Assembly (NCBI GenBank): GCA_963723105.1
Contig: CAVRPK010000003.1
Coordinates: 9,206-73,205 of the forward strand
Length of the DNA: 64,000 bases
Direction: 5' to 3'
Source: an uncultured Candidatus Micrarchaeota archaeon
GTDB lineage: Archaea > Micrarchaeota > Micrarchaeia > Anstonellales > Bilamarchaeaceae
In this document: positions 1 to 64,000 of the stretch, piece after piece
Numbering within the stretch: position 1 is the first letter of the stretch
How the letters are laid out: each line of letters opens with the position of its first letter
The notes under the pieces: model-generated
Seen by the model: the letters and a program-made list of their open reading frames with translations, nothing else
Told to the model about the DNA's origin: nothing
The model's database searches: none
Translations under genes and position numbers: made by a program

Positions 1-1609
1 CGTAGACTTTTCTAGCCTCGTCACGCTCAAGACCAAGTTCAATGAGTTGTTCATAATCTTCTCTGACCTTTGGCTTTCCATCTGCAATCTCTCCCTTCTG
101 AAGTGCTTCCAGTAGTTCTGGATTAATTGCCTCAACAGTAATCTTGAGTCTGTTGTGCTTGTTTGGAGATTTTCCTTCAACCGGACCTCCACTTCCTTTG
201 ATTGTTTCAGAATAAAGGACAATGGGAGGTGATGTGATGATTGGAATTTTCTTCTCCTTCTCAATCTTATATTCAATAATCTCAAGATGAAGTTCTCCAT
301 TTCCGCTTACAAGATGTTCTCCAGTATCCTGGTTGAGTGAAACCTTGATTGTAGGGTCTTCCTTTGAAATACTTCGAAGCGCTTCAATAAGCTTTGGAAG
401 ATCTTTCTGTTCTTTTACTTCAATAGATTTTGTAATGACTGGCTCTGAATAATGCTTGATTTGTTCAAATGGAGTAATTTCTCTAGAAGAAACTGTTTCT
501 CCTACATATACGTCCTTAAGACCAACAAGAGCTCCAATGTTTCCAGCTCTAATTCTTTCTGCAGCAACTCTGTCCTGCCCCATGAAGATACCAACTTGCT
601 GAACCTTTGCAGTCTTTTTAAGTGATGCAATGTACAGCTCAGTTCCTTTTTCTATGGTTCCAGAAAAGATACGGGCAACAGCAACTTCTCCAGCATGTTC
701 ATCGTAAACAACCCCGAAAACAACACCAACTGCATTTCCTTCAGGATCACACATAAGCATGCTCTTTCCTTCATCAGTTTCAAGATCTCCCCCTTTCCAA
801 AGAACTGGGGTTCTGTATGCCTGTGCAAATTTTGGACTTGGAAGATGTTTGATTACCATCTCAAGAAGAACATCATCAAGAGGACTCTTTTCAACCAAGA
901 ATTTGTGGTCTTCTTCTCTGCATTTGTCATAAATGTCCTTGAACGAGATATTGAATCTTTTCATTGAAGTAATTGAAAGTGCCCATTTGTTGTATGCAGT
1001 ACCAAATGCAACATTTCCTTTTTCTACGCCGATAAGCCAATCATCTTTTTTATCTGCAGGAGCATTTGCAGCAATGATCTTGTTGACCTGCGTAATGATT
1101 TTTATAAATTTTTCCTGCATTGCAGCAGAATCAAGTTTCAATTCATTGATAAGCCTGTCAACTTTGTTAATGAACAAAATTGGTTTTGCTCTTTCTTTAA
1201 GTGCTTGTCTCAGGTTTGTTTCTGTTTGTGGCATAACTCCTTCAACAGCATCAATAACAAGACAAACACCATCAACTGCTCTCATAGCTCGAACAACGTG
1301 GAAACCAAAATCAACGTGTCCTGGTGTATCAATAAGGTTAATCAAATAATCCTGGCCTTCAAATTTAAATCCAAGAGAAATGTTAGCTGATTTGATTGTA
1401 ATTCCTCGAGCTGCTTCCTGCTCATCAAAATCCATAACTCTCTGAGCACCAGCAAGTTCTTTGCTGATAAGTCCTGCACGTGCAACAAGACTGTCTGTTA
1501 AGGTTGTTTTACCATGATCAACGTGGGCAACAATTGCAACATTTCTGATGTTGACTGAATTTTCCATCAACTTCTGTACTTCTTCGACTACAACTTCCTT
1601 TCGTGCCAT
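1..1609 (-). CDS. fusA: Translation elongation factor 2 (aEF-2); C-terminal part lies beyond the window edge
   Basis: Absent from the ORF track because it runs off the window. Reverse-strand translation from the ATG (complement of 1607-1609) gives MARKEVVVEEVQKLMENSVNIRNVAIVAHVDHGKTTLTDSLVA..., with the AHVDHGKT P-loop and a downstream DTPGHVDF motif. Confidence 0.93.
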   Translation of the reverse strand, partial: MARKEVVVEEVQKLMENSVNIRNVAIVAHVDHGKTTLTDSLVARAGLISKELAGAQRVMDFDEQEAARGITIKSANISLGFKFEGQDYLINLIDTPGHVDFGFHVVRAMRAVDGVCLVIDAVEGVMPQTETNLRQALKERAKPILFINKVDRLINELKLDSAAMQEKFIKIITQVNKIIAANAPADKKDDWLIGVEKGNVAFGTAYNKWALSITSMKRFNISFKDIYDKCREEDHKFLVEKSPLDDVLLEMVIKHLPSPKFAQAYRTPVLWKGGDLETDEGKSMLMCDPEGNAVGVVFGVVYDEHAGEVAVARIFSGTIEKGTELYIASLKKTAKVQQVGIFMGQDRVAAERIRAGNIGALVGLKDVYVGETVSSREITPFEQIKHYSEPVITKSIEVKEQKDLPKLIEALRSISKEDPTIKVSLNQDTGEHLVSGNGELHLEIIEYKIEKEKKIPIITSPPIVLYSETIKGSGGPVEGKSPNKHNRLKITVEAINPELLEALQKGEIADGKPKVREDYEQLIELGLERDEARKVY

Positions 1610-1902
1610 AAAATTTCACCGATTTTACCATTATGTATATATTACAGTGTCTATTCGACAATTAGTTGTTGTAATGGTAGTAGGAAAAGAATATAAAACC
1701 TGCTTTTGCGCCTTATCTGCGGGGTATGACTTGTTGAAAATTGTTTTTTGTACTTTTCCGATTCAATTATTTGATTTTTATTGGTTTTATTGTGAATTTC
1801 CTCATTTTTTTCTCTTTTTTTATCTTATTTTTTGTGTTTTTTTGTCTGATATTGTGTTCTGAGCATCTGTTTAAAAATCTTTATTACAAGAAGTGTATAT
1901 AT

Positions 1903-3246
1903 ATGAGCAGAAAGTTGAGGGTGGCAGTATATGATTTAGCCAGAGCGCCCATGGAAACGCTCACAAAAAGGTTAAATCTGTCAGGATTATCTGTGTTATC
2001 AGATGAACCTATGCGTTTAACTGCTCAAAGCGCCAGGCCAGATGCGGATGTTTGGCTAAATAAATGGTCATTTAATCTAAAAGCTCCTTTTCTTGAATGT
2101 CATAAACCTGGACTTGGAATCTTGACTATGACTGTTGGAACTGACCATATTGATATGGATGCAGTTTCAAAACACGGTCTTCAAATAGAAACATGCCCAT
2201 CATATTGTTCAAATTCAGTTGCTGAGCATGCCATTGCGCTGGCAATGCGAGGAGCCTATGAGGATTCTGCTCTTCCACAACTTTCCTCAAGTCAATTATT
2301 ATTTACTCATCTTTCAGATTCATCAGTTGAATCTGCAGTTGCTCAAATTCTTTTTAGGGCTCATCAACTTGATAAAAGTATTGAACGTGCAAAGGCCTAT
2401 GATTATGGCCACTCTGCAATCGGAAGATATGATGCTCCATGGTCCAACCAAGAACTGCTTGGCAAGAAAATAGGAATTGTTGGTACAAATGATTCTGCAA
2501 AAAAACTTACCAAAATCCTAAAATCTGGTTTTGGTTCTCATATCCTTGTTTTTAATTCAGATCATGAGATTGAGTCTCTTGGAGCAGTTCCTTTTACGCG
2601 TTATGAAATTGCCAAGTCTTGCGATTATGTCTTTCTTAATGATGAAAACATTCACTTTTCTGGCCTGCTGAAAATTGATGCACGGCGTTTAGAACCTCCT
2701 TCACATATGCTATCCGGCTCAAAAGTAGCAGTTCTTGGAGCAGGAAGAATCGGATCAAGAATTGCTGAAATTGCAAAGCTTGGCTTTGACTGTGATGTGA
2801 GTGTATTTAGCAGAACTGAAAAGCCAGAACTTTCTGAAATTGGAATAAATTTTGCTACTGAATTGCAAACTGCAATTTCAGATGCCCAGTTTATTTTTGT
2901 AGCACTTCCACTTACTGCAGAAACAACCAATCTGCTCAATGCTTCTGTAATTGCAAGCTTAGATCCATCAATTCCAAGAGTACTGGTTAATGTTACTAGA
3001 GATAAAATCATTGACAGCGAGGCACTTTATTCTGCGATTGAGCGTGAAGTGATTTCTGTTTATGCAACAGATGTTCTTCCAAATGACACTTCGCTTTGGG
3101 TTGGAAATGAACCTGACGAGATTACAAGCAGATTTGCAGTTCATCCAAGAGTAATTGCAACTCCACATGAAGCTGACAGTTCTGTTGATTCATCAGAACG
3201 TTTGGCATTTGAAGTAATCTCTAAACTAAAAAATTTTTTGAGGTAA
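1903..3246 (+). CDS. D-isomer-specific 2-hydroxyacid dehydrogenase family protein with an extra degenerate Rossmann segment
   Basis: Start moved to ATG 1903 (MSRKLRVAVYDL). The upstream part of ORF 1741 is a T-rich intergenic translation. Motifs present: VAEHAIALAMR, GSKVAVLGAGRIGSRIA (GxGxxG), VNVTRDKIID and ATPHEA. TATA-like tgtatatata lies directly upstream. Confidence 0.78.
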   Translation: MSRKLRVAVYDLARAPMETLTKRLNLSGLSVLSDEPMRLTAQSARPDADVWLNKWSFNLKAPFLECHKPGLGILTMTVGTDHIDMDAVSKHGLQIETCPSYCSNSVAEHAIALAMRGAYEDSALPQLSSSQLLFTHLSDSSVESAVAQILFRAHQLDKSIERAKAYDYGHSAIGRYDAPWSNQELLGKKIGIVGTNDSAKKLTKILKSGFGSHILVFNSDHEIESLGAVPFTRYEIAKSCDYVFLNDENIHFSGLLKIDARRLEPPSHMLSGSKVAVLGAGRIGSRIAEIAKLGFDCDVSVFSRTEKPELSEIGINFATELQTAISDAQFIFVALPLTAETTNLLNASVIASLDPSIPRVLVNVTRDKIIDSEALYSAIEREVISVYATDVLPNDTSLWVGNEPDEITSRFAVHPRVIATPHEADSSVDSSERLAFEVISKLKNFLR

Positions 3247-3252
3247 ACTATC

Positions 3253-6216
3253 ATGGCACGATCAGAAAGATTCGCTAAGCGTGGAAAACATATTGAAGAG
3301 ATGAAACTTAGGTCTTTTGTTCATACAAGAGTTGATATATTATTAGAAAGAATACGTAATGAAGATGGCGATTACGAAAGAACTCATGGTTCTTGTGTGC
3401 AGAAATTTGGCGATCCGGCATCATTTGGCCTTACTCCATGTGAAGGGCCTCATAGGTTTTTAAGGAGATATTTGAATTTCCATCATCCTTCTGACTATTC
3501 CAAGTATCTGATATTTGGTTATCCCCAATTAAAAGCACAAATTAGAGAAGGCTCAACAAGACGTGAATTTGGTCATATTCCTGTTCCATCTGATCTTCCT
3601 GTATATATTACTTCAGGAGTTGCGGGTGCTCTTAGGATGTTATGTCCTGCTTTTGTTCTTCCACCTACTTCGTCTGATGCTACTGCTCATGACAAGGTGA
3701 TTATGCCAAAGCTCACTTATCTATCTCATTCAGCAGAAGCTGCATTTGCACAAGCAAATGTTAACACCTGTAATATTACTCAAAATGGACAAGTTGATCT
3801 GGATCATTTGAGCTCTTTAATTGATGAGAATACTCGTTTGGTAGTTTTTGCAACTGTTGGAAATCCTCTTTCTACAGCTATGGAACCTGGCTTATTTGAT
3901 GATATTGTAAGACTTGTTCATGAAAATATGGTAAGATATAATCATCCTATTACAATAATTGCAGACGTTATCTACGAACATTTCAGAAGAAGGAGAGAGG
4001 AAAGAATCGATGCTATCCAAAGAGGTCTTCGTCTTGGTATGGATGTAAAAGATGAAAATGGAAAAATTCTGACGCCTGGGATACATGTTCCAATAGTAGA
4101 GACAGCAAGTTTTTCAAAAATGCTTGGTATGCCTGGCCATAGAATCGGATTTTATAGAGTTCTTTGGGATAAAAGAACTGAGTTTGCGGATGAAAGAGCC
4201 GATACCCTTGATGCATTGGCTACAATATATGGAACTAGCTTATGTCCTGTTCCAACAATCCTTCAGGTTGCACTTGGGGATTTCTATATGGCAATTAATG
4301 CAAGTAGCGAAAGTGCCCCCAATAATAGTGCTCCTATCGAAGAAAAACTTGTTCCGGTTGCAGCTATAATCACCGCTCTAAAAGATTTGACTGATAAAAA
4401 AGGATCAGGAGATTCAGTAACATTATTCAAACCTGAATTTGGAGCTGAGATGGTACGTCAGCTTGGCCTGGATCCAGATCAATGGTATACTTCTTCTGCT
4501 ATTGCAAAGCGGACAAGAAAAATTGCAAATGATGTTCTTGGTGGTTATAGGGAAGATGTAAAACCTGGACGAGTAATTGAAATTGGAGACATTCTTTGTT
4601 CTTGTTCTAATCCTTATCTTGAAAAAAGAGAAATAGTAATTAGTCAAGAATTACTTGATGAACTACTCACTAAAACTATTATCCAGAATGGAAATGCAAA
4701 TCATAAATTAACTTTGGGGCTTCAAAGAGCTATCTCTCAACAAAACCTTGAAATTTCAGATGCCGATGCTAGGTCTATTGTGGACAGTCAATTAGCTGCA
4801 CTAACTTCATGTACTGCAGGATGTGCCACTGAAGCTGGAGAAGTCCGTGCCCTTCAAGATGAATTTGATCTCGGTAATGGGGCTATCAAAAAAGATGACG
4901 AAAAAGTTACATTAACATTCTATAAGCTTATCCGAGATCCCCCTCCGGTGCAAAGAAAAGAAGATGGCCAACTTGATCTTTATGGAATTTCAGCTTATGC
5001 TCCAAAAAAACCAGAAAACAGACAATGGATTGCATTAAGCAATGAGATCGGTCTTCCGACAGAACTTGAAGAATACCATAAATTCAAATCTGTGAGGCGG
5101 GCCGAAGTATTTGAAAGCAATCGTCGCTTTGCAACTCGGCTTGAAGAAATGCGCAAAAAAGGACTTGGAGTATATCTCCATCCAGCATATTATGATTCAA
5201 ATGGACAATTATCAATAGAAAGGCTAAATGCATTTTATGTTCTTTGGGGGCTGGAATCACTTAGAGATGAAAACTCGTGCCAAGCAGAACGTATTCTCGG
5301 ACTTTGTTATGCTAACAATTTACCTCTTTTAATTACTGTTCCTGGTGAGGTTTTTGTTCCCGATTCCAAAAACGATTCTAATGCACAATTTGTAAGATCG
5401 AGTGCAATTGAATCTTCTGGTTCAGGGAGAATTGATCAATCTCTTGAAATAATCGAGAACCTTGCAAATATCCTTGCAACCAGCAGCCATGAAGAGCAGC
5501 TAATAACTGTATTCGAGAATGCGATTCATGACATAACTACTGTGTATTCTGATACGGAAATGACTGTTGCAGGAAGGGATGAATTATTTGGTTATATCAT
5601 AACATTGCTAAGAACAGCTGATGCTCTTGCTGAAAAAGTTGTTACAAAAGAAAACTCATTCCAAGTACGTGATCAGTTATCTGCAGCAACATCTAATATC
5701 TCTGGCGCTAGATCTGAAAAAGATATTAAACTTCAATTAGAAATGATTCAAGAAGCTCTTGAATCAACTGAAACGGCACAAAAAATAATTACTGGATCTA
5801 TTTCTGAATCAAAAATAGTTGAAGAACCAAAACAATTGAGAGTACTTGCAATGGATGATACTCAATCAATAGCAATAACAACCAAGAGATTACTAGAGAA
5901 ACATGGATACGATGCAGAATGCGCATTCCATGGAGGGGAAGCTGTTGATCTTGTACAAAAATCGGTTGATGATGGAATGCCATTTAATTTCGCTATTTTG
6001 GATCTTATGGAATCTGAAGGGAATATAGATGGAATTGAAGCAGCAAAGCGCATCCATGCAATATCTCCTGAAACTCATCTTATTGTTGCAAGTGGAAATA
6101 AGGAAGGAGATGCTATGATACATCCAGAAAAGTATGGATTTTGTGCATCAATCGAAAAACCAAGCACATGGAATGATCTTAATGCAGTACTTGAAAGAAT
6201 TCAGATGAAAAAATAA
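3253..6216 (+). CDS. Fusion protein: class I/II PLP-dependent aminotransferase domain, long linker region and C-terminal response-regulator receiver (REC) domain
   Basis: 987-aa ORF 6 nt after the dehydrogenase gene. The aminotransferase PLP-Lys motif is ETASFSKMLGMPGHRIGFY. The C-terminal REC domain reads LRVLAMDDTQS...FNFAILDLMESEGNIDG...LIVASGN...IEKP. Confidence 0.8.
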   Translation: MARSERFAKRGKHIEEMKLRSFVHTRVDILLERIRNEDGDYERTHGSCVQKFGDPASFGLTPCEGPHRFLRRYLNFHHPSDYSKYLIFGYPQLKAQIREGSTRREFGHIPVPSDLPVYITSGVAGALRMLCPAFVLPPTSSDATAHDKVIMPKLTYLSHSAEAAFAQANVNTCNITQNGQVDLDHLSSLIDENTRLVVFATVGNPLSTAMEPGLFDDIVRLVHENMVRYNHPITIIADVIYEHFRRRREERIDAIQRGLRLGMDVKDENGKILTPGIHVPIVETASFSKMLGMPGHRIGFYRVLWDKRTEFADERADTLDALATIYGTSLCPVPTILQVALGDFYMAINASSESAPNNSAPIEEKLVPVAAIITALKDLTDKKGSGDSVTLFKPEFGAEMVRQLGLDPDQWYTSSAIAKRTRKIANDVLGGYREDVKPGRVIEIGDILCSCSNPYLEKREIVISQELLDELLTKTIIQNGNANHKLTLGLQRAISQQNLEISDADARSIVDSQLAALTSCTAGCATEAGEVRALQDEFDLGNGAIKKDDEKVTLTFYKLIRDPPPVQRKEDGQLDLYGISAYAPKKPENRQWIALSNEIGLPTELEEYHKFKSVRRAEVFESNRRFATRLEEMRKKGLGVYLHPAYYDSNGQLSIERLNAFYVLWGLESLRDENSCQAERILGLCYANNLPLLITVPGEVFVPDSKNDSNAQFVRSSAIESSGSGRIDQSLEIIENLANILATSSHEEQLITVFENAIHDITTVYSDTEMTVAGRDELFGYIITLLRTADALAEKVVTKENSFQVRDQLSAATSNISGARSEKDIKLQLEMIQEALESTETAQKIITGSISESKIVEEPKQLRVLAMDDTQSIAITTKRLLEKHGYDAECAFHGGEAVDLVQKSVDDGMPFNFAILDLMESEGNIDGIEAAKRIHAISPETHLIVASGNKEGDAMIHPEKYGFCASIEKPSTWNDLNAVLERIQMKK

Positions 6217-6242
6217 TGCCCTCGCAATTGTTTTTCAATAGT

Positions 6243-6278
6243 GTTTTCCAAAAATGAAAAGGTTTTAGCTTGGAAAAC
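6243..6278. terminator. Hairpin between convergent genes (gttttccaa-N18-ttggaaaac)
   Basis: Perfect 9-bp inverted repeat in the 193-bp spacer between the convergent CDSs 3253-6216 (+) and 6410-7813 (-). Confidence 0.3.
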
Positions 6279-6409
6279 GCTGGGCCCAAATACCGAATCG
6301 GTTTAAGGGCGACCATTCTCATGTCCCGAAGGATAATAGTTGAGAATAACCATTTTGAACATGGTTGCGAGGCTTTAGTGCTATTCGCAATTGCATTTTA
6401 TTTACTTTT

Positions 6410-7813
6410 CTATGCTGCGCTAAGAGCTTCCTTGATCAGCTCATTCATTTTTTCTGGCGGATCAGTCTTGACATGTATAATAAAACTGAGGATATTCCCA
6501 ACTGTGATATTGTCTGCATTGTTGAATATGTTCAGTGCATCCTCTAGTGGCATTGTTAATGTGAAATCTGCATCTGAGTATGATCCTTCTTTTACATTTA
6601 CTATGTAGCCATCATCAAGCTTTGCCTTTAGTTTTATATCCTCATCTCCTTCTATCCTAAGGTTTACTCTATCATATTTTTTCATTACTTTAACAAAAAC
6701 CGGGTTGCTGTTGAAGAAAGAAACAACTGCTTCTGCATTTATCCCATACTCCATGCCGACATCTGTTTCAACAATTCTATCTTCCTCAGGTATCTCCTCT
6801 ACTTCCTCAATTTCTACTATTTCTGGAGCAATAGAGTATTCCTTTGCGCATTTTGGAGAATCTCCTATGAATTCAAGTACATCTTCATTGTCTTTGAAAT
6901 ATCCATCTTCGCATATTGTTATCAGATTATATGACTGGAAATTACAGTAGGTGATCTTTGATTCTATATGAAGTGTAAAGTTTTCATTATGCATTTGATA
7001 TGCTATCTCATGCCTGCTGGGGTTTTTTTCAGAAAGTTCCAGGCTGTCATTTTCCTCTATGTATTTTTCTGTCCAATCATAGAGAGTATCTGATGGCGCA
7101 TTATACTTATTCACAAGTACTGTGCATGCTCCCTGGCTTAAGCTGATTATTGTTTCATTTTCTGCTTTGCCCGGGTTCCATTCAGGTATTTTTGCTGAGT
7201 AATCCTCATCAATAAATGTGCCGTAATTTGTATTGTCAAGATCAGGAAGGCTAGGTGCTGCGCTGTAATCTGGCTCAACATATTCTCTAGAACAGCTCAC
7301 ACTTGAAGTAAAATGCTCCAAATCCTCCTTATATTCATTCCAGTAATCCTTTGCGCATGTTGCCAGAATCACATATGTTTTATGATTGCAATATTCCATG
7401 TTTGTTACTGCCTTGAAGGTTATATTATCAAAATCTGCCTCAAAACCTAGTGAGTGCTTATCAATCTCAACTTCATCCAAGCTCACATTTTCGTTTGCTG
7501 CTGTTGCATTTACTATCCAGTTGAAAAGCGGGGTTATTGGGGCATCATGCCTATCTACATTCAGGACACATAATGCATTTCCAATTGCAAGGATACTGGT
7601 ATTTTCATGTTCTCTGGGTTCCCAATCTGGATATTCCAGAGAAAAATCATCATCAGTAAATTTTGTGAATTCTGTTTCCTTGACTTCTGGAGTTTGTTCT
7701 TCTACTTTCTGCTCTTCTTCTATTACTTTCTGATCCGGCTCTGCAGTCTGATTAGTACAGCCAAAGAGAATGCTAAATAATAGCAATACTGCCAATATCC
7801 TTGAAATTTCCAT
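6410..7813 (-). CDS. Secreted lipoprotein with two tandem paralogous domains and a C-terminal SCP2-like region
   Basis: Signal peptide plus lipobox (LLLFSILFGCTNQ). Two internally similar modules of about 130 aa each end in C.(R/K)EY (...SSVSCSREY / ...SPKCAKEY). The C-terminal approx. 100 aa look SCP2-like. Confidence 0.7.
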   Translation of the reverse strand: MEISRILAVLLLFSILFGCTNQTAEPDQKVIEEEQKVEEQTPEVKETEFTKFTDDDFSLEYPDWEPREHENTSILAIGNALCVLNVDRHDAPITPLFNWIVNATAANENVSLDEVEIDKHSLGFEADFDNITFKAVTNMEYCNHKTYVILATCAKDYWNEYKEDLEHFTSSVSCSREYVEPDYSAAPSLPDLDNTNYGTFIDEDYSAKIPEWNPGKAENETIISLSQGACTVLVNKYNAPSDTLYDWTEKYIEENDSLELSEKNPSRHEIAYQMHNENFTLHIESKITYCNFQSYNLITICEDGYFKDNEDVLEFIGDSPKCAKEYSIAPEIVEIEEVEEIPEEDRIVETDVGMEYGINAEAVVSFFNSNPVFVKVMKKYDRVNLRIEGDEDIKLKAKLDDGYIVNVKEGSYSDADFTLTMPLEDALNIFNNADNITVGNILSFIIHVKTDPPEKMNELIKEALSAA

Positions 7814-7861
7814 AATTAGAATTCGAAAGAAAATAATTAAATGAATATATAAAAAATGAAA

Positions 7862-8476
7862 TTATCTTGCGCTTCTTGCCATACGCTCTGTTTCGTCACG
7901 CTTTTTGATAGAGTAACTGGTTTGAACGTCTCCCTTTGCAGTTGAGATGATTTCGCTAGCAAGAGATTGTGCAAGTGATTTTGGCTTGTTGAATGCTCCC
8001 ATAAGAGCAGAAAGTGAAATGTTTCTAAGTGCCATGTCAAGTCTTCTTGTTGCTGAAACATCTACTGCAATCTGGTAGCTAACTCCACCATGTGAAACAC
8101 GTGTTACATCTTCTCTTGGAGCTGAATTTTCAAGAGCTCTAATTAGAATCTGAACTGGATTTTCATTGGTTTCCTTTTCAACTATTCCAAGTGCCTCGTC
8201 AACTATTCGAAGTGATTTGAGCTTTTTCCCCTGCATTCTTCCCTTTGTTCGGATGACTTTTCCTGATGTTTTTTCACCAGTTCCTCCTCTCATCAGTTTG
8301 TTTGCAAGTCTCTCAACAATATTGACTTCCATCTTACCAAGAGTTTTCCTTGCATTTCTTCCAAAAGTGTGTGGAACTGCAATTGGTGTGAGGGAAATGG
8401 TTTGAGCAAGACTCAAATCCTTTATCTCAAGCTTTTCAAGTGAATATTTGCCAAATAGTTTGTCCATTAAAATCAT
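7862..8476 (-). CDS. rps7: 30S ribosomal protein S7 (uS7)
   Basis: [24 protein letters not shown]...[14 protein letters not shown] is typical of uS7. Its ATG overlaps the uS12 stop as ATGA (8476-8473). Confidence 0.95.
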
Positions 8477-8910
8477 CTCTTAGGCTTTTCTTTCCTGCCC
8501 TTTCGAAGCATTTGAAGATCTGCTCCATTTACAGCAACGACCTTGTATCTAACTCCTGGCATAGATCCCATCTGACCTCGTTGGGAACCTCCAAGACCTG
8601 CCAAAGTGACCTGGTCGTGCTCATCAATGTAAGTAATTGCCTTGTTTCTAGGTGCATGTGCACTGACAACTTTTCCATTTTTTAGAAGCTGGACCTTTAC
8701 ACATTTGATAAGTCCAGAGTGAGGCTGTTTCTGCTCGAGAACAATTTTTTCAAGTACAATCGCATCTGCTTGCGGGGCACCTTCTAGTGGATCATGCTTT
8801 TCTTTAAGCCTGAGTGTTCTTCGTTTCCATTTCTTAGAGAGCCAGCGCTGACCTTTTCGGCGCCTTTTCATATTTCTTCCGGCGAATTCGCCATTTCCTC
8901 CTTTTCCCAT
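8473..8910 (-). CDS. rps12: 30S ribosomal protein S12 (uS12)
   Basis: [48 protein letters not shown]...PGVRYKVV is a canonical uS12 sequence. Confidence 0.95.
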
Positions 8911-8968
8911 TAATACACCTAGTAATAAAACTCAAATATGAGTAGAGACTATTGTAGTACTGAGAAGG

Positions 8969-8977
8969 TTTTATAAA
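8969..8977 (+). promoter_or_regulatory. TATA-box-like element (ttttataaa) about 25 nt upstream of ATG 8999
   Basis: The sequence and its spacing fit an archaeal TATA box with a leaderless mRNA. Confidence 0.4.
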
Positions 8978-8998
8978 GTTTATGACAGGGGTTCATTT

Positions 8999-9874
8999 AT
9001 GGTTTCCAAGTTTCTCTATTCTTTTTCACTATCGGATATGGCTCCAATTATTGAAATGCAACGTCTTGCTGCAAGCCAGATGGCAATTACTGCATTCAAT
9101 GACAGGAGCACCATGCATGAGACTCTGATGAAACTGCAAGATGGTGCTCGGCAGGCATCTGTTATGGCGCAGGCTGAAACAGCAAATGTATCTACAAACC
9201 TTCATAAGAATGCAGAAAACCAGTCAATTCGCACTTATAGCCTTACTTATTACAATCCAGAAACTCAGGAAATAGAAGTGATCCAGGAACATGCAGATAT
9301 ACATGTTAAGGATTATGCCAAGGCAATGATTGAAGAGTCCATGGGCTCTGCCTCAGCAATTCCACTATATCAATATATTGGAAGCCCAATTGTCCGGGAA
9401 GAAATAGTCCCCTGGAAGCTTGAGAAAATCCTTTCTGAGCGTGAATATGGAACTCCTCCTTCTGCCGGAGGAGGAGCTGCAGTTGTTCCAATGCGCGTTA
9501 TTATTCAAAAAAAGGAGGAGCGCAAAATAGCCCAAGCCCGGGATGAAGAGATCAAAGCAGCAGTTGCCGAAGCAATTCTAAGAAAGGAATCCAGCGAATT
9601 AAAGATTGTCGAGGAGATCCTTCTTCTGGAAGATGCTATTGAAGCTCTTCGCAATGGAGAGGATATTGACAAAATTCTTGAAAAACTGCCTGCCCTTTCC
9701 CGGGCCAGATACCTTATTGCACTAAAGAAAAAGCATTTTACAAGAAGACAAATAATCAATATGCTTCTTCGCGATGCTCTTTTCTTAAAGAAAATAAAGA
9801 AAAAACTAGAGCTATTTACCTTAGATGATCTTCTTGATATGGTAAAAATCTTAAGAAAAATGACTACTTCTTAG
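8999..9874 (+). CDS. Hypothetical protein, charged and helical C-terminal half
   Basis: 291-aa ORF with its own TATA-like element. No motif recognised. Confidence 0.55.
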   Translation: MVSKFLYSFSLSDMAPIIEMQRLAASQMAITAFNDRSTMHETLMKLQDGARQASVMAQAETANVSTNLHKNAENQSIRTYSLTYYNPETQEIEVIQEHADIHVKDYAKAMIEESMGSASAIPLYQYIGSPIVREEIVPWKLEKILSEREYGTPPSAGGGAAVVPMRVIIQKKEERKIAQARDEEIKAAVAEAILRKESSELKIVEEILLLEDAIEALRNGEDIDKILEKLPALSRARYLIALKKKHFTRRQIINMLLRDALFLKKIKKKLELFTLDDLLDMVKILRKMTTS

Positions 9875-10016
9875 ACCGAATTTCCTTTCTCTTTGGTCTG
9901 AGGTATTTTGAACCACATTTTCGGCATTGTTTTACGCTTTTCTTATTCCTTGTTTTGCACCTGAGGCAAATCTGTGTTTGAGCAATTTCTAAATCAGCTT
10001 CTGGAAACTTTCCCAT
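9864..10016 (-). CDS. rpl40e: 50S ribosomal protein L40e (eL40), 50 aa
   Basis: Below the ORF-track size cut-off. Manual translation gives MGKFPEADLEIAQTQICLRCKTRNKKSVKQCRKCGSKYLRPKRKEIRSKK, with the CxxC...CxxC zinc ribbon and the L40e-type RP(K/R) tail. Confidence 0.85.
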   Translation of the reverse strand: MGKFPEADLEIAQTQICLRCKTRNKKSVKQCRKCGSKYLRPKRKEIRSKK

Positions 10017-10103
10017 TGTGTACACCTAATTAGTAGGTTGATAATTGTTATATATTGTTTTTAAACTTGCCCATTGCCATTAATTATCGAGTTCGGTGCA
10101 AAA

Positions 10104-10709
10104 ATGGAAGTAATTATACGAGGTTATCTCCCAGAAGACGGGGCTGATATTGTCCGCATTTATCGAAATGCTCTTGAAACTTTGAGGAAAAGCAAAGGCG
10201 GCGAGCATGATGATTATTCCATAGACAAAATTCTTAGTGGATCAGATAAAAAGATATTATCTGAGCTTTTTTGCAGAAATGATATTGTTCTTGTTGCTGA
10301 TGCTAGTGGAGCTGCAGTTGGTTTTACCAGCTTTTCAAATCGTTTGATTGATAAAATTCTCAAAAGCGTCTATGGTTCCAATACTTATGTTACCAGCGAG
10401 TTTCAAAGAGGGAAAATGGGAGTTAATGTTGGCAGAATGCTAATTAGTGAAAGAAGGAAATTAATGAGTAAAATGAATTATCGGAAATACTACTCATATT
10501 CAACTCCTGAATCTGTTAAATTCGGAAAGAAATGCGGAGTTAAATACTATCCAGCACACAATACATATTCATTGAACAGTTCCTTGGCACTGCACTATTA
10601 TGAGTTTATCTTGCGTCCAAGTTTTCTCAATAAGATAAGATTTGAGCCTTATCTCTTTGAACTTAGTATTATATTTGGAAAAATCATTCACAAACTCAAA
10701 GGAAGATGA
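10104..10709 (+). CDS. GNAT-family N-acetyltransferase
   Basis: MEVIIRGYLPEDGADIVRIY...VLVADASGAAVGF...QRGKMGVNVGRML shows a GNAT A-motif-like Q/RxxGxG/A. Start moved from TTG 10074 to ATG 10104. Confidence 0.65.
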   Translation: MEVIIRGYLPEDGADIVRIYRNALETLRKSKGGEHDDYSIDKILSGSDKKILSELFCRNDIVLVADASGAAVGFTSFSNRLIDKILKSVYGSNTYVTSEFQRGKMGVNVGRMLISERRKLMSKMNYRKYYSYSTPESVKFGKKCGVKYYPAHNTYSLNSSLALHYYEFILRPSFLNKIRFEPYLFELSIIFGKIIHKLKGR

Positions 10710-10710
10710 C

Positions 10711-11979
10711 ATGAAACCACTTGAAATACTCTGGCAGTTTTTTATTCTTCGCTCTGAACAGTGGAAAACTTCTCTTGAGATAGAGAAGATTCAGGCAAAA
10801 AAACTTGAGAAAATAATATTGTCTGCATCCAAAACCGAATTTTACAAAAATCTGCCCTCTGACATTTCTCCAGATAATTTTCATGAACTTCCGGTAACTT
10901 CCAAAGAAGATGTTCAAAAAAATCCAAAATCATTTCTCAATCCTGAAATTCCAATTGCTATCTGCAGCAAAACCTCAGGCTCAACCGGAACTCCAATTAG
11001 TATATCTTTGGATAATGCATCTGCAGTGCATGCCATTGCAATGCGCGCTCTATCTACAACTGAATTTGGATTTGGTCCTCTTGATAAATTTGCAATTTTT
11101 GGAGTTGATAAAAAACCTGCTCCAATTTACCGTTCTTTTCCTGGAACTTATCCATCTGTCTTCTTCTCAATTTTTGATGATCCTGCAAAGAACTATGATT
11201 ATCTTCAGAAATCAAAAGCCAATATAATCGGCTGGTATCCTTCAACAATCACAACTCTTGCCCGAATCAATGCTGAGTCTGAGAATCCGATCAGGCTCAA
11301 AGCAGCATTCTGCGGCGGAGAGCCTCTGACTAATGCTGCCCGCAAATTCATATCTGATTCTTTTTCCTGCGAAGTGTTTGATCACTACGGGCTTGCTGAA
11401 TTTTCAACAGTGGCATTTGAATGTCCAAAGCACAATCTTCATGTCAATACCAGTTTACTAGTTGAAATTGTGGATTCAAATGGGAAACCAATCCAAAGCG
11501 GCGTTGGACAAGTCGTCATTACCTCTCTTCATAATGAGGCCATGCCACTGCTTAGGTATTCCACAGGAGATTTTGCCAGCTTTGGAACATGCCCCTGCGG
11601 CAGAGGCTCTAAAGTACTAAAATCAGTTCATGGCAGGAAGGATGACCTTATTGTTCTTCCAAGCGGCAGACTTTGCTCTGCTCTTAACATCAACAGAATG
11701 GACGATCTGACTTATTTGCTTGAATTCAAGATAATCCAGGAAAAGGAGGATCTTTTTGTTTTCCGCTATGTTCCAAATGGAGATGATATTTCAGCTTCCC
11801 AGAAAAAAGAAATAACTGATCTGATACAAAAAGGATGTTTGGGCGAAACTGTCTCTGTAGAATTTGAAAAATCCAGCTCTCTTCAAAAAGGAAAATCAGG
11901 CAAACTGAGCACAGTTATCTCAAATGTCATTCCAAAGGAAAATGTTGAGTATAAAATCTGGAATTCTGATGATCATTAG
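10711..11979 (+). CDS. PaaK / coenzyme F390 synthetase / CapK-like adenylate-forming ligase (paralog 1)
   Basis: ATG 10711 lies 1 nt after the GNAT stop. Motifs: SKTSGSTGTPISI (adenylation P-loop), CPCGRGSKVLKSVHGRKDD and C-terminal KSGKLS. Confidence 0.85.
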   Translation: MKPLEILWQFFILRSEQWKTSLEIEKIQAKKLEKIILSASKTEFYKNLPSDISPDNFHELPVTSKEDVQKNPKSFLNPEIPIAICSKTSGSTGTPISISLDNASAVHAIAMRALSTTEFGFGPLDKFAIFGVDKKPAPIYRSFPGTYPSVFFSIFDDPAKNYDYLQKSKANIIGWYPSTITTLARINAESENPIRLKAAFCGGEPLTNAARKFISDSFSCEVFDHYGLAEFSTVAFECPKHNLHVNTSLLVEIVDSNGKPIQSGVGQVVITSLHNEAMPLLRYSTGDFASFGTCPCGRGSKVLKSVHGRKDDLIVLPSGRLCSALNINRMDDLTYLLEFKIIQEKEDLFVFRYVPNGDDISASQKKEITDLIQKGCLGETVSVEFEKSSSLQKGKSGKLSTVISNVIPKENVEYKIWNSDDH

Positions 11980-12034
11980 TGTTTTTAATTTTGTTATCTT
12001 AACTCTGGTTAGACTATTTTTAATGGTGAAATCT

Positions 12035-12526
12035 ATGGGAACAAAAGGAATTGAAATTGTTGGAATGGATGTTAGTGAGCTTATTGACATGCTCAACAAA
12101 GCTTTAGCAGATGAATGGCTTGCATATTACCAGTACTGGGTTGGCTCCAAGGTCGTACAAGGCCCAATGAGGCCTCAGGTTGAAGCTGAACTTGTTGAAC
12201 ATGCAGGCGAAGAACTTAAGCATGCAAACATGCTTGCAGAGAGGATAGCCCAATTAGGAGGAACTCCGCTGCTTAGTCCTGAAGACTGGATCAAGAATAC
12301 AAACTGCGGTTATGAAGCTCCAAGTGATCCTAATGTAAAAAAGATCCTTGAGCAGAACATAAAGGGAGAGCAATGCGCAATTGCTACTTATCACAAGATT
12401 CTGGAGAAGGTAAAATCAGGCAATGATCCAATTACTTTCAATATGATTCGAAAGATCATGGAAGATGAAGTTGAACATGAGCATGATCTACAAAGCATTC
12501 AGCAGGATATGGAAATATCCAGATAA
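12035..12526 (+). CDS. Ferritin-like diiron protein (Dps-like / bacterioferritin family)
   Basis: LADEWLAYYQYW...EHAGEELKHANMLAERI...EDEVEHEHDL contains two ExxH diiron motifs. GGTGA lies 5 nt upstream of ATG 12035. An alternative ATG is at 12023. Confidence 0.78.
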   Translation: MGTKGIEIVGMDVSELIDMLNKALADEWLAYYQYWVGSKVVQGPMRPQVEAELVEHAGEELKHANMLAERIAQLGGTPLLSPEDWIKNTNCGYEAPSDPNVKKILEQNIKGEQCAIATYHKILEKVKSGNDPITFNMIRKIMEDEVEHEHDLQSIQQDMEISR

Positions 12527-12549
12527 TTTTTTTTATTTCAAATTTTTTT
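12527..12549 (+). terminator. Oligo-T tracts (T8 and T7) immediately after the ferritin-like stop codon
   Basis: taaTTTTTTTTatttcaaaTTTTTTTa. Archaeal RNA polymerase terminates at T-runs. Confidence 0.45.
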
Positions 12550-12668
12550 ACCTGATCCTGTTTCTGAAAGTGCTTATCATCACTCCGGATTTTTCAGACT
12601 ATTCCATTACTGTGTTAATGAATGAATTAATATGTATTTATAAATTTTCTTGACTAATGTAAATCAAC

Positions 12669-13811
12669 ATGAAATTGAAGCAGAGACAGCTGAAAGGACT
12701 AGCCCCAAAACATGGCAACAATTCGAACCGATGGCTTAGAACTGTCGCTGTCTTGTTCAGCACAGTAGCATTATCAGGAGTCTTACCCTCATGCTCATCG
12801 CAAAAAAATCATTCTGGGAACGAAGCTGCTGCTCTTTCACTTTCAGTAGGATCCTTATCGCGTAGGGCTCCGCCAGAAAGGTGCAGTGAATTAATTCGTG
12901 AAGCAAACACGATAGAAGAGCAGCTTGGTCTTCTTAGCAGCCGATTAAGGCCTTGCAGGCCAGACCCTGAAGAGGTCAATGTGCTCAGGTCAATTGCAGA
13001 AGATAGCCGATTGACAGATGATTTAAGATGGGGAGCTCTTGGGGTTACCCAAGATCGTTATAATAGAACAGTTAACATAAACTCTCCAGATCTTCAGCAA
13101 TATGCTGAAATCGCAGCAAGAGTTTTCATGGATGGGGATGTTCATTTAAAGAGCCATTTTCTTAGTGAAATGGAATTTTTAATCAGGATGAGCAGATATG
13201 ATGGCGGGGCTTGCTTTGCAGTTGATGTCATTGGAGAAATTGCTTTGGGGGAAATAAACAGTTCATTAAGGAATTGGATAGTGCAGAATCTTGAGAGAGC
13301 CTTAGATAATCCACACTTTCTTGTCCGTCGCTTTAGCCTAAGGGCTCTTCGGAGATTATTTTTGGATGAATCTACTAGCCAACTTCTACGAAATCGGATA
13401 AGTGCTAGCGCAGAAAGAGCTTTAGATGATATTAATGATCGGGATGCTGGAGTAGAAATTCTTAGGCTTGAAGCATTATCATCAGATACTACTCATACAC
13501 GCAGGGAGGAGATAGTTAATCTGCTAGAGGTAGAATATCCAAGATTCTATTATCGACAGAGCATTACAGATTCTCTTTTTGACATAGCAATTTATATCAA
13601 TACAGAAAGATCCCTCAAGGAAAGAATATTGGATAGGTTCATAGACAGGCTTTCTGAAATGCCTTCCAGAGCTGAGCATTTTCGTGACCGGCTTGTGAGA
13701 TTAGCTAGTTCTCCTTTGACAGAACCCTGGATAATAGATATGATAAGAGACAGGGTTGAACTTACCTCAACAGAAAATGACCTTAGGCAAGATGACATAA
13801 TCATATTCTAA
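12669..13811 (+). CDS. Putative lipoprotein, Arg-rich and Lys-poor, with helical (HEAT/ARM-like) repeats
   Basis: Signal peptide plus lipobox (ALSGVLPSCSS). The mature part has only 3 Lys and is visibly GC-richer than its neighbours. Confidence 0.6.
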   Translation: MKLKQRQLKGLAPKHGNNSNRWLRTVAVLFSTVALSGVLPSCSSQKNHSGNEAAALSLSVGSLSRRAPPERCSELIREANTIEEQLGLLSSRLRPCRPDPEEVNVLRSIAEDSRLTDDLRWGALGVTQDRYNRTVNINSPDLQQYAEIAARVFMDGDVHLKSHFLSEMEFLIRMSRYDGGACFAVDVIGEIALGEINSSLRNWIVQNLERALDNPHFLVRRFSLRALRRLFLDESTSQLLRNRISASAERALDDINDRDAGVEILRLEALSSDTTHTRREEIVNLLEVEYPRFYYRQSITDSLFDIAIYINTERSLKERILDRFIDRLSEMPSRAEHFRDRLVRLASSPLTEPWIIDMIRDRVELTSTENDLRQDDIIIF

Positions 13812-13977
13812 TGCCGTAGGCATGCAGAGAGAAGATTCTCTAATCTATTCTGAGTCTTTTTCCATGTTGTGATGTCAAATTTGGCGAAAATTAACCTATT
13901 GACTTTTAGTTTGAATATGGTCATGGCAAATTTTGGGCTGTGCAAAAAATTATTAACTGTCATATAGTTAATCTCAG

Positions 13978-14688
13978 ATGATGGAAGGCTACATAATCCA
14001 GATAGAAGTTCGACATCCTTGCATGAATATTGAAGCGTTGGATAAAGTTAAGGACAAAGATGCACGAATTCTTATGAAAGGAATAAAGCATACTGGACGC
14101 GAAGGAACAAGCCACATCTTTGAAGTGGAATCCAAGAAAACCAAAGAATTGCTTGAGGCACACAGGAAACACCCGCTTACCAAGAAGCTAGAAGTTATTT
14201 CAAAGGGAGAGGAGAAGGCACTATTTATTCTCACTTCAAAACCAGATATCGGAGTTGCACATGCACTTGCTAAGACCAATTGTATCATCCTGGGACCAGT
14301 GCTCACTGAAGAGGGATGCGATAAGCTGACTATTTTTGCTCCATCATGGAATTCATTCAGGAAGTTTTTGGATTCTCTTCCTGAGGATTTTGAGGTTACT
14401 ATGAAGTCCAAGAGATCCATGGATGAGAAGTTGGGTGTGGAAGCAGATGCATTCAAAGTACTTGGTTTCATGGAGCTAAAGAGCCTTTCAGAGATGTTTA
14501 CTTCCAAACAGATTGAGATACTCAATATTGCCATTGCAAAGGGATACTATTCGAAGCCACGGAAGATAACTCTAAATGAGCTTGCAGAACATTTGGATAT
14601 CTCTCCAGCTACTTTGCATGAGCATTTGAACAAAATCGAGTCCAGGATAATGCCAGTAATCAGCAAAATTATGCATCTTTTTGGGTAG
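13978..14688 (+). CDS. HTH_10 (Bat-type) DNA-binding transcription regulator
   Basis: The C-terminal FTSKQIEILNIAIAKGYYSKPRKITLNELAEHLDISPATLHEHLNKIESRI is the archaeal HTH_10 signature. Confidence 0.8.
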   Translation: MMEGYIIQIEVRHPCMNIEALDKVKDKDARILMKGIKHTGREGTSHIFEVESKKTKELLEAHRKHPLTKKLEVISKGEEKALFILTSKPDIGVAHALAKTNCIILGPVLTEEGCDKLTIFAPSWNSFRKFLDSLPEDFEVTMKSKRSMDEKLGVEADAFKVLGFMELKSLSEMFTSKQIEILNIAIAKGYYSKPRKITLNELAEHLDISPATLHEHLNKIESRIMPVISKIMHLFG

Positions 14689-14776
14689 AGCCGAACATAT
14701 CAGGCAGCTAGTTTAAGCGCGAAGTTGTTCCATATAATATCACAGAAAACAACTGTGGTGGAAATGATGCGCGAAA
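14650..14776 (+). repeat. Direct repeat copy 1 (approx. 127 bp): 3' end of the HTH_10 gene, intergenic promoter and start codon
   Basis: The first approx. 55 nt are identical to 15570-15624, and identity over the full length is roughly 85-90%. The offset is exactly 920 bp. It contains the TATA-like catataat (14731-14738). Confidence 0.9.
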
Positions 14777-15537
14777 CTCAACGAGTGCAAAAAACAAATG
14801 AAAGTCAAAGAGTCAGAGGATCGAATCTTGCCGTGTTTGTGAAAAGTAAGAACGGTGTGCCCATGGAAGAGGCATTGAGAAAGGCTGATGATGCCGGACT
14901 TGTTATCGCTTCGAACAGGAGGTTGAGCAAGGCTTTGATCGGAAGTAAAGAACATCAGAGTATTGACGATGCCTTTGTCTGCTGGAGTGGCCCAATGACT
15001 GCTTATGACAAGCCTGATGAGAAGCTTGGGAAAGAGATCATATACACCGATTCAAAAACAGGCACCAGATATATATTCCCTGTTCCTGAGGAGTACCAGG
15101 GAAAGGAAAACGTCGTCCTTGTTGCAGAACATCCGAAATTCAGCCTTGTAACTGAGGGAAATGACTGGATTGTACAGGCAGCTGAAGTTGATGCTGTGGA
15201 AAGATTCCCGGCTTCAAATGGCTGGTACCTCGGAGATCCAAGATATGATATTCCACAGGGAAATGGAGTTTATGAGGGCAATGATGATGCCAGACATCTC
15301 TGGAGAATGGAAAGGAGAGTGGGTCTTGTTGTCCGCGGCAGCTACTACTGGAGTATCAATAGATTGTGGAGTTGCGTTTTCCTCGACCTCAGGCCTTCCA
15401 ATGCTCTCGGGGTGGTTGTAGAAAGCCCCGAAGCAACTTCTCAAGATATGAGAATAAGAGAAGGAAGCGGGAAGCTAGTTATTGAAGGCACTCAAGAACA
15501 ACTGGCAGCAGCTAAAAGAAAGCTTGCAGAGCTTTGA
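14764..15537 (+). CDS. Hypothetical protein
   Basis: ATG 14764 lies about 29 nt downstream of the TATA-like box within repeat copy 1. No motif recognised. Confidence 0.55.
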   Translation: MMRETQRVQKTNESQRVRGSNLAVFVKSKNGVPMEEALRKADDAGLVIASNRRLSKALIGSKEHQSIDDAFVCWSGPMTAYDKPDEKLGKEIIYTDSKTGTRYIFPVPEEYQGKENVVLVAEHPKFSLVTEGNDWIVQAAEVDAVERFPASNGWYLGDPRYDIPQGNGVYEGNDDARHLWRMERRVGLVVRGSYYWSINRLWSCVFLDLRPSNALGVVVESPEATSQDMRIREGSGKLVIEGTQEQLAAAKRKLAEL

Positions 15538-15569
15538 ACGATAACTTCTCCTCCATTTTTTATTTTATT

Positions 15570-15696
15570 ATGCCAGTAATCAGCAAAATTATGCATCTTT
15601 TTGGGTAGAGCCGAACATATCAGGTAGCTAAGTTAAGTGCAGTTTTTCACCATATAACATCACAGAAAACAACTGTGGTGAAAACAATGCGCGAAA
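15570..15696 (+). repeat. Direct repeat copy 2 (includes a pseudo 3' end of the HTH_10 gene, ...MPVISKIMHLFG*)
   Basis: See copy 1. Carries catataac (15651-15658) upstream of ATG 15687. Confidence 0.9.
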
Positions 15697-17183
15697 AAGA
15701 AATTAAGGATAATGGAAAGAATATGGAACGGTCAGATGCTTCTAAGCTTAAACAAAAATTGAGCAGACTCAGTCCATTGACCAGCAGTATTTCAGTCAAT
15801 GATATCTGCGAAGAGCTTAATGTGAGTCAGGAAGTAAGGGAATTTGCTGAACGTCTGCATTCCAAATTTAAGGAGGAGATTTATGCTGAAAAAAATAAAA
15901 GACGTTATCCTTCAGATAGAAAAAAACATGAGCGTGTATCTGACTATGAATTGAAAAACATAAAACATAATGTACGCGGACTTCTTATGCTGGCAGATAT
16001 TCAGGATGGAGATGACCTTAGTGACCTATGTCCATGGCGTGATGCTGAAGAAAGGAGCGAAGAATTACTCTCAATACTTAAGGAAAGAGGGGCTGGAGGG
16101 TTTTTCCTGATTGCAGCAAGAATGGCCGAATATTCAGGTAACTTCGTATTTGAAGCATCAGGGTATAGCAAGTACGGACACTCTTATGGATTAGGAGGCA
16201 GAATAGTGAGGCTCATTTTCGAGCAAGGGGGATATCATGACGATGAAATCGAAAAAAAGTTTGAAAGAAACAGCGCACTAGGTATCTATGCTCCAGAAGG
16301 AGAAATATGCGATATAATGCTAGGTATCATAAAAGAACTTGGCAAGGAAGACCCTAAGATATGGATTAGCTTTCTGCATGATGTGGGAGACAACGTTAAT
16401 ATTTCATATTCGTTGTCTGAACTTGACTTATATGCAAGAAGGGAGCTTAACAATTTAGAAAAAGTCATCGATTTTACTGTGGCAAGGATTACAGATCCTG
16501 ACAGAACCGAAGCATATGAAGATAGGGATATGGGTCATTTCGATAATCGTCTTGTGGATCCTTTGATAGCTGCAAGTATTAAAGGAAAACTTGATGAAAA
16601 ATTTCCTTTTAAGCCAGCCTCGCTATCAAGCGAAGCATTTCGTGAATATCTGAAAGCAACAAGACGTATCGGCATGTTGGCATTTTCCTTGGCCGAAACA
16701 CCTAGGCAATTTGCGGAGGAGATTGCAAAACTTGAACCAGAATTCGCTGAGCTGATGAAAGTTTGGCCGGTTGGGTATGTTGAGACTTTTAATAGTACTC
16801 TTAATCGGATTAAGACAAAAATCGCCAAGAATCTTTCTGAGGATATCAGGAAAACAGCAGGAGCAACTGTGGAAGGACTCTTTGTAGATGTGGGTGGGAC
16901 ACTGATTCAAAAAGATGCTGAAGAAGAGTTAGAATTATCCATACGTGTACTGGATATGATGGCCAAAGCAATTGAAGCTGGAAGAATCGTGACTGTATTC
17001 ACAGGAGGCTCTCCCGAAGCTGCAACGGAACAATTGCGCCAGATGGGCTTAGATATGAGGTATCTGCCTGTTCGATCAAAGTCAGAGTTTCGTGGAAAGG
17101 TTCTTGAAGAAGTTATTGATGATGCCTTGCCTGAATTTCATGGTTTTACTACAGAAAAATATATGAATCCTGAAAAAATATGA
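15687..17183 (+). CDS. Hypothetical protein with a C-terminal HAD-like segment
   Basis: Start set at ATG 15687 (MREKEIKD), equivalent to the start in repeat copy 1. The C-terminus carries GLFVDVGGTL...VTVFTGGS...VIDDA, a degenerate set of HAD motifs I, II and IV. Confidence 0.55.
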   Translation: MREKEIKDNGKNMERSDASKLKQKLSRLSPLTSSISVNDICEELNVSQEVREFAERLHSKFKEEIYAEKNKRRYPSDRKKHERVSDYELKNIKHNVRGLLMLADIQDGDDLSDLCPWRDAEERSEELLSILKERGAGGFFLIAARMAEYSGNFVFEASGYSKYGHSYGLGGRIVRLIFEQGGYHDDEIEKKFERNSALGIYAPEGEICDIMLGIIKELGKEDPKIWISFLHDVGDNVNISYSLSELDLYARRELNNLEKVIDFTVARITDPDRTEAYEDRDMGHFDNRLVDPLIAASIKGKLDEKFPFKPASLSSEAFREYLKATRRIGMLAFSLAETPRQFAEEIAKLEPEFAELMKVWPVGYVETFNSTLNRIKTKIAKNLSEDIRKTAGATVEGLFVDVGGTLIQKDAEEELELSIRVLDMMAKAIEAGRIVTVFTGGSPEAATEQLRQMGLDMRYLPVRSKSEFRGKVLEEVIDDALPEFHGFTTEKYMNPEKI

Positions 17184-17358
17184 ATACTACAATTGTATTA
17201 TTCTCAAAATAGAGTTTCATAAAATAAGATGCAGGAAAAATAGCAGATTCGGCATCCTGCAAATGATGCAATAATTCAGTTTTGGCCCAGCTTTTCCTAA
17301 CGTAAATGACGTTTTGTGTCATTATGCCCATGGAACTTTTTTCCATCGGGAAGATGGA

Positions 17359-17442
17359 TGCAGAGAGAAGGATTCGAACCTTCGAAGGCACTAAGCCAAT
17401 GGGTCCTAAACCCATCACATTTGACCGCTTTGTTATCCCTGC
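17359..17442 (-). tRNA. tRNA-Leu (anticodon UAG), type II with long variable arm
   Basis: Reverse strand reads GCAGGGA-TA-...ATGGG-TTTAGGA-CCCAT-TGGCTTAGTGCCT...GAAGG-TTCGAAT-CCTTC-TCTCTGC-A. It has a 7-bp acceptor stem with one G-U pair and no encoded CCA. Confidence 0.82.
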
Positions 17443-17457
17443 ATAGGAAACACTATC

Positions 17458-18561
17458 TTACTTAGAATCCTTTTTATATTGTTTCTCAAGAAACTCGTGA
17501 GCCTCATCGCTCCCTTCCAGAAGTTTTTCAAAAAGCTCTGAGCTGTCAAAGCTGACTTTTCCTGAGGTTTTTGCACTGAGCTCTGCAAGCGCAATTTCTC
17601 TTATCGACAGGTTTTCTGCTCTGATATTCCGGATTCTCTCTAATTTTGTGCTAAGATCTTGGCTGTTTAGTTTGTTGTCTATGTATACATTTGGATATTC
17701 ACTAAACCTTAAATCTGAACTGTTCAATCCTTCTTTTAATTTCCCTTCAACTTTTATCGATATAATTGCAGTATGGTCATTGATTTCTTTGATCTTGTTT
17801 TCAATAGCCTGCCTAACCTGCATTTCTGTTGCATCCTCAAACTCTAGTTTCTCATAAAAGAATTTTCTGGAGTTTATTGGAATAAATTCTGCTTTTTTTG
17901 AAGTAGTATCATATAGATAATATCCTTTTGGTGCTGTTTCCTCTTTTCTCAGTTGGGTTATCACTGTACTTCCGGGAATTATGAATTTTCCCCCGAGTTT
18001 TGTTGTTGTCTCATGTATGTGTCCGTTTATTATCAGATCAAATGGAAGCCTCTCTAAAAATTCCAGTGAAATCTCTTCATCTGAACCTACCATCAATTCC
18101 TTGATTGACTGATGAAGCATAAGGATGCTGAAAGTTCCATCTTCTTTTTGGAATTTTTCAAGCGATTGTTTGAGTGCAGTCTCAGCATATTCTTCAGGTA
18201 CACTGCCCATCCCAAACACCTGTACTTTTTCCCCATCTTTCTCAAATGTTTCGCTGCTTCCATGGAGAAGTTTGATATTGCTGCTTGCAGCAAGCAGGTG
18301 AACTGGATTTACCATATCTTTTGCCCGTCGCTCATGGTTTCCAAAAATAGCAAAGATCGGGATTTTTGGTTTATTGAAAATATCAACTGCTCTCTTGAGA
18401 GTTTCCAACTTTGGAATTTTAGTATCAAAAATGTCTCCAGCACAAAGAAGCAGATCTGCCTGCTCTCCTGCCTGGCTCATAATCATCTCTGCCTGTTTGT
18501 AGGAATCCTCTTCGAATCTTGGGTAGCCCAGATGATGATCTGAAAAAATAGCAATTTTCAT
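17458..18561 (-). CDS. mre11: Mre11/SbcD-family DNA repair nuclease (metallophosphoesterase)
   Basis: Phosphoesterase motifs appear in order: SDHHLG, GDIFD, GNHERR, MLHQS, NGHIHE. Confidence 0.82.
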   Translation of the reverse strand: MKIAIFSDHHLGYPRFEEDSYKQAEMIMSQAGEQADLLLCAGDIFDTKIPKLETLKRAVDIFNKPKIPIFAIFGNHERRAKDMVNPVHLLAASSNIKLLHGSSETFEKDGEKVQVFGMGSVPEEYAETALKQSLEKFQKEDGTFSILMLHQSIKELMVGSDEEISLEFLERLPFDLIINGHIHETTTKLGGKFIIPGSTVITQLRKEETAPKGYYLYDTTSKKAEFIPINSRKFFYEKLEFEDATEMQVRQAIENKIKEINDHTAIISIKVEGKLKEGLNSSDLRFSEYPNVYIDNKLNSQDLSTKLERIRNIRAENLSIREIALAELSAKTSGKVSFDSSELFEKLLEGSDEAHEFLEKQYKKDSK

Positions 18562-18595
18562 AGTATATACTAATTAGAAAAGAAAAAATAAAAAA

Positions 18596-19204
18596 TCAGT
18601 TGCAATCAAATGCCCGGTCTGATGCCAAGGTTGCTGTGCAGCTTTGGTCTCCTGAACCATCATGACTGCAAGGTTCTGGAGTGGTATGACAAAGCTCAAA
18701 TTTTGTCGGTCCAGTCTCAGCAACTTCGTGAGTTATCTGCTCTCCTACTTTTAAGAATATGAACTCTGGATCTCCCGGCCAGTCATTCCAGAAGTACCCG
18801 AATCTTGCTGTAAGCTCGCTATTTTGTGTAAGATCAGCAAGCATTAATGAAAATCCGCTGCAATCTGCAACATCTTCAGCCTCTTCAAGTGGAAATGTGT
18901 GCCTGTTTTCATGTCCTTCTGGATATTCATCGCACAAGCTTGGGCCTGGAGCATCACTATCTGTACCACTGTCAGTTGTTACATCAGAATCAGTTCCTGC
19001 ATCTGTTGTAGTATCAGCATCATGTCCCCCATCATGCGTTTCACTTCCATTGCCACAATTCATTGCTCCAAACGTTACTACTGCTGCAGTTATCGTAGCA
19101 ATTACTGGAATCTTTAGCTTATCAATCATCCCCTTCAGCTTTGGAAATCGTCTTTCCTTTCCTTCTTTTTCCTTTCCTTCACCAACTGTTTTCCTTACTT
19201 CCAT
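18596..19204 (-). CDS. Hypothetical membrane-anchored or secreted protein with a Thr/Asp/Ser-rich linker
   Basis: N-terminal TM segment (IPVIATITAAVVTFGAM), then a DADTTTDAGTDSDVTTDSGTDSD linker and a Cys-containing domain. An internal ATG near 19129 is an alternative start. Confidence 0.55.
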   Translation of the reverse strand: MEVRKTVGEGKEKEGKERRFPKLKGMIDKLKIPVIATITAAVVTFGAMNCGNGSETHDGGHDADTTTDAGTDSDVTTDSGTDSDAPGPSLCDEYPEGHENRHTFPLEEAEDVADCSGFSLMLADLTQNSELTARFGYFWNDWPGDPEFIFLKVGEQITHEVAETGPTKFELCHTTPEPCSHDGSGDQSCTATLASDRAFDCN

Positions 19205-19337
19205 CCAAACACCCCAATATAATTATGTAAAATAGTTCTTTTAACCTTACGTTTTAACATAAATTGCCATAAATAGTTCCAAACGAGATATGAATAGTTT
19301 AAAAACTAACTGTTCAAATATCACTTTACACTTTATT

Positions 19338-19517
19338 GGGCCCGTAGCTCAGCAAGAAAACTTTTGGAAAAAGTTTTATCAAAACCCAGAAGTTATCCTG
19401 AACCGGTTAGAGCGTTCGACTGATACAAGCTTTTTAGAAAAAAGCTTGACCAAAAACATGGTCTCTAAAAAGCCTTCAGCGATCGAAAGGTCACGAGTTC
19501 AAATCTCGCCGGGCCCA
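19338..19517 (+). tRNA. tRNA-Ile (anticodon GAU) interrupted by two introns (D-loop, approx. 19354-19401; canonical 37/38 site, approx. 19425-19481)
   Basis: Exons GGGCCCGTAGCTCAGC / CCGGTTAGAGCGTTCGACTGATA / ATCGAAAGGTCACGAGTTCAAATCTCGCCGGGCCCA splice into a 75-nt cloverleaf. This has a GGGCCCG/CGGGCCC acceptor stem, a TTCGA-CTGATAA-TCGAA anticodon arm and a TTCAAAT T-loop. Each intron carries a 9-bp A/T hairpin. Intron borders are uncertain by 2 nt. Confidence 0.8.
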
Positions 19518-19526
19518 TTTTCTTAT
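19508..19526 (+). repeat. 19-bp direct repeat, copy 1 (gccgggcccattttcttat), spanning the 3' end of tRNA-Ile
   Basis: Perfect second copy at 20191-20209. Confidence 0.9.
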
Positions 19527-19586
19527 TTTTTCTCAATTCCTTCAACATAAAGAAAGATATAAATCATTAGTTTGAGAAGGATTAAC

Positions 19587-20012
19587 ATGAAGTTTAAACT
19601 AGAGTTCGGGAGTAAATGGTTCTACATTTTCGGCATTCTAGTGGCAGCTCTGTTTTGGCTTCTTTTTTACTTTACCAGCATTATTATATCGGTTGTATTT
19701 GCACCATTATTGATTATTCTTGGAGCTTATCTTGCAATTGCTAAATCAGGCATTGAAAAGGAAAAATGGTACATAATCGCGAATTCTCTCAATGCTTATG
19801 GAATAGCAGCTGGTATTGTGAATGTGCTGTTTTTCTTGATTCTATTGGGTCCTTTTCTTTGGGATAATTTCTTTGAAATCAATGGCTATGTTGCTGCTAT
19901 TGGCGGATTATTCATATTCACGCTGACTTTGGGAGCAATAACCGTTTTTATTTGTTCATTACTTGGAGGATTCGCAGCATTCATACGTTTGAAACATAAG
20001 GTGAAAACATGA
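19587..20012 (+). CDS. Hypothetical polytopic membrane protein
   Basis: About four hydrophobic helices. The ATG at 19587 is preferred over TTG 19572. Confidence 0.55.
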   Translation: MKFKLEFGSKWFYIFGILVAALFWLLFYFTSIIISVVFAPLLIILGAYLAIAKSGIEKEKWYIIANSLNAYGIAAGIVNVLFFLILLGPFLWDNFFEINGYVAAIGGLFIFTLTLGAITVFICSLLGGFAAFIRLKHKVKT

Positions 20013-20035
20013 GATCTGCAAAAAAGAAGTTCGGA

Positions 20036-20061
20036 AAGCAGCAAAACAAAACTGCAAAACT
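20036..20061 (+). repeat. 26-bp direct repeat, copy 1 (aagcagcaaaacaaaactgcaaaact)
   Basis: A second copy with one mismatch lies at 20962-20987. Both sit just after an ATG and encode ...KQQNKTAKL. Confidence 0.8.
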
Positions 20062-20190
20062 CGGAACAGAAAACCGCAGAACTCAAGACATGTCGAAAGA
20101 CACATCTTTCGACGGTCCATTGGTCGCTACAGCGAACCAATTGGACGTAAAACCCACAACACAAAACCCTAAACTGAAAACAGAATTGCT

Positions 20191-20209
20191 GCCGGGCCCA
20201 TTTTCTTAT
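20191..20209 (+). repeat. 19-bp direct repeat, copy 2 (duplicated tRNA-Ile 3' end; att-like)
   Basis: Identical to 19508-19526. No tRNA body precedes it. Confidence 0.9.
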
Positions 20210-20248
20210 CTGCATGAGCCTATGCTAAGCCTTAGGATAAATCTATAT

Positions 20249-20863
20249 CTAACTCAACTGAGTTTCCAAAGCATCTAGTGTATCACGAATATCCCCAATG
20301 GTCTGTTGATACTCTGGTGAGATTAGTTTGTTCTCTGTAATATATTTTTCCATATTTTCAAGATTAGACTTTATCTGAAAAACAGATTCTGACTGATACT
20401 CTTTGAATTTGTCAAACTCATCCAGTTCCTGTTCAGTATTGATGTTCTGACTATCAAGATAATCCTTATTTTCCTCAAGATAATCATCGCAGTTTTCAAG
20501 ATGATTAATGGAATTTTGCAATGTCGTCACATAGTAGTTTGAATGATAAGCATACAAACGGGATTCATCATCAGCGTCACTCAATGACTGAGCATTGTTC
20601 CAATTTTCCACATCTTCATTCATCAAAACCGAATAATTCTTCAGGGTATCTTGATAATATGTGAAACCATCGACACAATAAAAGTATTTCATTACTCTGG
20701 TATCATTCTCAAGATAAGCAGCATTGGATAAACAAGCCTCTTTTGCTACTGAACTATTTAGCAACTCGCAAAATGTTTCAGGTATCTGAGATTCCTGAGG
20801 CTGACTCAAACACCCGAGGGAAAAAATACTTATGAAAAATATTGAAAGAAGAATTTCTCTCAT
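20249..20863 (-). CDS. Hypothetical lipoprotein
   Basis: Signal peptide plus lipobox (FISIFSLGCLSQ). Confidence 0.6.
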   Translation of the reverse strand: MREILLSIFFISIFSLGCLSQPQESQIPETFCELLNSSVAKEACLSNAAYLENDTRVMKYFYCVDGFTYYQDTLKNYSVLMNEDVENWNNAQSLSDADDESRLYAYHSNYYVTTLQNSINHLENCDDYLEENKDYLDSQNINTEQELDEFDKFKEYQSESVFQIKSNLENMEKYITENKLISPEYQQTIGDIRDTLDALETQLS

Positions 20864-20961
20864 GAATGTTCTTCAATCGACAAATGTTATAAATGGATTT
20901 ATCTCTTTCAATAAGATGTTTTTTTTTGGAAAATATGAAATTTACTGGAAAGAATCTCAGC

Positions 20962-20987
20962 AAGCAGCAAAATAAAACTGCAAAACT
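20962..20987 (+). repeat. 26-bp direct repeat, copy 2
   Basis: aagcagcaaaataaaactgcaaaact lies inside an 18-codon mini-ORF (MKFTGKNLSKQQNKTAKL*). Confidence 0.8.
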
Positions 20988-21060
20988 TTGAAGTTCCTCA
21001 TCTACTTTCTTTTCATTACCAATCCCCAATATTTTTATTTCACATCTGCGACTTCTTAAC

Positions 21061-21456
21061 ATGGAATTTGAACTCATCCTCATGGTACTCATTTTCCTGG
21101 TCATTGTTGCTGTTGGAGCTGCAGCTATCATCATGGCAAGGAAGAAAGGTCTGAATGCCATGGAAAAAGATGGCAAGTACCCAAAGGGCCATTACATGGG
21201 AATCGGAATGGCCATGGGAATCCCTCTTGGAATTCCGATCGGTCTTGCTCTTGGAAATATTTCTCTTGGTCCTGCAATCGGCGCTGGTTTTGGCCTTGTA
21301 TTTGGAGCTGCTCTTGAAGAAAAATACAAAGACAAACTAAGGCCACTTACTGAAGAAGAAAAAGAGAACAAGAAAAAGCTCATGCTCATCACCATAGGAA
21401 TTCTTTTGCTTGGGGCTCTTGTATTCTTAGCATTTTTCCTAACTCAAGGCAGCTAA
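21061..21456 (+). CDS. Hypothetical membrane protein with a glycine-zipper segment
   Basis: N- and C-terminal TM helices. The central region reads GIGMAMGIPLGIPIGLALGNISLGPAIGAGFGLVFGAA. Confidence 0.6.
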   Translation: MEFELILMVLIFLVIVAVGAAAIIMARKKGLNAMEKDGKYPKGHYMGIGMAMGIPLGIPIGLALGNISLGPAIGAGFGLVFGAALEEKYKDKLRPLTEEEKENKKKLMLITIGILLLGALVFLAFFLTQGS

Positions 21457-21502
21457 ACATAAGTTAATAGCTATTGATGAAATTATCTGTCAAGGTGAAA
21501 AT

Positions 21503-21898
21503 ATGAAATACTTAATCATGTTTGCAGTTCTTTTGTTTGCAGGATGCGTAACTGAAACTTCAGAAGAAAATACAAATACTAATACTGTTAGTGTCGGATC
21601 TAGCCAACCAACTGGTGGTGAGGATAAAAGCGGAACAATAACAACCGGAAGCTTTGAGCAGTGCATAGACCAATGCTCATCCGGAATTGGCAGCGGTGAA
21701 TACTGCGAGGATGGCTGCAGATTCGAAAAAGCAGAAAATACCAAGGATGTATCAGTCTGCCATGAGCTTGATCAAAAAGACAGTATTCCTGAGTGCTATG
21801 GCACCGTTGCAATTGCAGCCGGGGATATCAAGATTTGTGATCAGTTAGCTGAGCAGGAAGATCGGAACCACTGCGTAGCAGCATTTTCTCCTAGATAA
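21503..21898 (+). CDS. Hypothetical Cys-rich lipoprotein
   Basis: Lipobox LLFAGCVTE. The mature part contains 8 Cys. Confidence 0.6.
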   Translation: MKYLIMFAVLLFAGCVTETSEENTNTNTVSVGSSQPTGGEDKSGTITTGSFEQCIDQCSSGIGSGEYCEDGCRFEKAENTKDVSVCHELDQKDSIPECYGTVAIAAGDIKICDQLAEQEDRNHCVAAFSPR

Positions 21899-21920
21899 TT
21901 TATTTTTTTCAATTTTTTTA

Positions 21921-22610
21921 TTACAAGTGTTTTAACTTGAATTTAATCAGACTAACGCCCATCATAAATCCATCTCTAATAAGATTGAATTTGGATGTTC
22001 CAGCTTCATTCCATTCAATTGGGATTTCTTTTATTCTCAGTTTCTTCCATTGGGCTCTAACTAAAAATTCAGCATCAAAGAACCACATTTGATCATCTAT
22101 TTTTTCAAAAATACCAACTGCTTCTTTTCTTCTAAATGCCTTGAACCCGCACTGGTGATCTGAGATTTTTGACCCCAAAAGAAGGCGCACCAGCCAGTTG
22201 AAGCATCTGCTTGCAACATGCCTGAAAAAATCCCTTGATGTTTTTGATCCCTCAAGATACCTGGATGCAACCACAATGTCTGCTCCTTCTTTGATAGGTT
22301 CAATTAGTTTTTCTAAAAATTTAGGCTCTGATGCAAGATCTGCATCCATAAAGATTATGATATCTCCAGTTGCAAATTTTGCTGATCTGATGATTGATGC
22401 TCCTTTTCCCAATCTTTTTTTACTATGAAGAAGCCTGATTTGTTCATTCTCGAGCCTTTTTGCAATCTCAACTGTTTTATCAGTGCTTCCATCTTCACTG
22501 ATAATTATCTCTGTTTTTTCAGGTATTTTGGCAAGTATTCGCTCAATCTGTTTAACTGTGGCCTCCAGTACCTTCTCTTCATTGTAAACTGGGAGGATTA
22601 CAGAGATCAT
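21921..22610 (-). CDS. Family 2 glycosyltransferase (dolichyl-phosphate hexose synthase-like)
   Basis: ISVILPVYNEE...ISEDGSTDKT...IIFMDADL. Confidence 0.85.
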   Translation of the reverse strand: MISVILPVYNEEKVLEATVKQIERILAKIPEKTEIIISEDGSTDKTVEIAKRLENEQIRLLHSKKRLGKGASIIRSAKFATGDIIIFMDADLASEPKFLEKLIEPIKEGADIVVASRYLEGSKTSRDFFRHVASRCFNWLVRLLLGSKISDHQCGFKAFRRKEAVGIFEKIDDQMWFFDAEFLVRAQWKKLRIKEIPIEWNEAGTSKFNLIRDGFMMGVSLIKFKLKHL

Positions 22611-22668
22611 ATGGTTATATCATTTGATTATGGCTTAATAAATTGTCCGTATGCCATACCTCTCAAAA

Positions 22669-23436
22669 TCAGCTTATTTTTCCAAGAACTGTTGCAATGG
22701 TCTCCAAAGTCTTGAGAATCAAAATCCCCATCATAAGAATTGGCTTGCTATAGAATCTCTTATTTGCAAAAAATAATTTCAATCTATAAAAAACGCTTGT
22801 GTGTTTGGATCTTGTTGCAGTTTTTCCATAATAATATTTTTTCTTAAGCCATTTTCCAAGTTTAAATCCTTCTTCATGGTGTAATATCTCAGATTTAATC
22901 CTTACTCTGGTGCCAAATCCAAGTTTTTCGATTTTCTCAGGTAGAGCTGCTTCTTCAAAAAATACCACTTCCTCACCGAATCCGCCGGCTTTCCTTACTG
23001 TTTCCAATCTGAAAAATCTTGCTGATTCAATTATGCTTCCAGAATAAAAACTGCGTTCATAGTCTCTGACTTTGACCCAGAATGATTTTCCAATGCTTCT
23101 CTCTGGAATAATCACGCCTCCAGTTTTTGGGCTCATCCTCTCTACACATTCTTGGATTACATGTTTCTCCAGTTCCATATCTGAATCAATAAAACAGATA
23201 TATTCTCCTTTGGCATTAGCTATCCCGATATTCTTTGCCTTGGCCCTCTCTCCTTTATCCAAAATTACTTTGGCAGAATATTTTTTTGCAATTTTTCCTG
23301 TTTTATCATGGGAAAACTTATCAACAACAATAATTTCTATTTTCTCATAACTTTGTCCTTTGATGGACTCTAGACATCTGGAAATTTCCTTCTCACTATT
23401 GAATGTAGGAATTACTACAGAGACAAGCTCTCCCAT
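22669..23436 (-). CDS. Family 2 glycosyltransferase
   Basis: VSVVIPTFNSEKEI...IIVVDKFSHDKT...CFIDSDMEL. Confidence 0.85.
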   Translation of the reverse strand: MGELVSVVIPTFNSEKEISRCLESIKGQSYEKIEIIVVDKFSHDKTGKIAKKYSAKVILDKGERAKAKNIGIANAKGEYICFIDSDMELEKHVIQECVERMSPKTGGVIIPERSIGKSFWVKVRDYERSFYSGSIIESARFFRLETVRKAGGFGEEVVFFEEAALPEKIEKLGFGTRVRIKSEILHHEEGFKLGKWLKKKYYYGKTATRSKHTSVFYRLKLFFANKRFYSKPILMMGILILKTLETIATVLGKIS

Positions 23437-23506
23437 GATCAGAATTGGTCTTCTGTTTTTTTATGCCTTTCTTATGTTTTAAAAACTAATCTTGAATTAT
23501 TACCCC

Positions 23507-24208
23507 ATGCCTAAAACTGATGGAAAAGCAATAACATTGTTTCTCAATGATTTTGTTAATCAGCTGACCTCTATCTATCCTTCTGAAATACACCATATCA
23601 TATTAGCTGGAAGCGCATCCCGGGGGGATTTTGTACCAGGCAAAAGCGATCTTGATATGGGCATAATCATCAAGGAAACAAAAAATGTTGTCAAGGTTAA
23701 GAAGTCTGCTCTTGAAATCTTTTGGAAGCTTGATGCGAAGCAAAATATGAAATTTAAACAATCTCTTAAAACTCCAAATGGGCAGAAGCCTCCATTTGAT
23801 GTTGTTGGGCCTGAAGGAAAACCCAAAAAACGAGATTTGTTCGCACTAATCTCTCCATTTTTCGGATATCAAAGGGCAATGCTCCAACATACTGTTCGCT
23901 ATGGAAAAATTCTCTATGGAGATGATTCCACTATCAAGCTCTTCAAAAAATTATATTCGGAATGGGGCCTTTTCAAAATCTTCTTTTCATACGACTTGTT
24001 TCTCTCAATATTTTCTGTTTTTTCTTTTTTCATAGATCCAGATCAATCATTAAGAAGATCAACACGTGCTCTTCTCTATACATTCGAGGATGATCTCTCC
24101 CACCCATTATTCAAGAAAGCAAGTCTAACAAGGCTTAATTTTGACAAGATCATCAAGGAATGGTCTGTTATGGAGAAAGTTCTCATTTTGTCTATCTGTT
24201 CCGTTTAG
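23507..24208 (+). CDS. Nucleotidyltransferase-domain (Pol-beta superfamily) protein
   Basis: ILAGSASRGDFVPGKSDLDMGIII matches the GS-x9-12-(D/E)xD pattern. The ATG at 23507 is preferred over TTG 23492. Confidence 0.62.
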   Translation: MPKTDGKAITLFLNDFVNQLTSIYPSEIHHIILAGSASRGDFVPGKSDLDMGIIIKETKNVVKVKKSALEIFWKLDAKQNMKFKQSLKTPNGQKPPFDVVGPEGKPKKRDLFALISPFFGYQRAMLQHTVRYGKILYGDDSTIKLFKKLYSEWGLFKIFFSYDLFLSIFSVFSFFIDPDQSLRRSTRALLYTFEDDLSHPLFKKASLTRLNFDKIIKEWSVMEKVLILSICSV

Positions 24209-24308
24209 TGTTCTCTCAAAACTAATCTCAGAAGTGCGAAAAAGGTTCAAAATTATTTTTTAGGACGATTCAGACTTTTATTAATCATTTTCATTCATCC
24301 TATTTCTT

Positions 24309-25520
24309 ATGCGACTTCCCTATGTTCTCTGGCGGATTCTTGAACTTAAAAGAAACCAGTGGAAAAGCCAGGATGAATTTGAAGAAATGCAGCAGGAGCA
24401 ATTAGTAAAGCTTGCAGATCACGCTTCACTAAATGTCCCATACTACAAGAATTTGAAAATCCGGGATATTGATGATCTGGCAGATCTTCCATCTCTAACC
24501 AGATCTGATTTTCTCAAAAATAAAGACTCTCTTATCAGCAGGACTGCCAATATGAATGACCTGATTGTAAGAAAAACTTCCGGATCATCCGGAACACCTA
24601 TGAAGGTTCTTATTGATTCAAAAGAGAATATATATAGAAGCGCAAATAGCTATTATGCATTTTCTGAAGCTGGCATGAACCTATTAGATGATGTGGTGTT
24701 TATCTCCCATGCATTAAGTTCGCCGCCAAGGTCTGCTTTTGTCAACTATCATTTCTTTGATATCCTGGAAACTGAAAGGGATCTGCTGCGCCAAATAAAA
24801 AAAATCAATCCAAATATCCTTTGGGCGTATCCAAGTATTTTGGTTCTTCTTGCAAACAGAAATCAGAAGGAATCCTTCAATATCTCAATACCTCGGATAT
24901 TTACTCAGGCAGAAATTCTTTCAGCTACTGCAAGAGAGCTACTAAAGCGTTCCTTTAATTCAGAGATCCGCGATTTTTATGCTTCTATGGAATTTGGAAG
25001 AATTGCATGGGAATGCGAAGAAGGAAGCATGCATTTGCTTTCAGATTCAATGATTGCAGAGGTTCTGGATCCTAGCGGAAAACCAATAAAAAATGGAAAA
25101 CCTGGGAGACTGGTCCTGACTCAACTCTTCAAATATGCAATGCCACTAATTCGCTATGAAATTGGAGATGAAGTTTCCATTGGAACAAAGTGCAAGTGCG
25201 GAAGGGGATCCCATGTCCTTTCATCAATCAAAGGCAGGCTTAATGTCCATGTAGTTCTGCCTAGCGGAAACCTTTATCCAGCAACATTCGTAGATACACT
25301 TCTTCGAAACCTTCCAAATGTTCTTGAATTCCAAATAGTTCAAAAGTCCAGGGACCTTCTGCTCATCAATGTAATAGAGTCAAAACCAATTGATCCTCAT
25401 CAAATCGCAAAAGCAATCAATCTAGCAATGCCAGAGTCCATGGATATAGAGGTTGCTTTTGTTGATTCAATCAAAAGAGAAAAGTCCGGAAAATTTTCTC
25501 ATTTTATCTCTGAATTATAA
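24309..25520 (+). CDS. PaaK/F390-synthetase/CapK-like adenylate-forming ligase (paralog 2)
   Basis: RKTSGSSGTPMKV, KCKCGRGSHVLSSIKGR and C-terminal EKSGKFS. Confidence 0.85.
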   Translation: MRLPYVLWRILELKRNQWKSQDEFEEMQQEQLVKLADHASLNVPYYKNLKIRDIDDLADLPSLTRSDFLKNKDSLISRTANMNDLIVRKTSGSSGTPMKVLIDSKENIYRSANSYYAFSEAGMNLLDDVVFISHALSSPPRSAFVNYHFFDILETERDLLRQIKKINPNILWAYPSILVLLANRNQKESFNISIPRIFTQAEILSATARELLKRSFNSEIRDFYASMEFGRIAWECEEGSMHLLSDSMIAEVLDPSGKPIKNGKPGRLVLTQLFKYAMPLIRYEIGDEVSIGTKCKCGRGSHVLSSIKGRLNVHVVLPSGNLYPATFVDTLLRNLPNVLEFQIVQKSRDLLLINVIESKPIDPHQIAKAINLAMPESMDIEVAFVDSIKREKSGKFSHFISEL

Positions 25521-25568
25521 CTCGTCAAACACACCAGCATTTTAAATTTCATCATTCATAGCCTAATT

Positions 25569-26829
25569 ATGGACTCCTCCTTTTTTCAAAGGCTGAAAAT
25601 CTTTCTTTCTATAAGGCAGCAGCAATGGCAGTCCAAAGAAGATCTTGAAAAGACTACAGAAGAAAAAATTGCTCGAATACTCATGCATTCAGCAGGAAAA
25701 ACCAAATTTTATGAGAAGTGTTCTCAAGCTTCAGAACCAATGATCTGATTGAGATCTATCTCAATTTCCCATAACTACTAAAGCAGATCTCGCAAGAGCA
25801 CCAGAGGATTTTATCAGAAGTGATCTGGACAAATCAAGACTCAGAGTAGAAACCACATCCGGCTCAACAGGCATTCCAAAAAAACTTTTTTTTGATTCAT
25901 ATACTACTAATTATCGTGCTGCCCTTCTTGCCATGATACAGCTTGAATTTGGCAGAAGCCCATTTGATCTTTATGCAGAAGTCTCGCTAAAGACTCCTCC
26001 TCCATTTCCTCTTTCATCACTAGGTCTTTATAGAAAATTATATCTTCCTCTTCTTGATGATGAAGAAAAGACATTTTCAACCCTGAAATCCAGAAAGCCT
26101 GATATTCTTGCCTGGTATCCCTCAATGCTCACAATGATGGCAAAGATAAACAATGACAATGGAAATCCACTCAAGCTCAAAAAAGCATTTTCTGGTGGGG
26201 AACTACTAACCGGTCCATCAAGAAAGCTGATAGGAGATTCTTTTTCCTGTTCTGTGTTCAACCAATATGCTGCAACTGAAGTTGGTGCAATAGCATTTGA
26301 ATGTCCGGAAGAGCACAGTTTTCATGTAAACTCAAATTCTGTTCTTGTTGAGATTGTTGATGATCGTGGAAGGCCAAAGAAAAAAGGAGTAGGGAGAATC
26401 ATCATCACCAGCCTGATTAACCATGCTATGCCTCTGATTCGCTATGATATTGGCGATCTTGGAAGTTGGGGCAAGGAATGTTCATGTGGGCGTTGTTTGC
26501 CAGTTTTAGATTCAATAGACGGAAGAGCTGATGATTTAGTTGTTCTTCCAAGCGGCAAAATCAGATCAGCACGTCACATCATCCCGCTTGATTTTCTGGA
26601 CTCTATCAAAAAATATCAGATCATCCAGGAATCTGAAAATTTGTTTACATTCAGATATGTTCCAACTAAAGCTTCTCTTTCAAAGAACGCAGAAAAATAT
26701 TTTGAAAATCAGATCCGCACTGGTTGCCTTGGCGAGGATATTCATGTGGATTTTGAATCTGTTGATTGTATAAAACGTGAAAAAAGCGGAAAGCTGAGGA
26801 AAGTTATTTCTAAGCTCACAAAGAAATAA
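25569..26829 (+). pseudogene. PaaK/F390-synthetase-like ligase (paralog 3), disrupted by at least two lesions
   Basis: The N-terminal frame (MDSSFFQRLK...KTKFYEK) closes at TGA 25746-25748. The homologous continuation (DLSQFPITTKADL...TTSGSTGIPKK...CSCGRC...EKSGKLRK) is in the +1 frame and only opens at 25753, after in-frame TGAs at 25741 and 25750. Confidence 0.75.
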
Positions 26830-26875
26830 TATTATAATAAGGAAACCAGATAGTCTAGTTATTGAAGGTGGGAGA

Positions 26876-28084
26876 ATGCTGGAATTATCAATGATGCTTG
26901 CGAAGTTAAAGCTGAATCAATGGAAAAGCGAGGATGAATTCAAGCTGATCCAGGAGCAGAAATTCAAGGAGCTTTTTTCCTATGCTAAAGCACATTCCCC
27001 TTACTATCGAAAAACTCTGAAAGATTGCACTTTTTCTAGTCTTGAGGATCTTCCAAATCTTCCACTAACCATGAAAAAACCACTACAGAGCTCTCCAGAT
27101 GAGTTTCTAAGCTCAAAGTTCACTAAAAAATCTCTTATCAAATCTTCAAGCTCAGGATCTACTGGGGCTCCAGTAGACATTTATCATGATAAGAGCGAGG
27201 CTCATTTTGGTCCAGGTTTTGAGCTTCATCAGTTTACTGAAGCTGGAGTAACTCCATTTGACAGCCAGATTCGTATAACCCACAATGATTACAAGCAAAA
27301 TTTCCTCCAGAAACTTGGCATCTTCAGAAGAAAACACCTTCCTTTTTCCAATTCGCCGAAAAAAAATCTTCAAATCATAAAGCATGGGCCGAAGAAAGTT
27401 CTGATTGGCTTTACCTCTGTTTTACTTCCTCTTGCAAGAGCAAATCTGGAGACTCGCGCAAAAGCAAAAATAGTTTTTACTTCTGGGGAAGTGCTCTCTG
27501 AATCGGATCGTAAATTAATCAGCGAATCTTTCTCCTGTCCTGTTCGGGACATGTATGGATGCGTTGAAACTTCCTGGATTGCATGGGAATGCGAAGAAGG
27601 CAATATGCACCTGTTTTCTGATTATCTGACTGCTGAAATTGTGGATGATCAGTATCGTCCCACAAAAGGCTATGGAAACATAGTAGTCACTCCACTCTGG
27701 AAACGATCCATGCCTCTTATTCGCTATTTCCTTACTGATCAGACTGCTATAGCAAAAAGGTGCAAATGCGGAAGAGGCTCTACTGTTATCAAACCAATAA
27801 TCGGAAGGGATGATGATTTCATTGTTCTAAAAAATGGTTCAAAACTTTCTCCTGCTGTCATCTCCTGTGCATTGAATGATGTTAAGGTTAAGGAGTATCA
27901 AATAGTGCAAAATGCAATTGATGATTTTGTCTTCAAATATGTTCCAGCCAATGGGCTTAACATCGCCAATCTCAAGGAAATTTTCAAAGATCAAATCGGT
28001 GATGCACATATAGAATTTGAGGAATTGGAAAAAATTAGCTGTACTAAGACAGGCAAGAGGAAAAAAATCATCACCAGGATCTAA
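26876..28084 (+). CDS. PaaK/F390-synthetase/CapK-like adenylate-forming ligase (paralog 4)
   Basis: SSSSGSTGAPVDI, RCKCGRGSTVIKPIIGRDDD and C-terminal TKTGKRKK. Confidence 0.85.
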   Translation: MLELSMMLAKLKLNQWKSEDEFKLIQEQKFKELFSYAKAHSPYYRKTLKDCTFSSLEDLPNLPLTMKKPLQSSPDEFLSSKFTKKSLIKSSSSGSTGAPVDIYHDKSEAHFGPGFELHQFTEAGVTPFDSQIRITHNDYKQNFLQKLGIFRRKHLPFSNSPKKNLQIIKHGPKKVLIGFTSVLLPLARANLETRAKAKIVFTSGEVLSESDRKLISESFSCPVRDMYGCVETSWIAWECEEGNMHLFSDYLTAEIVDDQYRPTKGYGNIVVTPLWKRSMPLIRYFLTDQTAIAKRCKCGRGSTVIKPIIGRDDDFIVLKNGSKLSPAVISCALNDVKVKEYQIVQNAIDDFVFKYVPANGLNIANLKEIFKDQIGDAHIEFEELEKISCTKTGKRKKIITRI

Positions 28085-29213
28085 TCTCTTCTCTTATCAT
28101 TTCTTTTGTTTTTTCTGATCTTTCTCTAACTCCCTTAAAATTCTCAGAGACCAACCTGCCAATTTCATCCCTCTGTTCTATTTTGCCCATTATTTTCTCA
28201 ATATCTATTTCATCCACTTTGCTCCAGCTATCTTTAGCAAAATCTCCAAGAACTTCTTTGAACTTGAATGTATTGCCAATAGCAAAAAAAGGAGTTCCAG
28301 AAAGTGTCCCCAGAACAAGAGGATGCATCCTGCTGGATATTATGAACTCTGATCCTGCAACTAGTGCAGCAACTTCATCTGGATTCTGAACTATCTCAAT
28401 TGACTTTGCATTGCTTTTTTCTGCAAGAATCTTGTTTATTTCAACATCTGCTCCGTTTGCAGGCATAAATACAACCTGAAATCCGGATTTTGCTACTTTT
28501 TTGCTAAGTTCTATCATACTGCTGGCATACTTCTTGGATTTCACATTTTCAGCGCAAAATATCACTCTTTTCTCTCTCTTTGTTTTTTCTGGCTGTTTAT
28601 ATGTGAAAACAATATCAGCTGTCAGTTTTGCTTTTTTAACTCCAATTTCTCTCAGAAGCCTGGCACTTTTTTCCTCACGAACAAATATCAGATCAGCCAT
28701 GTTCAAAAACACTGAAGCAAAGTTCCCATTCAAAAGCCCTTCAAAAGGCCCGAATGTTTGAGGAAGTATAATGATCTTCTTTTTTAGTATTTTTGCAAAT
28801 AAAAACTCACTGAAGGTCGTAATAAATCCATATTTTGGACTTATGAAATCTCCGCCAGGGCTGATCAAAACATTGCAATTGAAAAATTCTGTTAATGGTT
28901 TTTCAAATTCCCTGTTGAATAGAAAAAACTTTTTTCCAAGAAAGCGAAAAACCAGTACTGATATGATATGTGATCCATATATGAACGGATACTTTAGTAT
29001 GTCCAATCTGCCTTTCTTTTTAACTGGCCATGGCCATTTTTCAAGTTTTACATCCACTTCAGGACATGTTTTTCTTGTGAATGCCGGATCTGATACCAAT
29101 GCAGTTATTTCTGATTTTGGAACAATTTCTCTCATCCATCTAATCGAAGTCTTGAGCAGTGCCATATCTCCTACATTTGGACTCCAAGAATGAGGTATCA
29201 ATATCTTCATCAC
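28071..29213 (-). CDS. Polysaccharide pyruvyl transferase family protein (CsaB/WcaK-like)
   Basis: N-terminal SPNVGDMALL and C-terminal SSRMHPLVLGTLSGTPFFAIGNTFKF are typical of PS_pyruv_trans proteins. Confidence 0.72.
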   Translation of the reverse strand: MMKILIPHSWSPNVGDMALLKTSIRWMREIVPKSEITALVSDPAFTRKTCPEVDVKLEKWPWPVKKKGRLDILKYPFIYGSHIISVLVFRFLGKKFFLFNREFEKPLTEFFNCNVLISPGGDFISPKYGFITTFSEFLFAKILKKKIIILPQTFGPFEGLLNGNFASVFLNMADLIFVREEKSARLLREIGVKKAKLTADIVFTYKQPEKTKREKRVIFCAENVKSKKYASSMIELSKKVAKSGFQVVFMPANGADVEINKILAEKSNAKSIEIVQNPDEVAALVAGSEFIISSRMHPLVLGTLSGTPFFAIGNTFKFKEVLGDFAKDSWSKVDEIDIEKIMGKIEQRDEIGRLVSENFKGVRERSEKTKEMIREEIRSW

Positions 29214-29270
29214 TCGGTATTCTGGTTGCAGCTTTTAAATATCTTCGATGATAGTCTTTTCTGAAAATTT

Positions 29271-30905
29271 ATGGAGGACGTATCTCATTACTCAAAAGAA
29301 GTTGCCAAGGGCAGCCTTTGGAGTATGGCTGGAAGTGTTGTTTTCTACACATCTTCATTCTTTTATGTCATTTTGATAGCTCATGCGCTATCGCAAAATG
29401 ACATTGGTCTTTTCTTTCTTGCACTAAGCATTGTTTCGCTTGGAGCAACATTCGATAATTTTGGCCTGGGCACTGCACTATCTCGCTATGTGCCTTATTT
29501 TGAAGGGAAAGATGAGAAAGGAAAAATCAAGCCTCTTCTGAAACTAAGCTATCTGGTAGTTACCATATCATCTATTGTTTTCCTGGTCATCTTCTGGTTT
29601 CTTTCAGATTTCATCGCATCAATCTATTCCAATCCAGCACTTGCAGGAACGATCCAGACACTTTCAATTTTCTTTCTCTTTAGCAATATCTTCAATATCA
29701 ATATCTCTTATTTGCGTGGAAGAACCAACATTCGTGCCATGCAATATTCAGCCAATCTTCAAAATCTTTCAAAGCTTATCCTAACTGCGTTTCTCTTCTA
29801 TTTCTATGAAGCATCCCTTCTCACTCTTATTGCTGGTTTCCTTTCATCTTATGTAGTGAGCATCATCCTCTCATCCTTTTTTGTAATCAAAGATACATTT
29901 ACTCTTCCAAAGAATGAAACTCATTTTTCTGTTTCCAATTTTATATCAGAAATTGTTCCATTTGGTCTGATGCTGAGTTTAATTCATTCTGTCGGAACAA
30001 TCTTTTCTTCTGCTAATCGTATGCTCCTTGGATATATGGTAGATCCAATAGAATCTACCCAGGTAATTGCAATATATGCTGTGGCATTCACACTTGCGAA
30101 TGTTCTGATGGCACTGCCTAAATCAATAGGGGATATTTTCCTTCCACTAATCTCTCGTTTGTACGGTAAAAAGGAACTTGGTAAGATTTGTTCAATTACA
30201 ACTACTGCTCAGCGATGGTCTCTTTTCCTGACTATTCCATTTGGTATAATTATGATATTGTTCTCAGGAGACATACTTTCCTTGATGTATGGAGAGTCAT
30301 ATCGAAGCGGAGAATTAGTTATGTCGATTCTTACTCTTGGAATACTTTTGAGTGTAGTATCCTATGTGTTCTCGCTTTCCCTGGCAGCAATGAAGCTTGT
30401 AAAAATTCAGCTTTTAATTGCAGTTGTCTCAGGTGCGATAAATCTTACTTCAAGTGCCATACTCATCATGATGTTTGGCATGATTGGCTCGGCAATTGGT
30501 ACCTTCATTGGTTTCATAATAACTATTCTTTTGCTAAGTTATTATGCAAAGAAATACTTCAACTTCAAATTCTCTTCAAAAGTACTCAAATTGGCTGTTT
30601 CGGGAGTTTTGGTCATGGTCATCATGCTCCTAATCCGTCCCTATTTGCTCTCATTCTTTGGCATTTTTCCAGAAACTGAGGCAATGGGAGTTGGTCTTTA
30701 CATTTCAAAAATAATTCTTATGGCGTATATGGCTGTTTTGGCAAGCATCTCAATGTTCTTCTTTTTGATTTTTGCTCTTATTCTGAAATGCGTTTCACAA
30801 GAAGACGTTTCTCTTTTAGGACAAGCAATGATGAAAGCAAGGGTGCCAAAACCACTTATAAAATTCACAAAAGATATTGCATCCTATGGCGTCGGGGCGG
30901 ACTAA
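29271..30905 (+). CDS. Wzx-type oligo/polysaccharide flippase (MOP superfamily)
   Basis: 544 aa with about 14 TM helices and an N-terminus typical of polysaccharide biosynthesis proteins (KGSLWSMAGSVV...). It lies in a glycan cluster. Confidence 0.78.
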   Translation: MEDVSHYSKEVAKGSLWSMAGSVVFYTSSFFYVILIAHALSQNDIGLFFLALSIVSLGATFDNFGLGTALSRYVPYFEGKDEKGKIKPLLKLSYLVVTISSIVFLVIFWFLSDFIASIYSNPALAGTIQTLSIFFLFSNIFNINISYLRGRTNIRAMQYSANLQNLSKLILTAFLFYFYEASLLTLIAGFLSSYVVSIILSSFFVIKDTFTLPKNETHFSVSNFISEIVPFGLMLSLIHSVGTIFSSANRMLLGYMVDPIESTQVIAIYAVAFTLANVLMALPKSIGDIFLPLISRLYGKKELGKICSITTTAQRWSLFLTIPFGIIMILFSGDILSLMYGESYRSGELVMSILTLGILLSVVSYVFSLSLAAMKLVKIQLLIAVVSGAINLTSSAILIMMFGMIGSAIGTFIGFIITILLLSYYAKKYFNFKFSSKVLKLAVSGVLVMVIMLLIRPYLLSFFGIFPETEAMGVGLYISKIILMAYMAVLASISMFFFLIFALILKCVSQEDVSLLGQAMMKARVPKPLIKFTKDIASYGVGAD

Positions 30906-32164
30906 TCCATTCCATATCCTAATGTTTTTATGTTTCTACTTGAGATTATCCCAACGACAACCAGAAGCAATGATGCAAATACAAATGCTGGAACCAGAAT
31001 CAGCATGATTAACATTCCAAAAATTATGCCAATTTTTCCCCTGCCTTTGTATAGCTCATAAGTTTTTTCATCGCCCTGAAGATATGCGTTTTTTGCCATT
31101 AACATAATTGGCAAATGAATCCTTTCATATCTCTTGACAAAGACTACTGTTTTCCCAAAATATTTTTTGAAGTCCTGGAAAAATAATAATGATTCCATGG
31201 GCCGCCTTATTAGTCTTGGAAAACCTGCAAAAATTGAACCGTAGCGGAATTTGCTTGGATATGAGTCCTTATCAACAACTACATCCCCGCTTTTTTTCTT
31301 GTACTCTACTACTATAACATCATCAGCAGCAGGGATTTTTTTATTGCCAAATTCCATTACTGATCCATTTATCATTGCACTTATGATCACCTTTGCACGT
31401 TCATTCTTCCTAAATATCAAGAAGGAAGTAGCGCCAGTCAGATGAAAAAAACAAAACAAGAATGCTCTCACATAATTTCCAAGCAGTAGCCATGCTTCAA
31501 AACCACCACGTGAATACAGGTATCTTTTTTGTGTATTGTCTATCAAGGGCATGTCCAATGGTTCATGGTATGTTGTTGCTTCAGTATGCTCAACATTAAT
31601 TCCCATCTTCTTTATCCTTTCAATCATCTCGACATCGTCCCCTCCGAAAAAAAGAGGGTAGAATGGCAAGCCTGCCCTTCTCAATATTTTTTGCGGGATG
31701 CAAGAATAATGGAATACATATTCATGTTGAATTGTTTCCTTGCCACGCCTCCATTTAGATATGGCAATAGTATTATCTTTTTGTACTCTATGAACAAGTT
31801 CCTCAACAAGTGTTTCTGAAACAGGAAAACAATCATCATCTGCAGAAATGATATTCTCATAGCCTTCCTCAAGAGCAGTTTTCTGTCCAATATAAAAAGC
31901 TCCAGCACATCCATTTCTTCCATTTTCTTTAATGTGAAAAATACTCCCTGAAGCCCCGTCCAAAAAATTGTCCTTTTCTCCATAAACAATAATTATGTCG
32001 AAATCTCTGAATGATTGTTTTTCAAGAAGATCAAGGTGTTTTCTCAAAACTTCTGGATTCTGATAAGTAGCAATGACTATGACTGTTTTTGCATTTTCTC
32101 CATTTCTCTTGTCGATTTTTTTCAAGATAATGCTGTCAAGCTTTGGGGCGGATAATGTTTTCAT
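30902..32164 (-). CDS. Glycosyltransferase (GT2-like) with a C-terminal membrane anchor
   Basis: VIVIATYQNPEVLRKHLDLLEKQSFRDFDIIIVYGEKD...SADDDCFP, with a C-terminal TM helix. Confidence 0.7.
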   Translation of the reverse strand: MKTLSAPKLDSIILKKIDKRNGENAKTVIVIATYQNPEVLRKHLDLLEKQSFRDFDIIIVYGEKDNFLDGASGSIFHIKENGRNGCAGAFYIGQKTALEEGYENIISADDDCFPVSETLVEELVHRVQKDNTIAISKWRRGKETIQHEYVFHYSCIPQKILRRAGLPFYPLFFGGDDVEMIERIKKMGINVEHTEATTYHEPLDMPLIDNTQKRYLYSRGGFEAWLLLGNYVRAFLFCFFHLTGATSFLIFRKNERAKVIISAMINGSVMEFGNKKIPAADDVIVVEYKKKSGDVVVDKDSYPSKFRYGSIFAGFPRLIRRPMESLLFFQDFKKYFGKTVVFVKRYERIHLPIMLMAKNAYLQGDEKTYELYKGRGKIGIIFGMLIMLILVPAFVFASLLLVVVGIISSRNIKTLGYGMD

Positions 32165-32479
32165 TTACTTCCTCTTTTGCACCAGTTCAATAAATAAATT
32201 AGCTATTCCAGCTAGCATGATCCAGTAGCTTGATATGGCCAGTTCATTGTTGTCTGGTATTGTTGCCATTGCAAAAATCAGGATTCCAAGCCAGATCGAT
32301 TTTTTCCCATCCAATTGCCTTTTATAAAAAATGAAAATAAGAACTGCAGATATCATGGCACTTATAATTTCGCTTTGAACCAAATTGATTATGAAACAGG
32401 CAACAACTGGCCAGACGTACTGTTCGTTTTTGTAAATCAAATCCCGTATCTCTTTCTCTTCTATGATCATTTGTCCCAT
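32165..32479 (-). CDS. Small membrane protein (3 TM helices)
   Basis: 104-aa hydrophobic ORF translationally packed between the two neighbouring minus-strand genes. Confidence 0.5.
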   Translation of the reverse strand: MGQMIIEEKEIRDLIYKNEQYVWPVVACFIINLVQSEIISAMISAVLIFIFYKRQLDGKKSIWLGILIFAMATIPDNNELAISSYWIMLAGIANLFIELVQKRK

Positions 32480-34833
32480 CTCTTCAGAACATAAATACTG
32501 CCAAGTATTACTGTCAGGATACTTATGCCCATTCCCATCTCAAATGAATCCTGAGAAGCGTATCTCATAGTGATATCAAGTTCTCCAGTCTCATCTATCC
32601 AGTACCCATTCATCTGGCCGTATAATTTAATCGGCTTTATCACCTTGCCATTCATTCTAAGCTCCCAAAACTTTGAATATTTTTCAGCAAATCCAAGAAG
32701 GAATGGTTTTGACGAATCAATTTTTACTGTCCAAAGTGTTGGGTTTATTCTTTCATACCCAATTATCCTGGCATTGCTAGTATTGTTCTGGAACTCTGGG
32801 GTTTCAGATATGCTGACAAAATCCAAAACAGAATAATTTCCAATCCTAATGCTGAGGTTATATTTTCCTTTCTCTAGTTGTATCTTTCCTCCATCAATAT
32901 TTGCTAGGGATTCCGATTCAAGATTCATGCTCCTATTAGATATGTTAGTTTCGAAAGAACCCTTTCCATGCACCACAATCTCATATGTGCCATTTCGCTC
33001 TATCTGAACTGTTCTTGATATTATTATTGTTCTATTTGAACTCTCGATATAACTAGTATTTTTTCTATATCTCTTGTAATTAAAATCATCTTCTGCTTCG
33101 AATAGGAAAATGGAATATTGATCATCCTTTGTTTCGTTATTCAATATGAACTTTGTATGATTTTCTTCACTGGAAGTTATTGCAAAATTTTCTGGCTGGA
33201 TCTTTACAGCAGAATATATCTCTTCATCTGCTGCAAGTACAGTTCCTTCGTAAACTGAAAATGGCATTGTTTCTTTTCCGTCAGTACAAATTGTAATGTC
33301 TCTATCAGATTTACAATCCCAACCCTCCTCATCTGCATCATTTCCGAATCTTACGATGTGGTGAATGTTCAGCGCATCGAGCAATTCATCTGGAGCATCT
33401 CTAAGCGCTCTAATGCTACCATATGTAGAGACCGTTCCTTCAAAATTTGGACGTGTTATCTGTTTTTTCTGGCCAAAAATATCTATTACAGGTACTTCCA
33501 AGTCTCTTCCTAAATACAATACTGCCTTGTTCTCTTTTGGTATGTCTTCTATCATTTTCCAGTTTTCATCCAGGTATGCTGCTGCATAATTTTCTCTAAG
33601 ATATACTGTGCCAGGAGACAAAAGGATATTTACAAGCAGCATTACTATGAATCCTCCAATCAAGATCTGTTTTTTTGGCCTTTGGATTTTGTTTAATCCA
33701 ATCGTAATTATAACTATCAAAAATGCCGGTATGAGGATGCTTATCCTTGCCCATTCTCTCATGGGCCCAAGAAGTTGTGCTAATCCAATCCCAGCAATAA
33801 TATCCATTATATATGATAAAATTTCATTATGGTGCCCCCTAGCTAGAAAAATTACGGCAAAAATCCCCATCATGAAAATCACTGATAATTGTTTCTCCTT
33901 AATGCCTAATTTTTGGTATGAAAGAACGAAAATTATGAAGCTAATTGCAAACAATCCAAATCCAGAATACCTAAATAATATATTTCTAAAAACCAAATAA
34001 TCCGGTACCTGCGGCCACCAATTATTTGAAAACGCAAATAAATTCAGTATCTCTCCATGTTTTGATAGATAGCCGAAACTGTCTGTTGTTACTTTTATTG
34101 GGTATTCCAATTCCAGATCCTTAGCCAGTAAAAATGAAGGTGCATTTAGAAGTACAAAAATTACAAGTGGCACAAAAAAGAATTTTATTGTCTCTTTTTT
34201 ATCTCTAAAATATGAATATGTGGTAAGGCCAATGTGGAATATTAACATGTACAAAAATGAGTGCGGTAAAAATCCAAACACTCCAAATAACAAACAATAG
34301 CCAAACAGGTGAACTGTCTTCCTATTGGTCAGATATTGAAGACCTAATTGGATAAACATGGGAAAAATTGCATATGTATACCATATCCATATGTGGCTAA
34401 TTCGCTCTACTGACCAGAGATTAAGGAAATAAAACGGGATTAGCAAAAGGATCATTATTGCAGATTGTCTATCATTTTTTTCAAAATGTCTTACTAATTG
34501 ATATATCCCAACACTTCCTATTATCATTGAAATCAGGATAAGTGCGCTTGTAAACTGCGCGTCTGAAAATTCAATAAATTCCGAGAGGATGCTCCACCCT
34601 CCAAGTAGAACAAATCTGTTTGTTGTCTGCCTTGTTCCCCCACCAAAAAAAGAGTATATGCTTATGTTCTTTCTTATTTCTCCTGATTCCGAGCCAATAA
34701 TGGTGTTGATATCTCCATAAATGATCAAAAGTTCTGAATCCATTATCGGTGCTAGGACTGGGTAAAAGTTGTAAATTACAAACATCAGTCCAAGAAAAAA
34801 CGCTATATAGCTAGCTTTATTCGAAAGTTGCAC
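32467..34833 (-). CDS. Large polytopic membrane protein with a C-terminal extracytoplasmic domain (GT-C-type glycosyltransferase or polymerase-like)
   Basis: 788 aa. The first approx. 420 aa are strongly hydrophobic with 10 or more TM helices, followed by a soluble domain and a terminal TM helix. The functional call rests on architecture and context only. Confidence 0.5.
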   Translation of the reverse strand: MQLSNKASYIAFFLGLMFVIYNFYPVLAPIMDSELLIIYGDINTIIGSESGEIRKNISIYSFFGGGTRQTTNRFVLLGGWSILSEFIEFSDAQFTSALILISMIIGSVGIYQLVRHFEKNDRQSAIMILLLIPFYFLNLWSVERISHIWIWYTYAIFPMFIQLGLQYLTNRKTVHLFGYCLLFGVFGFLPHSFLYMLIFHIGLTTYSYFRDKKETIKFFFVPLVIFVLLNAPSFLLAKDLELEYPIKVTTDSFGYLSKHGEILNLFAFSNNWWPQVPDYLVFRNILFRYSGFGLFAISFIIFVLSYQKLGIKEKQLSVIFMMGIFAVIFLARGHHNEILSYIMDIIAGIGLAQLLGPMREWARISILIPAFLIVIITIGLNKIQRPKKQILIGGFIVMLLVNILLSPGTVYLRENYAAAYLDENWKMIEDIPKENKAVLYLGRDLEVPVIDIFGQKKQITRPNFEGTVSTYGSIRALRDAPDELLDALNIHHIVRFGNDADEEGWDCKSDRDITICTDGKETMPFSVYEGTVLAADEEIYSAVKIQPENFAITSSEENHTKFILNNETKDDQYSIFLFEAEDDFNYKRYRKNTSYIESSNRTIIISRTVQIERNGTYEIVVHGKGSFETNISNRSMNLESESLANIDGGKIQLEKGKYNLSIRIGNYSVLDFVSISETPEFQNNTSNARIIGYERINPTLWTVKIDSSKPFLLGFAEKYSKFWELRMNGKVIKPIKLYGQMNGYWIDETGELDITMRYASQDSFEMGMGISILTVILGSIYVLKRWDK

Positions 34834-34887
34834 ATCAGACTTCTTACAAATTCTTTTTTTTAAGCTTTAGTTATATATCAGTGTCAC

Positions 34888-35971
34888 ATGAAAATTGCTT
34901 TTTTTAATTGGCGTGACATCAAAAATCCGTTTGCAGGAGGAGCAGAGGTTTATGTTCACCAGGTTATGAAGCATTTAACAGCACTTGGTCATGACGTTAC
35001 TTTATTTACTTCTACTTTTCCAGGCTCACCTGAAAAAGAAATTATTGATGGGGTGGCCCATGTTCGCTATGCCGGGAAATATCAAATTTTTTCCAATTCT
35101 TACTTTTGCTATAACAAATATATCAAAGGAAAATTTGATCTGATTGTTGAAAGTATCAATGCAATGCCTTTTTTCACTCCATTATTTGCTAAGGAAAAAG
35201 TAATTCCATTTATCCATCAGATGACCCGTGAAAATTGGTATTCTGGAATCTGCTTTCCGATTGCTTTTTTGGGTTATCATTCTGAGAATCATCTGCTTGG
35301 TTTATACAAAAAGCTTCCAACAATTGTTCCATCTGAATCTACCAGAGATGATCTTCGTTTATTAGGATTTCAAAATATTTCAGTAATTAAAGGAGCTGCA
35401 GATGTTCTTCCTCATGAGGATTCCAAAGAAAAAAACCCAACTCTTCTTTACCTTGGAAGACTTACATCTTCCAAGCAAGTGGATCATGTTCTTCAAACAT
35501 TCAGAAAAGTTATGACTGATATCCCAAATGCAAAATTATGGATTGCCGGAAGAGGCCCGGAAGAATCCAACCTCAAGAAAATGTCAATTGATCTCAAAAT
35601 TAATGATTCTGTTAAATTTTTTGGATATGTTGATAAGAACAAAAAAACCAGAACTTCTATCAAGAGCGCATATGATGCTGTTTCCTGCTGTTCGTGAAGG
35701 ATGGGGGTTAGTTGTTCTTGAAGCAAATGCATGCGGCACTCCTGTGATAGGTTATAATACATATGGGTTGAGAGATAGTATTATTGATGGAGTTAATGGT
35801 TTTTTGGTTGACGATGTTCAATCAATGTCTGCCAAAGCAATTGAACTGCTCTCTGATAATAATAAAATAAATTCATTGTGCGAAAGTTCTTTGGTCTACT
35901 CCAAAAAATTTAATTGGGAAAAAACAACTGATGAGTTTCGTTCTTTATTTGAAAGAGTGATTGCGAAGTGA
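34888..35971 (+). pseudogene. Group 1 (GT4) glycosyltransferase interrupted by a +1 frameshift in an A7 tract
   Basis: ORF 34888-35697 carries the N-terminal domain. ORF 35528-35971 carries EGWGLVVLEANACGTPVIG. Removing one A from A7 (35641-35647) gives ...GYVDKNKKPELLSRAHMMLFPAVREGWG... as a single 360-aa ORF. Confidence 0.8.
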
Positions 35972-38108
35972 TTTTTTTGATAAAAAAGATTATAACATTG
36001 TCAATATATCTCATAATCTCCCTTCTGATAATACTCCCCCTCCTAGATCCTGGGATACTATCTTACCCTTGATATGCAATGGGGTCCGGAAACTTTTTCT
36101 GATGATCATTTTGGCAGTTTATATGGGGATGTAGCAAATCCTTATGGTGCATATCTCCCGTTTGAACTTGTTTTTGCAGCACTTTCTCAATTCCTTTCAG
36201 TTGAAGTTGTACAAAAGCTATTGCTACTATTTATCCTTTTTTTCTCTGGAGTTTCTGCTCACTATTCTTTGCCCTCTAAACTCGGAAACAATAGATTTGT
36301 TGCTGGATTTTTCTATTTATTGAATTCTTTTGTATTTGTAAGATTTCTTGCAGGGCATTGGAGTGTTCTATTATCTTATGCATTTTGGCCATTTGCAATA
36401 AAGTATTTCTATGAATTTCTGGAAAAGCCTGGCGATAGATCCTCACTGGTAAAATGTGCAGTTCTAACTTTTATTGCTTCAGTAAGCAGCCATGCACTTG
36501 CAATTCTTCTTGCTTGCATATGCTATTCTTTTCATTTTATACTATGCCATGAAGACAAAAGAATCTCAATTACTAATCAAAAGAACCGCTGCTCTTGGCT
36601 TAATTATTGTTGCAGTTAATCTTTTCTGGATACTTCCAACTATTCTAACTTTTGATGAAACTTATTCTCTAACAAGCTCATCATCAGATTATCTTGAAGA
36701 TTTTGGCGCTCGTGCTAATGACATGTCTACTGAACAATCTGTATTTTCGTTACATGGATTTTGGAGAGGTGGCTTTAGGCTTACAAAAGATTTTTTCGAC
36801 CACTGGTATCTTCCATTTTCCTTTCTCGTCATTATTGCGGGATTGGGCATATATCATCTGCTGAAAACTGATCTGACAAAATGCCTTTTCCTCACAGTCT
36901 CATTTTTCATTGCATTTTTGCTGGCTCTTGGAGCAACAAGTCCTATTTCATTTATCTTTGATATTTTTGGAGAGACCTTACCACTATATTTCTTTTTCAG
37001 GGATTCTCAGAAATTTGTCGGACTGCTGGCACTGGTATATGCAATTGCAGGAGCATATGGTTCATTTTTCTTATCTCAAAAATCAACTAAATTTTTCTTC
37101 ATTATCCCGCTTCTCGCAATTCTCATGGCCAATTTTGGCTTCCTCTGGCTAAACGGACAGATTACATCAACCGAATATCCAAATGATTGGCAGGAAGCAA
37201 AATTACTGATGGCAAACGATACTAGTGAAACCAATATCCTTAGCCTTCCCCTTCATCTATATCGTCCATATCCTTGGGTTAATAGCTTCTCAAAAACAAT
37301 GGCAACTCCAGCAAGCCAGTTCTTCTCAAAGCCAGTAATTACTGCATCTACTGTTGAGACTCAAAATGTTTATTCAGATTCAAACAGTCCTGTGACAAAT
37401 TACCTCAATTATATGTTTGAAAATAGAGAATATATCAACAATACTGCCGAGTATCTTTTGCCTTTGAATGCAAGATATATCCTGCTGTTCAAAGATGACA
37501 GTAATTCAATACATTATCTTTGGCTTTTCTATCGCCACCAGGGGGTCGAGCACATAGAGCTTATCTACGAAAGCCCATCCTTCTATCTTTTTAGAAATAA
37601 TCTTGCAACTGGGCCGTTCTTTTCATCCAAAGAGAATGGCAGCTCTACGTTATCCTCTTTTGTTGGTTCTAACATGTACTCCTCAGAAGTTGAGTATGAG
37701 AAAGTTTCTCCAAACAAATATCAAATAACTAATTCATCCTATGATTATACTGTTTATTCTGGGGTATTGAAGAAATCTTATTACTATTCTGGTGGCGCGC
37801 TGTCAAAATGGCACAAGGTCGCAACAGTATTTGATTCATCTAGTGGTGCTGTTTTTGAAAACCGGATGATGCAGATATCTGTAATCCTTTTTGCACTATC
37901 CTGGTTTGTTTTATTGTACCTTATTCTGAATCCGTCTGTTCCAGAGCTTGCATTCATCATATTCCTGTTTTTCGTAATTGTTTTCTTAATCCTCGAGGGA
38001 ATAATTCTTCCGGAGATTATCGGAATACTTTATGTTCTATCATTTATAACAAGTTTTATTCGGTTGCTATCTATCAAAAATAGTGCGACATTTCCTAAAC
38101 GTTTTTAA
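35968..38108 (+). pseudogene. Large polytopic membrane protein (same architecture as 32467-34833) split by two +1 frameshifts
   Basis: Three fragments lie in successive frames. Fragment 1: GTG 35968-36072 (VIFLIKKIITLSIYLIISLLIILPLLDPGILSYP*). Fragment 2: 36074-36619. Fragment 3: 36492-38108. The shifts fall within 36047-36072 and around 36500-36530. Confidence 0.6.
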
Positions 38109-38132
38109 ACATGTACCGTTCCTTCATTAGTC

Positions 38133-39296
<1,164 letters not shown>

Positions 39297-39319
39297 TTTT
39301 TTTTATTCTTTTTCTATTT

Positions 39320-40006
39320 TTATCTTAAGTAAAATAATAACAAAAGCAAACTAATTATCAGTGGTTGATGTATGACATATATTAGCAGTGAGTTTCTTCC
39401 AAGGTATGTGAGGCCTTCTGTTAGTTTATTCTTTACTTTGAACTCTGGCATAACCTTTCCCAGAAACAACCCGATTAGCACAACTCCAAACCATGGAACC
39501 AGTGGATAATGATCAAGTGCAGTATATGTATGAGTTATCCATCCAAGCCAGAACAAATAATATATGTCTGTATAATGAACAGAAATTCCTGCAATTATCA
39601 ATATTACTCCTAGTATGAGGTTAAGCCATTTAAACCTGAAAAATAGCGGAGCAATTAATGTGGATACTGCTATGCAATGTATTACTCCAAATTTTATGAA
39701 TTCCTCTGGAGCAACTATCCATGTTGCTATGCTTATCAAAAGTGCAACTGCACCCAATTTCACAGCTCTCTTAAGATGCCTCTTATATCCTTCATTATTC
39801 TTCTTTTCGCTTAAAATCAGAGATATCCCCACAAGAAGAAGGAACATGGTCCCAACAACTCTTTGAAATAATAATAGCTCCAAATCCTCAAAATTAATAT
39901 GGACAATTCTCAAAAATTCAAGATCAAAAGTCAAATGGAAAATTATCATTAATACTATTGCAACTCCACGAAAAGCATCAATATCCATCCTTCTATCTTT
40001 GTACAT
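39320..40006 (-). CDS. DUF1624-type membrane protein (heparan-alpha-glucosaminide N-acetyltransferase-like)
   Basis: KDRRMDIDAFRGVAIVLMIIFHLTFDL followed by multiple TM helices. Start set at ATG 40006, with an alternative at 39988. The longer ORF-track N-terminus overlaps the upstream gene. Confidence 0.65.
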   Translation of the reverse strand: MYKDRRMDIDAFRGVAIVLMIIFHLTFDLEFLRIVHINFEDLELLLFQRVVGTMFLLLVGISLILSEKKNNEGYKRHLKRAVKLGAVALLISIATWIVAPEEFIKFGVIHCIAVSTLIAPLFFRFKWLNLILGVILIIAGISVHYTDIYYLFWLGWITHTYTALDHYPLVPWFGVVLIGLFLGKVMPEFKVKNKLTEGLTYLGRNSLLIYVIHQPLIISLLLLLFYLR

Positions 40007-40820
40007 GATCTGCCTTCTCCAAAATTTCTCTTGATTTGCGATCTGAAATTCCTGTTTTGCGTGCAAGTTTTTCTGGAGTTTCTGGAAAATCAAAAACAGT
40101 AACTATCTTTTTCTTAAGCAATTGCCTAAGCGTTCGGTCTCCCATTTTTATGACGCTAACTGGATAGCACTTTGATCGATCTATCCTAACTTCGAGACTG
40201 TTCTTGAATGGATATCTCCATCCAAGAAGGTCAATTTCCTTGTAGTCTGCATATGTGATAACATCCTGCGAGAATTTTGCATTTGTAACAAGCCATGGCC
40301 TGTAATATTTTTCGCAGGTTCCGAGTTTGGTTCCTTCTTTCAAATCAAGAAACCTTGCATAAACATAAAGTGCTGTTTGTATCCTGCATTTATATCCTGG
40401 TTGATTGCGGAATTTGCATTCGATCATATATCTCCTGCTATCTTTTTCTGCAACAACATCTATCTCGTGACTCAAGCATCTTCCTTCTATGGTCTGCCTT
40501 AATTTTGTGTCATATCCCTCTAGGCTAAGGAGCCTTCCCACAAAGTCCTCAAATTCATAACCTGCAGGGCCAATGCGCTGGAGTGCTCTTTTGAGATTGT
40601 ATTTATGCGAGACTTCAGGTCTCATCTGTTCAATTAAATCATAAACCATGTGATAGATTGCTTTGGTGCTTATTCCATTGTAAATGTACGGGTATAGTTG
40701 CTGAAGAATCTCATCGCATTCCTTTGGGCTGAGCCCGCTTCTTCTGATTGCTTTTTTTACTTTAGCTTTCTCAAACCTTTCCTTTTCTCCGTTCTCTTTA
40801 AGCACCCAGTAAATTGACAT
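39993..40820 (-). CDS. ATP-cone domain fused to a PD-(D/E)xK (Mrr-like) nuclease domain
   Basis: The N-terminal ATP-cone reads VLKENGEKERFEKAKVKKAIRRSGL. The central GYEFEDFVGRLL...HEIDVVAEKDSRRYMIECKFRN is a restriction-endonuclease-like D...(D/E)xK core. Confidence 0.75.
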   Translation of the reverse strand: MSIYWVLKENGEKERFEKAKVKKAIRRSGLSPKECDEILQQLYPYIYNGISTKAIYHMVYDLIEQMRPEVSHKYNLKRALQRIGPAGYEFEDFVGRLLSLEGYDTKLRQTIEGRCLSHEIDVVAEKDSRRYMIECKFRNQPGYKCRIQTALYVYARFLDLKEGTKLGTCEKYYRPWLVTNAKFSQDVITYADYKEIDLLGWRYPFKNSLEVRIDRSKCYPVSVIKMGDRTLRQLLKKKIVTVFDFPETPEKLARKTGISDRKSREILEKADHVQR

Positions 40821-40886
40821 CAGTATGTCTGGGTGCGCAAGCGTTTTATTATTTATTGATTTGCCTACAACTATTTCTTGGTTGAA

Positions 40887-41159
40887 ATGATCGATCTAAT
40901 CCAACTGGAATCAGAAGCACAAACAAAAGTCAACAAATCCATCACTTCTATAGAAATTGCCCTGGCAAGATGGGACAACACAAAAGACAAACCCTCTCAT
41001 TTGAGAGAAAGAATGAACTATTTGAAAGTTTCACATAAAATGTTTTCCGAATGGCAAAAGAAATCACTCACAGGACAAAAGGATCTTCCAGCAGTTATTG
41101 CGAGGCTAAATGAATTTAGTAATATTTGCAATTATCTGAAAAAGAAGGAGGCAATGTAA
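40887..41159 (+). CDS. Cassette 1, gene A: small Lys-rich helical protein (90 aa), unknown function
   Basis: Paralog of 43812-44081 (SIEIALARWDNTKDKP...YLKVSHKMFSEWQKKSLTGQKD versus KIEIALADWDQSEEKP...YLKKSHTLFSNWMKKSLKGKKD). Its stop directly abuts the ATG of the next gene. Confidence 0.7.
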   Translation: MIDLIQLESEAQTKVNKSITSIEIALARWDNTKDKPSHLRERMNYLKVSHKMFSEWQKKSLTGQKDLPAVIARLNEFSNICNYLKKKEAM

Positions 41160-42467
41160 ATGGGAGGAGGACCACAGCAACTTGAACAAGGGCTTGAGGC
41201 TGCAGAAGAAACAGTCAGGCTTGCAACTGAACACATGAGCCATATTCCGCAGCCCCTGCAACCTAACATTACTGGAGCGGTTATGGCAGCGCTTGCTACA
41301 ATCCAGGCAACTACTGCCTTTGGATCATCAACCGTAAGAGATGCACTAGCTAATCTTCCATATGGGATTGCACATGATACGATGCAGGTTTTTGCTAGTG
41401 AGGATGAAGCGCGTGATCATACTGATAGGGAAATGCGCTATATAGAATCACATAGACTTCCAGATCGAAGGTCTGATGAAGAGCTTGAGACAAGTGCAGC
41501 AGGTTTTGAAACTTCTCTGAGGCAAGATCGCAGAGAACTTGCAAGGCTCGAGAGAATACCTAATCCTGATCGAGGGGAAATAAGAAGACTCGATATAAGT
41601 ATCCAGACAACCGAACTGGAACTTCGAAGAATACACTATGAGCTTGAGCGGCGCTCTGGAGTTGATGTTCCTGAAGTTTTTGATGAGGATGTTCAGGTTG
41701 CGCGTCAAGCAGGAACTACTGCACTTGGCTGGATGACTGCAAGTTATCTAGGTGCAGACCTTCATGCTGTAGTAAGCTCTGCTCCTCCAATACTCACAGT
41801 TGAATCTGAGAGATTTTTTGACTCTCTGGATGCGCTTGAGGGCCACTATGGATCTACTGCCAGGTATTTTCCAGGAACCAATCATATTGCAGTAAGATCT
41901 GTTCAGGATGATATTGTCAAGGATGCTCTTGAAGCGACTGTTGCACACGAAATGCTGCACTACATTGCATATCTTGGAGGTGGTCATCACATCAGATGGA
42001 CTTCTGATTCAGGGGAGCTTGTAGATCAAGGTAACATCACCTGGCTTCATGAAGGGCTTACTGAATTGCATGCTCAGCAATTAACAAGTGCTCATGGGAT
42101 ACATCCAGATGCATCAACATACGAACATGAGACTCGAACTGCATTCTATCTGCAGAGAATCGTTGGAGAGCCGGTGCTTCGACGTGCTTATTTGACTGGT
42201 GACTTTAGCGAAGTTCGAACGCGCTTAAATGCAAGGCTTGGTGAAGGGACTTTTGAAACACTTGCAAAACAAAGGGAATATGTTCCAGATCCAAGACAAC
42301 CTGGTGCAACTGGTTATGTGACTAGAGGTTCAGATGCAGTAGCATTCTTGCTTGACCGGATGGATGCAGCAGGAGTTGACCGCTCTACGTGGGACCAGGA
42401 TCCTTTGATTGCTGATTCTGTTAGGGTTGAAAGATTGATTGAAGGTGGAGCGGATGGATCTAGTTAA
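41160..42467 (+). CDS. Cassette 1, gene B: HExxH gluzincin-like (Peptidase_MA_2-type) protein, 435 aa with only 2 Lys
   Basis: VAHEMLHYIAYLGGGHHIRW followed 30 residues later by WLHEGLTELHAQQLT. No signal peptide. GC-richer than its neighbours. Confidence 0.75.
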   Translation: MGGGPQQLEQGLEAAEETVRLATEHMSHIPQPLQPNITGAVMAALATIQATTAFGSSTVRDALANLPYGIAHDTMQVFASEDEARDHTDREMRYIESHRLPDRRSDEELETSAAGFETSLRQDRRELARLERIPNPDRGEIRRLDISIQTTELELRRIHYELERRSGVDVPEVFDEDVQVARQAGTTALGWMTASYLGADLHAVVSSAPPILTVESERFFDSLDALEGHYGSTARYFPGTNHIAVRSVQDDIVKDALEATVAHEMLHYIAYLGGGHHIRWTSDSGELVDQGNITWLHEGLTELHAQQLTSAHGIHPDASTYEHETRTAFYLQRIVGEPVLRRAYLTGDFSEVRTRLNARLGEGTFETLAKQREYVPDPRQPGATGYVTRGSDAVAFLLDRMDAAGVDRSTWDQDPLIADSVRVERLIEGGADGSS

Positions 42468-42693
42468 TACGACTGAATATAAAAATGCCAAAGCACAAAT
42501 CGCATCCTTGATGCAGAAGCTAGATGCGGCAAAAAAAGATGATGTGGCTAAGTTAAGAGATGAGAAGGCAGAATTCTTCCAAAAAATGAAGGAGACAAAC
42601 CCCAGACTTTATTCTGCATTTCAGATCGATGATAATGATCTCAGCCGAAAAATTCATAAAAAACTCACTGGAAGAGACGTAATTATCGACTAA
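42454..42693 (+). CDS. Cassette 1, gene C: small Lys-rich helical protein (79 aa), unknown function
   Basis: From ATG 42454 the length equals its paralog 45181-45420. Shared sequence: DEKAEFFQKMKETNPRLYSAFQIDDNDLS...VIID versus DEKKVFFANMKKTNPNLYSIFQINDKEIS...IVID. It overlaps gene B by 14 nt. Confidence 0.7.
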   Translation: MDLVNTTEYKNAKAQIASLMQKLDAAKKDDVAKLRDEKAEFFQKMKETNPRLYSAFQIDDNDLSRKIHKKLTGRDVIID

Positions 42694-42695
42694 TC

Positions 42696-42707
42696 TTTCC
42701 GCGGAAA
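42696..42707. promoter_or_regulatory. 12-bp perfect palindrome tttccgcggaaa between cassette 1 and orc1/cdc6
   Basis: It lies 3 nt after the C1 stop and 48 nt before the orc1 ATG. A TATA-like aattttaaa element sits at approx. 42725-42733. Confidence 0.3.
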
Positions 42708-42754
42708 TGAGATGATTCTGCGGTAATTTTAAACTTTATCTGTATTATTTTGCT

Positions 42755-43807
42755 ATGCCCAATTATTTTGACGGTTCTTCAGATGATCCTTCTATTATCA
42801 AATTCGAGGAGATTCTTCTTCCAGACCATATGCCAGATGAGCTTGGGCATCGGGATAAAGAATTGCAGGTGCTTGCAGATTCAATAAAACCTCTATTATC
42901 AAGGAGGACTCCAGATAATCTTTTCATATATGGCCCTTCAGGATGCGGCAAAACAACATGTGTGAAATATATTCTCAAACAGTTAACTGACCATTCATCA
43001 TCAGTTCTTCCTGTGTATGTAAACTGCTGGGAAAACCCAACTCAGATGGCAGTTTATAATAAAATCATCGAAGCAATGCGGCTCCCGCTTCCACGCAGAG
43101 GACTTGCTACAGATGAAATTTTCAATCGAATTACTGAATATGTGAAAAATTACAATAAGCCAATTTTACTTATTCTTGATGAGATGGATGGTCTTCGTCA
43201 TGATAAGCTGCTTTATGTGGTCTCAAGAGCAAACGAGCAAAAGCTGAGCTTTGGGATTATTGGGATTACAAATAACAAAGAGCTTCTATCAAAACTCGAT
43301 TCAAGAGTTCGCAGTTCTCTTAGGTTTTCTGATATGGAATTTGAAGATTATTCAGAAGATCAGCTCCTTTCAATTCTTCGCATTCGTGCTGAGCATGCGC
43401 TTCTTCCAGGAAGCTATGATGATCGGTTACTTACCAAAGTTGCACGTTCAGTTGACTGTGGCTCTGCAAGAGTTGTGATCGAGAGACTGTGGAAATCTGC
43501 AAAGCATGCAGAAAAGGCTGGCAGGTCAAAAATAATGCTTCAGGATGTTGAGGATGTTGCTTCAGCAGAGCCTTCTTTCAAAGTTTCAGAATATAATCTA
43601 TCTTCAGAAGAACTACTTATTCTGGAAATCCTAAAAGATGGCGAATTGCCTTCTTCAAAGCTTTATGATAAATTTATTGCAAAGATTCCAAAAACCAAGA
43701 GGCAGATACGAAATTATCTTGAGCTTCTTGAGAAAAAAACCTTGATTGAATCTGAAGATGTTGAAGCAGATGGTATGCTAAAGCCAAAGATCTTCAGGCT
43801 GAGGTGA
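42755..43807 (+). CDS. cdc6: Orc1/Cdc6 replication initiator (AAA+ ATPase with C-terminal winged helix)
   Basis: LPDELGHRDKELQVLA, Walker A FIYGPSGCGKTT, Walker B LLILDEMD, and a C-terminal winged-helix-like region. Confidence 0.9.
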   Translation: MPNYFDGSSDDPSIIKFEEILLPDHMPDELGHRDKELQVLADSIKPLLSRRTPDNLFIYGPSGCGKTTCVKYILKQLTDHSSSVLPVYVNCWENPTQMAVYNKIIEAMRLPLPRRGLATDEIFNRITEYVKNYNKPILLILDEMDGLRHDKLLYVVSRANEQKLSFGIIGITNNKELLSKLDSRVRSSLRFSDMEFEDYSEDQLLSILRIRAEHALLPGSYDDRLLTKVARSVDCGSARVVIERLWKSAKHAEKAGRSKIMLQDVEDVASAEPSFKVSEYNLSSEELLILEILKDGELPSSKLYDKFIAKIPKTKRQIRNYLELLEKKTLIESEDVEADGMLKPKIFRLR

Positions 43808-43811
43808 TAAA

Positions 43812-44081
43812 ATGAATGAATTGATCGTACTTGAGATGAATACTCGGGAAAGACTGAGCAAATCTCTTTCTAAAATTGAGATCGCACTGGCTGATTGGGA
43901 TCAATCAGAAGAGAAACCCAAAAAGTTCATGAAAAAGATTTCATATTTGAAAAAATCACACACGCTTTTTTCTAACTGGATGAAAAAATCTCTCAAAGGG
44001 AAAAAAGATTCCAGTTCCAGTCGTATAAGACTTCAAGAATTTACTGAGATTTGCAGAGAGCTTAATCCAACGGTGGAATGA
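43812..44081 (+). CDS. Cassette 2, gene A: small Lys-rich helical protein (89 aa)
   Basis: Paralog of 40887-41159. It starts 4 nt after the orc1 stop and has an ATGA overlap with the next gene. Confidence 0.7.
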   Translation: MNELIVLEMNTRERLSKSLSKIEIALADWDQSEEKPKKFMKKISYLKKSHTLFSNWMKKSLKGKKDSSSSRIRLQEFTEICRELNPTVE

Positions 44082-45172
44082 TGGCCGAACCCAGAATTGT
44101 AAGAGAGCCGGCCAATCTTGGCAATACTGTTGAAGATGCACACCGAAGTGTTCGAACTGTAATTGATACGCCTGCTCCGGTAGTTGTTCCGAGAGTGCTC
44201 GATGCTGCAAGATCTGTTTCAGCTGCACTTGAGTCTATCCAGGACATACTTACCTATAGTTTAGAAGAAGTCGAGCCACAAGTAGTACTCTCAGATGCAT
44301 ATTCGCATGAAGCTCCACAATTGATTTTGGCATCAGTTGAAGATGCTCGGGCACATAGCAGTGGAGCAGCAGATGAACATGCCGCTATTATAGCCGAACG
44401 CGGACCTGCTCCAGCAGCCAGCTTAAGAGCTCTTGCAGTGCGTCCTGTTGATCCAGAGCTTGCAGAAGCAAATGCACAATTATCAAGAGAAATTTCAGGG
44501 ACGTGGCTTACCGAATCTTATTTAGGCTCACGTCTTGGAGAGAGGTTTGCAAGTACTCCTCCTATTTTAACTACAGAACCGCAAGAATTCTTCGATCTTG
44601 TTAATGAAGCTCTTTCCTATCATGATACAAGAGGCCTTTATTTTCTTGGCACAAGCCATGTTGTGATAAGTTCTGAAGAACTTGAGGCTGATCGAAGAGT
44701 AGTGATTGTTCATGAGCAGTTGCATTATGCTGCATGGCTTGGTGGTGGACGCACCATAAGATGGGAAAGAGGCGAGGGGAGAGAAACTGTTCTTGGTTAT
44801 GTAAGCTGGCTTCATGAAGGCCTTACTGAATTGCATGCACAGCAACTTACCCGGGAACATGGCCATACTCCAACTAGGATTAGCTATCCAATGGAAACTG
44901 CAGCGGGCTCTTACCTCCAGAGACTTGTTGGAGCGCGAAGACTTAGGGAAGCATATCTGTCTGGTGATTTTAGTGAAGTTAGGAGAATGGTCAATGGAAG
45001 ACTTGGCGGAGAAACATTTGACAGGCTTGCCAGAATGGAGAATGGCTATGAAGCTCTGGTATTTCTGAGAAGCCGTCTTGAATCTGCTGGAATTGATTAC
45101 AATTCCTGGGATGGTCCATTATCAGATATAACTCTTGTTTCTATAGGAGATGGAGGTCCCACTGGGAATTAG
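44078..45172 (+). CDS. Cassette 2, gene B: HExxH gluzincin-like protein, 364 aa with 0 Lys and 33 Arg
   Basis: VIVHEQLHYAAWLGGGRTIRW...WLHEGLTELHAQQLT...AYLSGDFSEVR. Paralog of 41160-42467. Confidence 0.75.
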   Translation: MMAEPRIVREPANLGNTVEDAHRSVRTVIDTPAPVVVPRVLDAARSVSAALESIQDILTYSLEEVEPQVVLSDAYSHEAPQLILASVEDARAHSSGAADEHAAIIAERGPAPAASLRALAVRPVDPELAEANAQLSREISGTWLTESYLGSRLGERFASTPPILTTEPQEFFDLVNEALSYHDTRGLYFLGTSHVVISSEELEADRRVVIVHEQLHYAAWLGGGRTIRWERGEGRETVLGYVSWLHEGLTELHAQQLTREHGHTPTRISYPMETAAGSYLQRLVGARRLREAYLSGDFSEVRRMVNGRLGGETFDRLARMENGYEALVFLRSRLESAGIDYNSWDGPLSDITLVSIGDGGPTGN

Positions 45173-45180
45173 GTGATGTT

Positions 45181-45420
45181 ATGGAAATTCATGAGACTGA
45201 AGAATATAGATCTGCTCTGATAAAAGTAAAATCCTGGAAGGAAAAAATTGAAAAATCAGAAAAGAAATCGTTATTCAGGGTTCTTGATGAAAAGAAGGTA
45301 TTCTTTGCAAACATGAAGAAAACAAATCCCAACCTCTATTCAATATTCCAGATAAATGACAAAGAAATCAGCGAAAGTGTAGCTGAAAAGCTATATACAG
45401 CCAAAATTGTCATCGACTGA
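45181..45420 (+). CDS. Cassette 2, gene C: small Lys-rich helical protein (79 aa)
   Basis: Paralog of 42454-42693. The 8-nt spacer after gene B contains GGTGAT. Confidence 0.7.
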   Translation: MEIHETEEYRSALIKVKSWKEKIEKSEKKSLFRVLDEKKVFFANMKKTNPNLYSIFQINDKEISESVAEKLYTAKIVID

Positions 45421-45461
45421 ACACATAAAAAAGTATACTGTTAATCTAAAAGTGTTTATCT

Positions 45462-46373
45462 ATGCTGACCAGAGCAATTAGAAATCTCGGGAACTTTCTG
45501 TTCCTAAATATCCTAAACAGGTGGGTTGCAGGAGCTAAGGCCGAGGATGCTATTACCTACTGCCAGGGCCTGAAAACACCGTGCGTTATTCATTACCTTG
45601 GAGAAGCACATACAGAAATTCCCCATGTGATGGATGCTGTTAATGAATACAAACATCTGATTGATCTTATTTCAAAGAATAAACTCAAAGCACAAATCAG
45701 CATCAAACCAACTCAGTTTGGCTTTAATGTTCTTGAAAAAGAAGATTCAGAAAAATTTTGTTCTCATCAGATGCTCGAAGTCATAAAATATGCATCATCT
45801 AAAAAAATCCAAACATGGCTTGATATGGAATATTCAGAAGTAACTGATTTTACAATTCGGTTTTATCGCCGTTTTGCATCTAAATACAAGCTTGGAATCA
45901 CGCTTCAGGCAAATCTCAAAAGAACTGAGAAAGATCTGCTTGATCTGGCTAAATTCTCACAAAAAACAAAGGTCAAAGTCCGTTTGGTAAAAGGAGCATA
46001 TCATGAAAATGATGAGCTTGTTTTATCTGATTCACATGAAATCCACGTAAAATATCTTGGCTTGATATCTCTTGCATTTGAGCAGACTACCAAAGATTTT
46101 GGGATCGTTGTTGCGTCACATCATACCCAAGCACTTGAACTTGCACAAACTCTTCAGAAAACACATAAGAAAAAGTTTTTTGGGCTTGAGATACTTAAGG
46201 GAGTAATCCCAAATTATTCTAGCGAACTTAGGAAAAATGGGGTATCATTGATTGAATATGTTCCTTATGGGGAGCATGTGTTTGCGTATTCTATAAGAAG
46301 AGCAGATAAAAAATATGCCAATTCTATATTTCTTGTTCCTTTCTTTGATGCATACAAGAAACTTTACAAGTGA
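45462..46373 (+). CDS. Proline dehydrogenase family protein
   Basis: RWVAGAKAEDAI...ISIKPTQFG...VRLVKGAY...LKGV...YVPYGEHVFAYSIRR matches the PRODH (beta/alpha)8 signature order. Confidence 0.72.
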   Translation: MLTRAIRNLGNFLFLNILNRWVAGAKAEDAITYCQGLKTPCVIHYLGEAHTEIPHVMDAVNEYKHLIDLISKNKLKAQISIKPTQFGFNVLEKEDSEKFCSHQMLEVIKYASSKKIQTWLDMEYSEVTDFTIRFYRRFASKYKLGITLQANLKRTEKDLLDLAKFSQKTKVKVRLVKGAYHENDELVLSDSHEIHVKYLGLISLAFEQTTKDFGIVVASHHTQALELAQTLQKTHKKKFFGLEILKGVIPNYSSELRKNGVSLIEYVPYGEHVFAYSIRRADKKYANSIFLVPFFDAYKKLYK

Positions 46374-46379
46374 TGAATT

Positions 46380-47171
46380 ATGAAAAACTACAAGCCTCTT
46401 GATCGTCAATACGATTATGTCAGTTCTCAAAGCAAGTTAATGTTTTCACAGGAGTGCGAGCTTCTAGAGGATCTGATTGCATTTTCCTTTGCAAGATATT
46501 TCCATCTTAATAAGGATGGGCTTAGTGATCTGGAACAAGAGCTTGCAGCTCTTTTTTACAGAAACTGCATTTATCTTTCTGCAACTTATCGTCTTGTTAC
46601 TAGCGGGCTTCTGGATCCTGCTGGAAATAACCTTCGAACTGTTTTTGAGACTATTATCTGGCAATATGCATACAAGTGCGAGCTAGAAATTTTTGAAAAT
46701 CAGAGTGAGATGAACCAGCTTGAAGAGCAAAAGCTTGCCAGTGAATGGTCTGGCACCAAAGAACGAAAACTTCAGAATCTGCGAAGAAAATATAGCTTCC
46801 AGAAAATGATGAAAAACATGTACTCAAAAGAAACATATGAGAATTTTTTCTTTAATCAATACTGGATATTATCCCAAAAATCTCATGCAAGTGTATTTGG
46901 TGTAAATAATAATACTCCGTCAATGGAAGGAAAGACAACTTTAGAAAAGAATCCCAAAGAACTTCAAAAAAATCTCTCTGCTTCACTGTATTTTTGTGCA
47001 GAGAGCTTGATTTGCTTTCTTAACTGCTTTTCCAAAAGGCTTACTCAGGCTGAAATTGATCTTTCTTTGAAAAAACTCAATCAGGTCAATCAGATTATTT
47101 CGCCAACTGCTGGGCTTGCTCCTGATAAAAAGAACCTTGAATTCACGATCCAGTTTCGTGAGATTAATTAA
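46380..47171 (+). CDS. Hypothetical protein
   Basis: 263-aa ORF 6 nt after the previous gene. No motif recognised. Confidence 0.5.
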   Translation: MKNYKPLDRQYDYVSSQSKLMFSQECELLEDLIAFSFARYFHLNKDGLSDLEQELAALFYRNCIYLSATYRLVTSGLLDPAGNNLRTVFETIIWQYAYKCELEIFENQSEMNQLEEQKLASEWSGTKERKLQNLRRKYSFQKMMKNMYSKETYENFFFNQYWILSQKSHASVFGVNNNTPSMEGKTTLEKNPKELQKNLSASLYFCAESLICFLNCFSKRLTQAEIDLSLKKLNQVNQIISPTAGLAPDKKNLEFTIQFREIN

Positions 47172-47193
47172 CTTATGCCGCTAAAAGGCCATT

Positions 47194-48180
47194 ATGGGCA
47201 AGCGAATTCTCATCCTAGTCAATGCAGTAGTTTCACTATTACTTGTTGCGCTGATTCTGCATTTGGTTGGCTTTGAGAATGTCATATCAGAGCTTAGCAA
47301 GATTAATTTATGGTTTCTTTTTCTGAGTATTGCTTCTCTTTTTGCTATGGATTTAGTAATGTCCTACAGGATTCAGATTTTACTTAGGGAAGCTGGAGAA
47401 TCAATCAAATTTTTCAATATTTTAAAATCTCATTTTGTTGGTATTCTCCTAGCTGATTTTTCTCCATCAAGAACTGGATATTTTGCAACTGCTGCTGCGT
47501 TAAAATATAATTATAATGTTCCATCAGACAAGGCACTTCTCTCTATTTTCGGTCCACAGATTTTTGATTTTGTTTTTAAGGTTGTAACTGGAAGCATTGC
47601 AATTTTGTACATTTTATTTGTATTTATAGGACCTACAGATGGCTGGATATTGATTCTCGGGGCAGTTGTAATCTCTTTGCTCATTGCATTGATGGTACTT
47701 ATACTGTTTTCTAAGAGATTTCTTCTCTTGTTCTCATTTGTTGAATCAATTCCAATCATATCCAAGCTATACAAAGTAGTTGTGCGTATGCAGGATAGCT
47801 CTCATGTTATAGTGAAAAAAACTCCTCATATAATTGCCTTGATCATTATAAGCTGGAACTTCAGGGCTCTATCCTGGTACTTTGCTGCAAAAACAGTTGG
47901 CATTAATCTGGAAACTGATTTCCCTGAATTTTTGGCATACTATTTCCTTCAGCCACTAATTACAATGCTGGAATTCATTCCTTCTCCAACAATTGCCGGT
48001 CTTGGATTAAGTGAGGGCGGGGCGACTCTTGTATTTGCTTTGTTTGGAGTTCTTCCTGCCAAAGCAGCGCTCTTTGCCTTGATTGCAAGATTCAAAAGCA
48101 CTCTTCTGCATCTGATTGCGGTTCCAGAGGCACTCAAAGTTCCAAAAGGAATGTCTGGTGACCTTGGACTGGATTCATAA
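47194..48180 (+). CDS. Flippase-like membrane protein (LPG-synthase-TM / UPF0104-type)
   Basis: About 8 TM helices with an N-terminus typical of the family (RILILVNAVVSLLLVALILHLVGFENV). Confidence 0.6.
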   Translation: MGKRILILVNAVVSLLLVALILHLVGFENVISELSKINLWFLFLSIASLFAMDLVMSYRIQILLREAGESIKFFNILKSHFVGILLADFSPSRTGYFATAAALKYNYNVPSDKALLSIFGPQIFDFVFKVVTGSIAILYILFVFIGPTDGWILILGAVVISLLIALMVLILFSKRFLLLFSFVESIPIISKLYKVVVRMQDSSHVIVKKTPHIIALIIISWNFRALSWYFAAKTVGINLETDFPEFLAYYFLQPLITMLEFIPSPTIAGLGLSEGGATLVFALFGVLPAKAALFALIARFKSTLLHLIAVPEALKVPKGMSGDLGLDS

Positions 48181-48801
48181 TCTGATCAGGAAACTAGTTC
48201 TATATAATCTTCTTCCTTCTTCAAGACCCACAAGTTTCCTTGTGATAGTAGCCTTTACTTTCAGCTCACTTAGAAGAACAATCACTGCCTTTGAGCTTCC
48301 GACATAAAGATCAAATCCGCCATGTTTTTCCTCTTCTTTTGTGATAAATGTTTTACTGCTTAATTTTTTGATGAACATATTTGCATATTTTTCAACTTTC
48401 TTTTCAGGACCTCTTAATTGGACTATTCCTTGGAAATATCCTCCACTGATTCTTGAGCAGTACTTGCACAATGTTGTGACAATCTCAAAGAGAATGCTTC
48501 TTCTTACGGTGGTTTTTTTCCCATCTTTGACTACTGTGAACTCTGCGATGTGGTTCTCAAGATCGAAATTCCCATAATTAAAATCTCCCCTGCACTTTCC
48601 AATTACAAAATCGCTTATTTTTTTATCACTATAAGCTGTCCATTCACCACTAATCTTGAGCTTTTCGCATCCTTTACACTGCTCTACTTTAAGCTTTGTT
48701 GGGCATTTGAGTTTGACTGGATAGCAATCGCTGCAGAATGCTTCAATGAATTCTTTTTCATCACCATGCTTGCCACATTTTGGGCAAATCAAATCAGACA
48801 T
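48175..48801 (-). CDS. NMD3-like ribosome biogenesis protein (archaeal)
   Basis: CPKCG...FCSDC...CKGCEKLKISGEW...CKYCSRISGGYFQGIVQLRG...RTSFLIRL. Confidence 0.72.
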   Translation of the reverse strand: MSDLICPKCGKHGDEKEFIEAFCSDCYPVKLKCPTKLKVEQCKGCEKLKISGEWTAYSDKKISDFVIGKCRGDFNYGNFDLENHIAEFTVVKDGKKTTVRRSILFEIVTTLCKYCSRISGGYFQGIVQLRGPEKKVEKYANMFIKKLSSKTFITKEEEKHGGFDLYVGSSKAVIVLLSELKVKATITRKLVGLEEGRRLYRTSFLIRL

Positions 48802-48834
48802 GACTTTAAAAGTGTTGATAATGTATTAAAAGCG

Positions 48835-50586
48835 ATGACAAACATCAACAAGGCAGTAAGTTTGACTTCTTATCTTATTACTCTTCCAAAATCCCGATAT
48901 ATTGTTGCAGGAATAATAGTTCTTAGTCTGGTTTTTGGAATTCTGCTGAACCTGGAAAAACCTATTGAACAGGCTGCTGCAAATGGATTGATGGTTTTAG
49001 CTCTTCCAGCTCTCATATCATCACTTGTAGTAAAAATCCTTATTCGGAAAATGCCATATCGGAGAATCGCTGCAACTGCTCTTGGAGGAGAGATTGTCTA
49101 TTCAATTGCCTATGGAATCAGTTTCCTGCTTGTTGGAGTAAATCCGCTTTGGGCTCAATTAGTGATACTTGTTGGCTCTGCTCTTGTTTTTGTTTTATGG
49201 TATGTTATTGCGAGATTTGTCTTTATTCTGAAATACAGATCGATTCTCTTTGCAATGATCCAGCTTTTGTTCTACTTGTTTTTCCTTGGAAGCAATCATG
49301 GTCTTTACTTTGCCGGTGAGCCGTTTATCGATCTTGCAGCCAAGTTCTACATATCATCATTCGTTCTTCTTGGTGCAATTGCCTTATTTTTCTTTATCAT
49401 AAATGCTCCGATGAAAAAGAACTTTGGAATAAGAAGTACTGATGCTATGTCTTATTTCTTTGGCCAATGGCTCTATAATAATAAGGACATGGAAAAAGCG
49501 TTTATGCAAGTTGGAGAGCCGGTAAAAACACTGGTTTCTCTAATGGCATTTAAGAGGAAAAAAGACACTATTTTCTTTGTTACTCCATATGTTCATTTTG
49601 GTCCGTTTGGGAACCTTGGCGGAAGTGAATTTTCGCATCTTATCACAAAAGCAATGGATGAAAAATACAACTCAAGCACATTTGTTTTCCATGGAACGGT
49701 AACTCATGATCTAAATCCGGTTTCAACTTCGGAAATGGATAAAATTCTAACACTAGTTGACAGTTCTCTAAAATCAGCAGTCTATAAAGATGCAAAAGTT
49801 TCCATTTCAACTGGTTCAATGAAAGAATGCCAGGCACAAGCTCTTCGGGTAAACAATTCTTCAATGATAAGTCTCTCCAGAGCTCCAGAGCTCACAGAAG
49901 ATATCAATTTTGGTCTTGGCCTTTCCCTGATGTTTGAAGCTCAAAAGCATGTAGAAGATGCAATGATAGTAGATCAGCACAATTCTGAGACTGGGGATAT
50001 TACGAGCTTTGAGCCTGGGAGTTTGGTTGGATACGGTTATCTGAATGCACTTAAGAATTCTCTAGCTGTCAAAGATTCGAAAAAACCTCTTAAGATCGGA
50101 GTTGCAACTAGGAAAATTGATTCTGATGTTATCGGAGGCGCTGGAATTCGTGTTGCAGTGTTTTCATCTTCTCCGGAATATGTAGTTGTTCTAATTGATT
50201 CCAATGGAGTTACTCCGAATTTTAAAAATCAAATAGATAAAGAAGTGAAAAAAATTGGCAAATCTCTTGGAAGGGAATTTATTGTCGGAGTCTTTACTAC
50301 TGATACTCACCAGACCAACATGGTCAAAGGAGTGCTAAATCCTCTTGATTCTGAGAAATCACTTCTTCTTGCTATTAACAGTGCGTGCAAGGAAGCAATT
50401 GATGATATGCAAAGTGCAAAATTCTTCTCAGATACACAGTGGCTTGACATTAATGTTATTGGGGCAAAGCAGTCTATTGAGCTCATTTCGACAGTCAATT
50501 CAATAGTTGCTGTTGCAAAAATTACTTTGCCGCTTATTTTGCTTGGCGCAATTTTTCTTCTGATTGCAATTGCAACCAAGCTGTAG
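48835..50586 (+). CDS. Membrane protein with a large soluble domain (DUF2070-like)
   Basis: Start moved to ATG 48835 because the ORF-track extension is antisense to the NMD3-like gene. About 6 N-terminal TM helices, a soluble domain and a C-terminal TM helix. Confidence 0.6.
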   Translation: MTNINKAVSLTSYLITLPKSRYIVAGIIVLSLVFGILLNLEKPIEQAAANGLMVLALPALISSLVVKILIRKMPYRRIAATALGGEIVYSIAYGISFLLVGVNPLWAQLVILVGSALVFVLWYVIARFVFILKYRSILFAMIQLLFYLFFLGSNHGLYFAGEPFIDLAAKFYISSFVLLGAIALFFFIINAPMKKNFGIRSTDAMSYFFGQWLYNNKDMEKAFMQVGEPVKTLVSLMAFKRKKDTIFFVTPYVHFGPFGNLGGSEFSHLITKAMDEKYNSSTFVFHGTVTHDLNPVSTSEMDKILTLVDSSLKSAVYKDAKVSISTGSMKECQAQALRVNNSSMISLSRAPELTEDINFGLGLSLMFEAQKHVEDAMIVDQHNSETGDITSFEPGSLVGYGYLNALKNSLAVKDSKKPLKIGVATRKIDSDVIGGAGIRVAVFSSSPEYVVVLIDSNGVTPNFKNQIDKEVKKIGKSLGREFIVGVFTTDTHQTNMVKGVLNPLDSEKSLLLAINSACKEAIDDMQSAKFFSDTQWLDINVIGAKQSIELISTVNSIVAVAKITLPLILLGAIFLLIAIATKL

Positions 50587-50662
50587 CTTCAATATATTTA
50601 TATTATTTTCCTAGTATTACCACTATGTTTCTGACTAATTAGAATTATTCATAGGGATTTAT

Positions 50663-50848
50663 ATGGCTCAAAAACAAATTCAAAAGCTTTATCATGAGGT
50701 AAATAGGTTGCGCAAAAAGGACGGACTCGAGTCAATTAGCCTGCTTCGTTTGGCTCATAAACTCTCAAACTTCCATGAAGATCAAAATCCAAGAGTAGCA
50801 AAAGCACTGGATAATCTTGGAATGGCTGTTTTGCCAATCAAAAAGTAG
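50663..50848 (+). CDS. Small hypothetical protein (61 aa)
   Basis: ORF only, with no supporting motif. Confidence 0.3.
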   Translation: MAQKQIQKLYHEVNRLRKKDGLESISLLRLAHKLSNFHEDQNPRVAKALDNLGMAVLPIKK

Positions 50849-51187
50849 CTATTCTTCAGAGCAGAACTCTTCAAGAGCGCCAATTACTGCATCTATTGCC
50901 AGGTCATCTCTTTGCTGATCTACGTGAGCAAATGTCTGGTCAAGCAATCCTCTCTTTCTCAAAGCCTCGTATAGTAATGGATCATGTTTGTGCAATTGTA
51001 TTCTCCGAGTTATTCCTTCTTTTTCCATCACTTCAATTGCATAATCAACAATTTGCCTATAGCTTACTTGGTCCAGCAATATCCTTCTCCTGGACAAAGG
51101 ATTCTCAGTCTGCGATCCTTGGTTTAGGGGTTCTTTAGTAATTCTAGTTGGTTTTGCCTTTCCTTTATCTTTGGATATATGTTTCAT
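50849..51187 (-). CDS. Hypothetical protein (112 aa)
   Basis: ORF only. It lies tail to tail with 50663-50848 with no spacer. Confidence 0.45.
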   Translation of the reverse strand: MKHISKDKGKAKPTRITKEPLNQGSQTENPLSRRRILLDQVSYRQIVDYAIEVMEKEGITRRIQLHKHDPLLYEALRKRGLLDQTFAHVDQQRDDLAIDAVIGALEEFCSEE

Positions 51188-51325
51188 TCTGGTCTGCCTC
51201 CTAAATTGCCATGATAATGTAATAACTACAACAAAACTAGTTAATTAAATCTACTTCTGGATTTTATGCAAAACATGAGAAAAATTAGTAAAAACCTCGG
51301 CTATTGATTATTATCGAGGTTAATA

Positions 51326-51787
51326 TTAGTATGTTTTCCCAATTTTTCTTTTCCATTCCTTGAGAAGCTCAACACATTCTGCTCTCATGAAATCCCCCCT
51401 GATCTTAACTTTTGATTTTCCCTGTTTTTTCATCATCTTGCAGCTTATCGTAAGCTCTGAAAACCCAAGTTTCTTAACATCGGAAATAGTCGTTCCATAA
51501 ACAATTGCACCAATTCTTGCCCAGTGGATTGCTGAAAAGCACATGGGACAAGGTTCAGTAGTCGAATAGATTGCGCAGCCAGAAAGGTCAAATGTTCCTA
51601 ATTTTTTGCATGCCTTTCTAATTGCATTGATCTCAGCATGGTTTGTAGAATCCTGCTTTTCAAAAACAGTATTGTGGGTGGCTGCAACTACTTTCCCATT
51701 TTTCACAATGCATGCTCCAAACGGAGAATTTCCCTTTGTAAATCCTTTCTGTGCAATTTTGATTGCACTATTCATAAATTCCTTCAT
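51326..51787 (-). CDS. CMP/dCMP-type zinc deaminase (TadA / guanine deaminase-like)
   Basis: HAEINAIRKA...TTEPCPMCFSAIHWARI (HAE...PCxxC). Confidence 0.85.
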   Translation of the reverse strand: MKEFMNSAIKIAQKGFTKGNSPFGACIVKNGKVVAATHNTVFEKQDSTNHAEINAIRKACKKLGTFDLSGCAIYSTTEPCPMCFSAIHWARIGAIVYGTTISDVKKLGFSELTISCKMMKKQGKSKVKIRGDFMRAECVELLKEWKRKIGKTY

Positions 51788-52617
51788 GCTCCAAGCACCA
51801 TCCTAAGTATGTCCCGGATTCCAGGCGCAAAGCCCATAATCATCAAAACAAGCGCAATGAAATATTTGTCTTCCTGATCCATTTTTTCTCCTTTAAGAAC
51901 ATGTATTGCTGCAAATGCAATAGCGCATTTAACTAAATAAAACACAAAGAATGTTCCTCCGAAATTTCCAATTGCAGCAGAAAACACGTGCTGCTCAAAA
52001 TACTGAATCCCAGAAATCTTCGAGAAAAAATCTATTACGAAAAATGTTGCTGCCCCATCAAGAGCCTGTCCTGCAACAACGGCTGCATATATCTTGTCTT
52101 TGCAATATCTATATGCAATATATGCTGGGATGGCTGCCAGTATGAATATTGGAATTGAATATAGCAGGTATTCCATAAATGGAAGAAGCAATATGAAATG
52201 CGGGAGCCATAACCCAATACCAACCCATGCAAGAAGATCCATTCTTTTTATTCTGTAAAGTATTGCCATTGATATGAATAGCAGCCCTGCAGTAACCAGG
52301 TAAATCCCAGGACTTACTGTGAGGTATCCATAGGCATAAATTCCACTATCAAGCACAAATTCGTGAATTGGAGATACTGCCTGGAAAACATTATTGTCAA
52401 TTGCATCAGTCAGGCTGCGAAGAGTTGAGCCCAGTAAAACAAATGCAAGTATGCTTTTGACGAAATTCTCGTCTATTACAATTTTTCCTTTGAGAATTCT
52501 ATTAATTACATAAACTGCTCCAATGGCAATTATTGCATAAACCAGGGTGTTTACCACATTATACCCTGTTTTACTCCAAATTGGATCAATAAAGTAATCA
52601 GTTATAAAATTTTCCAT
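51784..52617 (-). CDS. DUF63-family archaeal membrane protein
   Basis: N-terminal FIDPIWSKTGYNVVNTLVYAIIAI followed by about 7 TM helices. 4-nt overlap with the deaminase gene. Confidence 0.65.
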   Translation of the reverse strand: MENFITDYFIDPIWSKTGYNVVNTLVYAIIAIGAVYVINRILKGKIVIDENFVKSILAFVLLGSTLRSLTDAIDNNVFQAVSPIHEFVLDSGIYAYGYLTVSPGIYLVTAGLLFISMAILYRIKRMDLLAWVGIGLWLPHFILLLPFMEYLLYSIPIFILAAIPAYIAYRYCKDKIYAAVVAGQALDGAATFFVIDFFSKISGIQYFEQHVFSAAIGNFGGTFFVFYLVKCAIAFAAIHVLKGEKMDQEDKYFIALVLMIMGFAPGIRDILRMVLGA

Positions 52618-52629
52618 CGTACCATCTGC

Positions 52630-52929
52630 ATGGACAATAGGCGCAAGAAGGTTATTAAATCAAGTGTCCGCTCTTCGATAATCGATTTGGTGATCATGGC
52701 CCAAAAGACCTACAGCTCGAAGAATGCGACCAGATCATCTAGATACATCAAGATGGCACTGGATTTAATCAAAAAACACAAGGTGCGCCTTCCAAAAGAA
52801 CTCAAAAACAGTTTTTGTAAAAAATGCTGCATAGTATGGATTCCAGGCAAGACAATCAATGTCACTTTTGACAAAAAGAACGAATGCCTTCGAATCAAGT
52901 GCCAATGCGGACATTCAAAAAGGCTTTAA
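52630..52929 (+). CDS. rnp4: RNase P protein component 4 (Rpp21/Rpr2)
   Basis: LPKELKNSFCKKCCIVWIPGKT...LRIKCQCGHSKRL is an Rpr2 zinc ribbon. Confidence 0.78.
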   Translation: MDNRRKKVIKSSVRSSIIDLVIMAQKTYSSKNATRSSRYIKMALDLIKKHKVRLPKELKNSFCKKCCIVWIPGKTINVTFDKKNECLRIKCQCGHSKRL

Positions 52930-52954
52930 ATAGCTCTTCGCACAAGGTTAGTTT

Positions 52955-53932
52955 ATGGATTGCCCTCACATCAAGTCATATCTATTGAGTATAGAACAAC
53001 TGATGCAGAATACTCTCAATGCAGAGGATGAGAGAATCTACGGCCTTCTTGCTCCTTATGTTATGCGCGGTGGAAAGAGAATTCGTCCAACCTTAGCTCT
53101 TCTTGCATGTGGTGCTACTGGCGGCAAATACGAATCAGTTCTTGAGCCTGCAGCAATCATCGAATTATTCCACAACTTTACTTTAATCCACGATGATATA
53201 GAAGATGATTCAGAGTTCAGGCGTGGTAAGCCCACACTCCACATAACCCACGGGCTTCCAATGGCATTGAATTCCGGCGATGCCCTCTACACACTAATCT
53301 GGAAAAAAATCGTTTCCCTGGATCTTGAGCCTGCAAAGCTTTTTGAGCTTCAAAGGCTCTATGCAAATGCCTTCAAGAAAGTTGTTGATGGTCAGGGAAT
53401 TGAAATTTCCTGGATTCAGTTCGAAAAATTCGATGTTTCAGAAGAGGAGTACCTACAGATGATCGGCGGTAAGACATCTGCACTAATAGGTCTTTCATGC
53501 GAGCTTGGAGCGCTATTTGGAGATGGCACTCACAATTCCAATTTCAGGGAATTTGGTGAAAATATTGGAGCAGCATTTCAGATTCATGATGATATTCTGA
53601 ATGTCACTGGTGATTTTGAGAAATATCAAAAAGAGATCGGAGGAGACATTTCAGAAGGCAAAAGAACTTTGATGGTAGTTCACTGTTTGAAACATGCATC
53701 TGCTGCTGATAATGAAAAACTTATTTCTATTCTAAAAAGCCATTCTAAAGACAAAAAAGATATTGACGAGGCAATTGCTCTTCTCAATAAATATGGTTCT
53801 GTTGAATATGCAAGACAATACTCCATTAAGCTCATCAAAGAATCAAAATTGGCAATTGAAAAGCTTCCGGATTCTGTTGATCGGCAATCTCTTCTCTCTT
53901 TGGCCGATTATGTGATTAGTCGTGAATTATGA
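52955..53932 (+). CDS. idsA: Geranylgeranyl diphosphate synthase (trans-polyprenyl synthetase)
   Basis: GGKRIRP, FARM motif LIHDDIEDDSEFRRGKPT, SARM motif FQIHDDILN, and GKRT. Confidence 0.9.
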   Translation: MDCPHIKSYLLSIEQLMQNTLNAEDERIYGLLAPYVMRGGKRIRPTLALLACGATGGKYESVLEPAAIIELFHNFTLIHDDIEDDSEFRRGKPTLHITHGLPMALNSGDALYTLIWKKIVSLDLEPAKLFELQRLYANAFKKVVDGQGIEISWIQFEKFDVSEEEYLQMIGGKTSALIGLSCELGALFGDGTHNSNFREFGENIGAAFQIHDDILNVTGDFEKYQKEIGGDISEGKRTLMVVHCLKHASAADNEKLISILKSHSKDKKDIDEAIALLNKYGSVEYARQYSIKLIKESKLAIEKLPDSVDRQSLLSLADYVISREL

Positions 53933-53967
53933 AAAAGTATTTAAATAAGTTTAACTGATTCTATGTG

Positions 53968-56073
53968 ATGAACTCCCATAAAACCATTGTTACTCTACTA
54001 TTATTGATCGGAATAGTGTCTGCATTTAATCCAACAGATTATTTCTATTCTAGTGAATCCGGCATAACAATTTCTTATAATAACTTTACTCTGGATTCTA
54101 CCGACTATTCAGTCGTGTCATTTGATGGGCAGGAAACATTTTTGCTCAAAGAAGGAGAGCCGGTTTCTGATCAAGCTGAAATCGAATCCGTCATGTATGA
54201 TTATTATATTCGAGAATACTATCCATCAGACGAAGATATAGAAGAATTAGAAGGCCTTGTTAAAAAATTCAATGACAGCAGAAACGATGGTTATGATTGG
54301 AAAAACAAAGAAGAATATCTTTGTAGAGATGATGTTCTTTTTGCCAATGGTAAAATTACGGTTTCAGGAAACCCTGTTACTTGTGTTGATGAAGAAACAT
54401 GCCAGCAAAATGCAATGCTTTTATATGCGGCATATGGAGAAGGACTTGGACTTGGTGCTGTAGACCCACTTTATGATGCGATTTATGCATTTGCACCATC
54501 CAGTTTTGCAATGGATCATATTCTGGGCAATTATTCTGATAAGCTGAGCAACCTGAATGAGGATTCACTTCTTGATACAATATCCTACATTGAAGGAACG
54601 ACTGGGGACCTTAAGGATTATTCCGGAGATATAGAATCAACTATCTTTAGAAGTCCAAGAAGAGATGATCAGGATGATAAGGATGATTGTTATCTGAAAT
54701 GCTTTGGTATTTGTCCATCATTTGACCTGGATCAGGATGCAATCGACGAAATAGATGATGCTGTCAGTGCACTTTCTACTAAAATCGAACCACTCTCTGG
54801 TTATGAGGCAACATCTTCTTCAATTTATACTCAATCAAATTCAAGAATCAACTATTCAACTACTGAATCCTCAGCAGCAGAGTACAATTCAAAATACGCA
54901 TCTCTAAATTCTTCTGCTGAACTTGCAGTTTCTCTTGGGGATGAGGCAACATTGCATATTCTAAATTCCACCCTTGAGCAGAATCTTGATTCACTAAAAG
55001 GATTAAAAGTTACTATTCCAAACGACATTGAAGTTCGTGACTTTTCTTCTACTGCAGATGATCTTGACACTTACGAGGAACTTATTGGAAAAGTTCACAA
55101 TTCTTCAGCTATGTTACTTGAGCAATACAACAACACCAGAAATGCAAAGAACATGCTCAATTCATTGATTCTGGTTCTGGATACTAAAGACCTGGATCCT
55201 GTCTCTCTTAGTAGCCTGGAGCTTCTCAAGAATCAGACTGATGATCTTGATGCACAATTCCATGATGGAATTGTACTAGATGATCTTGTTTCACTTGAAG
55301 AAGAATACAAAGAGCTTAGTGCTGATGGTCAAATGCTTCTCAAAAAAGAAAGCACTATGCCAGCAACAAAGGTTCTTTTGCTTTTCAGAGGCTTTGCTAA
55401 AAATGTAAATCAAGGCATTGCAAGTGTTGCAGAAGATACAAATGTCCTTTCAAAAGAGGAGATTTCTGAAAACCCATATCTTGCTCTTGGAGGCTTCTCA
55501 ACAATACTATTCCTTTCACTTGGTTCTCTATTGCTACTGGCATTTCTCTATATCTTGGCAACCTCGAGATTCATTATTCCAAAAACCAATCACATTCTCG
55601 CAGCTGCATTTGCATCTGTAATTGTTATTTTGCTTGGATTTAGTGCATTTACATTCCTTTTCCTGAGCAAAACTTCTTCAGATGCAACTTTGACTGAGTT
55701 CTTATCTGACTTTGAAGAAAAAAACGAAACTGCAATTTTTGTCGATCTTCAGGACACATCTTACGCTGATGCTATTGCAATGAATTCATGTGCAAGCAAT
55801 CTTGCCAGTACATTTACAGAAAAGAACAAGAGCTGGACGCTTTATACAGTGGACTCATCGAAATGTATGGTCACAGATTCAAATGGTCAAAACAAATCAT
55901 TAACTGTCAGTGACTGCCAGGATCAGTATGTGGTCGAGCCATCATCATTTGAACTTGGCTATTCAACGTCCAACGAACCTCCAAAATTCTCGATAATTTA
56001 TGAAAATAAAGCTAAGATTAGGGCAAACTTGGATTATTATGATTCATGCCCAATAGCTTCTCTCTTCAGTTGA
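53968..56073 (+). CDS. Large extracytoplasmic protein with a signal peptide and two internal TM helices
   Basis: The ATG at 53968 follows GTG 53965. Signal sequence is TIVTLLLLIGIVSA. No catalytic motif recognised. Confidence 0.55.
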   Translation: MNSHKTIVTLLLLIGIVSAFNPTDYFYSSESGITISYNNFTLDSTDYSVVSFDGQETFLLKEGEPVSDQAEIESVMYDYYIREYYPSDEDIEELEGLVKKFNDSRNDGYDWKNKEEYLCRDDVLFANGKITVSGNPVTCVDEETCQQNAMLLYAAYGEGLGLGAVDPLYDAIYAFAPSSFAMDHILGNYSDKLSNLNEDSLLDTISYIEGTTGDLKDYSGDIESTIFRSPRRDDQDDKDDCYLKCFGICPSFDLDQDAIDEIDDAVSALSTKIEPLSGYEATSSSIYTQSNSRINYSTTESSAAEYNSKYASLNSSAELAVSLGDEATLHILNSTLEQNLDSLKGLKVTIPNDIEVRDFSSTADDLDTYEELIGKVHNSSAMLLEQYNNTRNAKNMLNSLILVLDTKDLDPVSLSSLELLKNQTDDLDAQFHDGIVLDDLVSLEEEYKELSADGQMLLKKESTMPATKVLLLFRGFAKNVNQGIASVAEDTNVLSKEEISENPYLALGGFSTILFLSLGSLLLLAFLYILATSRFIIPKTNHILAAAFASVIVILLGFSAFTFLFLSKTSSDATLTEFLSDFEEKNETAIFVDLQDTSYADAIAMNSCASNLASTFTEKNKSWTLYTVDSSKCMVTDSNGQNKSLTVSDCQDQYVVEPSSFELGYSTSNEPPKFSIIYENKAKIRANLDYYDSCPIASLFS

Positions 56074-56078
56074 TTTTC

Positions 56079-56702
56079 ATGGTAAAAAAGAAAACCCGGA
56101 AGAAAAAAACAGTAAAGAAGAAAGAGCCGAAAAAGGCTCTTAAATCCACTACTGTCAAAAAAGAAGTAGTCATTGCAAAAGAGCCTGTTCTTCAAGAACC
56201 CCCAGAAACTGTTGTAAAAAAAGATGTTTCTGAAAAAGGAAGCGGCCTCAAAACAATTGCACTTGCAATATTGTTTGTTGCAGTTGTAACTCTTGCTGTT
56301 TATGTTCTTTTTGTCCAACCTACTGAAGGGTTTGTTCCAGGTTCAGAAGTGGATTCAGCAACATTCCTTCAAATCTTTGATTCTACTGAAAATGTTTATA
56401 TCGTCATGGATGTTCGTGGAGTTACTGACCCGCAGGTAAGACACAATGTTCTTCAATGCGGAGTTGACTTTGCAGCAAGCAGCGGCATGGGCCCTAAAAA
56501 TGCAACTTACTTCTCTATAGGAGAGGAAGGATGCATTACTCCAAAAGGCTCTTCACAAGATGCATACTGCTTCAATGAACTTAGACGCGGAGTGGCAATT
56601 TACATTCACGAAGGATCAGCTACATCTTATCATAGCAACGGGATTCTCGTTGGAGTGGGCTCAAATTATTCACTCGGAACTTGCGGCATCCACAGGTCGT
56701 AG
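56079..56702 (+). CDS. Hypothetical membrane-anchored protein with a Lys-rich N-terminus
   Basis: ATG 56079 (MVKKKTRKKK...) lies just after the upstream stop. One TM helix (IALAILFVAVVTLAVYVLF). Confidence 0.5.
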   Translation: MVKKKTRKKKTVKKKEPKKALKSTTVKKEVVIAKEPVLQEPPETVVKKDVSEKGSGLKTIALAILFVAVVTLAVYVLFVQPTEGFVPGSEVDSATFLQIFDSTENVYIVMDVRGVTDPQVRHNVLQCGVDFAASSGMGPKNATYFSIGEEGCITPKGSSQDAYCFNELRRGVAIYIHEGSATSYHSNGILVGVGSNYSLGTCGIHRS

Positions 56703-57179
56703 TTTAATGGATGTTTCAAAATTCCTATTTTTTATTACTTCTATTTCAAGATCAGTGTGATCAATTCTTGTTTTTTCTCCAAACCTGATTGTTTGGAAGT
56801 GTATTTGTTTATCTTCCATAAAGAAATCGAACTCGTGCTTTAGTACAATGCCATTGTGGCCAATATCAGCAATACTCACTTCCATTGTTCCGTTTTTTTC
56901 TGGCATAAATCTCATAATAAATAAAATATCGCCTATATGTATGTCAACTTTACATGTTCTTTTTCCTATGCATCTGTTCAGTTTTCCAGAAATTACAGTA
57001 AGCCTTGTAATATCCCCGTGCTTTTGGGCGTCTGTTCCGCTTTGCAACTGTTCAACAATTGGCAGTTGTGTTGGAAGAGGAGTAGTCATCTGACCGCATG
57101 AACATATAAGTAATCCAGAAAGAGCAGCAGCTGCGGCTTTTGGTGCTACGCGATTTCTTAATGTTTTTTTAGAAATCAT
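56670..57179 (-). CDS. Hypothetical lipoprotein
   Basis: Signal peptide with a Cys lipobox-like LSGLLICSCGQ. Confidence 0.5.
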   Translation of the reverse strand: MISKKTLRNRVAPKAAAAALSGLLICSCGQMTTPLPTQLPIVEQLQSGTDAQKHGDITRLTVISGKLNRCIGKRTCKVDIHIGDILFIMRFMPEKNGTMEVSIADIGHNGIVLKHEFDFFMEDKQIHFQTIRFGEKTRIDHTDLEIEVIKNRNFETSIKLRPVDAASSE

Positions 57180-57213
57180 ATAAATTAGTGTGTATGTAAA
57201 TGCTTATAAATGG

Positions 57214-58425
57214 TCATCTTGACTTATATCTGAGAAATGCTCCAACACCTGCAAATCCATTTAGGAATTGAGCGCCTTCAGTAGTATTTGTTGAAATAAT
57301 CTCTACTTCTATGTTGTTTGCCCTAGCAAGATCTGCAAGTTCCTCAAGAAGCGATTGTTTTTCTCTTAATTTAAGTTCTCCATCTCCAGATGGATTTGGA
57401 ATTGTATCTGGAACCTGGTCCCGAAATACCTTTCTTGCTTCATTTCCCTTTGAATCAGAATATGTTCCAACAATATGTTCTACTCCCTCAGAAATCAAGA
57501 CTTTATCTGCCTGCTTTGAAATTATTGCATTTCGAACTTGCGATTCACCATACGTTGCAAGTCCGTCATGAACAACCTGATTGATGAATCTGTCAATCAG
57601 GATTTTTTCCTTTATTGCTTCCTGCGCTTCAAGAATCGAATCGCATTTTGAAAGAATTTCACGAACTCCATATTCATCACTGTATCCAACGTCGACAGTT
57701 CCAAGTATTTTTAGCTGATAGTTGTAGTATTTTTTCTCAATGAAATAATCCTTTATTGGTCCAGGGCCTCCAATCACTACTCCTTTGACCTTTCCAAGAA
57801 AAGCGCGGTCCATTGCTTCTCCTACTTTTTTATAGTAGTTTTCTTTTTGCTCTTCAACAAGCCTTTCATATCTTCTGGCACTTTGTCCTCCCTTTCTTAC
57901 CTTTGCATGCGCAAGAGAATGGACCTTATCATCAATTTCAATATAAGTTCCCTTTACTCTGGCGAGGGTGGCATCGCTTCCATCAATCGCAACAATTCCA
58001 TAAGAATCAGTGGATTCTAACATGCGCAAAAGCGGCTCGAGGAAAAATTTGCTGTCGCAGCGGTAAGCTCCGATTGACAAAGGCTGAATTGGATTAACTG
58101 AAAAAAGTTCAATATCAATTTTTGCCGGGTTATCTGAAACGTTTCCTGCAAAAACTACAATTCCCTCATCTGGAGTTTTTTTGTATATCTTGAGATAGTT
58201 TAGTAATTTCTCAAGAGCCCCGCTGACGTTTAATTTTGTGGATTTTGACTTGATATTGCTTGCCTGTCCAAGTTCTTCACGGAGTTTGGTAGTTGTATCA
58301 TGCAATGGAGAGCCTGCTGCTATGTATACTGAAATCAGTTCAGTTCCGCTTCCCCTATATGCCTCTAGTTTGCGTATTTGTTTTTTGAATAAATACATCT
58401 TTTCAGAATCAGCCATGTTTATCAC
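57214..58425 (-). CDS. prf1: Peptide chain release factor aRF1
   Basis: NIKS codon-recognition motif (GQASNIKSKS) and GGQ motif (RKGGQSARR). An alternative ATG is at 58416. Confidence 0.92.
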   Translation of the reverse strand: MINMADSEKMYLFKKQIRKLEAYRGSGTELISVYIAAGSPLHDTTTKLREELGQASNIKSKSTKLNVSGALEKLLNYLKIYKKTPDEGIVVFAGNVSDNPAKIDIELFSVNPIQPLSIGAYRCDSKFFLEPLLRMLESTDSYGIVAIDGSDATLARVKGTYIEIDDKVHSLAHAKVRKGGQSARRYERLVEEQKENYYKKVGEAMDRAFLGKVKGVVIGGPGPIKDYFIEKKYYNYQLKILGTVDVGYSDEYGVREILSKCDSILEAQEAIKEKILIDRFINQVVHDGLATYGESQVRNAIISKQADKVLISEGVEHIVGTYSDSKGNEARKVFRDQVPDTIPNPSGDGELKLREKQSLLEELADLARANNIEVEIISTNTTEGAQFLNGFAGVGAFLRYKSR

Positions 58426-58471
58426 TATTCCATCTATCTCTCTATTTTACTGGAATTTTATTAAGGTACTG

Positions 58472-59545
58472 TTATAATTCCACATGTCTCAATTCGTTTA
58501 AAGATTTCACCAATGCATCAATGGCTTTGGCTACTGCAGTTAACGGCTCCGGATCTTGTTCTGAATTCTCCATTAAATCAAGACTGTGTGTGCCTAATGT
58601 GCACAAGTTCTCCAACATCATGAGAAGTACTCTTCTATCTACATCTGACCAATCTATTGGCACAACAGTTCCAAATTCTGATTGGTCTTTCTTTATTCCA
58701 TTGAGCAGTCTTAATGTACTGAGATCAAATTGAGTATTATCCTCTCTCTCAAGCTTAGATATCAGCAATTGGATATCTATAATAATCTGATTCGTTTGTG
58801 CAAGTGAGAGAATCTCTTGGATCAACTCTTCCCGGATCTTTCCAGGGTATCTTTCCACATAATCATAGTCCAAGTCCCTACCGGATTCTTCTCCTAAGCG
58901 ATTTAATGTGTGCCTTGCAGCCATTACAGATCCACTTTTTGCATGTTTAACTGCTAATTCCAGGTAATATCGAAATTCGCTTTCGGCTGCACTTTTCGCA
59001 ATCTCCTCAATTATATCTGAAGGTGCCTCAAATCCAAATTGTTTTGTCAACCCGATCGCTTTATGGAGTGTTAAACTTACGAATTCCCAAACTGAGGAAT
59101 ATCTTTCTTTTGCCAACTTCCTGGCAGCTTCCAAAACTGGATGATTCTCAAAGATAAAATCTTGCAATTCTCGGATTGCCGAAGGCCCGAGTTCTCTTGC
59201 TAAATCTATTGATTCAGTTGCATTTTTCAAAACGCTCCTGTATTCATACTGCTTTAGCCAGGATTTGTCTGTATCTTTATGCTTTGTTTTTAGATCGAAA
59301 TCATCTGATAGTTTTTCACGGCGTCTTATTAAGTCTCTGTAGTGCTCATGGTGATACCCATAAAGTGCAGTAATCCTTTTTTTTGCTCTTGGCACTACCC
59401 ATTTCAATTCTTTCCCGTGAGCGCAGGCATTTCTTATTATCTTTAGGCGCCTCTTGTAATCTTCTGTTGGCTCAGGATTAAATTTTGGGGCTCTAGCTAT
59501 TCCACGAAACTGCATTGGCATACACCTTATTACATAAATATACAC
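58472..59545 (-). CDS. Hypothetical helical protein
   Basis: 357-aa ORF. No motif recognised. Confidence 0.5.
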   Translation of the reverse strand: MYIYVIRCMPMQFRGIARAPKFNPEPTEDYKRRLKIIRNACAHGKELKWVVPRAKKRITALYGYHHEHYRDLIRRREKLSDDFDLKTKHKDTDKSWLKQYEYRSVLKNATESIDLARELGPSAIRELQDFIFENHPVLEAARKLAKERYSSVWEFVSLTLHKAIGLTKQFGFEAPSDIIEEIAKSAAESEFRYYLELAVKHAKSGSVMAARHTLNRLGEESGRDLDYDYVERYPGKIREELIQEILSLAQTNQIIIDIQLLISKLEREDNTQFDLSTLRLLNGIKKDQSEFGTVVPIDWSDVDRRVLLMMLENLCTLGTHSLDLMENSEQDPEPLTAVAKAIDALVKSLNELRHVEL

Positions 59546-59594
59546 AACAGTTTATAAATATAGTATCGTGAACCCATGTAAAACATACTGGCAA

Positions 59595-60158
59595 TTATTT
59601 TTTTATTTCAACTCTTCCATCTTCAATATAGTATTTCATCTCTATGATTTTTAACTTGCCTTCTTTCTCGAGATTTCTAATTATTTCACTTCTTCTTCGA
59701 ATTTCCTCACTTGCAACATTCATGTTGAAAACAACTGACTCCTCGACTTTGTCTGCCCCCCCCTTTTCAACAGCAGGTCTTATCTTCTCAAGAATTGCTG
59801 CAATATTTGGTGGGCATGGTCCGCCTTGGCAAGCTGCAGTAACTGCTCCGCATTTCTCATGCCCAAGTATAATCAGTAGAGGTGTGTTAAGATGCGCAAC
59901 TCCATATTCAATTGATCCAAGTGCAAGTGTGTCCACACAGTGTCCAGCGTTCATAACTACAAAAATATCCCCGACATTTACATCGAATAAGAATTCCGGA
60001 ACTACTCTTGAGTCTGAACATCCGATTACTGTTGCAAATGGGTGTTGGCTGTCCTTATTTGCTTCTCTGGCACTACCAACATCTTTTTCAGCTAGTTTGC
60101 CGCTCATATATCTCTTATTTCCCTCTAACAATTTGTTTAATGCACTCTCTGCGTCCAT
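59595..60158 (-). CDS. Beta-class carbonic anhydrase
   Basis: GCSDSRVVPE...GHEKCGAV (CxDxR and HxxC zinc site). ATG 60158 is preceded by GGTGA. The ORF-track start at 60176 is TTG. Confidence 0.87.
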   Translation of the reverse strand: MDAESALNKLLEGNKRYMSGKLAEKDVGSAREANKDSQHPFATVIGCSDSRVVPEFLFDVNVGDIFVVMNAGHCVDTLALGSIEYGVAHLNTPLLIILGHEKCGAVTAACQGGPCPPNIAAILEKIRPAVEKGGADKVEESVVFNMNVASEEIRRRSEIIRNLEKEGKLKIIEMKYYIEDGRVEIKK

Positions 60159-60203
60159 AATTAATTCACCTATCAAATAATTCTAGAAATAATCACAGCA
60201 GAT

Positions 60204-61349
60204 ATGTTTAAAATCCCTATTTACCATAATAATATCATGTCTAGCCACATTAGAACACAAACTGGTAAAACTAGGGATGACGAAACAAAGAAAATATTGC
60301 ATTTGCCTCTGAGCTCTTCACGCACACTTGAGCTTAAGGAAAAACACAGGGCAGGTGGACAAGGGGCATTAAATGCAAGAGAATCACGAGAGCTAATGCT
60401 CGGTGGAAATGTTGCTCACCAGGAAAAGGTTGTTGCTTCTGGAGCTACTCCAAAAGCAAGACACAACAAGATCGTTGCCAAAGAAGCTGATTATCTGGTT
60501 GTTGCTTGTTCTGATGCAAGAAACCAAACATTGGATTCTGAAGAAGATGCTGATAAATTAGTCGGACTTCAAATTCGGGTTGCAGGAAATGTTATTCCGA
60601 AGAGCGGAGTCTCACGGGATGAAATCAAAGAAGCTGCAGAAGGACTTAGGGAAGGCGGTCTTGTTTTGATTACTGCTCATATTAATTGCGGTGCTGTTGC
60701 AGAGCATGTAAAATGGGAAGCTGGAGGGTGCTGCGATACTGGCAGCGAACCTTTGAATAAATTACTCCATGCAGTGAAAGGAGAAAATCCAAAAGAAAAC
60801 GCACTCGCGCAGCTTGAACATCTCAAGAAAATAGTAGGTGATGATAAATCTGTTGCTGCTGTTATTTATGATTGGGAAGCTGGAACATATGAAATTCTCA
60901 GTCCTGAGCCTTCTGAACTTGTTGAAATATTAACCTCAAAATGGGAAATGGCACACAAACGTGCAGATGATGGTACTTTGGGAGAAAGGCTTAGCGCAAC
61001 TCAAAAACCACACGCAATCGTCATCGGAAGCAATGATATGCCATTTAGCGTTGATACTGTATTTGATTCAGAGCAGAACGCAATCTTCTCAACAACCGGC
61101 TCTAGCGGTGGACTTGACAATTATGATGAGGCTTCAATACTCTATGCAGTAGAGCATCTTGGAGTAAGTCATATTGCATTTGTTGCGCCAGAAACCGATT
61201 CCAATCCCGCAATGTTTGACAAGTGGGAAGCTGATATCAGATCAATGGGAGCTGTTGCAGAAAAGCTTGATTCTGGCGCATTGAAGATTACAAGGTTCGG
61301 ATATGACCTTTCAAACGGTGCATGCAAAGATACGCAGACGTCTGCATAG
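60204..61349 (+). CDS. Beta-carbonic-anhydrase-like protein with one intact and one degenerate CA-like half
   Basis: First half: VVACSDARNQ...TAHINCGAV, with ligands present. Second half: IVIGSNDMP...IAFVAPETD, with ligands lost. An alternative ATG is at 60237. Confidence 0.6.
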   Translation: MFKIPIYHNNIMSSHIRTQTGKTRDDETKKILHLPLSSSRTLELKEKHRAGGQGALNARESRELMLGGNVAHQEKVVASGATPKARHNKIVAKEADYLVVACSDARNQTLDSEEDADKLVGLQIRVAGNVIPKSGVSRDEIKEAAEGLREGGLVLITAHINCGAVAEHVKWEAGGCCDTGSEPLNKLLHAVKGENPKENALAQLEHLKKIVGDDKSVAAVIYDWEAGTYEILSPEPSELVEILTSKWEMAHKRADDGTLGERLSATQKPHAIVIGSNDMPFSVDTVFDSEQNAIFSTTGSSGGLDNYDEASILYAVEHLGVSHIAFVAPETDSNPAMFDKWEADIRSMGAVAEKLDSGALKITRFGYDLSNGACKDTQTSA

Positions 61350-61352
61350 TTG

Positions 61353-62240
61353 TTATTCCAAGATTTCGATGGAATCAACAACTCCATCGCCATCTTCATC
61401 ATATCCTGCAACTACATGATTCATTTTTTCATCTTTAATATCTATTTTTTCTTTTACAAGAGCAATAACAGCTGCTCTCGTTCCATGACTGTTTAGTCCT
61501 CCTATTAGAAGAACTTTCTTGTTTTTGTTGTGTGGATTTTTAATCAGCTCAATTACTCCCACGTTCTCTTCATATTTCTTTCCTGTTATCTCACTTTTTA
61601 CAATGAAATTTTTCTCATCAAATTTGATCGGCAGTTTATCGTTTATGTCATGTACAAATGTATTGACCTTTGGACCGCCCGCGACAATAAGGTTTCTCTC
61701 TCTTAGTTTCTTGTTCATTCTAACATCAAGTGAATAAAGCGGAAAATCAAATGTTGCATGCTGACCAAGATACATTGCAAGCTCCAGCATTCCATAGTCG
61801 CTTCCTCTTGCTCTATATTTTCCATGGGGCTCTGGGGAACCTATGACAATAGAAGCATCAAAAAATCCATCTCTGATAAATGGCTGAATTATCTTTGGAA
61901 CTGGTTTTGTTGTAATCGAACTTTTTTTCCACTTTGTTTGGTTTATCACAATGGCAAGACTTTCTGCTCTGCTTCGATATCTTTTTGCAATTCCTCCATT
62001 TTTCTCCTCATAATCAACAAACTCCAAAAGATTTGCTTTCTCAAGAATTTTTATATGATAATAAATCGTTTGCAAAGGCATTTTCAATTTGCGGGCAAGC
62101 TCTGCTGGGTATGACGGCTCATTGCAGATCATCTTCAAGATCTCGAGTCTATCTCTCGACAGTGCACTGATTGTATTTGAATCAATGCTCAGACAACCCA
62201 GGGATTTTCCATCATCGTTAAACAGTCTCATACGAACCAC
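61353..62240 (-). CDS. ArsR-type winged-helix transcription regulator with a large C-terminal domain
   Basis: RLEILKMICNEPSYPAELARKLKMPLQTIYYHIKILEKANLLEF. Confidence 0.68.
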   Translation of the reverse strand: MVRMRLFNDDGKSLGCLSIDSNTISALSRDRLEILKMICNEPSYPAELARKLKMPLQTIYYHIKILEKANLLEFVDYEEKNGGIAKRYRSRAESLAIVINQTKWKKSSITTKPVPKIIQPFIRDGFFDASIVIGSPEPHGKYRARGSDYGMLELAMYLGQHATFDFPLYSLDVRMNKKLRERNLIVAGGPKVNTFVHDINDKLPIKFDEKNFIVKSEITGKKYEENVGVIELIKNPHNKNKKVLLIGGLNSHGTRAAVIALVKEKIDIKDEKMNHVVAGYDEDGDGVVDSIEILE

Positions 62241-62324
62241 TATGAAAATTTTTGAATACTATTAAAGTTTTTTCAATAGTAGTTTTAAAAATACTTTTGG
62301 TTTTACCTTTCCTGTGATTAACTT

Positions 62325-64000
62325 ATGTGCGGAATTATTGGTTATATAGGTTCAAACGTAGCTTCTCAAATTCTTACAGAAGGCCTCAAGAGACTTGAAT
62401 ATCGAGGGTATGATTCTGTTGGAATAGCAGTACTGGATAGCTCAAGTCTTGAAATTCGCAAAGATATCGGAATGGTTGATGAAGTTTCAACAGCTCTTCA
62501 ATTCACAAATGTTAATGGGCATATTGGCCTTGGACACACTAGGTGGGCAACTCATGGATCTGTTTGTCGTGAGAACTCCCATCCCCATTTTGACTCCAGT
62601 AAAAAAATAGTTGCAGCACACAATGGAGTTATTGAAAATTTTTCTAAACTCAGAGATGATCTACTGTCAAAGGGACACAAATTTGTATCTGATACTGATT
62701 CAGAACTTATCCCCCATCTAATCGAAGAACATGCAAAAGATTCCAATCTTCTAAAGGCATTTATCAAATCTGTTTTGGATATACAAGGTTCCTATGCAAT
62801 AGTTGCACTCAGCTCTGCTGATAGTGAGGAGCGATTATTTTTAGCTAGAAAAAACAGCCCGCTTATTATCGGAGTTGGTCAAGGGGAAATGTTCTGTGCT
62901 TCTGATATTTCTGCAATGCTCAAACATACCAAGACTTTTGTTCCTCTTGAAGAAGGAGACATTGCAATTCTCACAAAAACAGGATACAAAGTTTATTCAG
63001 TTGATGGATCAGAAGTCCAAAGAAAACAGATAACAGTTGATTGGAACGAGGATATCGCTCAGAAAGGCGGCTATTCTCATTTCATGCTAAAGGAGATCCA
63101 TGATCAAAAGCATTTTATCAATGAAAGTCTTGCAACAGATGTTACAGAAGCAAAAAAACTAATTGGAGAATATGAAAAGATACATGTTCTTGGCTGCGGT
63201 ACTTCTTATCATGCTGGATTGATACTTGCCCATCTTCTTCCAGATAAAAATATTCAAGCCTTTATTGCAAGCGATTATCCATTTGTAGCAAAACCGGATG
63301 AAAAAACATTAATCATAGCAATAAGCCAGAGCGGTGAAACTGCTGATATTCTGCAGGCACTTCGCTTTGCAAAAAATTCTTCAAAAATAGCAATAACAAA
63401 TACTGTTGAATCTACAATAACTAGAATTTGCGATATTACTGTTTATCTTAATTCCGGCCCTGAAATCGGGGTTGCGGCAACCAAGACATTCACGTCTCAA
63501 CTTGCAGTAATTTTCAAGCTTGCCCAGGAAAAGCCCGAAGGTCTTTCTGCTATCATCGAGAAAATGATTGAAAAAGAAAATGAAATCAAGGCAATTGCAG
63601 CAAAGCTTGCTGGAAGCGAGCATGCATTCTTTTTAGCGCGAGGCCTAAACGTTCCAATTGCCAATGAGGGCTCTCTAAAATTCAAGGAAATTACATATAT
63701 TCATTCAGAGGCATATCCTGGCGGAGAGCTTAAGCACGGAACACTGAGCCTTATTACTGATGGAACTCCAATTATCGCTCTTGCTCCAAAAGATGAGACT
63801 GCCGTGAAGCTTCTTGGAAACATCAAAGAAGCAAAAGCAAGAGGGGGCTTGATAATCAGCCTAACTAATGATGATAATATAAAAGAAGAAAGTGATTTTG
63901 TTATTGGTCTTCCGGATATTGAAGTTTCACTGTATCCGTTTGCACTAATCGTTCCACTGCAGCTACTTGCCTACCATGTGAGTGTGCTACGTGGAATAAA
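62325..64000 (+). CDS. glmS: Glutamine--fructose-6-phosphate aminotransferase (3' end beyond the window)
   Basis: The N-terminus MCGIIGYIGS (Ntn Cys), then GHTRWATHG and SIS-domain motifs (ISQSGETADIL). It remains open to the window end. Confidence 0.93.
   Translation, partial: MCGIIGYIGSNVASQILTEGLKRLEYRGYDSVGIAVLDSSSLEIRKDIGMVDEVSTALQFTNVNGHIGLGHTRWATHGSVCRENSHPHFDSSKKIVAAHNGVIENFSKLRDDLLSKGHKFVSDTDSELIPHLIEEHAKDSNLLKAFIKSVLDIQGSYAIVALSSADSEERLFLARKNSPLIIGVGQGEMFCASDISAMLKHTKTFVPLEEGDIAILTKTGYKVYSVDGSEVQRKQITVDWNEDIAQKGGYSHFMLKEIHDQKHFINESLATDVTEAKKLIGEYEKIHVLGCGTSYHAGLILAHLLPDKNIQAFIASDYPFVAKPDEKTLIIAISQSGETADILQALRFAKNSSKIAITNTVESTITRICDITVYLNSGPEIGVAATKTFTSQLAVIFKLAQEKPEGLSAIIEKMIEKENEIKAIAAKLAGSEHAFFLARGLNVPIANEGSLKFKEITYIHSEAYPGGELKHGTLSLITDGTPIIALAPKDETAVKLLGNIKEAKARGGLIISLTNDDNIKEESDFVIGLPDIEVSLYPFALIVPLQLLAYHVSVLRGI

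What the first reader, a model, noticed from the sequence alone, without database searches (positions are those of the whole stretch)
40887..45420. Duplicated three-gene cassette (small helical protein / HExxH protein / small helical protein) bracketing orc1/cdc6
Two copies of the same gene triplet sit on either side of orc1/cdc6, all on the same strand.

Evidence that the copies are paralogous:
- A1/A2 (90 and 89 aa) share (S/K)IEIALA.WD...(D/E)KP....YLK.SH..FS.W.KKSL.G.KD.
- B1/B2 (435 and 364 aa) share PPILT, HE.LHY.A.LGGG..IRW, WLHEGLTELHAQQLT and AYL.GDFSEVR. Their N-terminal approx. 150-200 aa have diverged.
- C1/C2 (both 79 aa) share DEK..FF..MK.TNP.LYS.FQI.D and a conserved (V/I)(I/V)ID C-terminus.

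Evidence for translational coupling:
- The A1 stop abuts the B1 ATG.
- B1 and C1 overlap by 14 nt.
- A2 and B2 overlap as ATGA.
- The 8-nt B2-C2 spacer carries GGTGAT.
- A2 starts 4 nt after the orc1 stop.

B looks like a clan-MA gluzincin (HExxH plus a downstream WLxEGLxE, as in Peptidase_MA_2 proteins) and has no signal peptide. I do not recognise A or C, nor this triplet, as any described toxin-antitoxin, restriction, defence or secretion module.

Two hypotheses fit: an effector peptidase with two small helical chaperone, targeting or inhibitor partners (formally like LXG/Lap or WXG-type arrangements), or a protease-based conflict system.
Basis: partly seen in the sequence, partly recalled or inferred. 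Interest (0 to 1): 0.9.

Follow-up and report, generated by a model that had tools for sequence, protein, structure and literature searches.

The report
Duplicated zinc-protease module flanking orc1
Two ancient copies of an undescribed three-gene unit, a collagenase-like zinc protease with two small helical partner proteins, sit on either side of the replication-initiator gene of a tiny symbiotic archaeon (Micrarchaeota); the unit is real, conserved and absent from the family databases, but it is an optional extra at this chromosomal spot and its target is still unknown.

Summary
A1/B1/C1 (40887-42693) and A2/B2/C2 (43812-45420) are paralogous triplets: BLASTP E=1e-26, 2e-58 and 6e-18.

B is a catalytically intact gluzincin with invariant HExxH and HEGLTE. 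It belongs to a family absent from Pfam, NCBIfam, PADLOC and PHROGs. Its nearest relatives are M9 collagenase and M61 peptidase domains (profile E about 1e-5, and the top Foldseek hits). A and C have no detectable relatives.

The module recurs in about 18 Micrarchaeota genomes as MRR(-)|orc1->(A-B-[C])x1-3->[ProDH]->D.

Natural A-B, B-C and C-B fusions indicate one physical unit. So does a strict co-occurrence of gene A with B's N-terminal helix.

An orc1-seeded metagenome scan, unbiased for ABC, found ABC in only 2 of 9 orthologous loci. ABC is therefore an accessory occupant of a variable slot. It is not part of the replication machinery.

There is no signal peptide, no viral or plasmid hit, and no known defence model.

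Best reading: a lineage-specific, regulated, heteromeric cytoplasmic metalloprotease, possibly serving conflict or host interaction. Target and role are unknown.

Verdict: a new family and new module architecture within a known enzyme kind. Interest is moderate.

The parts
40821..40886 (+). Divergent intergenic region between the ATP-cone/Mrr gene (-) and A1. It holds an A/T-rich TATA-like stretch (TTTATTATTTATT) and is the presumed promoter of A1-B1-C1.
   Evidence: Sequence read. The promoter role is inferred.
40887..41159 (+). A1: small basic helical protein (90 aa, pI 9.5), a member of the A family.
   Evidence: (A-profile E=4e-38).
41160..42467 (+). B1: gluzincin metallopeptidase (435 aa, pI 4.9). 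Residues 1-207 are an all-helical N-terminal extension. Residues 208-430 or so are the catalytic domain.
   Evidence: (AF2 pLDDT 80.9).
41946..41960 (+). B1 HEMLH zinc-binding and catalytic motif (H263, E264, H267).
   Evidence: Invariant in alignment A1. E264 and H267 are invariant and H263 nearly invariant across 56 distant members.
42051..42053 (+). B1 E298 within WLHEGLTELHAQQ, the predicted third zinc ligand. It lies 31 residues after H267.
   Evidence: It aligns with the ligand-bearing EG motif of the M9 and M61 structures.
42454..42693 (+). C1: small basic helical protein (79 aa, pI 8.9) with the conserved C-terminus (V/I)(I/L)D.
   Evidence: (C-profile E=2e-35).
42694..42754 (+). Intergenic region upstream of orc1 with an A/T-rich box (AATTTTAAACTTTAT). 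It is the presumed promoter of orc1-A2-B2-C2.
   Evidence: Sequence read. The promoter role is inferred.
42755..43807 (+). orc1/cdc6 (350 aa). It is a conserved neighbour and the first gene of the second transcription unit. It is not itself part of the module.
   Evidence: 80% mean column identity across Micrarchaeota.
43812..44081 (+). A2: paralogue of A1 (89 aa, pI 9.6).
44078..45172 (+). B2: paralogue of B1 (364 aa, pI 5.0). HEQLH is at residues 211-215 (nt 44708-44722) and E247 is at nt 44816-44818.
45181..45420 (+). C2: paralogue of C1 (79 aa, pI 8.8).

Best explanation
A-B-C is a dedicated, lineage-specific (Micrarchaeota) three-component zinc metalloprotease module.

- B is the enzyme. 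Its C-terminal half is a catalytically competent gluzincin domain of a previously uncatalogued family, closest to the M9 collagenase and M61 peptidase domains. Zinc would be held by H263, H267 and E298, with E264 as the general base (B1 numbering). Its N-terminal half is a fast-diverging helical extension that I infer sets partner or target specificity.
- A is a basic ~90-aa helical protein that I infer binds the conserved first helices of B's N-terminus.
- C is a basic ~80-aa three-helix protein that I infer docks on B as a second regulatory or adaptor subunit.
- I infer that the complex acts in the cytoplasm on specific protein targets.

The two triplets in the window are ancient paralogues, both kept by purifying selection. 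One has its own promoter. The other is co-transcribed with, and translationally coupled to, orc1.

The position next to orc1 is an inherited address in a variable slot between orc1 and NMD3/DUF2070. It is not a requirement of replication initiation, because equally related orc1 loci lack ABC.

Shown here: paralogy, conservation, catalytic motifs and fold class, recurrence of the module, fusions, the co-occurrence of A with B's N-terminus, and the accessory distribution.

Inferred: physical complex formation, regulation by A and C, and cytoplasmic action.

The biological role is unknown. My best guess, at about 0.3, is an inter-organism conflict or host-interaction function rather than housekeeping.
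For: Enzyme:
- HExxH and HEGLTE are invariant in 14 close homologues. E264 and H267 are invariant and H263 and E298 nearly invariant in 56 distant ones.
- A diverse-family profile hits M61 aminopeptidase 7xyo (E=1.7e-5) and ColG, ColT and ColH (E=2.6e-5 to 6e-4). The alignments span the edge strand, HExxHY and W-x-x-EG-x-x-E.
- AF2 models have pLDDT of 81-82, with a beta-sheet followed by two active-site helices.
- The eight best Foldseek PDB hits are all M9 peptidase domains (E=0.025-0.27, probability up to 0.92), followed by MATCAP.
- The full-length B1 model hits aminopeptidase N first.

Module:
- The same order, orc1-(A-B-[C])n-D, appears in about 18 independent Micrarchaeota contigs.

Physical coupling:
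- P0043 is a B-C fusion and P0042 is a C-B fusion.
- L013 carries an in-frame A-B fusion.
- 23 of 24 B copies in loci that have an A gene keep B-profile positions 1-13. None of 9 copies in loci without A does (Fisher p=2.6e-7, ignoring phylogeny).
- A and C are basic (pI 8.8-9.6) and B is acidic (pI ~5).

Maintenance:
- Omega is 0.01-0.20 for all six genes.
- The paralogue clades are shared between genomes.

Accessory status:
- In the orc1-seeded scan, only L024 and L027 of 9 loci with Orc1 identity of 62% or more and at least 1.5 kb downstream carry ABC. L031 and L034 run orc1->NMD3. L032 and L039 run orc1->D.

Cytoplasmic location:
- No window of 19 residues exceeds a Kyte-Doolittle score of 1.34 in A, B or C.

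Native origin:
- B's GC3 is 0.27-0.29, at or below that of its neighbours, so its higher GC reflects amino-acid composition.
Against: - No complex prediction or experiment was possible. Association is inferred from fusions and co-occurrence, and both are phylogenetically non-independent.
- Stoichiometry is not 1:1:1. Arrays hold 1-3 B copies, 0-3 A copies and exactly one C. Catalytically intact solo B genes exist without A or C (L007, L017, L021). A and C are therefore not obligatory for every B.
- The Foldseek E-values are weak (0.025 or worse). The family assignment rests mainly on profile hits of about 1e-5 and on motif geometry.
- Peptidase activity, substrate and metal are untested.
- The tight coupling to orc1 (4-nt gap, SD-like sequence across the stop codon), seen in nearly all ABC-bearing genomes, could still reflect a functional link that I am discounting.
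Confidence: 0.55

Rival explanations
1. Toxin-immunity or abortive-type conflict system. B would be a toxic protease, C (encoded downstream) its inhibitor or immunity protein, and A a chaperone or activator. The system would fire on viral or foreign-element attack.
For: - Distribution is patchy and accessory, and the copy number in a variable slot varies.
- B's N-terminus diverges fast.
- The family is a large lineage-specific expansion: 371 clusters at 50% identity.
- One solo copy lies beside cas4, cas2 and a CRISPR array (L007).
- The C-terminal residue of C is an invariant Asp, which could plug a zinc site (inference).
- B and C have higher omega than their neighbours.
Against: - There is no hit to any PADLOC model.
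- B gave no viral-contig, phage-record or plasmid hit and A gave no viral-contig hit, so there is no sign of mobility.
- The chromosomal address is fixed and the paralogue clades are ancient, which argues against turnover.
- There is one C per array whatever the number of B copies. Intact solo B genes lack C or A. Covalent B-C and C-B fusions exist. All three are awkward for a toxin and its immunity protein.
- The P0043 fusion ends in KIKY, not IID.
Confidence: 0.2
2. Replication-coupled housekeeping. B would be a protease co-expressed with Orc1/Cdc6 that turns over the initiator or removes DNA-bound proteins or DNA-protein crosslinks (SprT/Wss1-like). A and C would be basic DNA- or Orc1-binding adaptors.
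For: - Adjacency to orc1 on the same strand holds in about 18 genomes. Across those, Orc1 keeps only 63-75% identity and GC content ranges from roughly 0.37 to 0.58.
- A is translationally coupled to the orc1 stop codon.
- There are sub-threshold SprT-like hits in 9 of 45 close and 3 of 56 distant family members.
- A and C are basic.
Against: - 7 of 9 orthologous orc1 loci in the unbiased scan have no ABC.
- B copies occur far from orc1 (L007, L017, L021, L023 and the P0054 contig).
- The neighbouring genes (MRR, HGSNAT, NMD3, DUF2070) are just as syntenic, so the linkage may be inherited gene order.
- The SprT hits cover only the HExxH helix and fall below the gathering score.
- No DNA-binding family was detected in A, B or C.
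- No ORB-like repeats occur around orc1.
Confidence: 0.12
3. Exported effector. A plus B's N-terminal helices would form an LXG/Lap- or WXG-like helical targeting bundle that delivers the protease domain into the host cell of this episymbiont. C would be a self-protection factor.
For: - The layout is formally analogous: a small helical partner upstream, a helical N-terminus joined to an enzymatic C-terminus, and a small gene downstream.
- A co-occurs with B's N-terminal helix.
- In many long homologues the domain sits at the extreme C-terminus (P0103, P0115, P0109, P0095, P0094), as in polymorphic toxins.
- Micrarchaeota are host-dependent (established knowledge).
Against: - No LXG, WXG100 or Lap (DUF3130, DUF3958) hit appeared at E<=0.1 in any A, B or C member.
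- No type VII secretion system is known in archaea (knowledge).
- There is no signal peptide or transmembrane segment.
- Here the enzymatic C-terminus is the conserved part and the N-terminus is variable, the reverse of polymorphic toxins.
- No secretion genes lie in the neighbourhood.
Confidence: 0.1
4. Not a functional unit. A, B and C would simply be neighbours inherited together in compact genomes.
For: All members come from one phylum, where gene order around orc1 is broadly conserved.
Against: - Three kinds of gene fusion exist.
- A and B's N-terminus are lost together.
- The unit was duplicated as a whole, in the window and in arrays elsewhere.
- ABC is absent as a block where it is absent.
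- The start and stop codons overlap.
Confidence: 0.03

Closest known systems
M9 bacterial collagenase peptidase domain (ColG, ColH, ColT) and M61 glycyl aminopeptidase (clan MA(E) gluzincins)
   Same: - HExxH lies on one helix. The Glu ligand lies in a W-x-x-EG-x-x-E motif on the next helix, about 28-31 residues later.
- A conserved G-x-Y edge strand precedes the motif.
- These are the best profile hits (E about 1e-5) and the best Foldseek hits.
   Different: - B has no signal peptide, activator domain, PKD domain or collagen-binding domain.
- B has an invariant LGGGxxIRW hairpin and the HAQQ extension.
- B has a helical N-terminal extension and dedicated small partners.
- Sequence identity is only 11-16%, and Pfam M9 and M61 score below threshold.
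M1 aminopeptidase N and Peptidase_MA_2 (PF13485)
   Same: The HExxH...WL-x-EG motif logic is the same. Aminopeptidase N is the top Foldseek hit for full-length B1 (E=0.16).
   Different: - The spacer is 31 residues rather than 18.
- Peptidase_MA_2 gave no hit at E<=1.
- Peptidase_M1 scored below threshold in only 2 of 56 distant members.
MATCAP/DUF1704 ('QEGLA-motif') gluzincins
   Same: These are cytoplasmic gluzincins with an EGL(A/T) third-ligand motif. They are the next-best structural hits (E=0.29-0.84).
   Different: There is no sequence-level match. The N-terminal architecture differs, and MATCAP has no partner genes.
LXG toxin with Lap1/Lap2 partners (Firmicutes T7SSb)
   Same: The gene-order logic is the same: small helical partner or partners, then a protein with a helical N-terminus and an enzymatic C-terminus, then a small downstream gene. 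The partner is tied to the N-terminal helices.
   Different: - There is no homology.
- Archaea have no T7SS.
- The C-terminal domain is conserved rather than polymorphic.
- C can be fused to B.
ImmA/IrrE (M78) and SprT/Wss1 minimal zincins
   Same: - These are cytoplasmic regulatory or repair HExxH proteases encoded next to the gene for their partner or substrate.
- IrrE-like proteins are the best viral fold hits (E=0.012).
- There are sub-threshold SprT-like motif hits.
   Different: All hits fall below the thresholds. No Xre-type HTH partner and no DNA-binding module were detected. B's catalytic domain is larger, with a gluzincin C-terminal helical subdomain.

Membership tests
Gluzincins (clan MA(E) zinc metallopeptidases) | An HExxH motif on an alpha-helix supplies two His ligands and the catalytic Glu. 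| tested here: met
   - HEMLH is at B1 263-267, inside helix 254-273 of the AF2 model.
- E264 and H267 are invariant and H263 nearly invariant in 56 distant members.
Gluzincins (clan MA(E) zinc metallopeptidases) | The third zinc ligand is a Glu on the following helix, typically in an x-E-G/x-x-A/T-E motif. | tested here: met
   - E298 lies in WLHEGLTE on helix 294-311 and is nearly invariant family-wide.
- It aligns to the WF(D/S)EG(T/F)(A/T)E motif of ColG and of the M61 structure.
- The ligand role itself is inferred.
Gluzincins (clan MA(E) zinc metallopeptidases) | A thermolysin-like two-subdomain fold: an N-terminal mixed beta-sheet plus active-site helices, and a C-terminal helical bundle. 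| tested here: met
   - The secondary-structure order in two AF2 models is strands, then the HExxH helix, then a hairpin, then the Glu helix, then 6 helices.
- The top Foldseek hits are all gluzincins, although E is 0.025 or worse.
Gluzincins (clan MA(E) zinc metallopeptidases) | Zinc-dependent peptidase activity. | not testable with these tools
   Needs biochemistry.
Peptidase family M9 (microbial collagenases) | A match to the curated family model above threshold. | tested here: not met
   Pfam Peptidase_M9 scored below threshold in only 2 of 56 distant members (best E=0.0015) and in none of the close ones.
Peptidase family M9 (microbial collagenases) | A secreted multidomain architecture: signal peptide, activator domain, PKD and collagen-binding domains. 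| tested here: not met
   There is no signal peptide or transmembrane segment and no such Pfam domains.
   PF13485 did not appear at E<=1 for B1 or B2, at E<=0.01 in 56 distant relatives, or at E<=0.1 in 45 closer ones.
LXG/Lap or WXG100 (T7SS substrates) | An LXG or WXG100 domain in the effector or partners, with Lap1/Lap2 (DUF3130/DUF3958) partners. | tested here: not met
   No such Pfam hit appeared in any of 16 A, 14 C or 45 B sequences at E<=0.1.
LXG/Lap or WXG100 (T7SS substrates) | A type VII secretion apparatus in the genome. | not tested
   - Only 64 kb of the genome is available.
- The ORF list of the whole window was not family-scanned, and no secretion gene was called in the related loci.
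- No T7SS is known in archaea (knowledge).
Known anti-phage defence or toxin-antitoxin systems | A match of any component to a catalogued defence or TA model. | tested here: not met
   PADLOC gave nothing significant (best E=7e-4, a coiled-coil type hit on A2). NCBIfam and PHROGs gave nothing.
SprT/Wss1/Spartan DNA-protein crosslink proteases | A SprT-like domain above threshold plus a DNA-binding module. | tested here: not met
   SprT-like matches cover only the HExxH helix (best E=5e-4, below the 25.6-bit cutoff). No zinc-ribbon or DNA-binding domain was detected.
Orc1/Cdc6 (the bracketed gene) | An AAA+ domain, a Cdc6 lid and a C-terminal winged helix, with a match to TIGR02928 above cutoff. 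| tested here: met
   TIGR02928 scores 211.3 bits against a cutoff of 181.3. AAA_22 and Cdc6_lid also match.

The most novel reading that the evidence does not exclude
ABC is a DPANN-specific protein-delivery or conflict weapon. A clamps the N-terminal helices of B into a targeting bundle, functionally like LXG/Lap but evolved independently. This bundle routes a collagenase-like protease through the cell-cell bridge into the host archaeon, or against rival or viral proteins. C holds the enzyme latent in the producer. The diverged paralogues (B1 and B2, or up to three per array) would be aimed at different targets. A second novel reading is that co-transcription with orc1 times this proteolysis to the start of the cell cycle.
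Probability: 0.15. Interest if true: 0.8.

Novelty: new variant of a known kind. Interest (0 to 1): 0.5.

Why it matters
- Micrarchaeota and other DPANN archaea are obligate symbionts with tiny genomes, and the molecules they use to deal with hosts, rivals and viruses are almost entirely unknown.
- This work defines a sizeable enzyme family: 371 clusters at 50% identity, all named members from Micrarchaeota. It is absent from Pfam, NCBIfam, PADLOC and PHROGs.
- The family has intact catalytic residues and two dedicated partner families, and it has been kept in multiple ancient paralogues in genomes that discard almost everything non-essential.
- That makes it a concrete, cloneable candidate for host-interaction or conflict biology in DPANN, and a new branch of the M9/M61-like gluzincins.
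- The work also shows that a striking conserved linkage to orc1 need not mean a replication function.

Tried and rejected
- **Foreign origin of the B genes, inferred from their raised GC (0.46 against 0.36-0.39).** Rejected. GC3 is 0.27-0.29, no higher than in the neighbours, so the excess comes from amino-acid composition.
- **Virus or plasmid association.** B and A gave no hit in IMG/VR contigs. B gave no hit by tblastn against phage records or plasmids.
- **D (46380..47171, DUF5677-like) as a fourth component.** Rejected. D occurs directly after orc1 without ABC in L032 and L039. DUF5677 was tested and not found protective in one preprint (PMC12632615).
- **A replication origin with ORB repeats in the flanking intergenic regions.** Both spacers are only about 60 nt. 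No repeats were found in 39-48 kb.
- **Homology between A, C and B's N-terminus.** hhalign probability was below 1%.
- **PDB sequence relatives of A, C and D.** None were found.
- **Recent duplication or gene conversion.** Rejected. There is no DNA-level similarity beyond 68 nt.
- **Positive selection on B.** Omega is 0.08-0.17, so selection is purifying, although dS is near saturation.
- **Docking of C on B in the AF2 model of the natural B-C fusion.** The model was made, but coordinates and PAE are not exposed. The docking, and the idea that the C-terminal Asp plugs the zinc site, could not be evaluated.
- **Taxonomy of the giant B-domain proteins.** The sources give no names.
- **Literature.** Searches found no description of this module.

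Full report
**1.

Listing ORFs over 38-48 kb reproduces all seven genes on the + strand.
- A1 is 40887..41159. The mechanical ORF starts at TTG 40878; the ATG gives 90 aa.
- B1 is 41160..42467 (435 aa).
- C1 is 42454..42693 (79 aa from the ATG).
- orc1/cdc6 is 42755..43807 (350 aa).
- A2 is 43812..44081 (89 aa), B2 is 44078..45172 (364 aa) and C2 is 45181..45420 (79 aa).

Pairwise BLASTP confirms paralogy.
- A1/A2: 46% identity, E=1e-26.
- B1/B2: 42% identity over 242 residues, E=2e-58. The alignment begins only at residue 171 of B1 and 126 of B2.
- C1/C2: 38% identity, E=6e-18.

- TAA|ATG between A1 and B1, preceded by AAGGAGG.
- A 14-nt B1/C1 overlap.
- The A2 ATG 4 nt after the orc1 TGA, with GAGGTGAT spanning the stop.
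- An ATGA overlap of A2 and B2.
- An 8-nt GTGATGTT spacer before C2.

The orc1 call is secure: TIGR02928 scores 211 bits against a cutoff of 181, and AAA_22 and Cdc6_lid also match.

The duplication is old. At the DNA level, only 68 nt around the HEGLTELHAQQ codons are still recognisably similar, at 79%.

**2. What B is**

Neither B copy reaches threshold in Pfam, NCBIfam, PADLOC or PHROGs.

The family is nevertheless substantial.
- A word-indexed search found 13 relatives, and every named one is a Candidatus Micrarchaeota MAG.
- An exhaustive profile search of 1.84 billion cluster representatives found 371 proteins at E<=1e-3 and 113 at E<=1e-30.
- Further named members are also Micrarchaeota/Micrarchaeia.

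The motifs are strongly conserved.
- In 14 close homologues, the invariant residues include H263, E264 and H267 (HExLHY), L272, G274, R279 (LGGGxxIRW) and H297-Q306 (HEGLTELHAQ).
- Across 56 distant members, E264 and H267 stay invariant, and H263, E298 and G299 stay nearly so.

Several results place B among the gluzincins.
- A profile of the distant members hits solved structures of an M61 aminopeptidase (E=1.7e-5) and of the clostridial collagenases ColG, ColT and ColH (E=2.6e-5 to 6e-4).
- Those alignments run from the G-x-Y edge strand through HExxHY to W-x-x-EG-x-x-E.
- Individually, a few distant members give sub-threshold Pfam hits to Peptidase_M1, M9, M61 and SprT-like. None hits Peptidase_MA_2.
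- An AF2 model of B1 (pLDDT 80.9) shows an all-helical N-terminal 207 residues, followed by strands, the HExxH helix, a beta-hairpin, the Glu helix and a helical bundle.
- Its best PDB fold hit is aminopeptidase N, weakly (E=0.16).
- A model of a homologue with a short N-terminus (P0043, pLDDT 82.0) gives M9 collagenase peptidase domains as its eight best PDB hits (E=0.025-0.27, probability up to 0.92), then MATCAP.

However, it represents an uncatalogued family nearest to M9 and M61. The spacer between the His and Glu ligands is 31 residues, and that spacer carries the invariant LGGGxxIRW hairpin.

B is acidic (pI ~5), has no cysteine and has no hydrophobic segment compatible with a signal peptide or membrane anchor.

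**3. A and C**

- A (16 sequences, 52% mean column identity) has invariant W29, K35, P36, W56, S60, L61, G63, R73, F77 and C81.
- C (14 sequences, 50% mean column identity) has an invariant FF pair, Y53, F56, S64 and a terminal Asp within a (V/I)(I/L)D C-terminus.
- Both are basic, with pI 8.8-9.6.
- Neither family matches any Pfam model consistently. None matches WXG100, LXG, Lap or an HTH family.
- Neither matches any PDB sequence.
- A, C and B's N-terminus are not detectably related to one another.

**4. The module recurs and is one unit**

I annotated the loci fetched by B homologues with profiles of A, B, C, Orc1, D, the Mrr-like neighbour and ProDH. The same layout appears in about 18 independent Micrarchaeota contigs:

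HGSNAT(-), ATP-cone/Mrr(-) | orc1 -> (A-B-[C]) x 1-3 -> [ProDH] -> D -> ... NMD3(-), DUF2070

- Examples include orc1-A-B-C-D (L001, L003), orc1-A-B-A-B-C-A-B-D (L002), orc1-A-B-A-B-B-C-D (L009) and orc1-B-C~B-B (L004).
- The window and its near relative L006/L024 are A-B-C-orc1-A-B-C-ProDH-D.
- One other lineage (L104, GCA_046331685.1) has a single A-B-C upstream of orc1 and none downstream.

Three lines of evidence tie the proteins together physically.
- **Natural fusions.** P0043 is B-C and P0042 is C-B. L013 is an in-frame A-B fusion in which A has lost its last helix.
- **Co-loss.** 23 of 24 B copies in loci that have an A gene begin at profile position 13 or earlier. All nine copies in loci without any A gene start at position 46 or later, so they lack B's conserved first helices. 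These are L004 x2, L007, L017, L019 x2, L021, L022 and L023. Fisher p=2.6e-7, uncorrected for phylogeny.
- **Charge.** A and C are basic and B is acidic.

A rough NJ tree of the catalytic domains shows that the paralogues are ancient.
- The 'first after orc1' A-B pairs without C (L002, L009, L014, L016) form their own clade.
- Window B1 groups with L006 B1 and the solo L007 copy.
- Window B2 groups with L006 B2, L012 and L015.

Against L006/L024, all ten genes of the region are under purifying selection.
- Omega is 0.01-0.20 overall. B and C are at 0.11-0.20, and ORC, D and MRR are at 0.02-0.05.
- dS is about 1, so these values are rough.

**5. The orc1 linkage is an address, not a dependency**

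The loci above were found through B, so they cannot show how often orc1 lacks ABC. I therefore seeded the single metagenome scan with an Orc1 alignment and annotated the 80 loci it returned.

Nine loci have Orc1 at least 62% identical to the window's and at least 1.5 kb of downstream sequence. That is the same identity range as the ABC-bearing genomes (63-75%).
- Only L024 and L027 carry ABC.
- L031 and L034 go straight from orc1 to NMD3(-)/DUF2070.
- L032 and L039 go orc1->D->NMD3.
- L025 has a GNAT gene and an LPG-synthase gene there.
- L035 has ProDH.
- L029 has unrelated genes.

Five of these seven ABC-free loci keep the Mrr-like neighbour; no MRR hit was found in L032 or L035. The interval between orc1 and NMD3/DUF2070 is thus a variable slot. 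ABC is an accessory occupant, gained once or lost repeatedly. D is independent of ABC.

B copies also occur away from orc1.
- One lies beside cas4, cas2 and a CRISPR array (L007).
- One lies between PEP carboxylase and malic enzyme (L023).
- Others occur elsewhere (L017, L021, and the P0054 contig).

No ORB-like repeats occur near orc1, and both flanking spacers are only about 60 nt. B gave no viral-contig, phage-record or plasmid match and A gave no viral-contig match.

B's raised GC (0.46) is not a sign of foreign DNA. Its GC3 (0.27-0.29) is at or below that of its neighbours.

**6. Mechanism**

What the data show:
- A catalytically intact gluzincin.
- Two dedicated small partners, one of them tied to the enzyme's N-terminal helices.
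- Tight co-translation signals.
- Ancient paralogues that have been retained.
- A cytoplasmic location.
- An accessory distribution within one host-dependent phylum.

What I infer: A and C assemble on B as adaptor or regulatory subunits. The variable helical region of B sets specificity, and the complex performs regulated proteolysis of particular proteins.

The biological role is open.
- The accessory, expanded and diversifying character favours conflict or host-interaction biology. I give that about 0.3 overall, split between a toxin-immunity-like system and an exported effector.
- A strict toxin-immunity reading fits poorly with one C per array, with intact solo B genes, and with covalent B-C fusions.
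- An LXG/Lap-type export reading has no homology support and no known archaeal apparatus.
- A replication-linked role (Orc1 turnover, or SprT-like crosslink repair) is weakened by the seven of nine orc1 loci that lack ABC and by the copies far from orc1. Co-transcription with orc1 remains unexplained and could still matter.

**7. Novelty and score**

No literature on this module was found. DUF5677, the family of neighbour D, is mentioned only as an untested-to-negative defence candidate.

The enzyme class is known. The family, its two partner families and the three-gene architecture are undescribed. I rate it a new variant of a known kind.

Interest is moderate (0.5). It is a clean, testable lead into DPANN biology, but it has no demonstrated function and is less tied to replication than its position suggests.

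Noticed in passing
window 39993-40820 (-): A protein with ATP-cone, Mrr_cat (PD-(D/E)xK) and AF1548-like C-terminal domains is transcribed divergently from the orc1 region. It is the conserved neighbour of orc1 in nearly all Micrarchaeota loci examined, including most that lack ABC. An ATP-cone fused to a restriction-endonuclease fold next to the initiator gene is unexplained.
   Followed up: partly
window 46380-47171 (+): 'D' is a 263-aa protein that is very strongly conserved (69% mean column identity, 73 invariant columns). It is a distant, sub-threshold DUF5677 relative in 11 of 11 members. It follows the ABC array in most genomes, but it also follows orc1 directly where ABC is absent (L032, L039).
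   Followed up: partly
window 45462-46373 (+): Proline dehydrogenase (PF01619, E=1e-28) sits between C2 and D. It is present at this position in some relatives (L005, L012, L014, L015, L019, L105) and absent in others. It is another variable occupant of the same slot.
   Followed up: partly
window 38133-39296 (+): A 387-aa protein with an N-terminal signal-like segment, many cysteines, an (EP)13 repeat and a C-terminal hydrophobic anchor followed by basic residues. It is probably a surface protein.
   Followed up: no
L007 1-5064: A solo, catalytically intact B homologue (3961-5064) lies directly after a cas4-like gene, a cas2-like gene, a CRISPR-like repeat array and a nucleotidyltransferase-like gene in another Micrarchaeota MAG. 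It has no A or C and lacks the conserved N-terminal helix.
   Followed up: partly
P0102 (3693 aa; B-like domain at residues 1173-1401) and its cluster member P0161 (7173 aa): The B-type gluzincin domain also occurs inside giant proteins, one with a weak C-terminal PIN hit. It also sits at the extreme C-terminus of several 780-1150-aa proteins that have no recognisable domains. Their organisms are not named by the sources.
   Followed up: partly
L002, L004, L009, L014, L019, L020, L105, L106 (arrays) compared with the window: Each contiguous B array has exactly one C (free or fused), whether it holds 1, 2 or 3 B genes. The window has two arrays separated by orc1, and each has its own C. The 'first after orc1' A-B pairs without C form a separate, ancient B clade.
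   Followed up: partly
L022 3846-5483: The only non-archaeal hit in the species-representative genomes is a 545-aa protein in a MAG labelled Gammaproteobacteria. It has several N-terminal hydrophobic segments and a weak B-like domain (profile E=1.5e-9). The neighbouring genes look like those of a small-genome bacterium, and the binning was not checked.
   Followed up: no
window 24309-25520 and 26876-28084 (+): Two paralogous ~400-aa genes have similar N-termini (…NQWKS(Q/E)DEF…YY(K/R)…). They lie within a cluster of glycosyltransferase-like and membrane genes and may belong to a surface-polysaccharide locus. This was not analysed.
   Followed up: no
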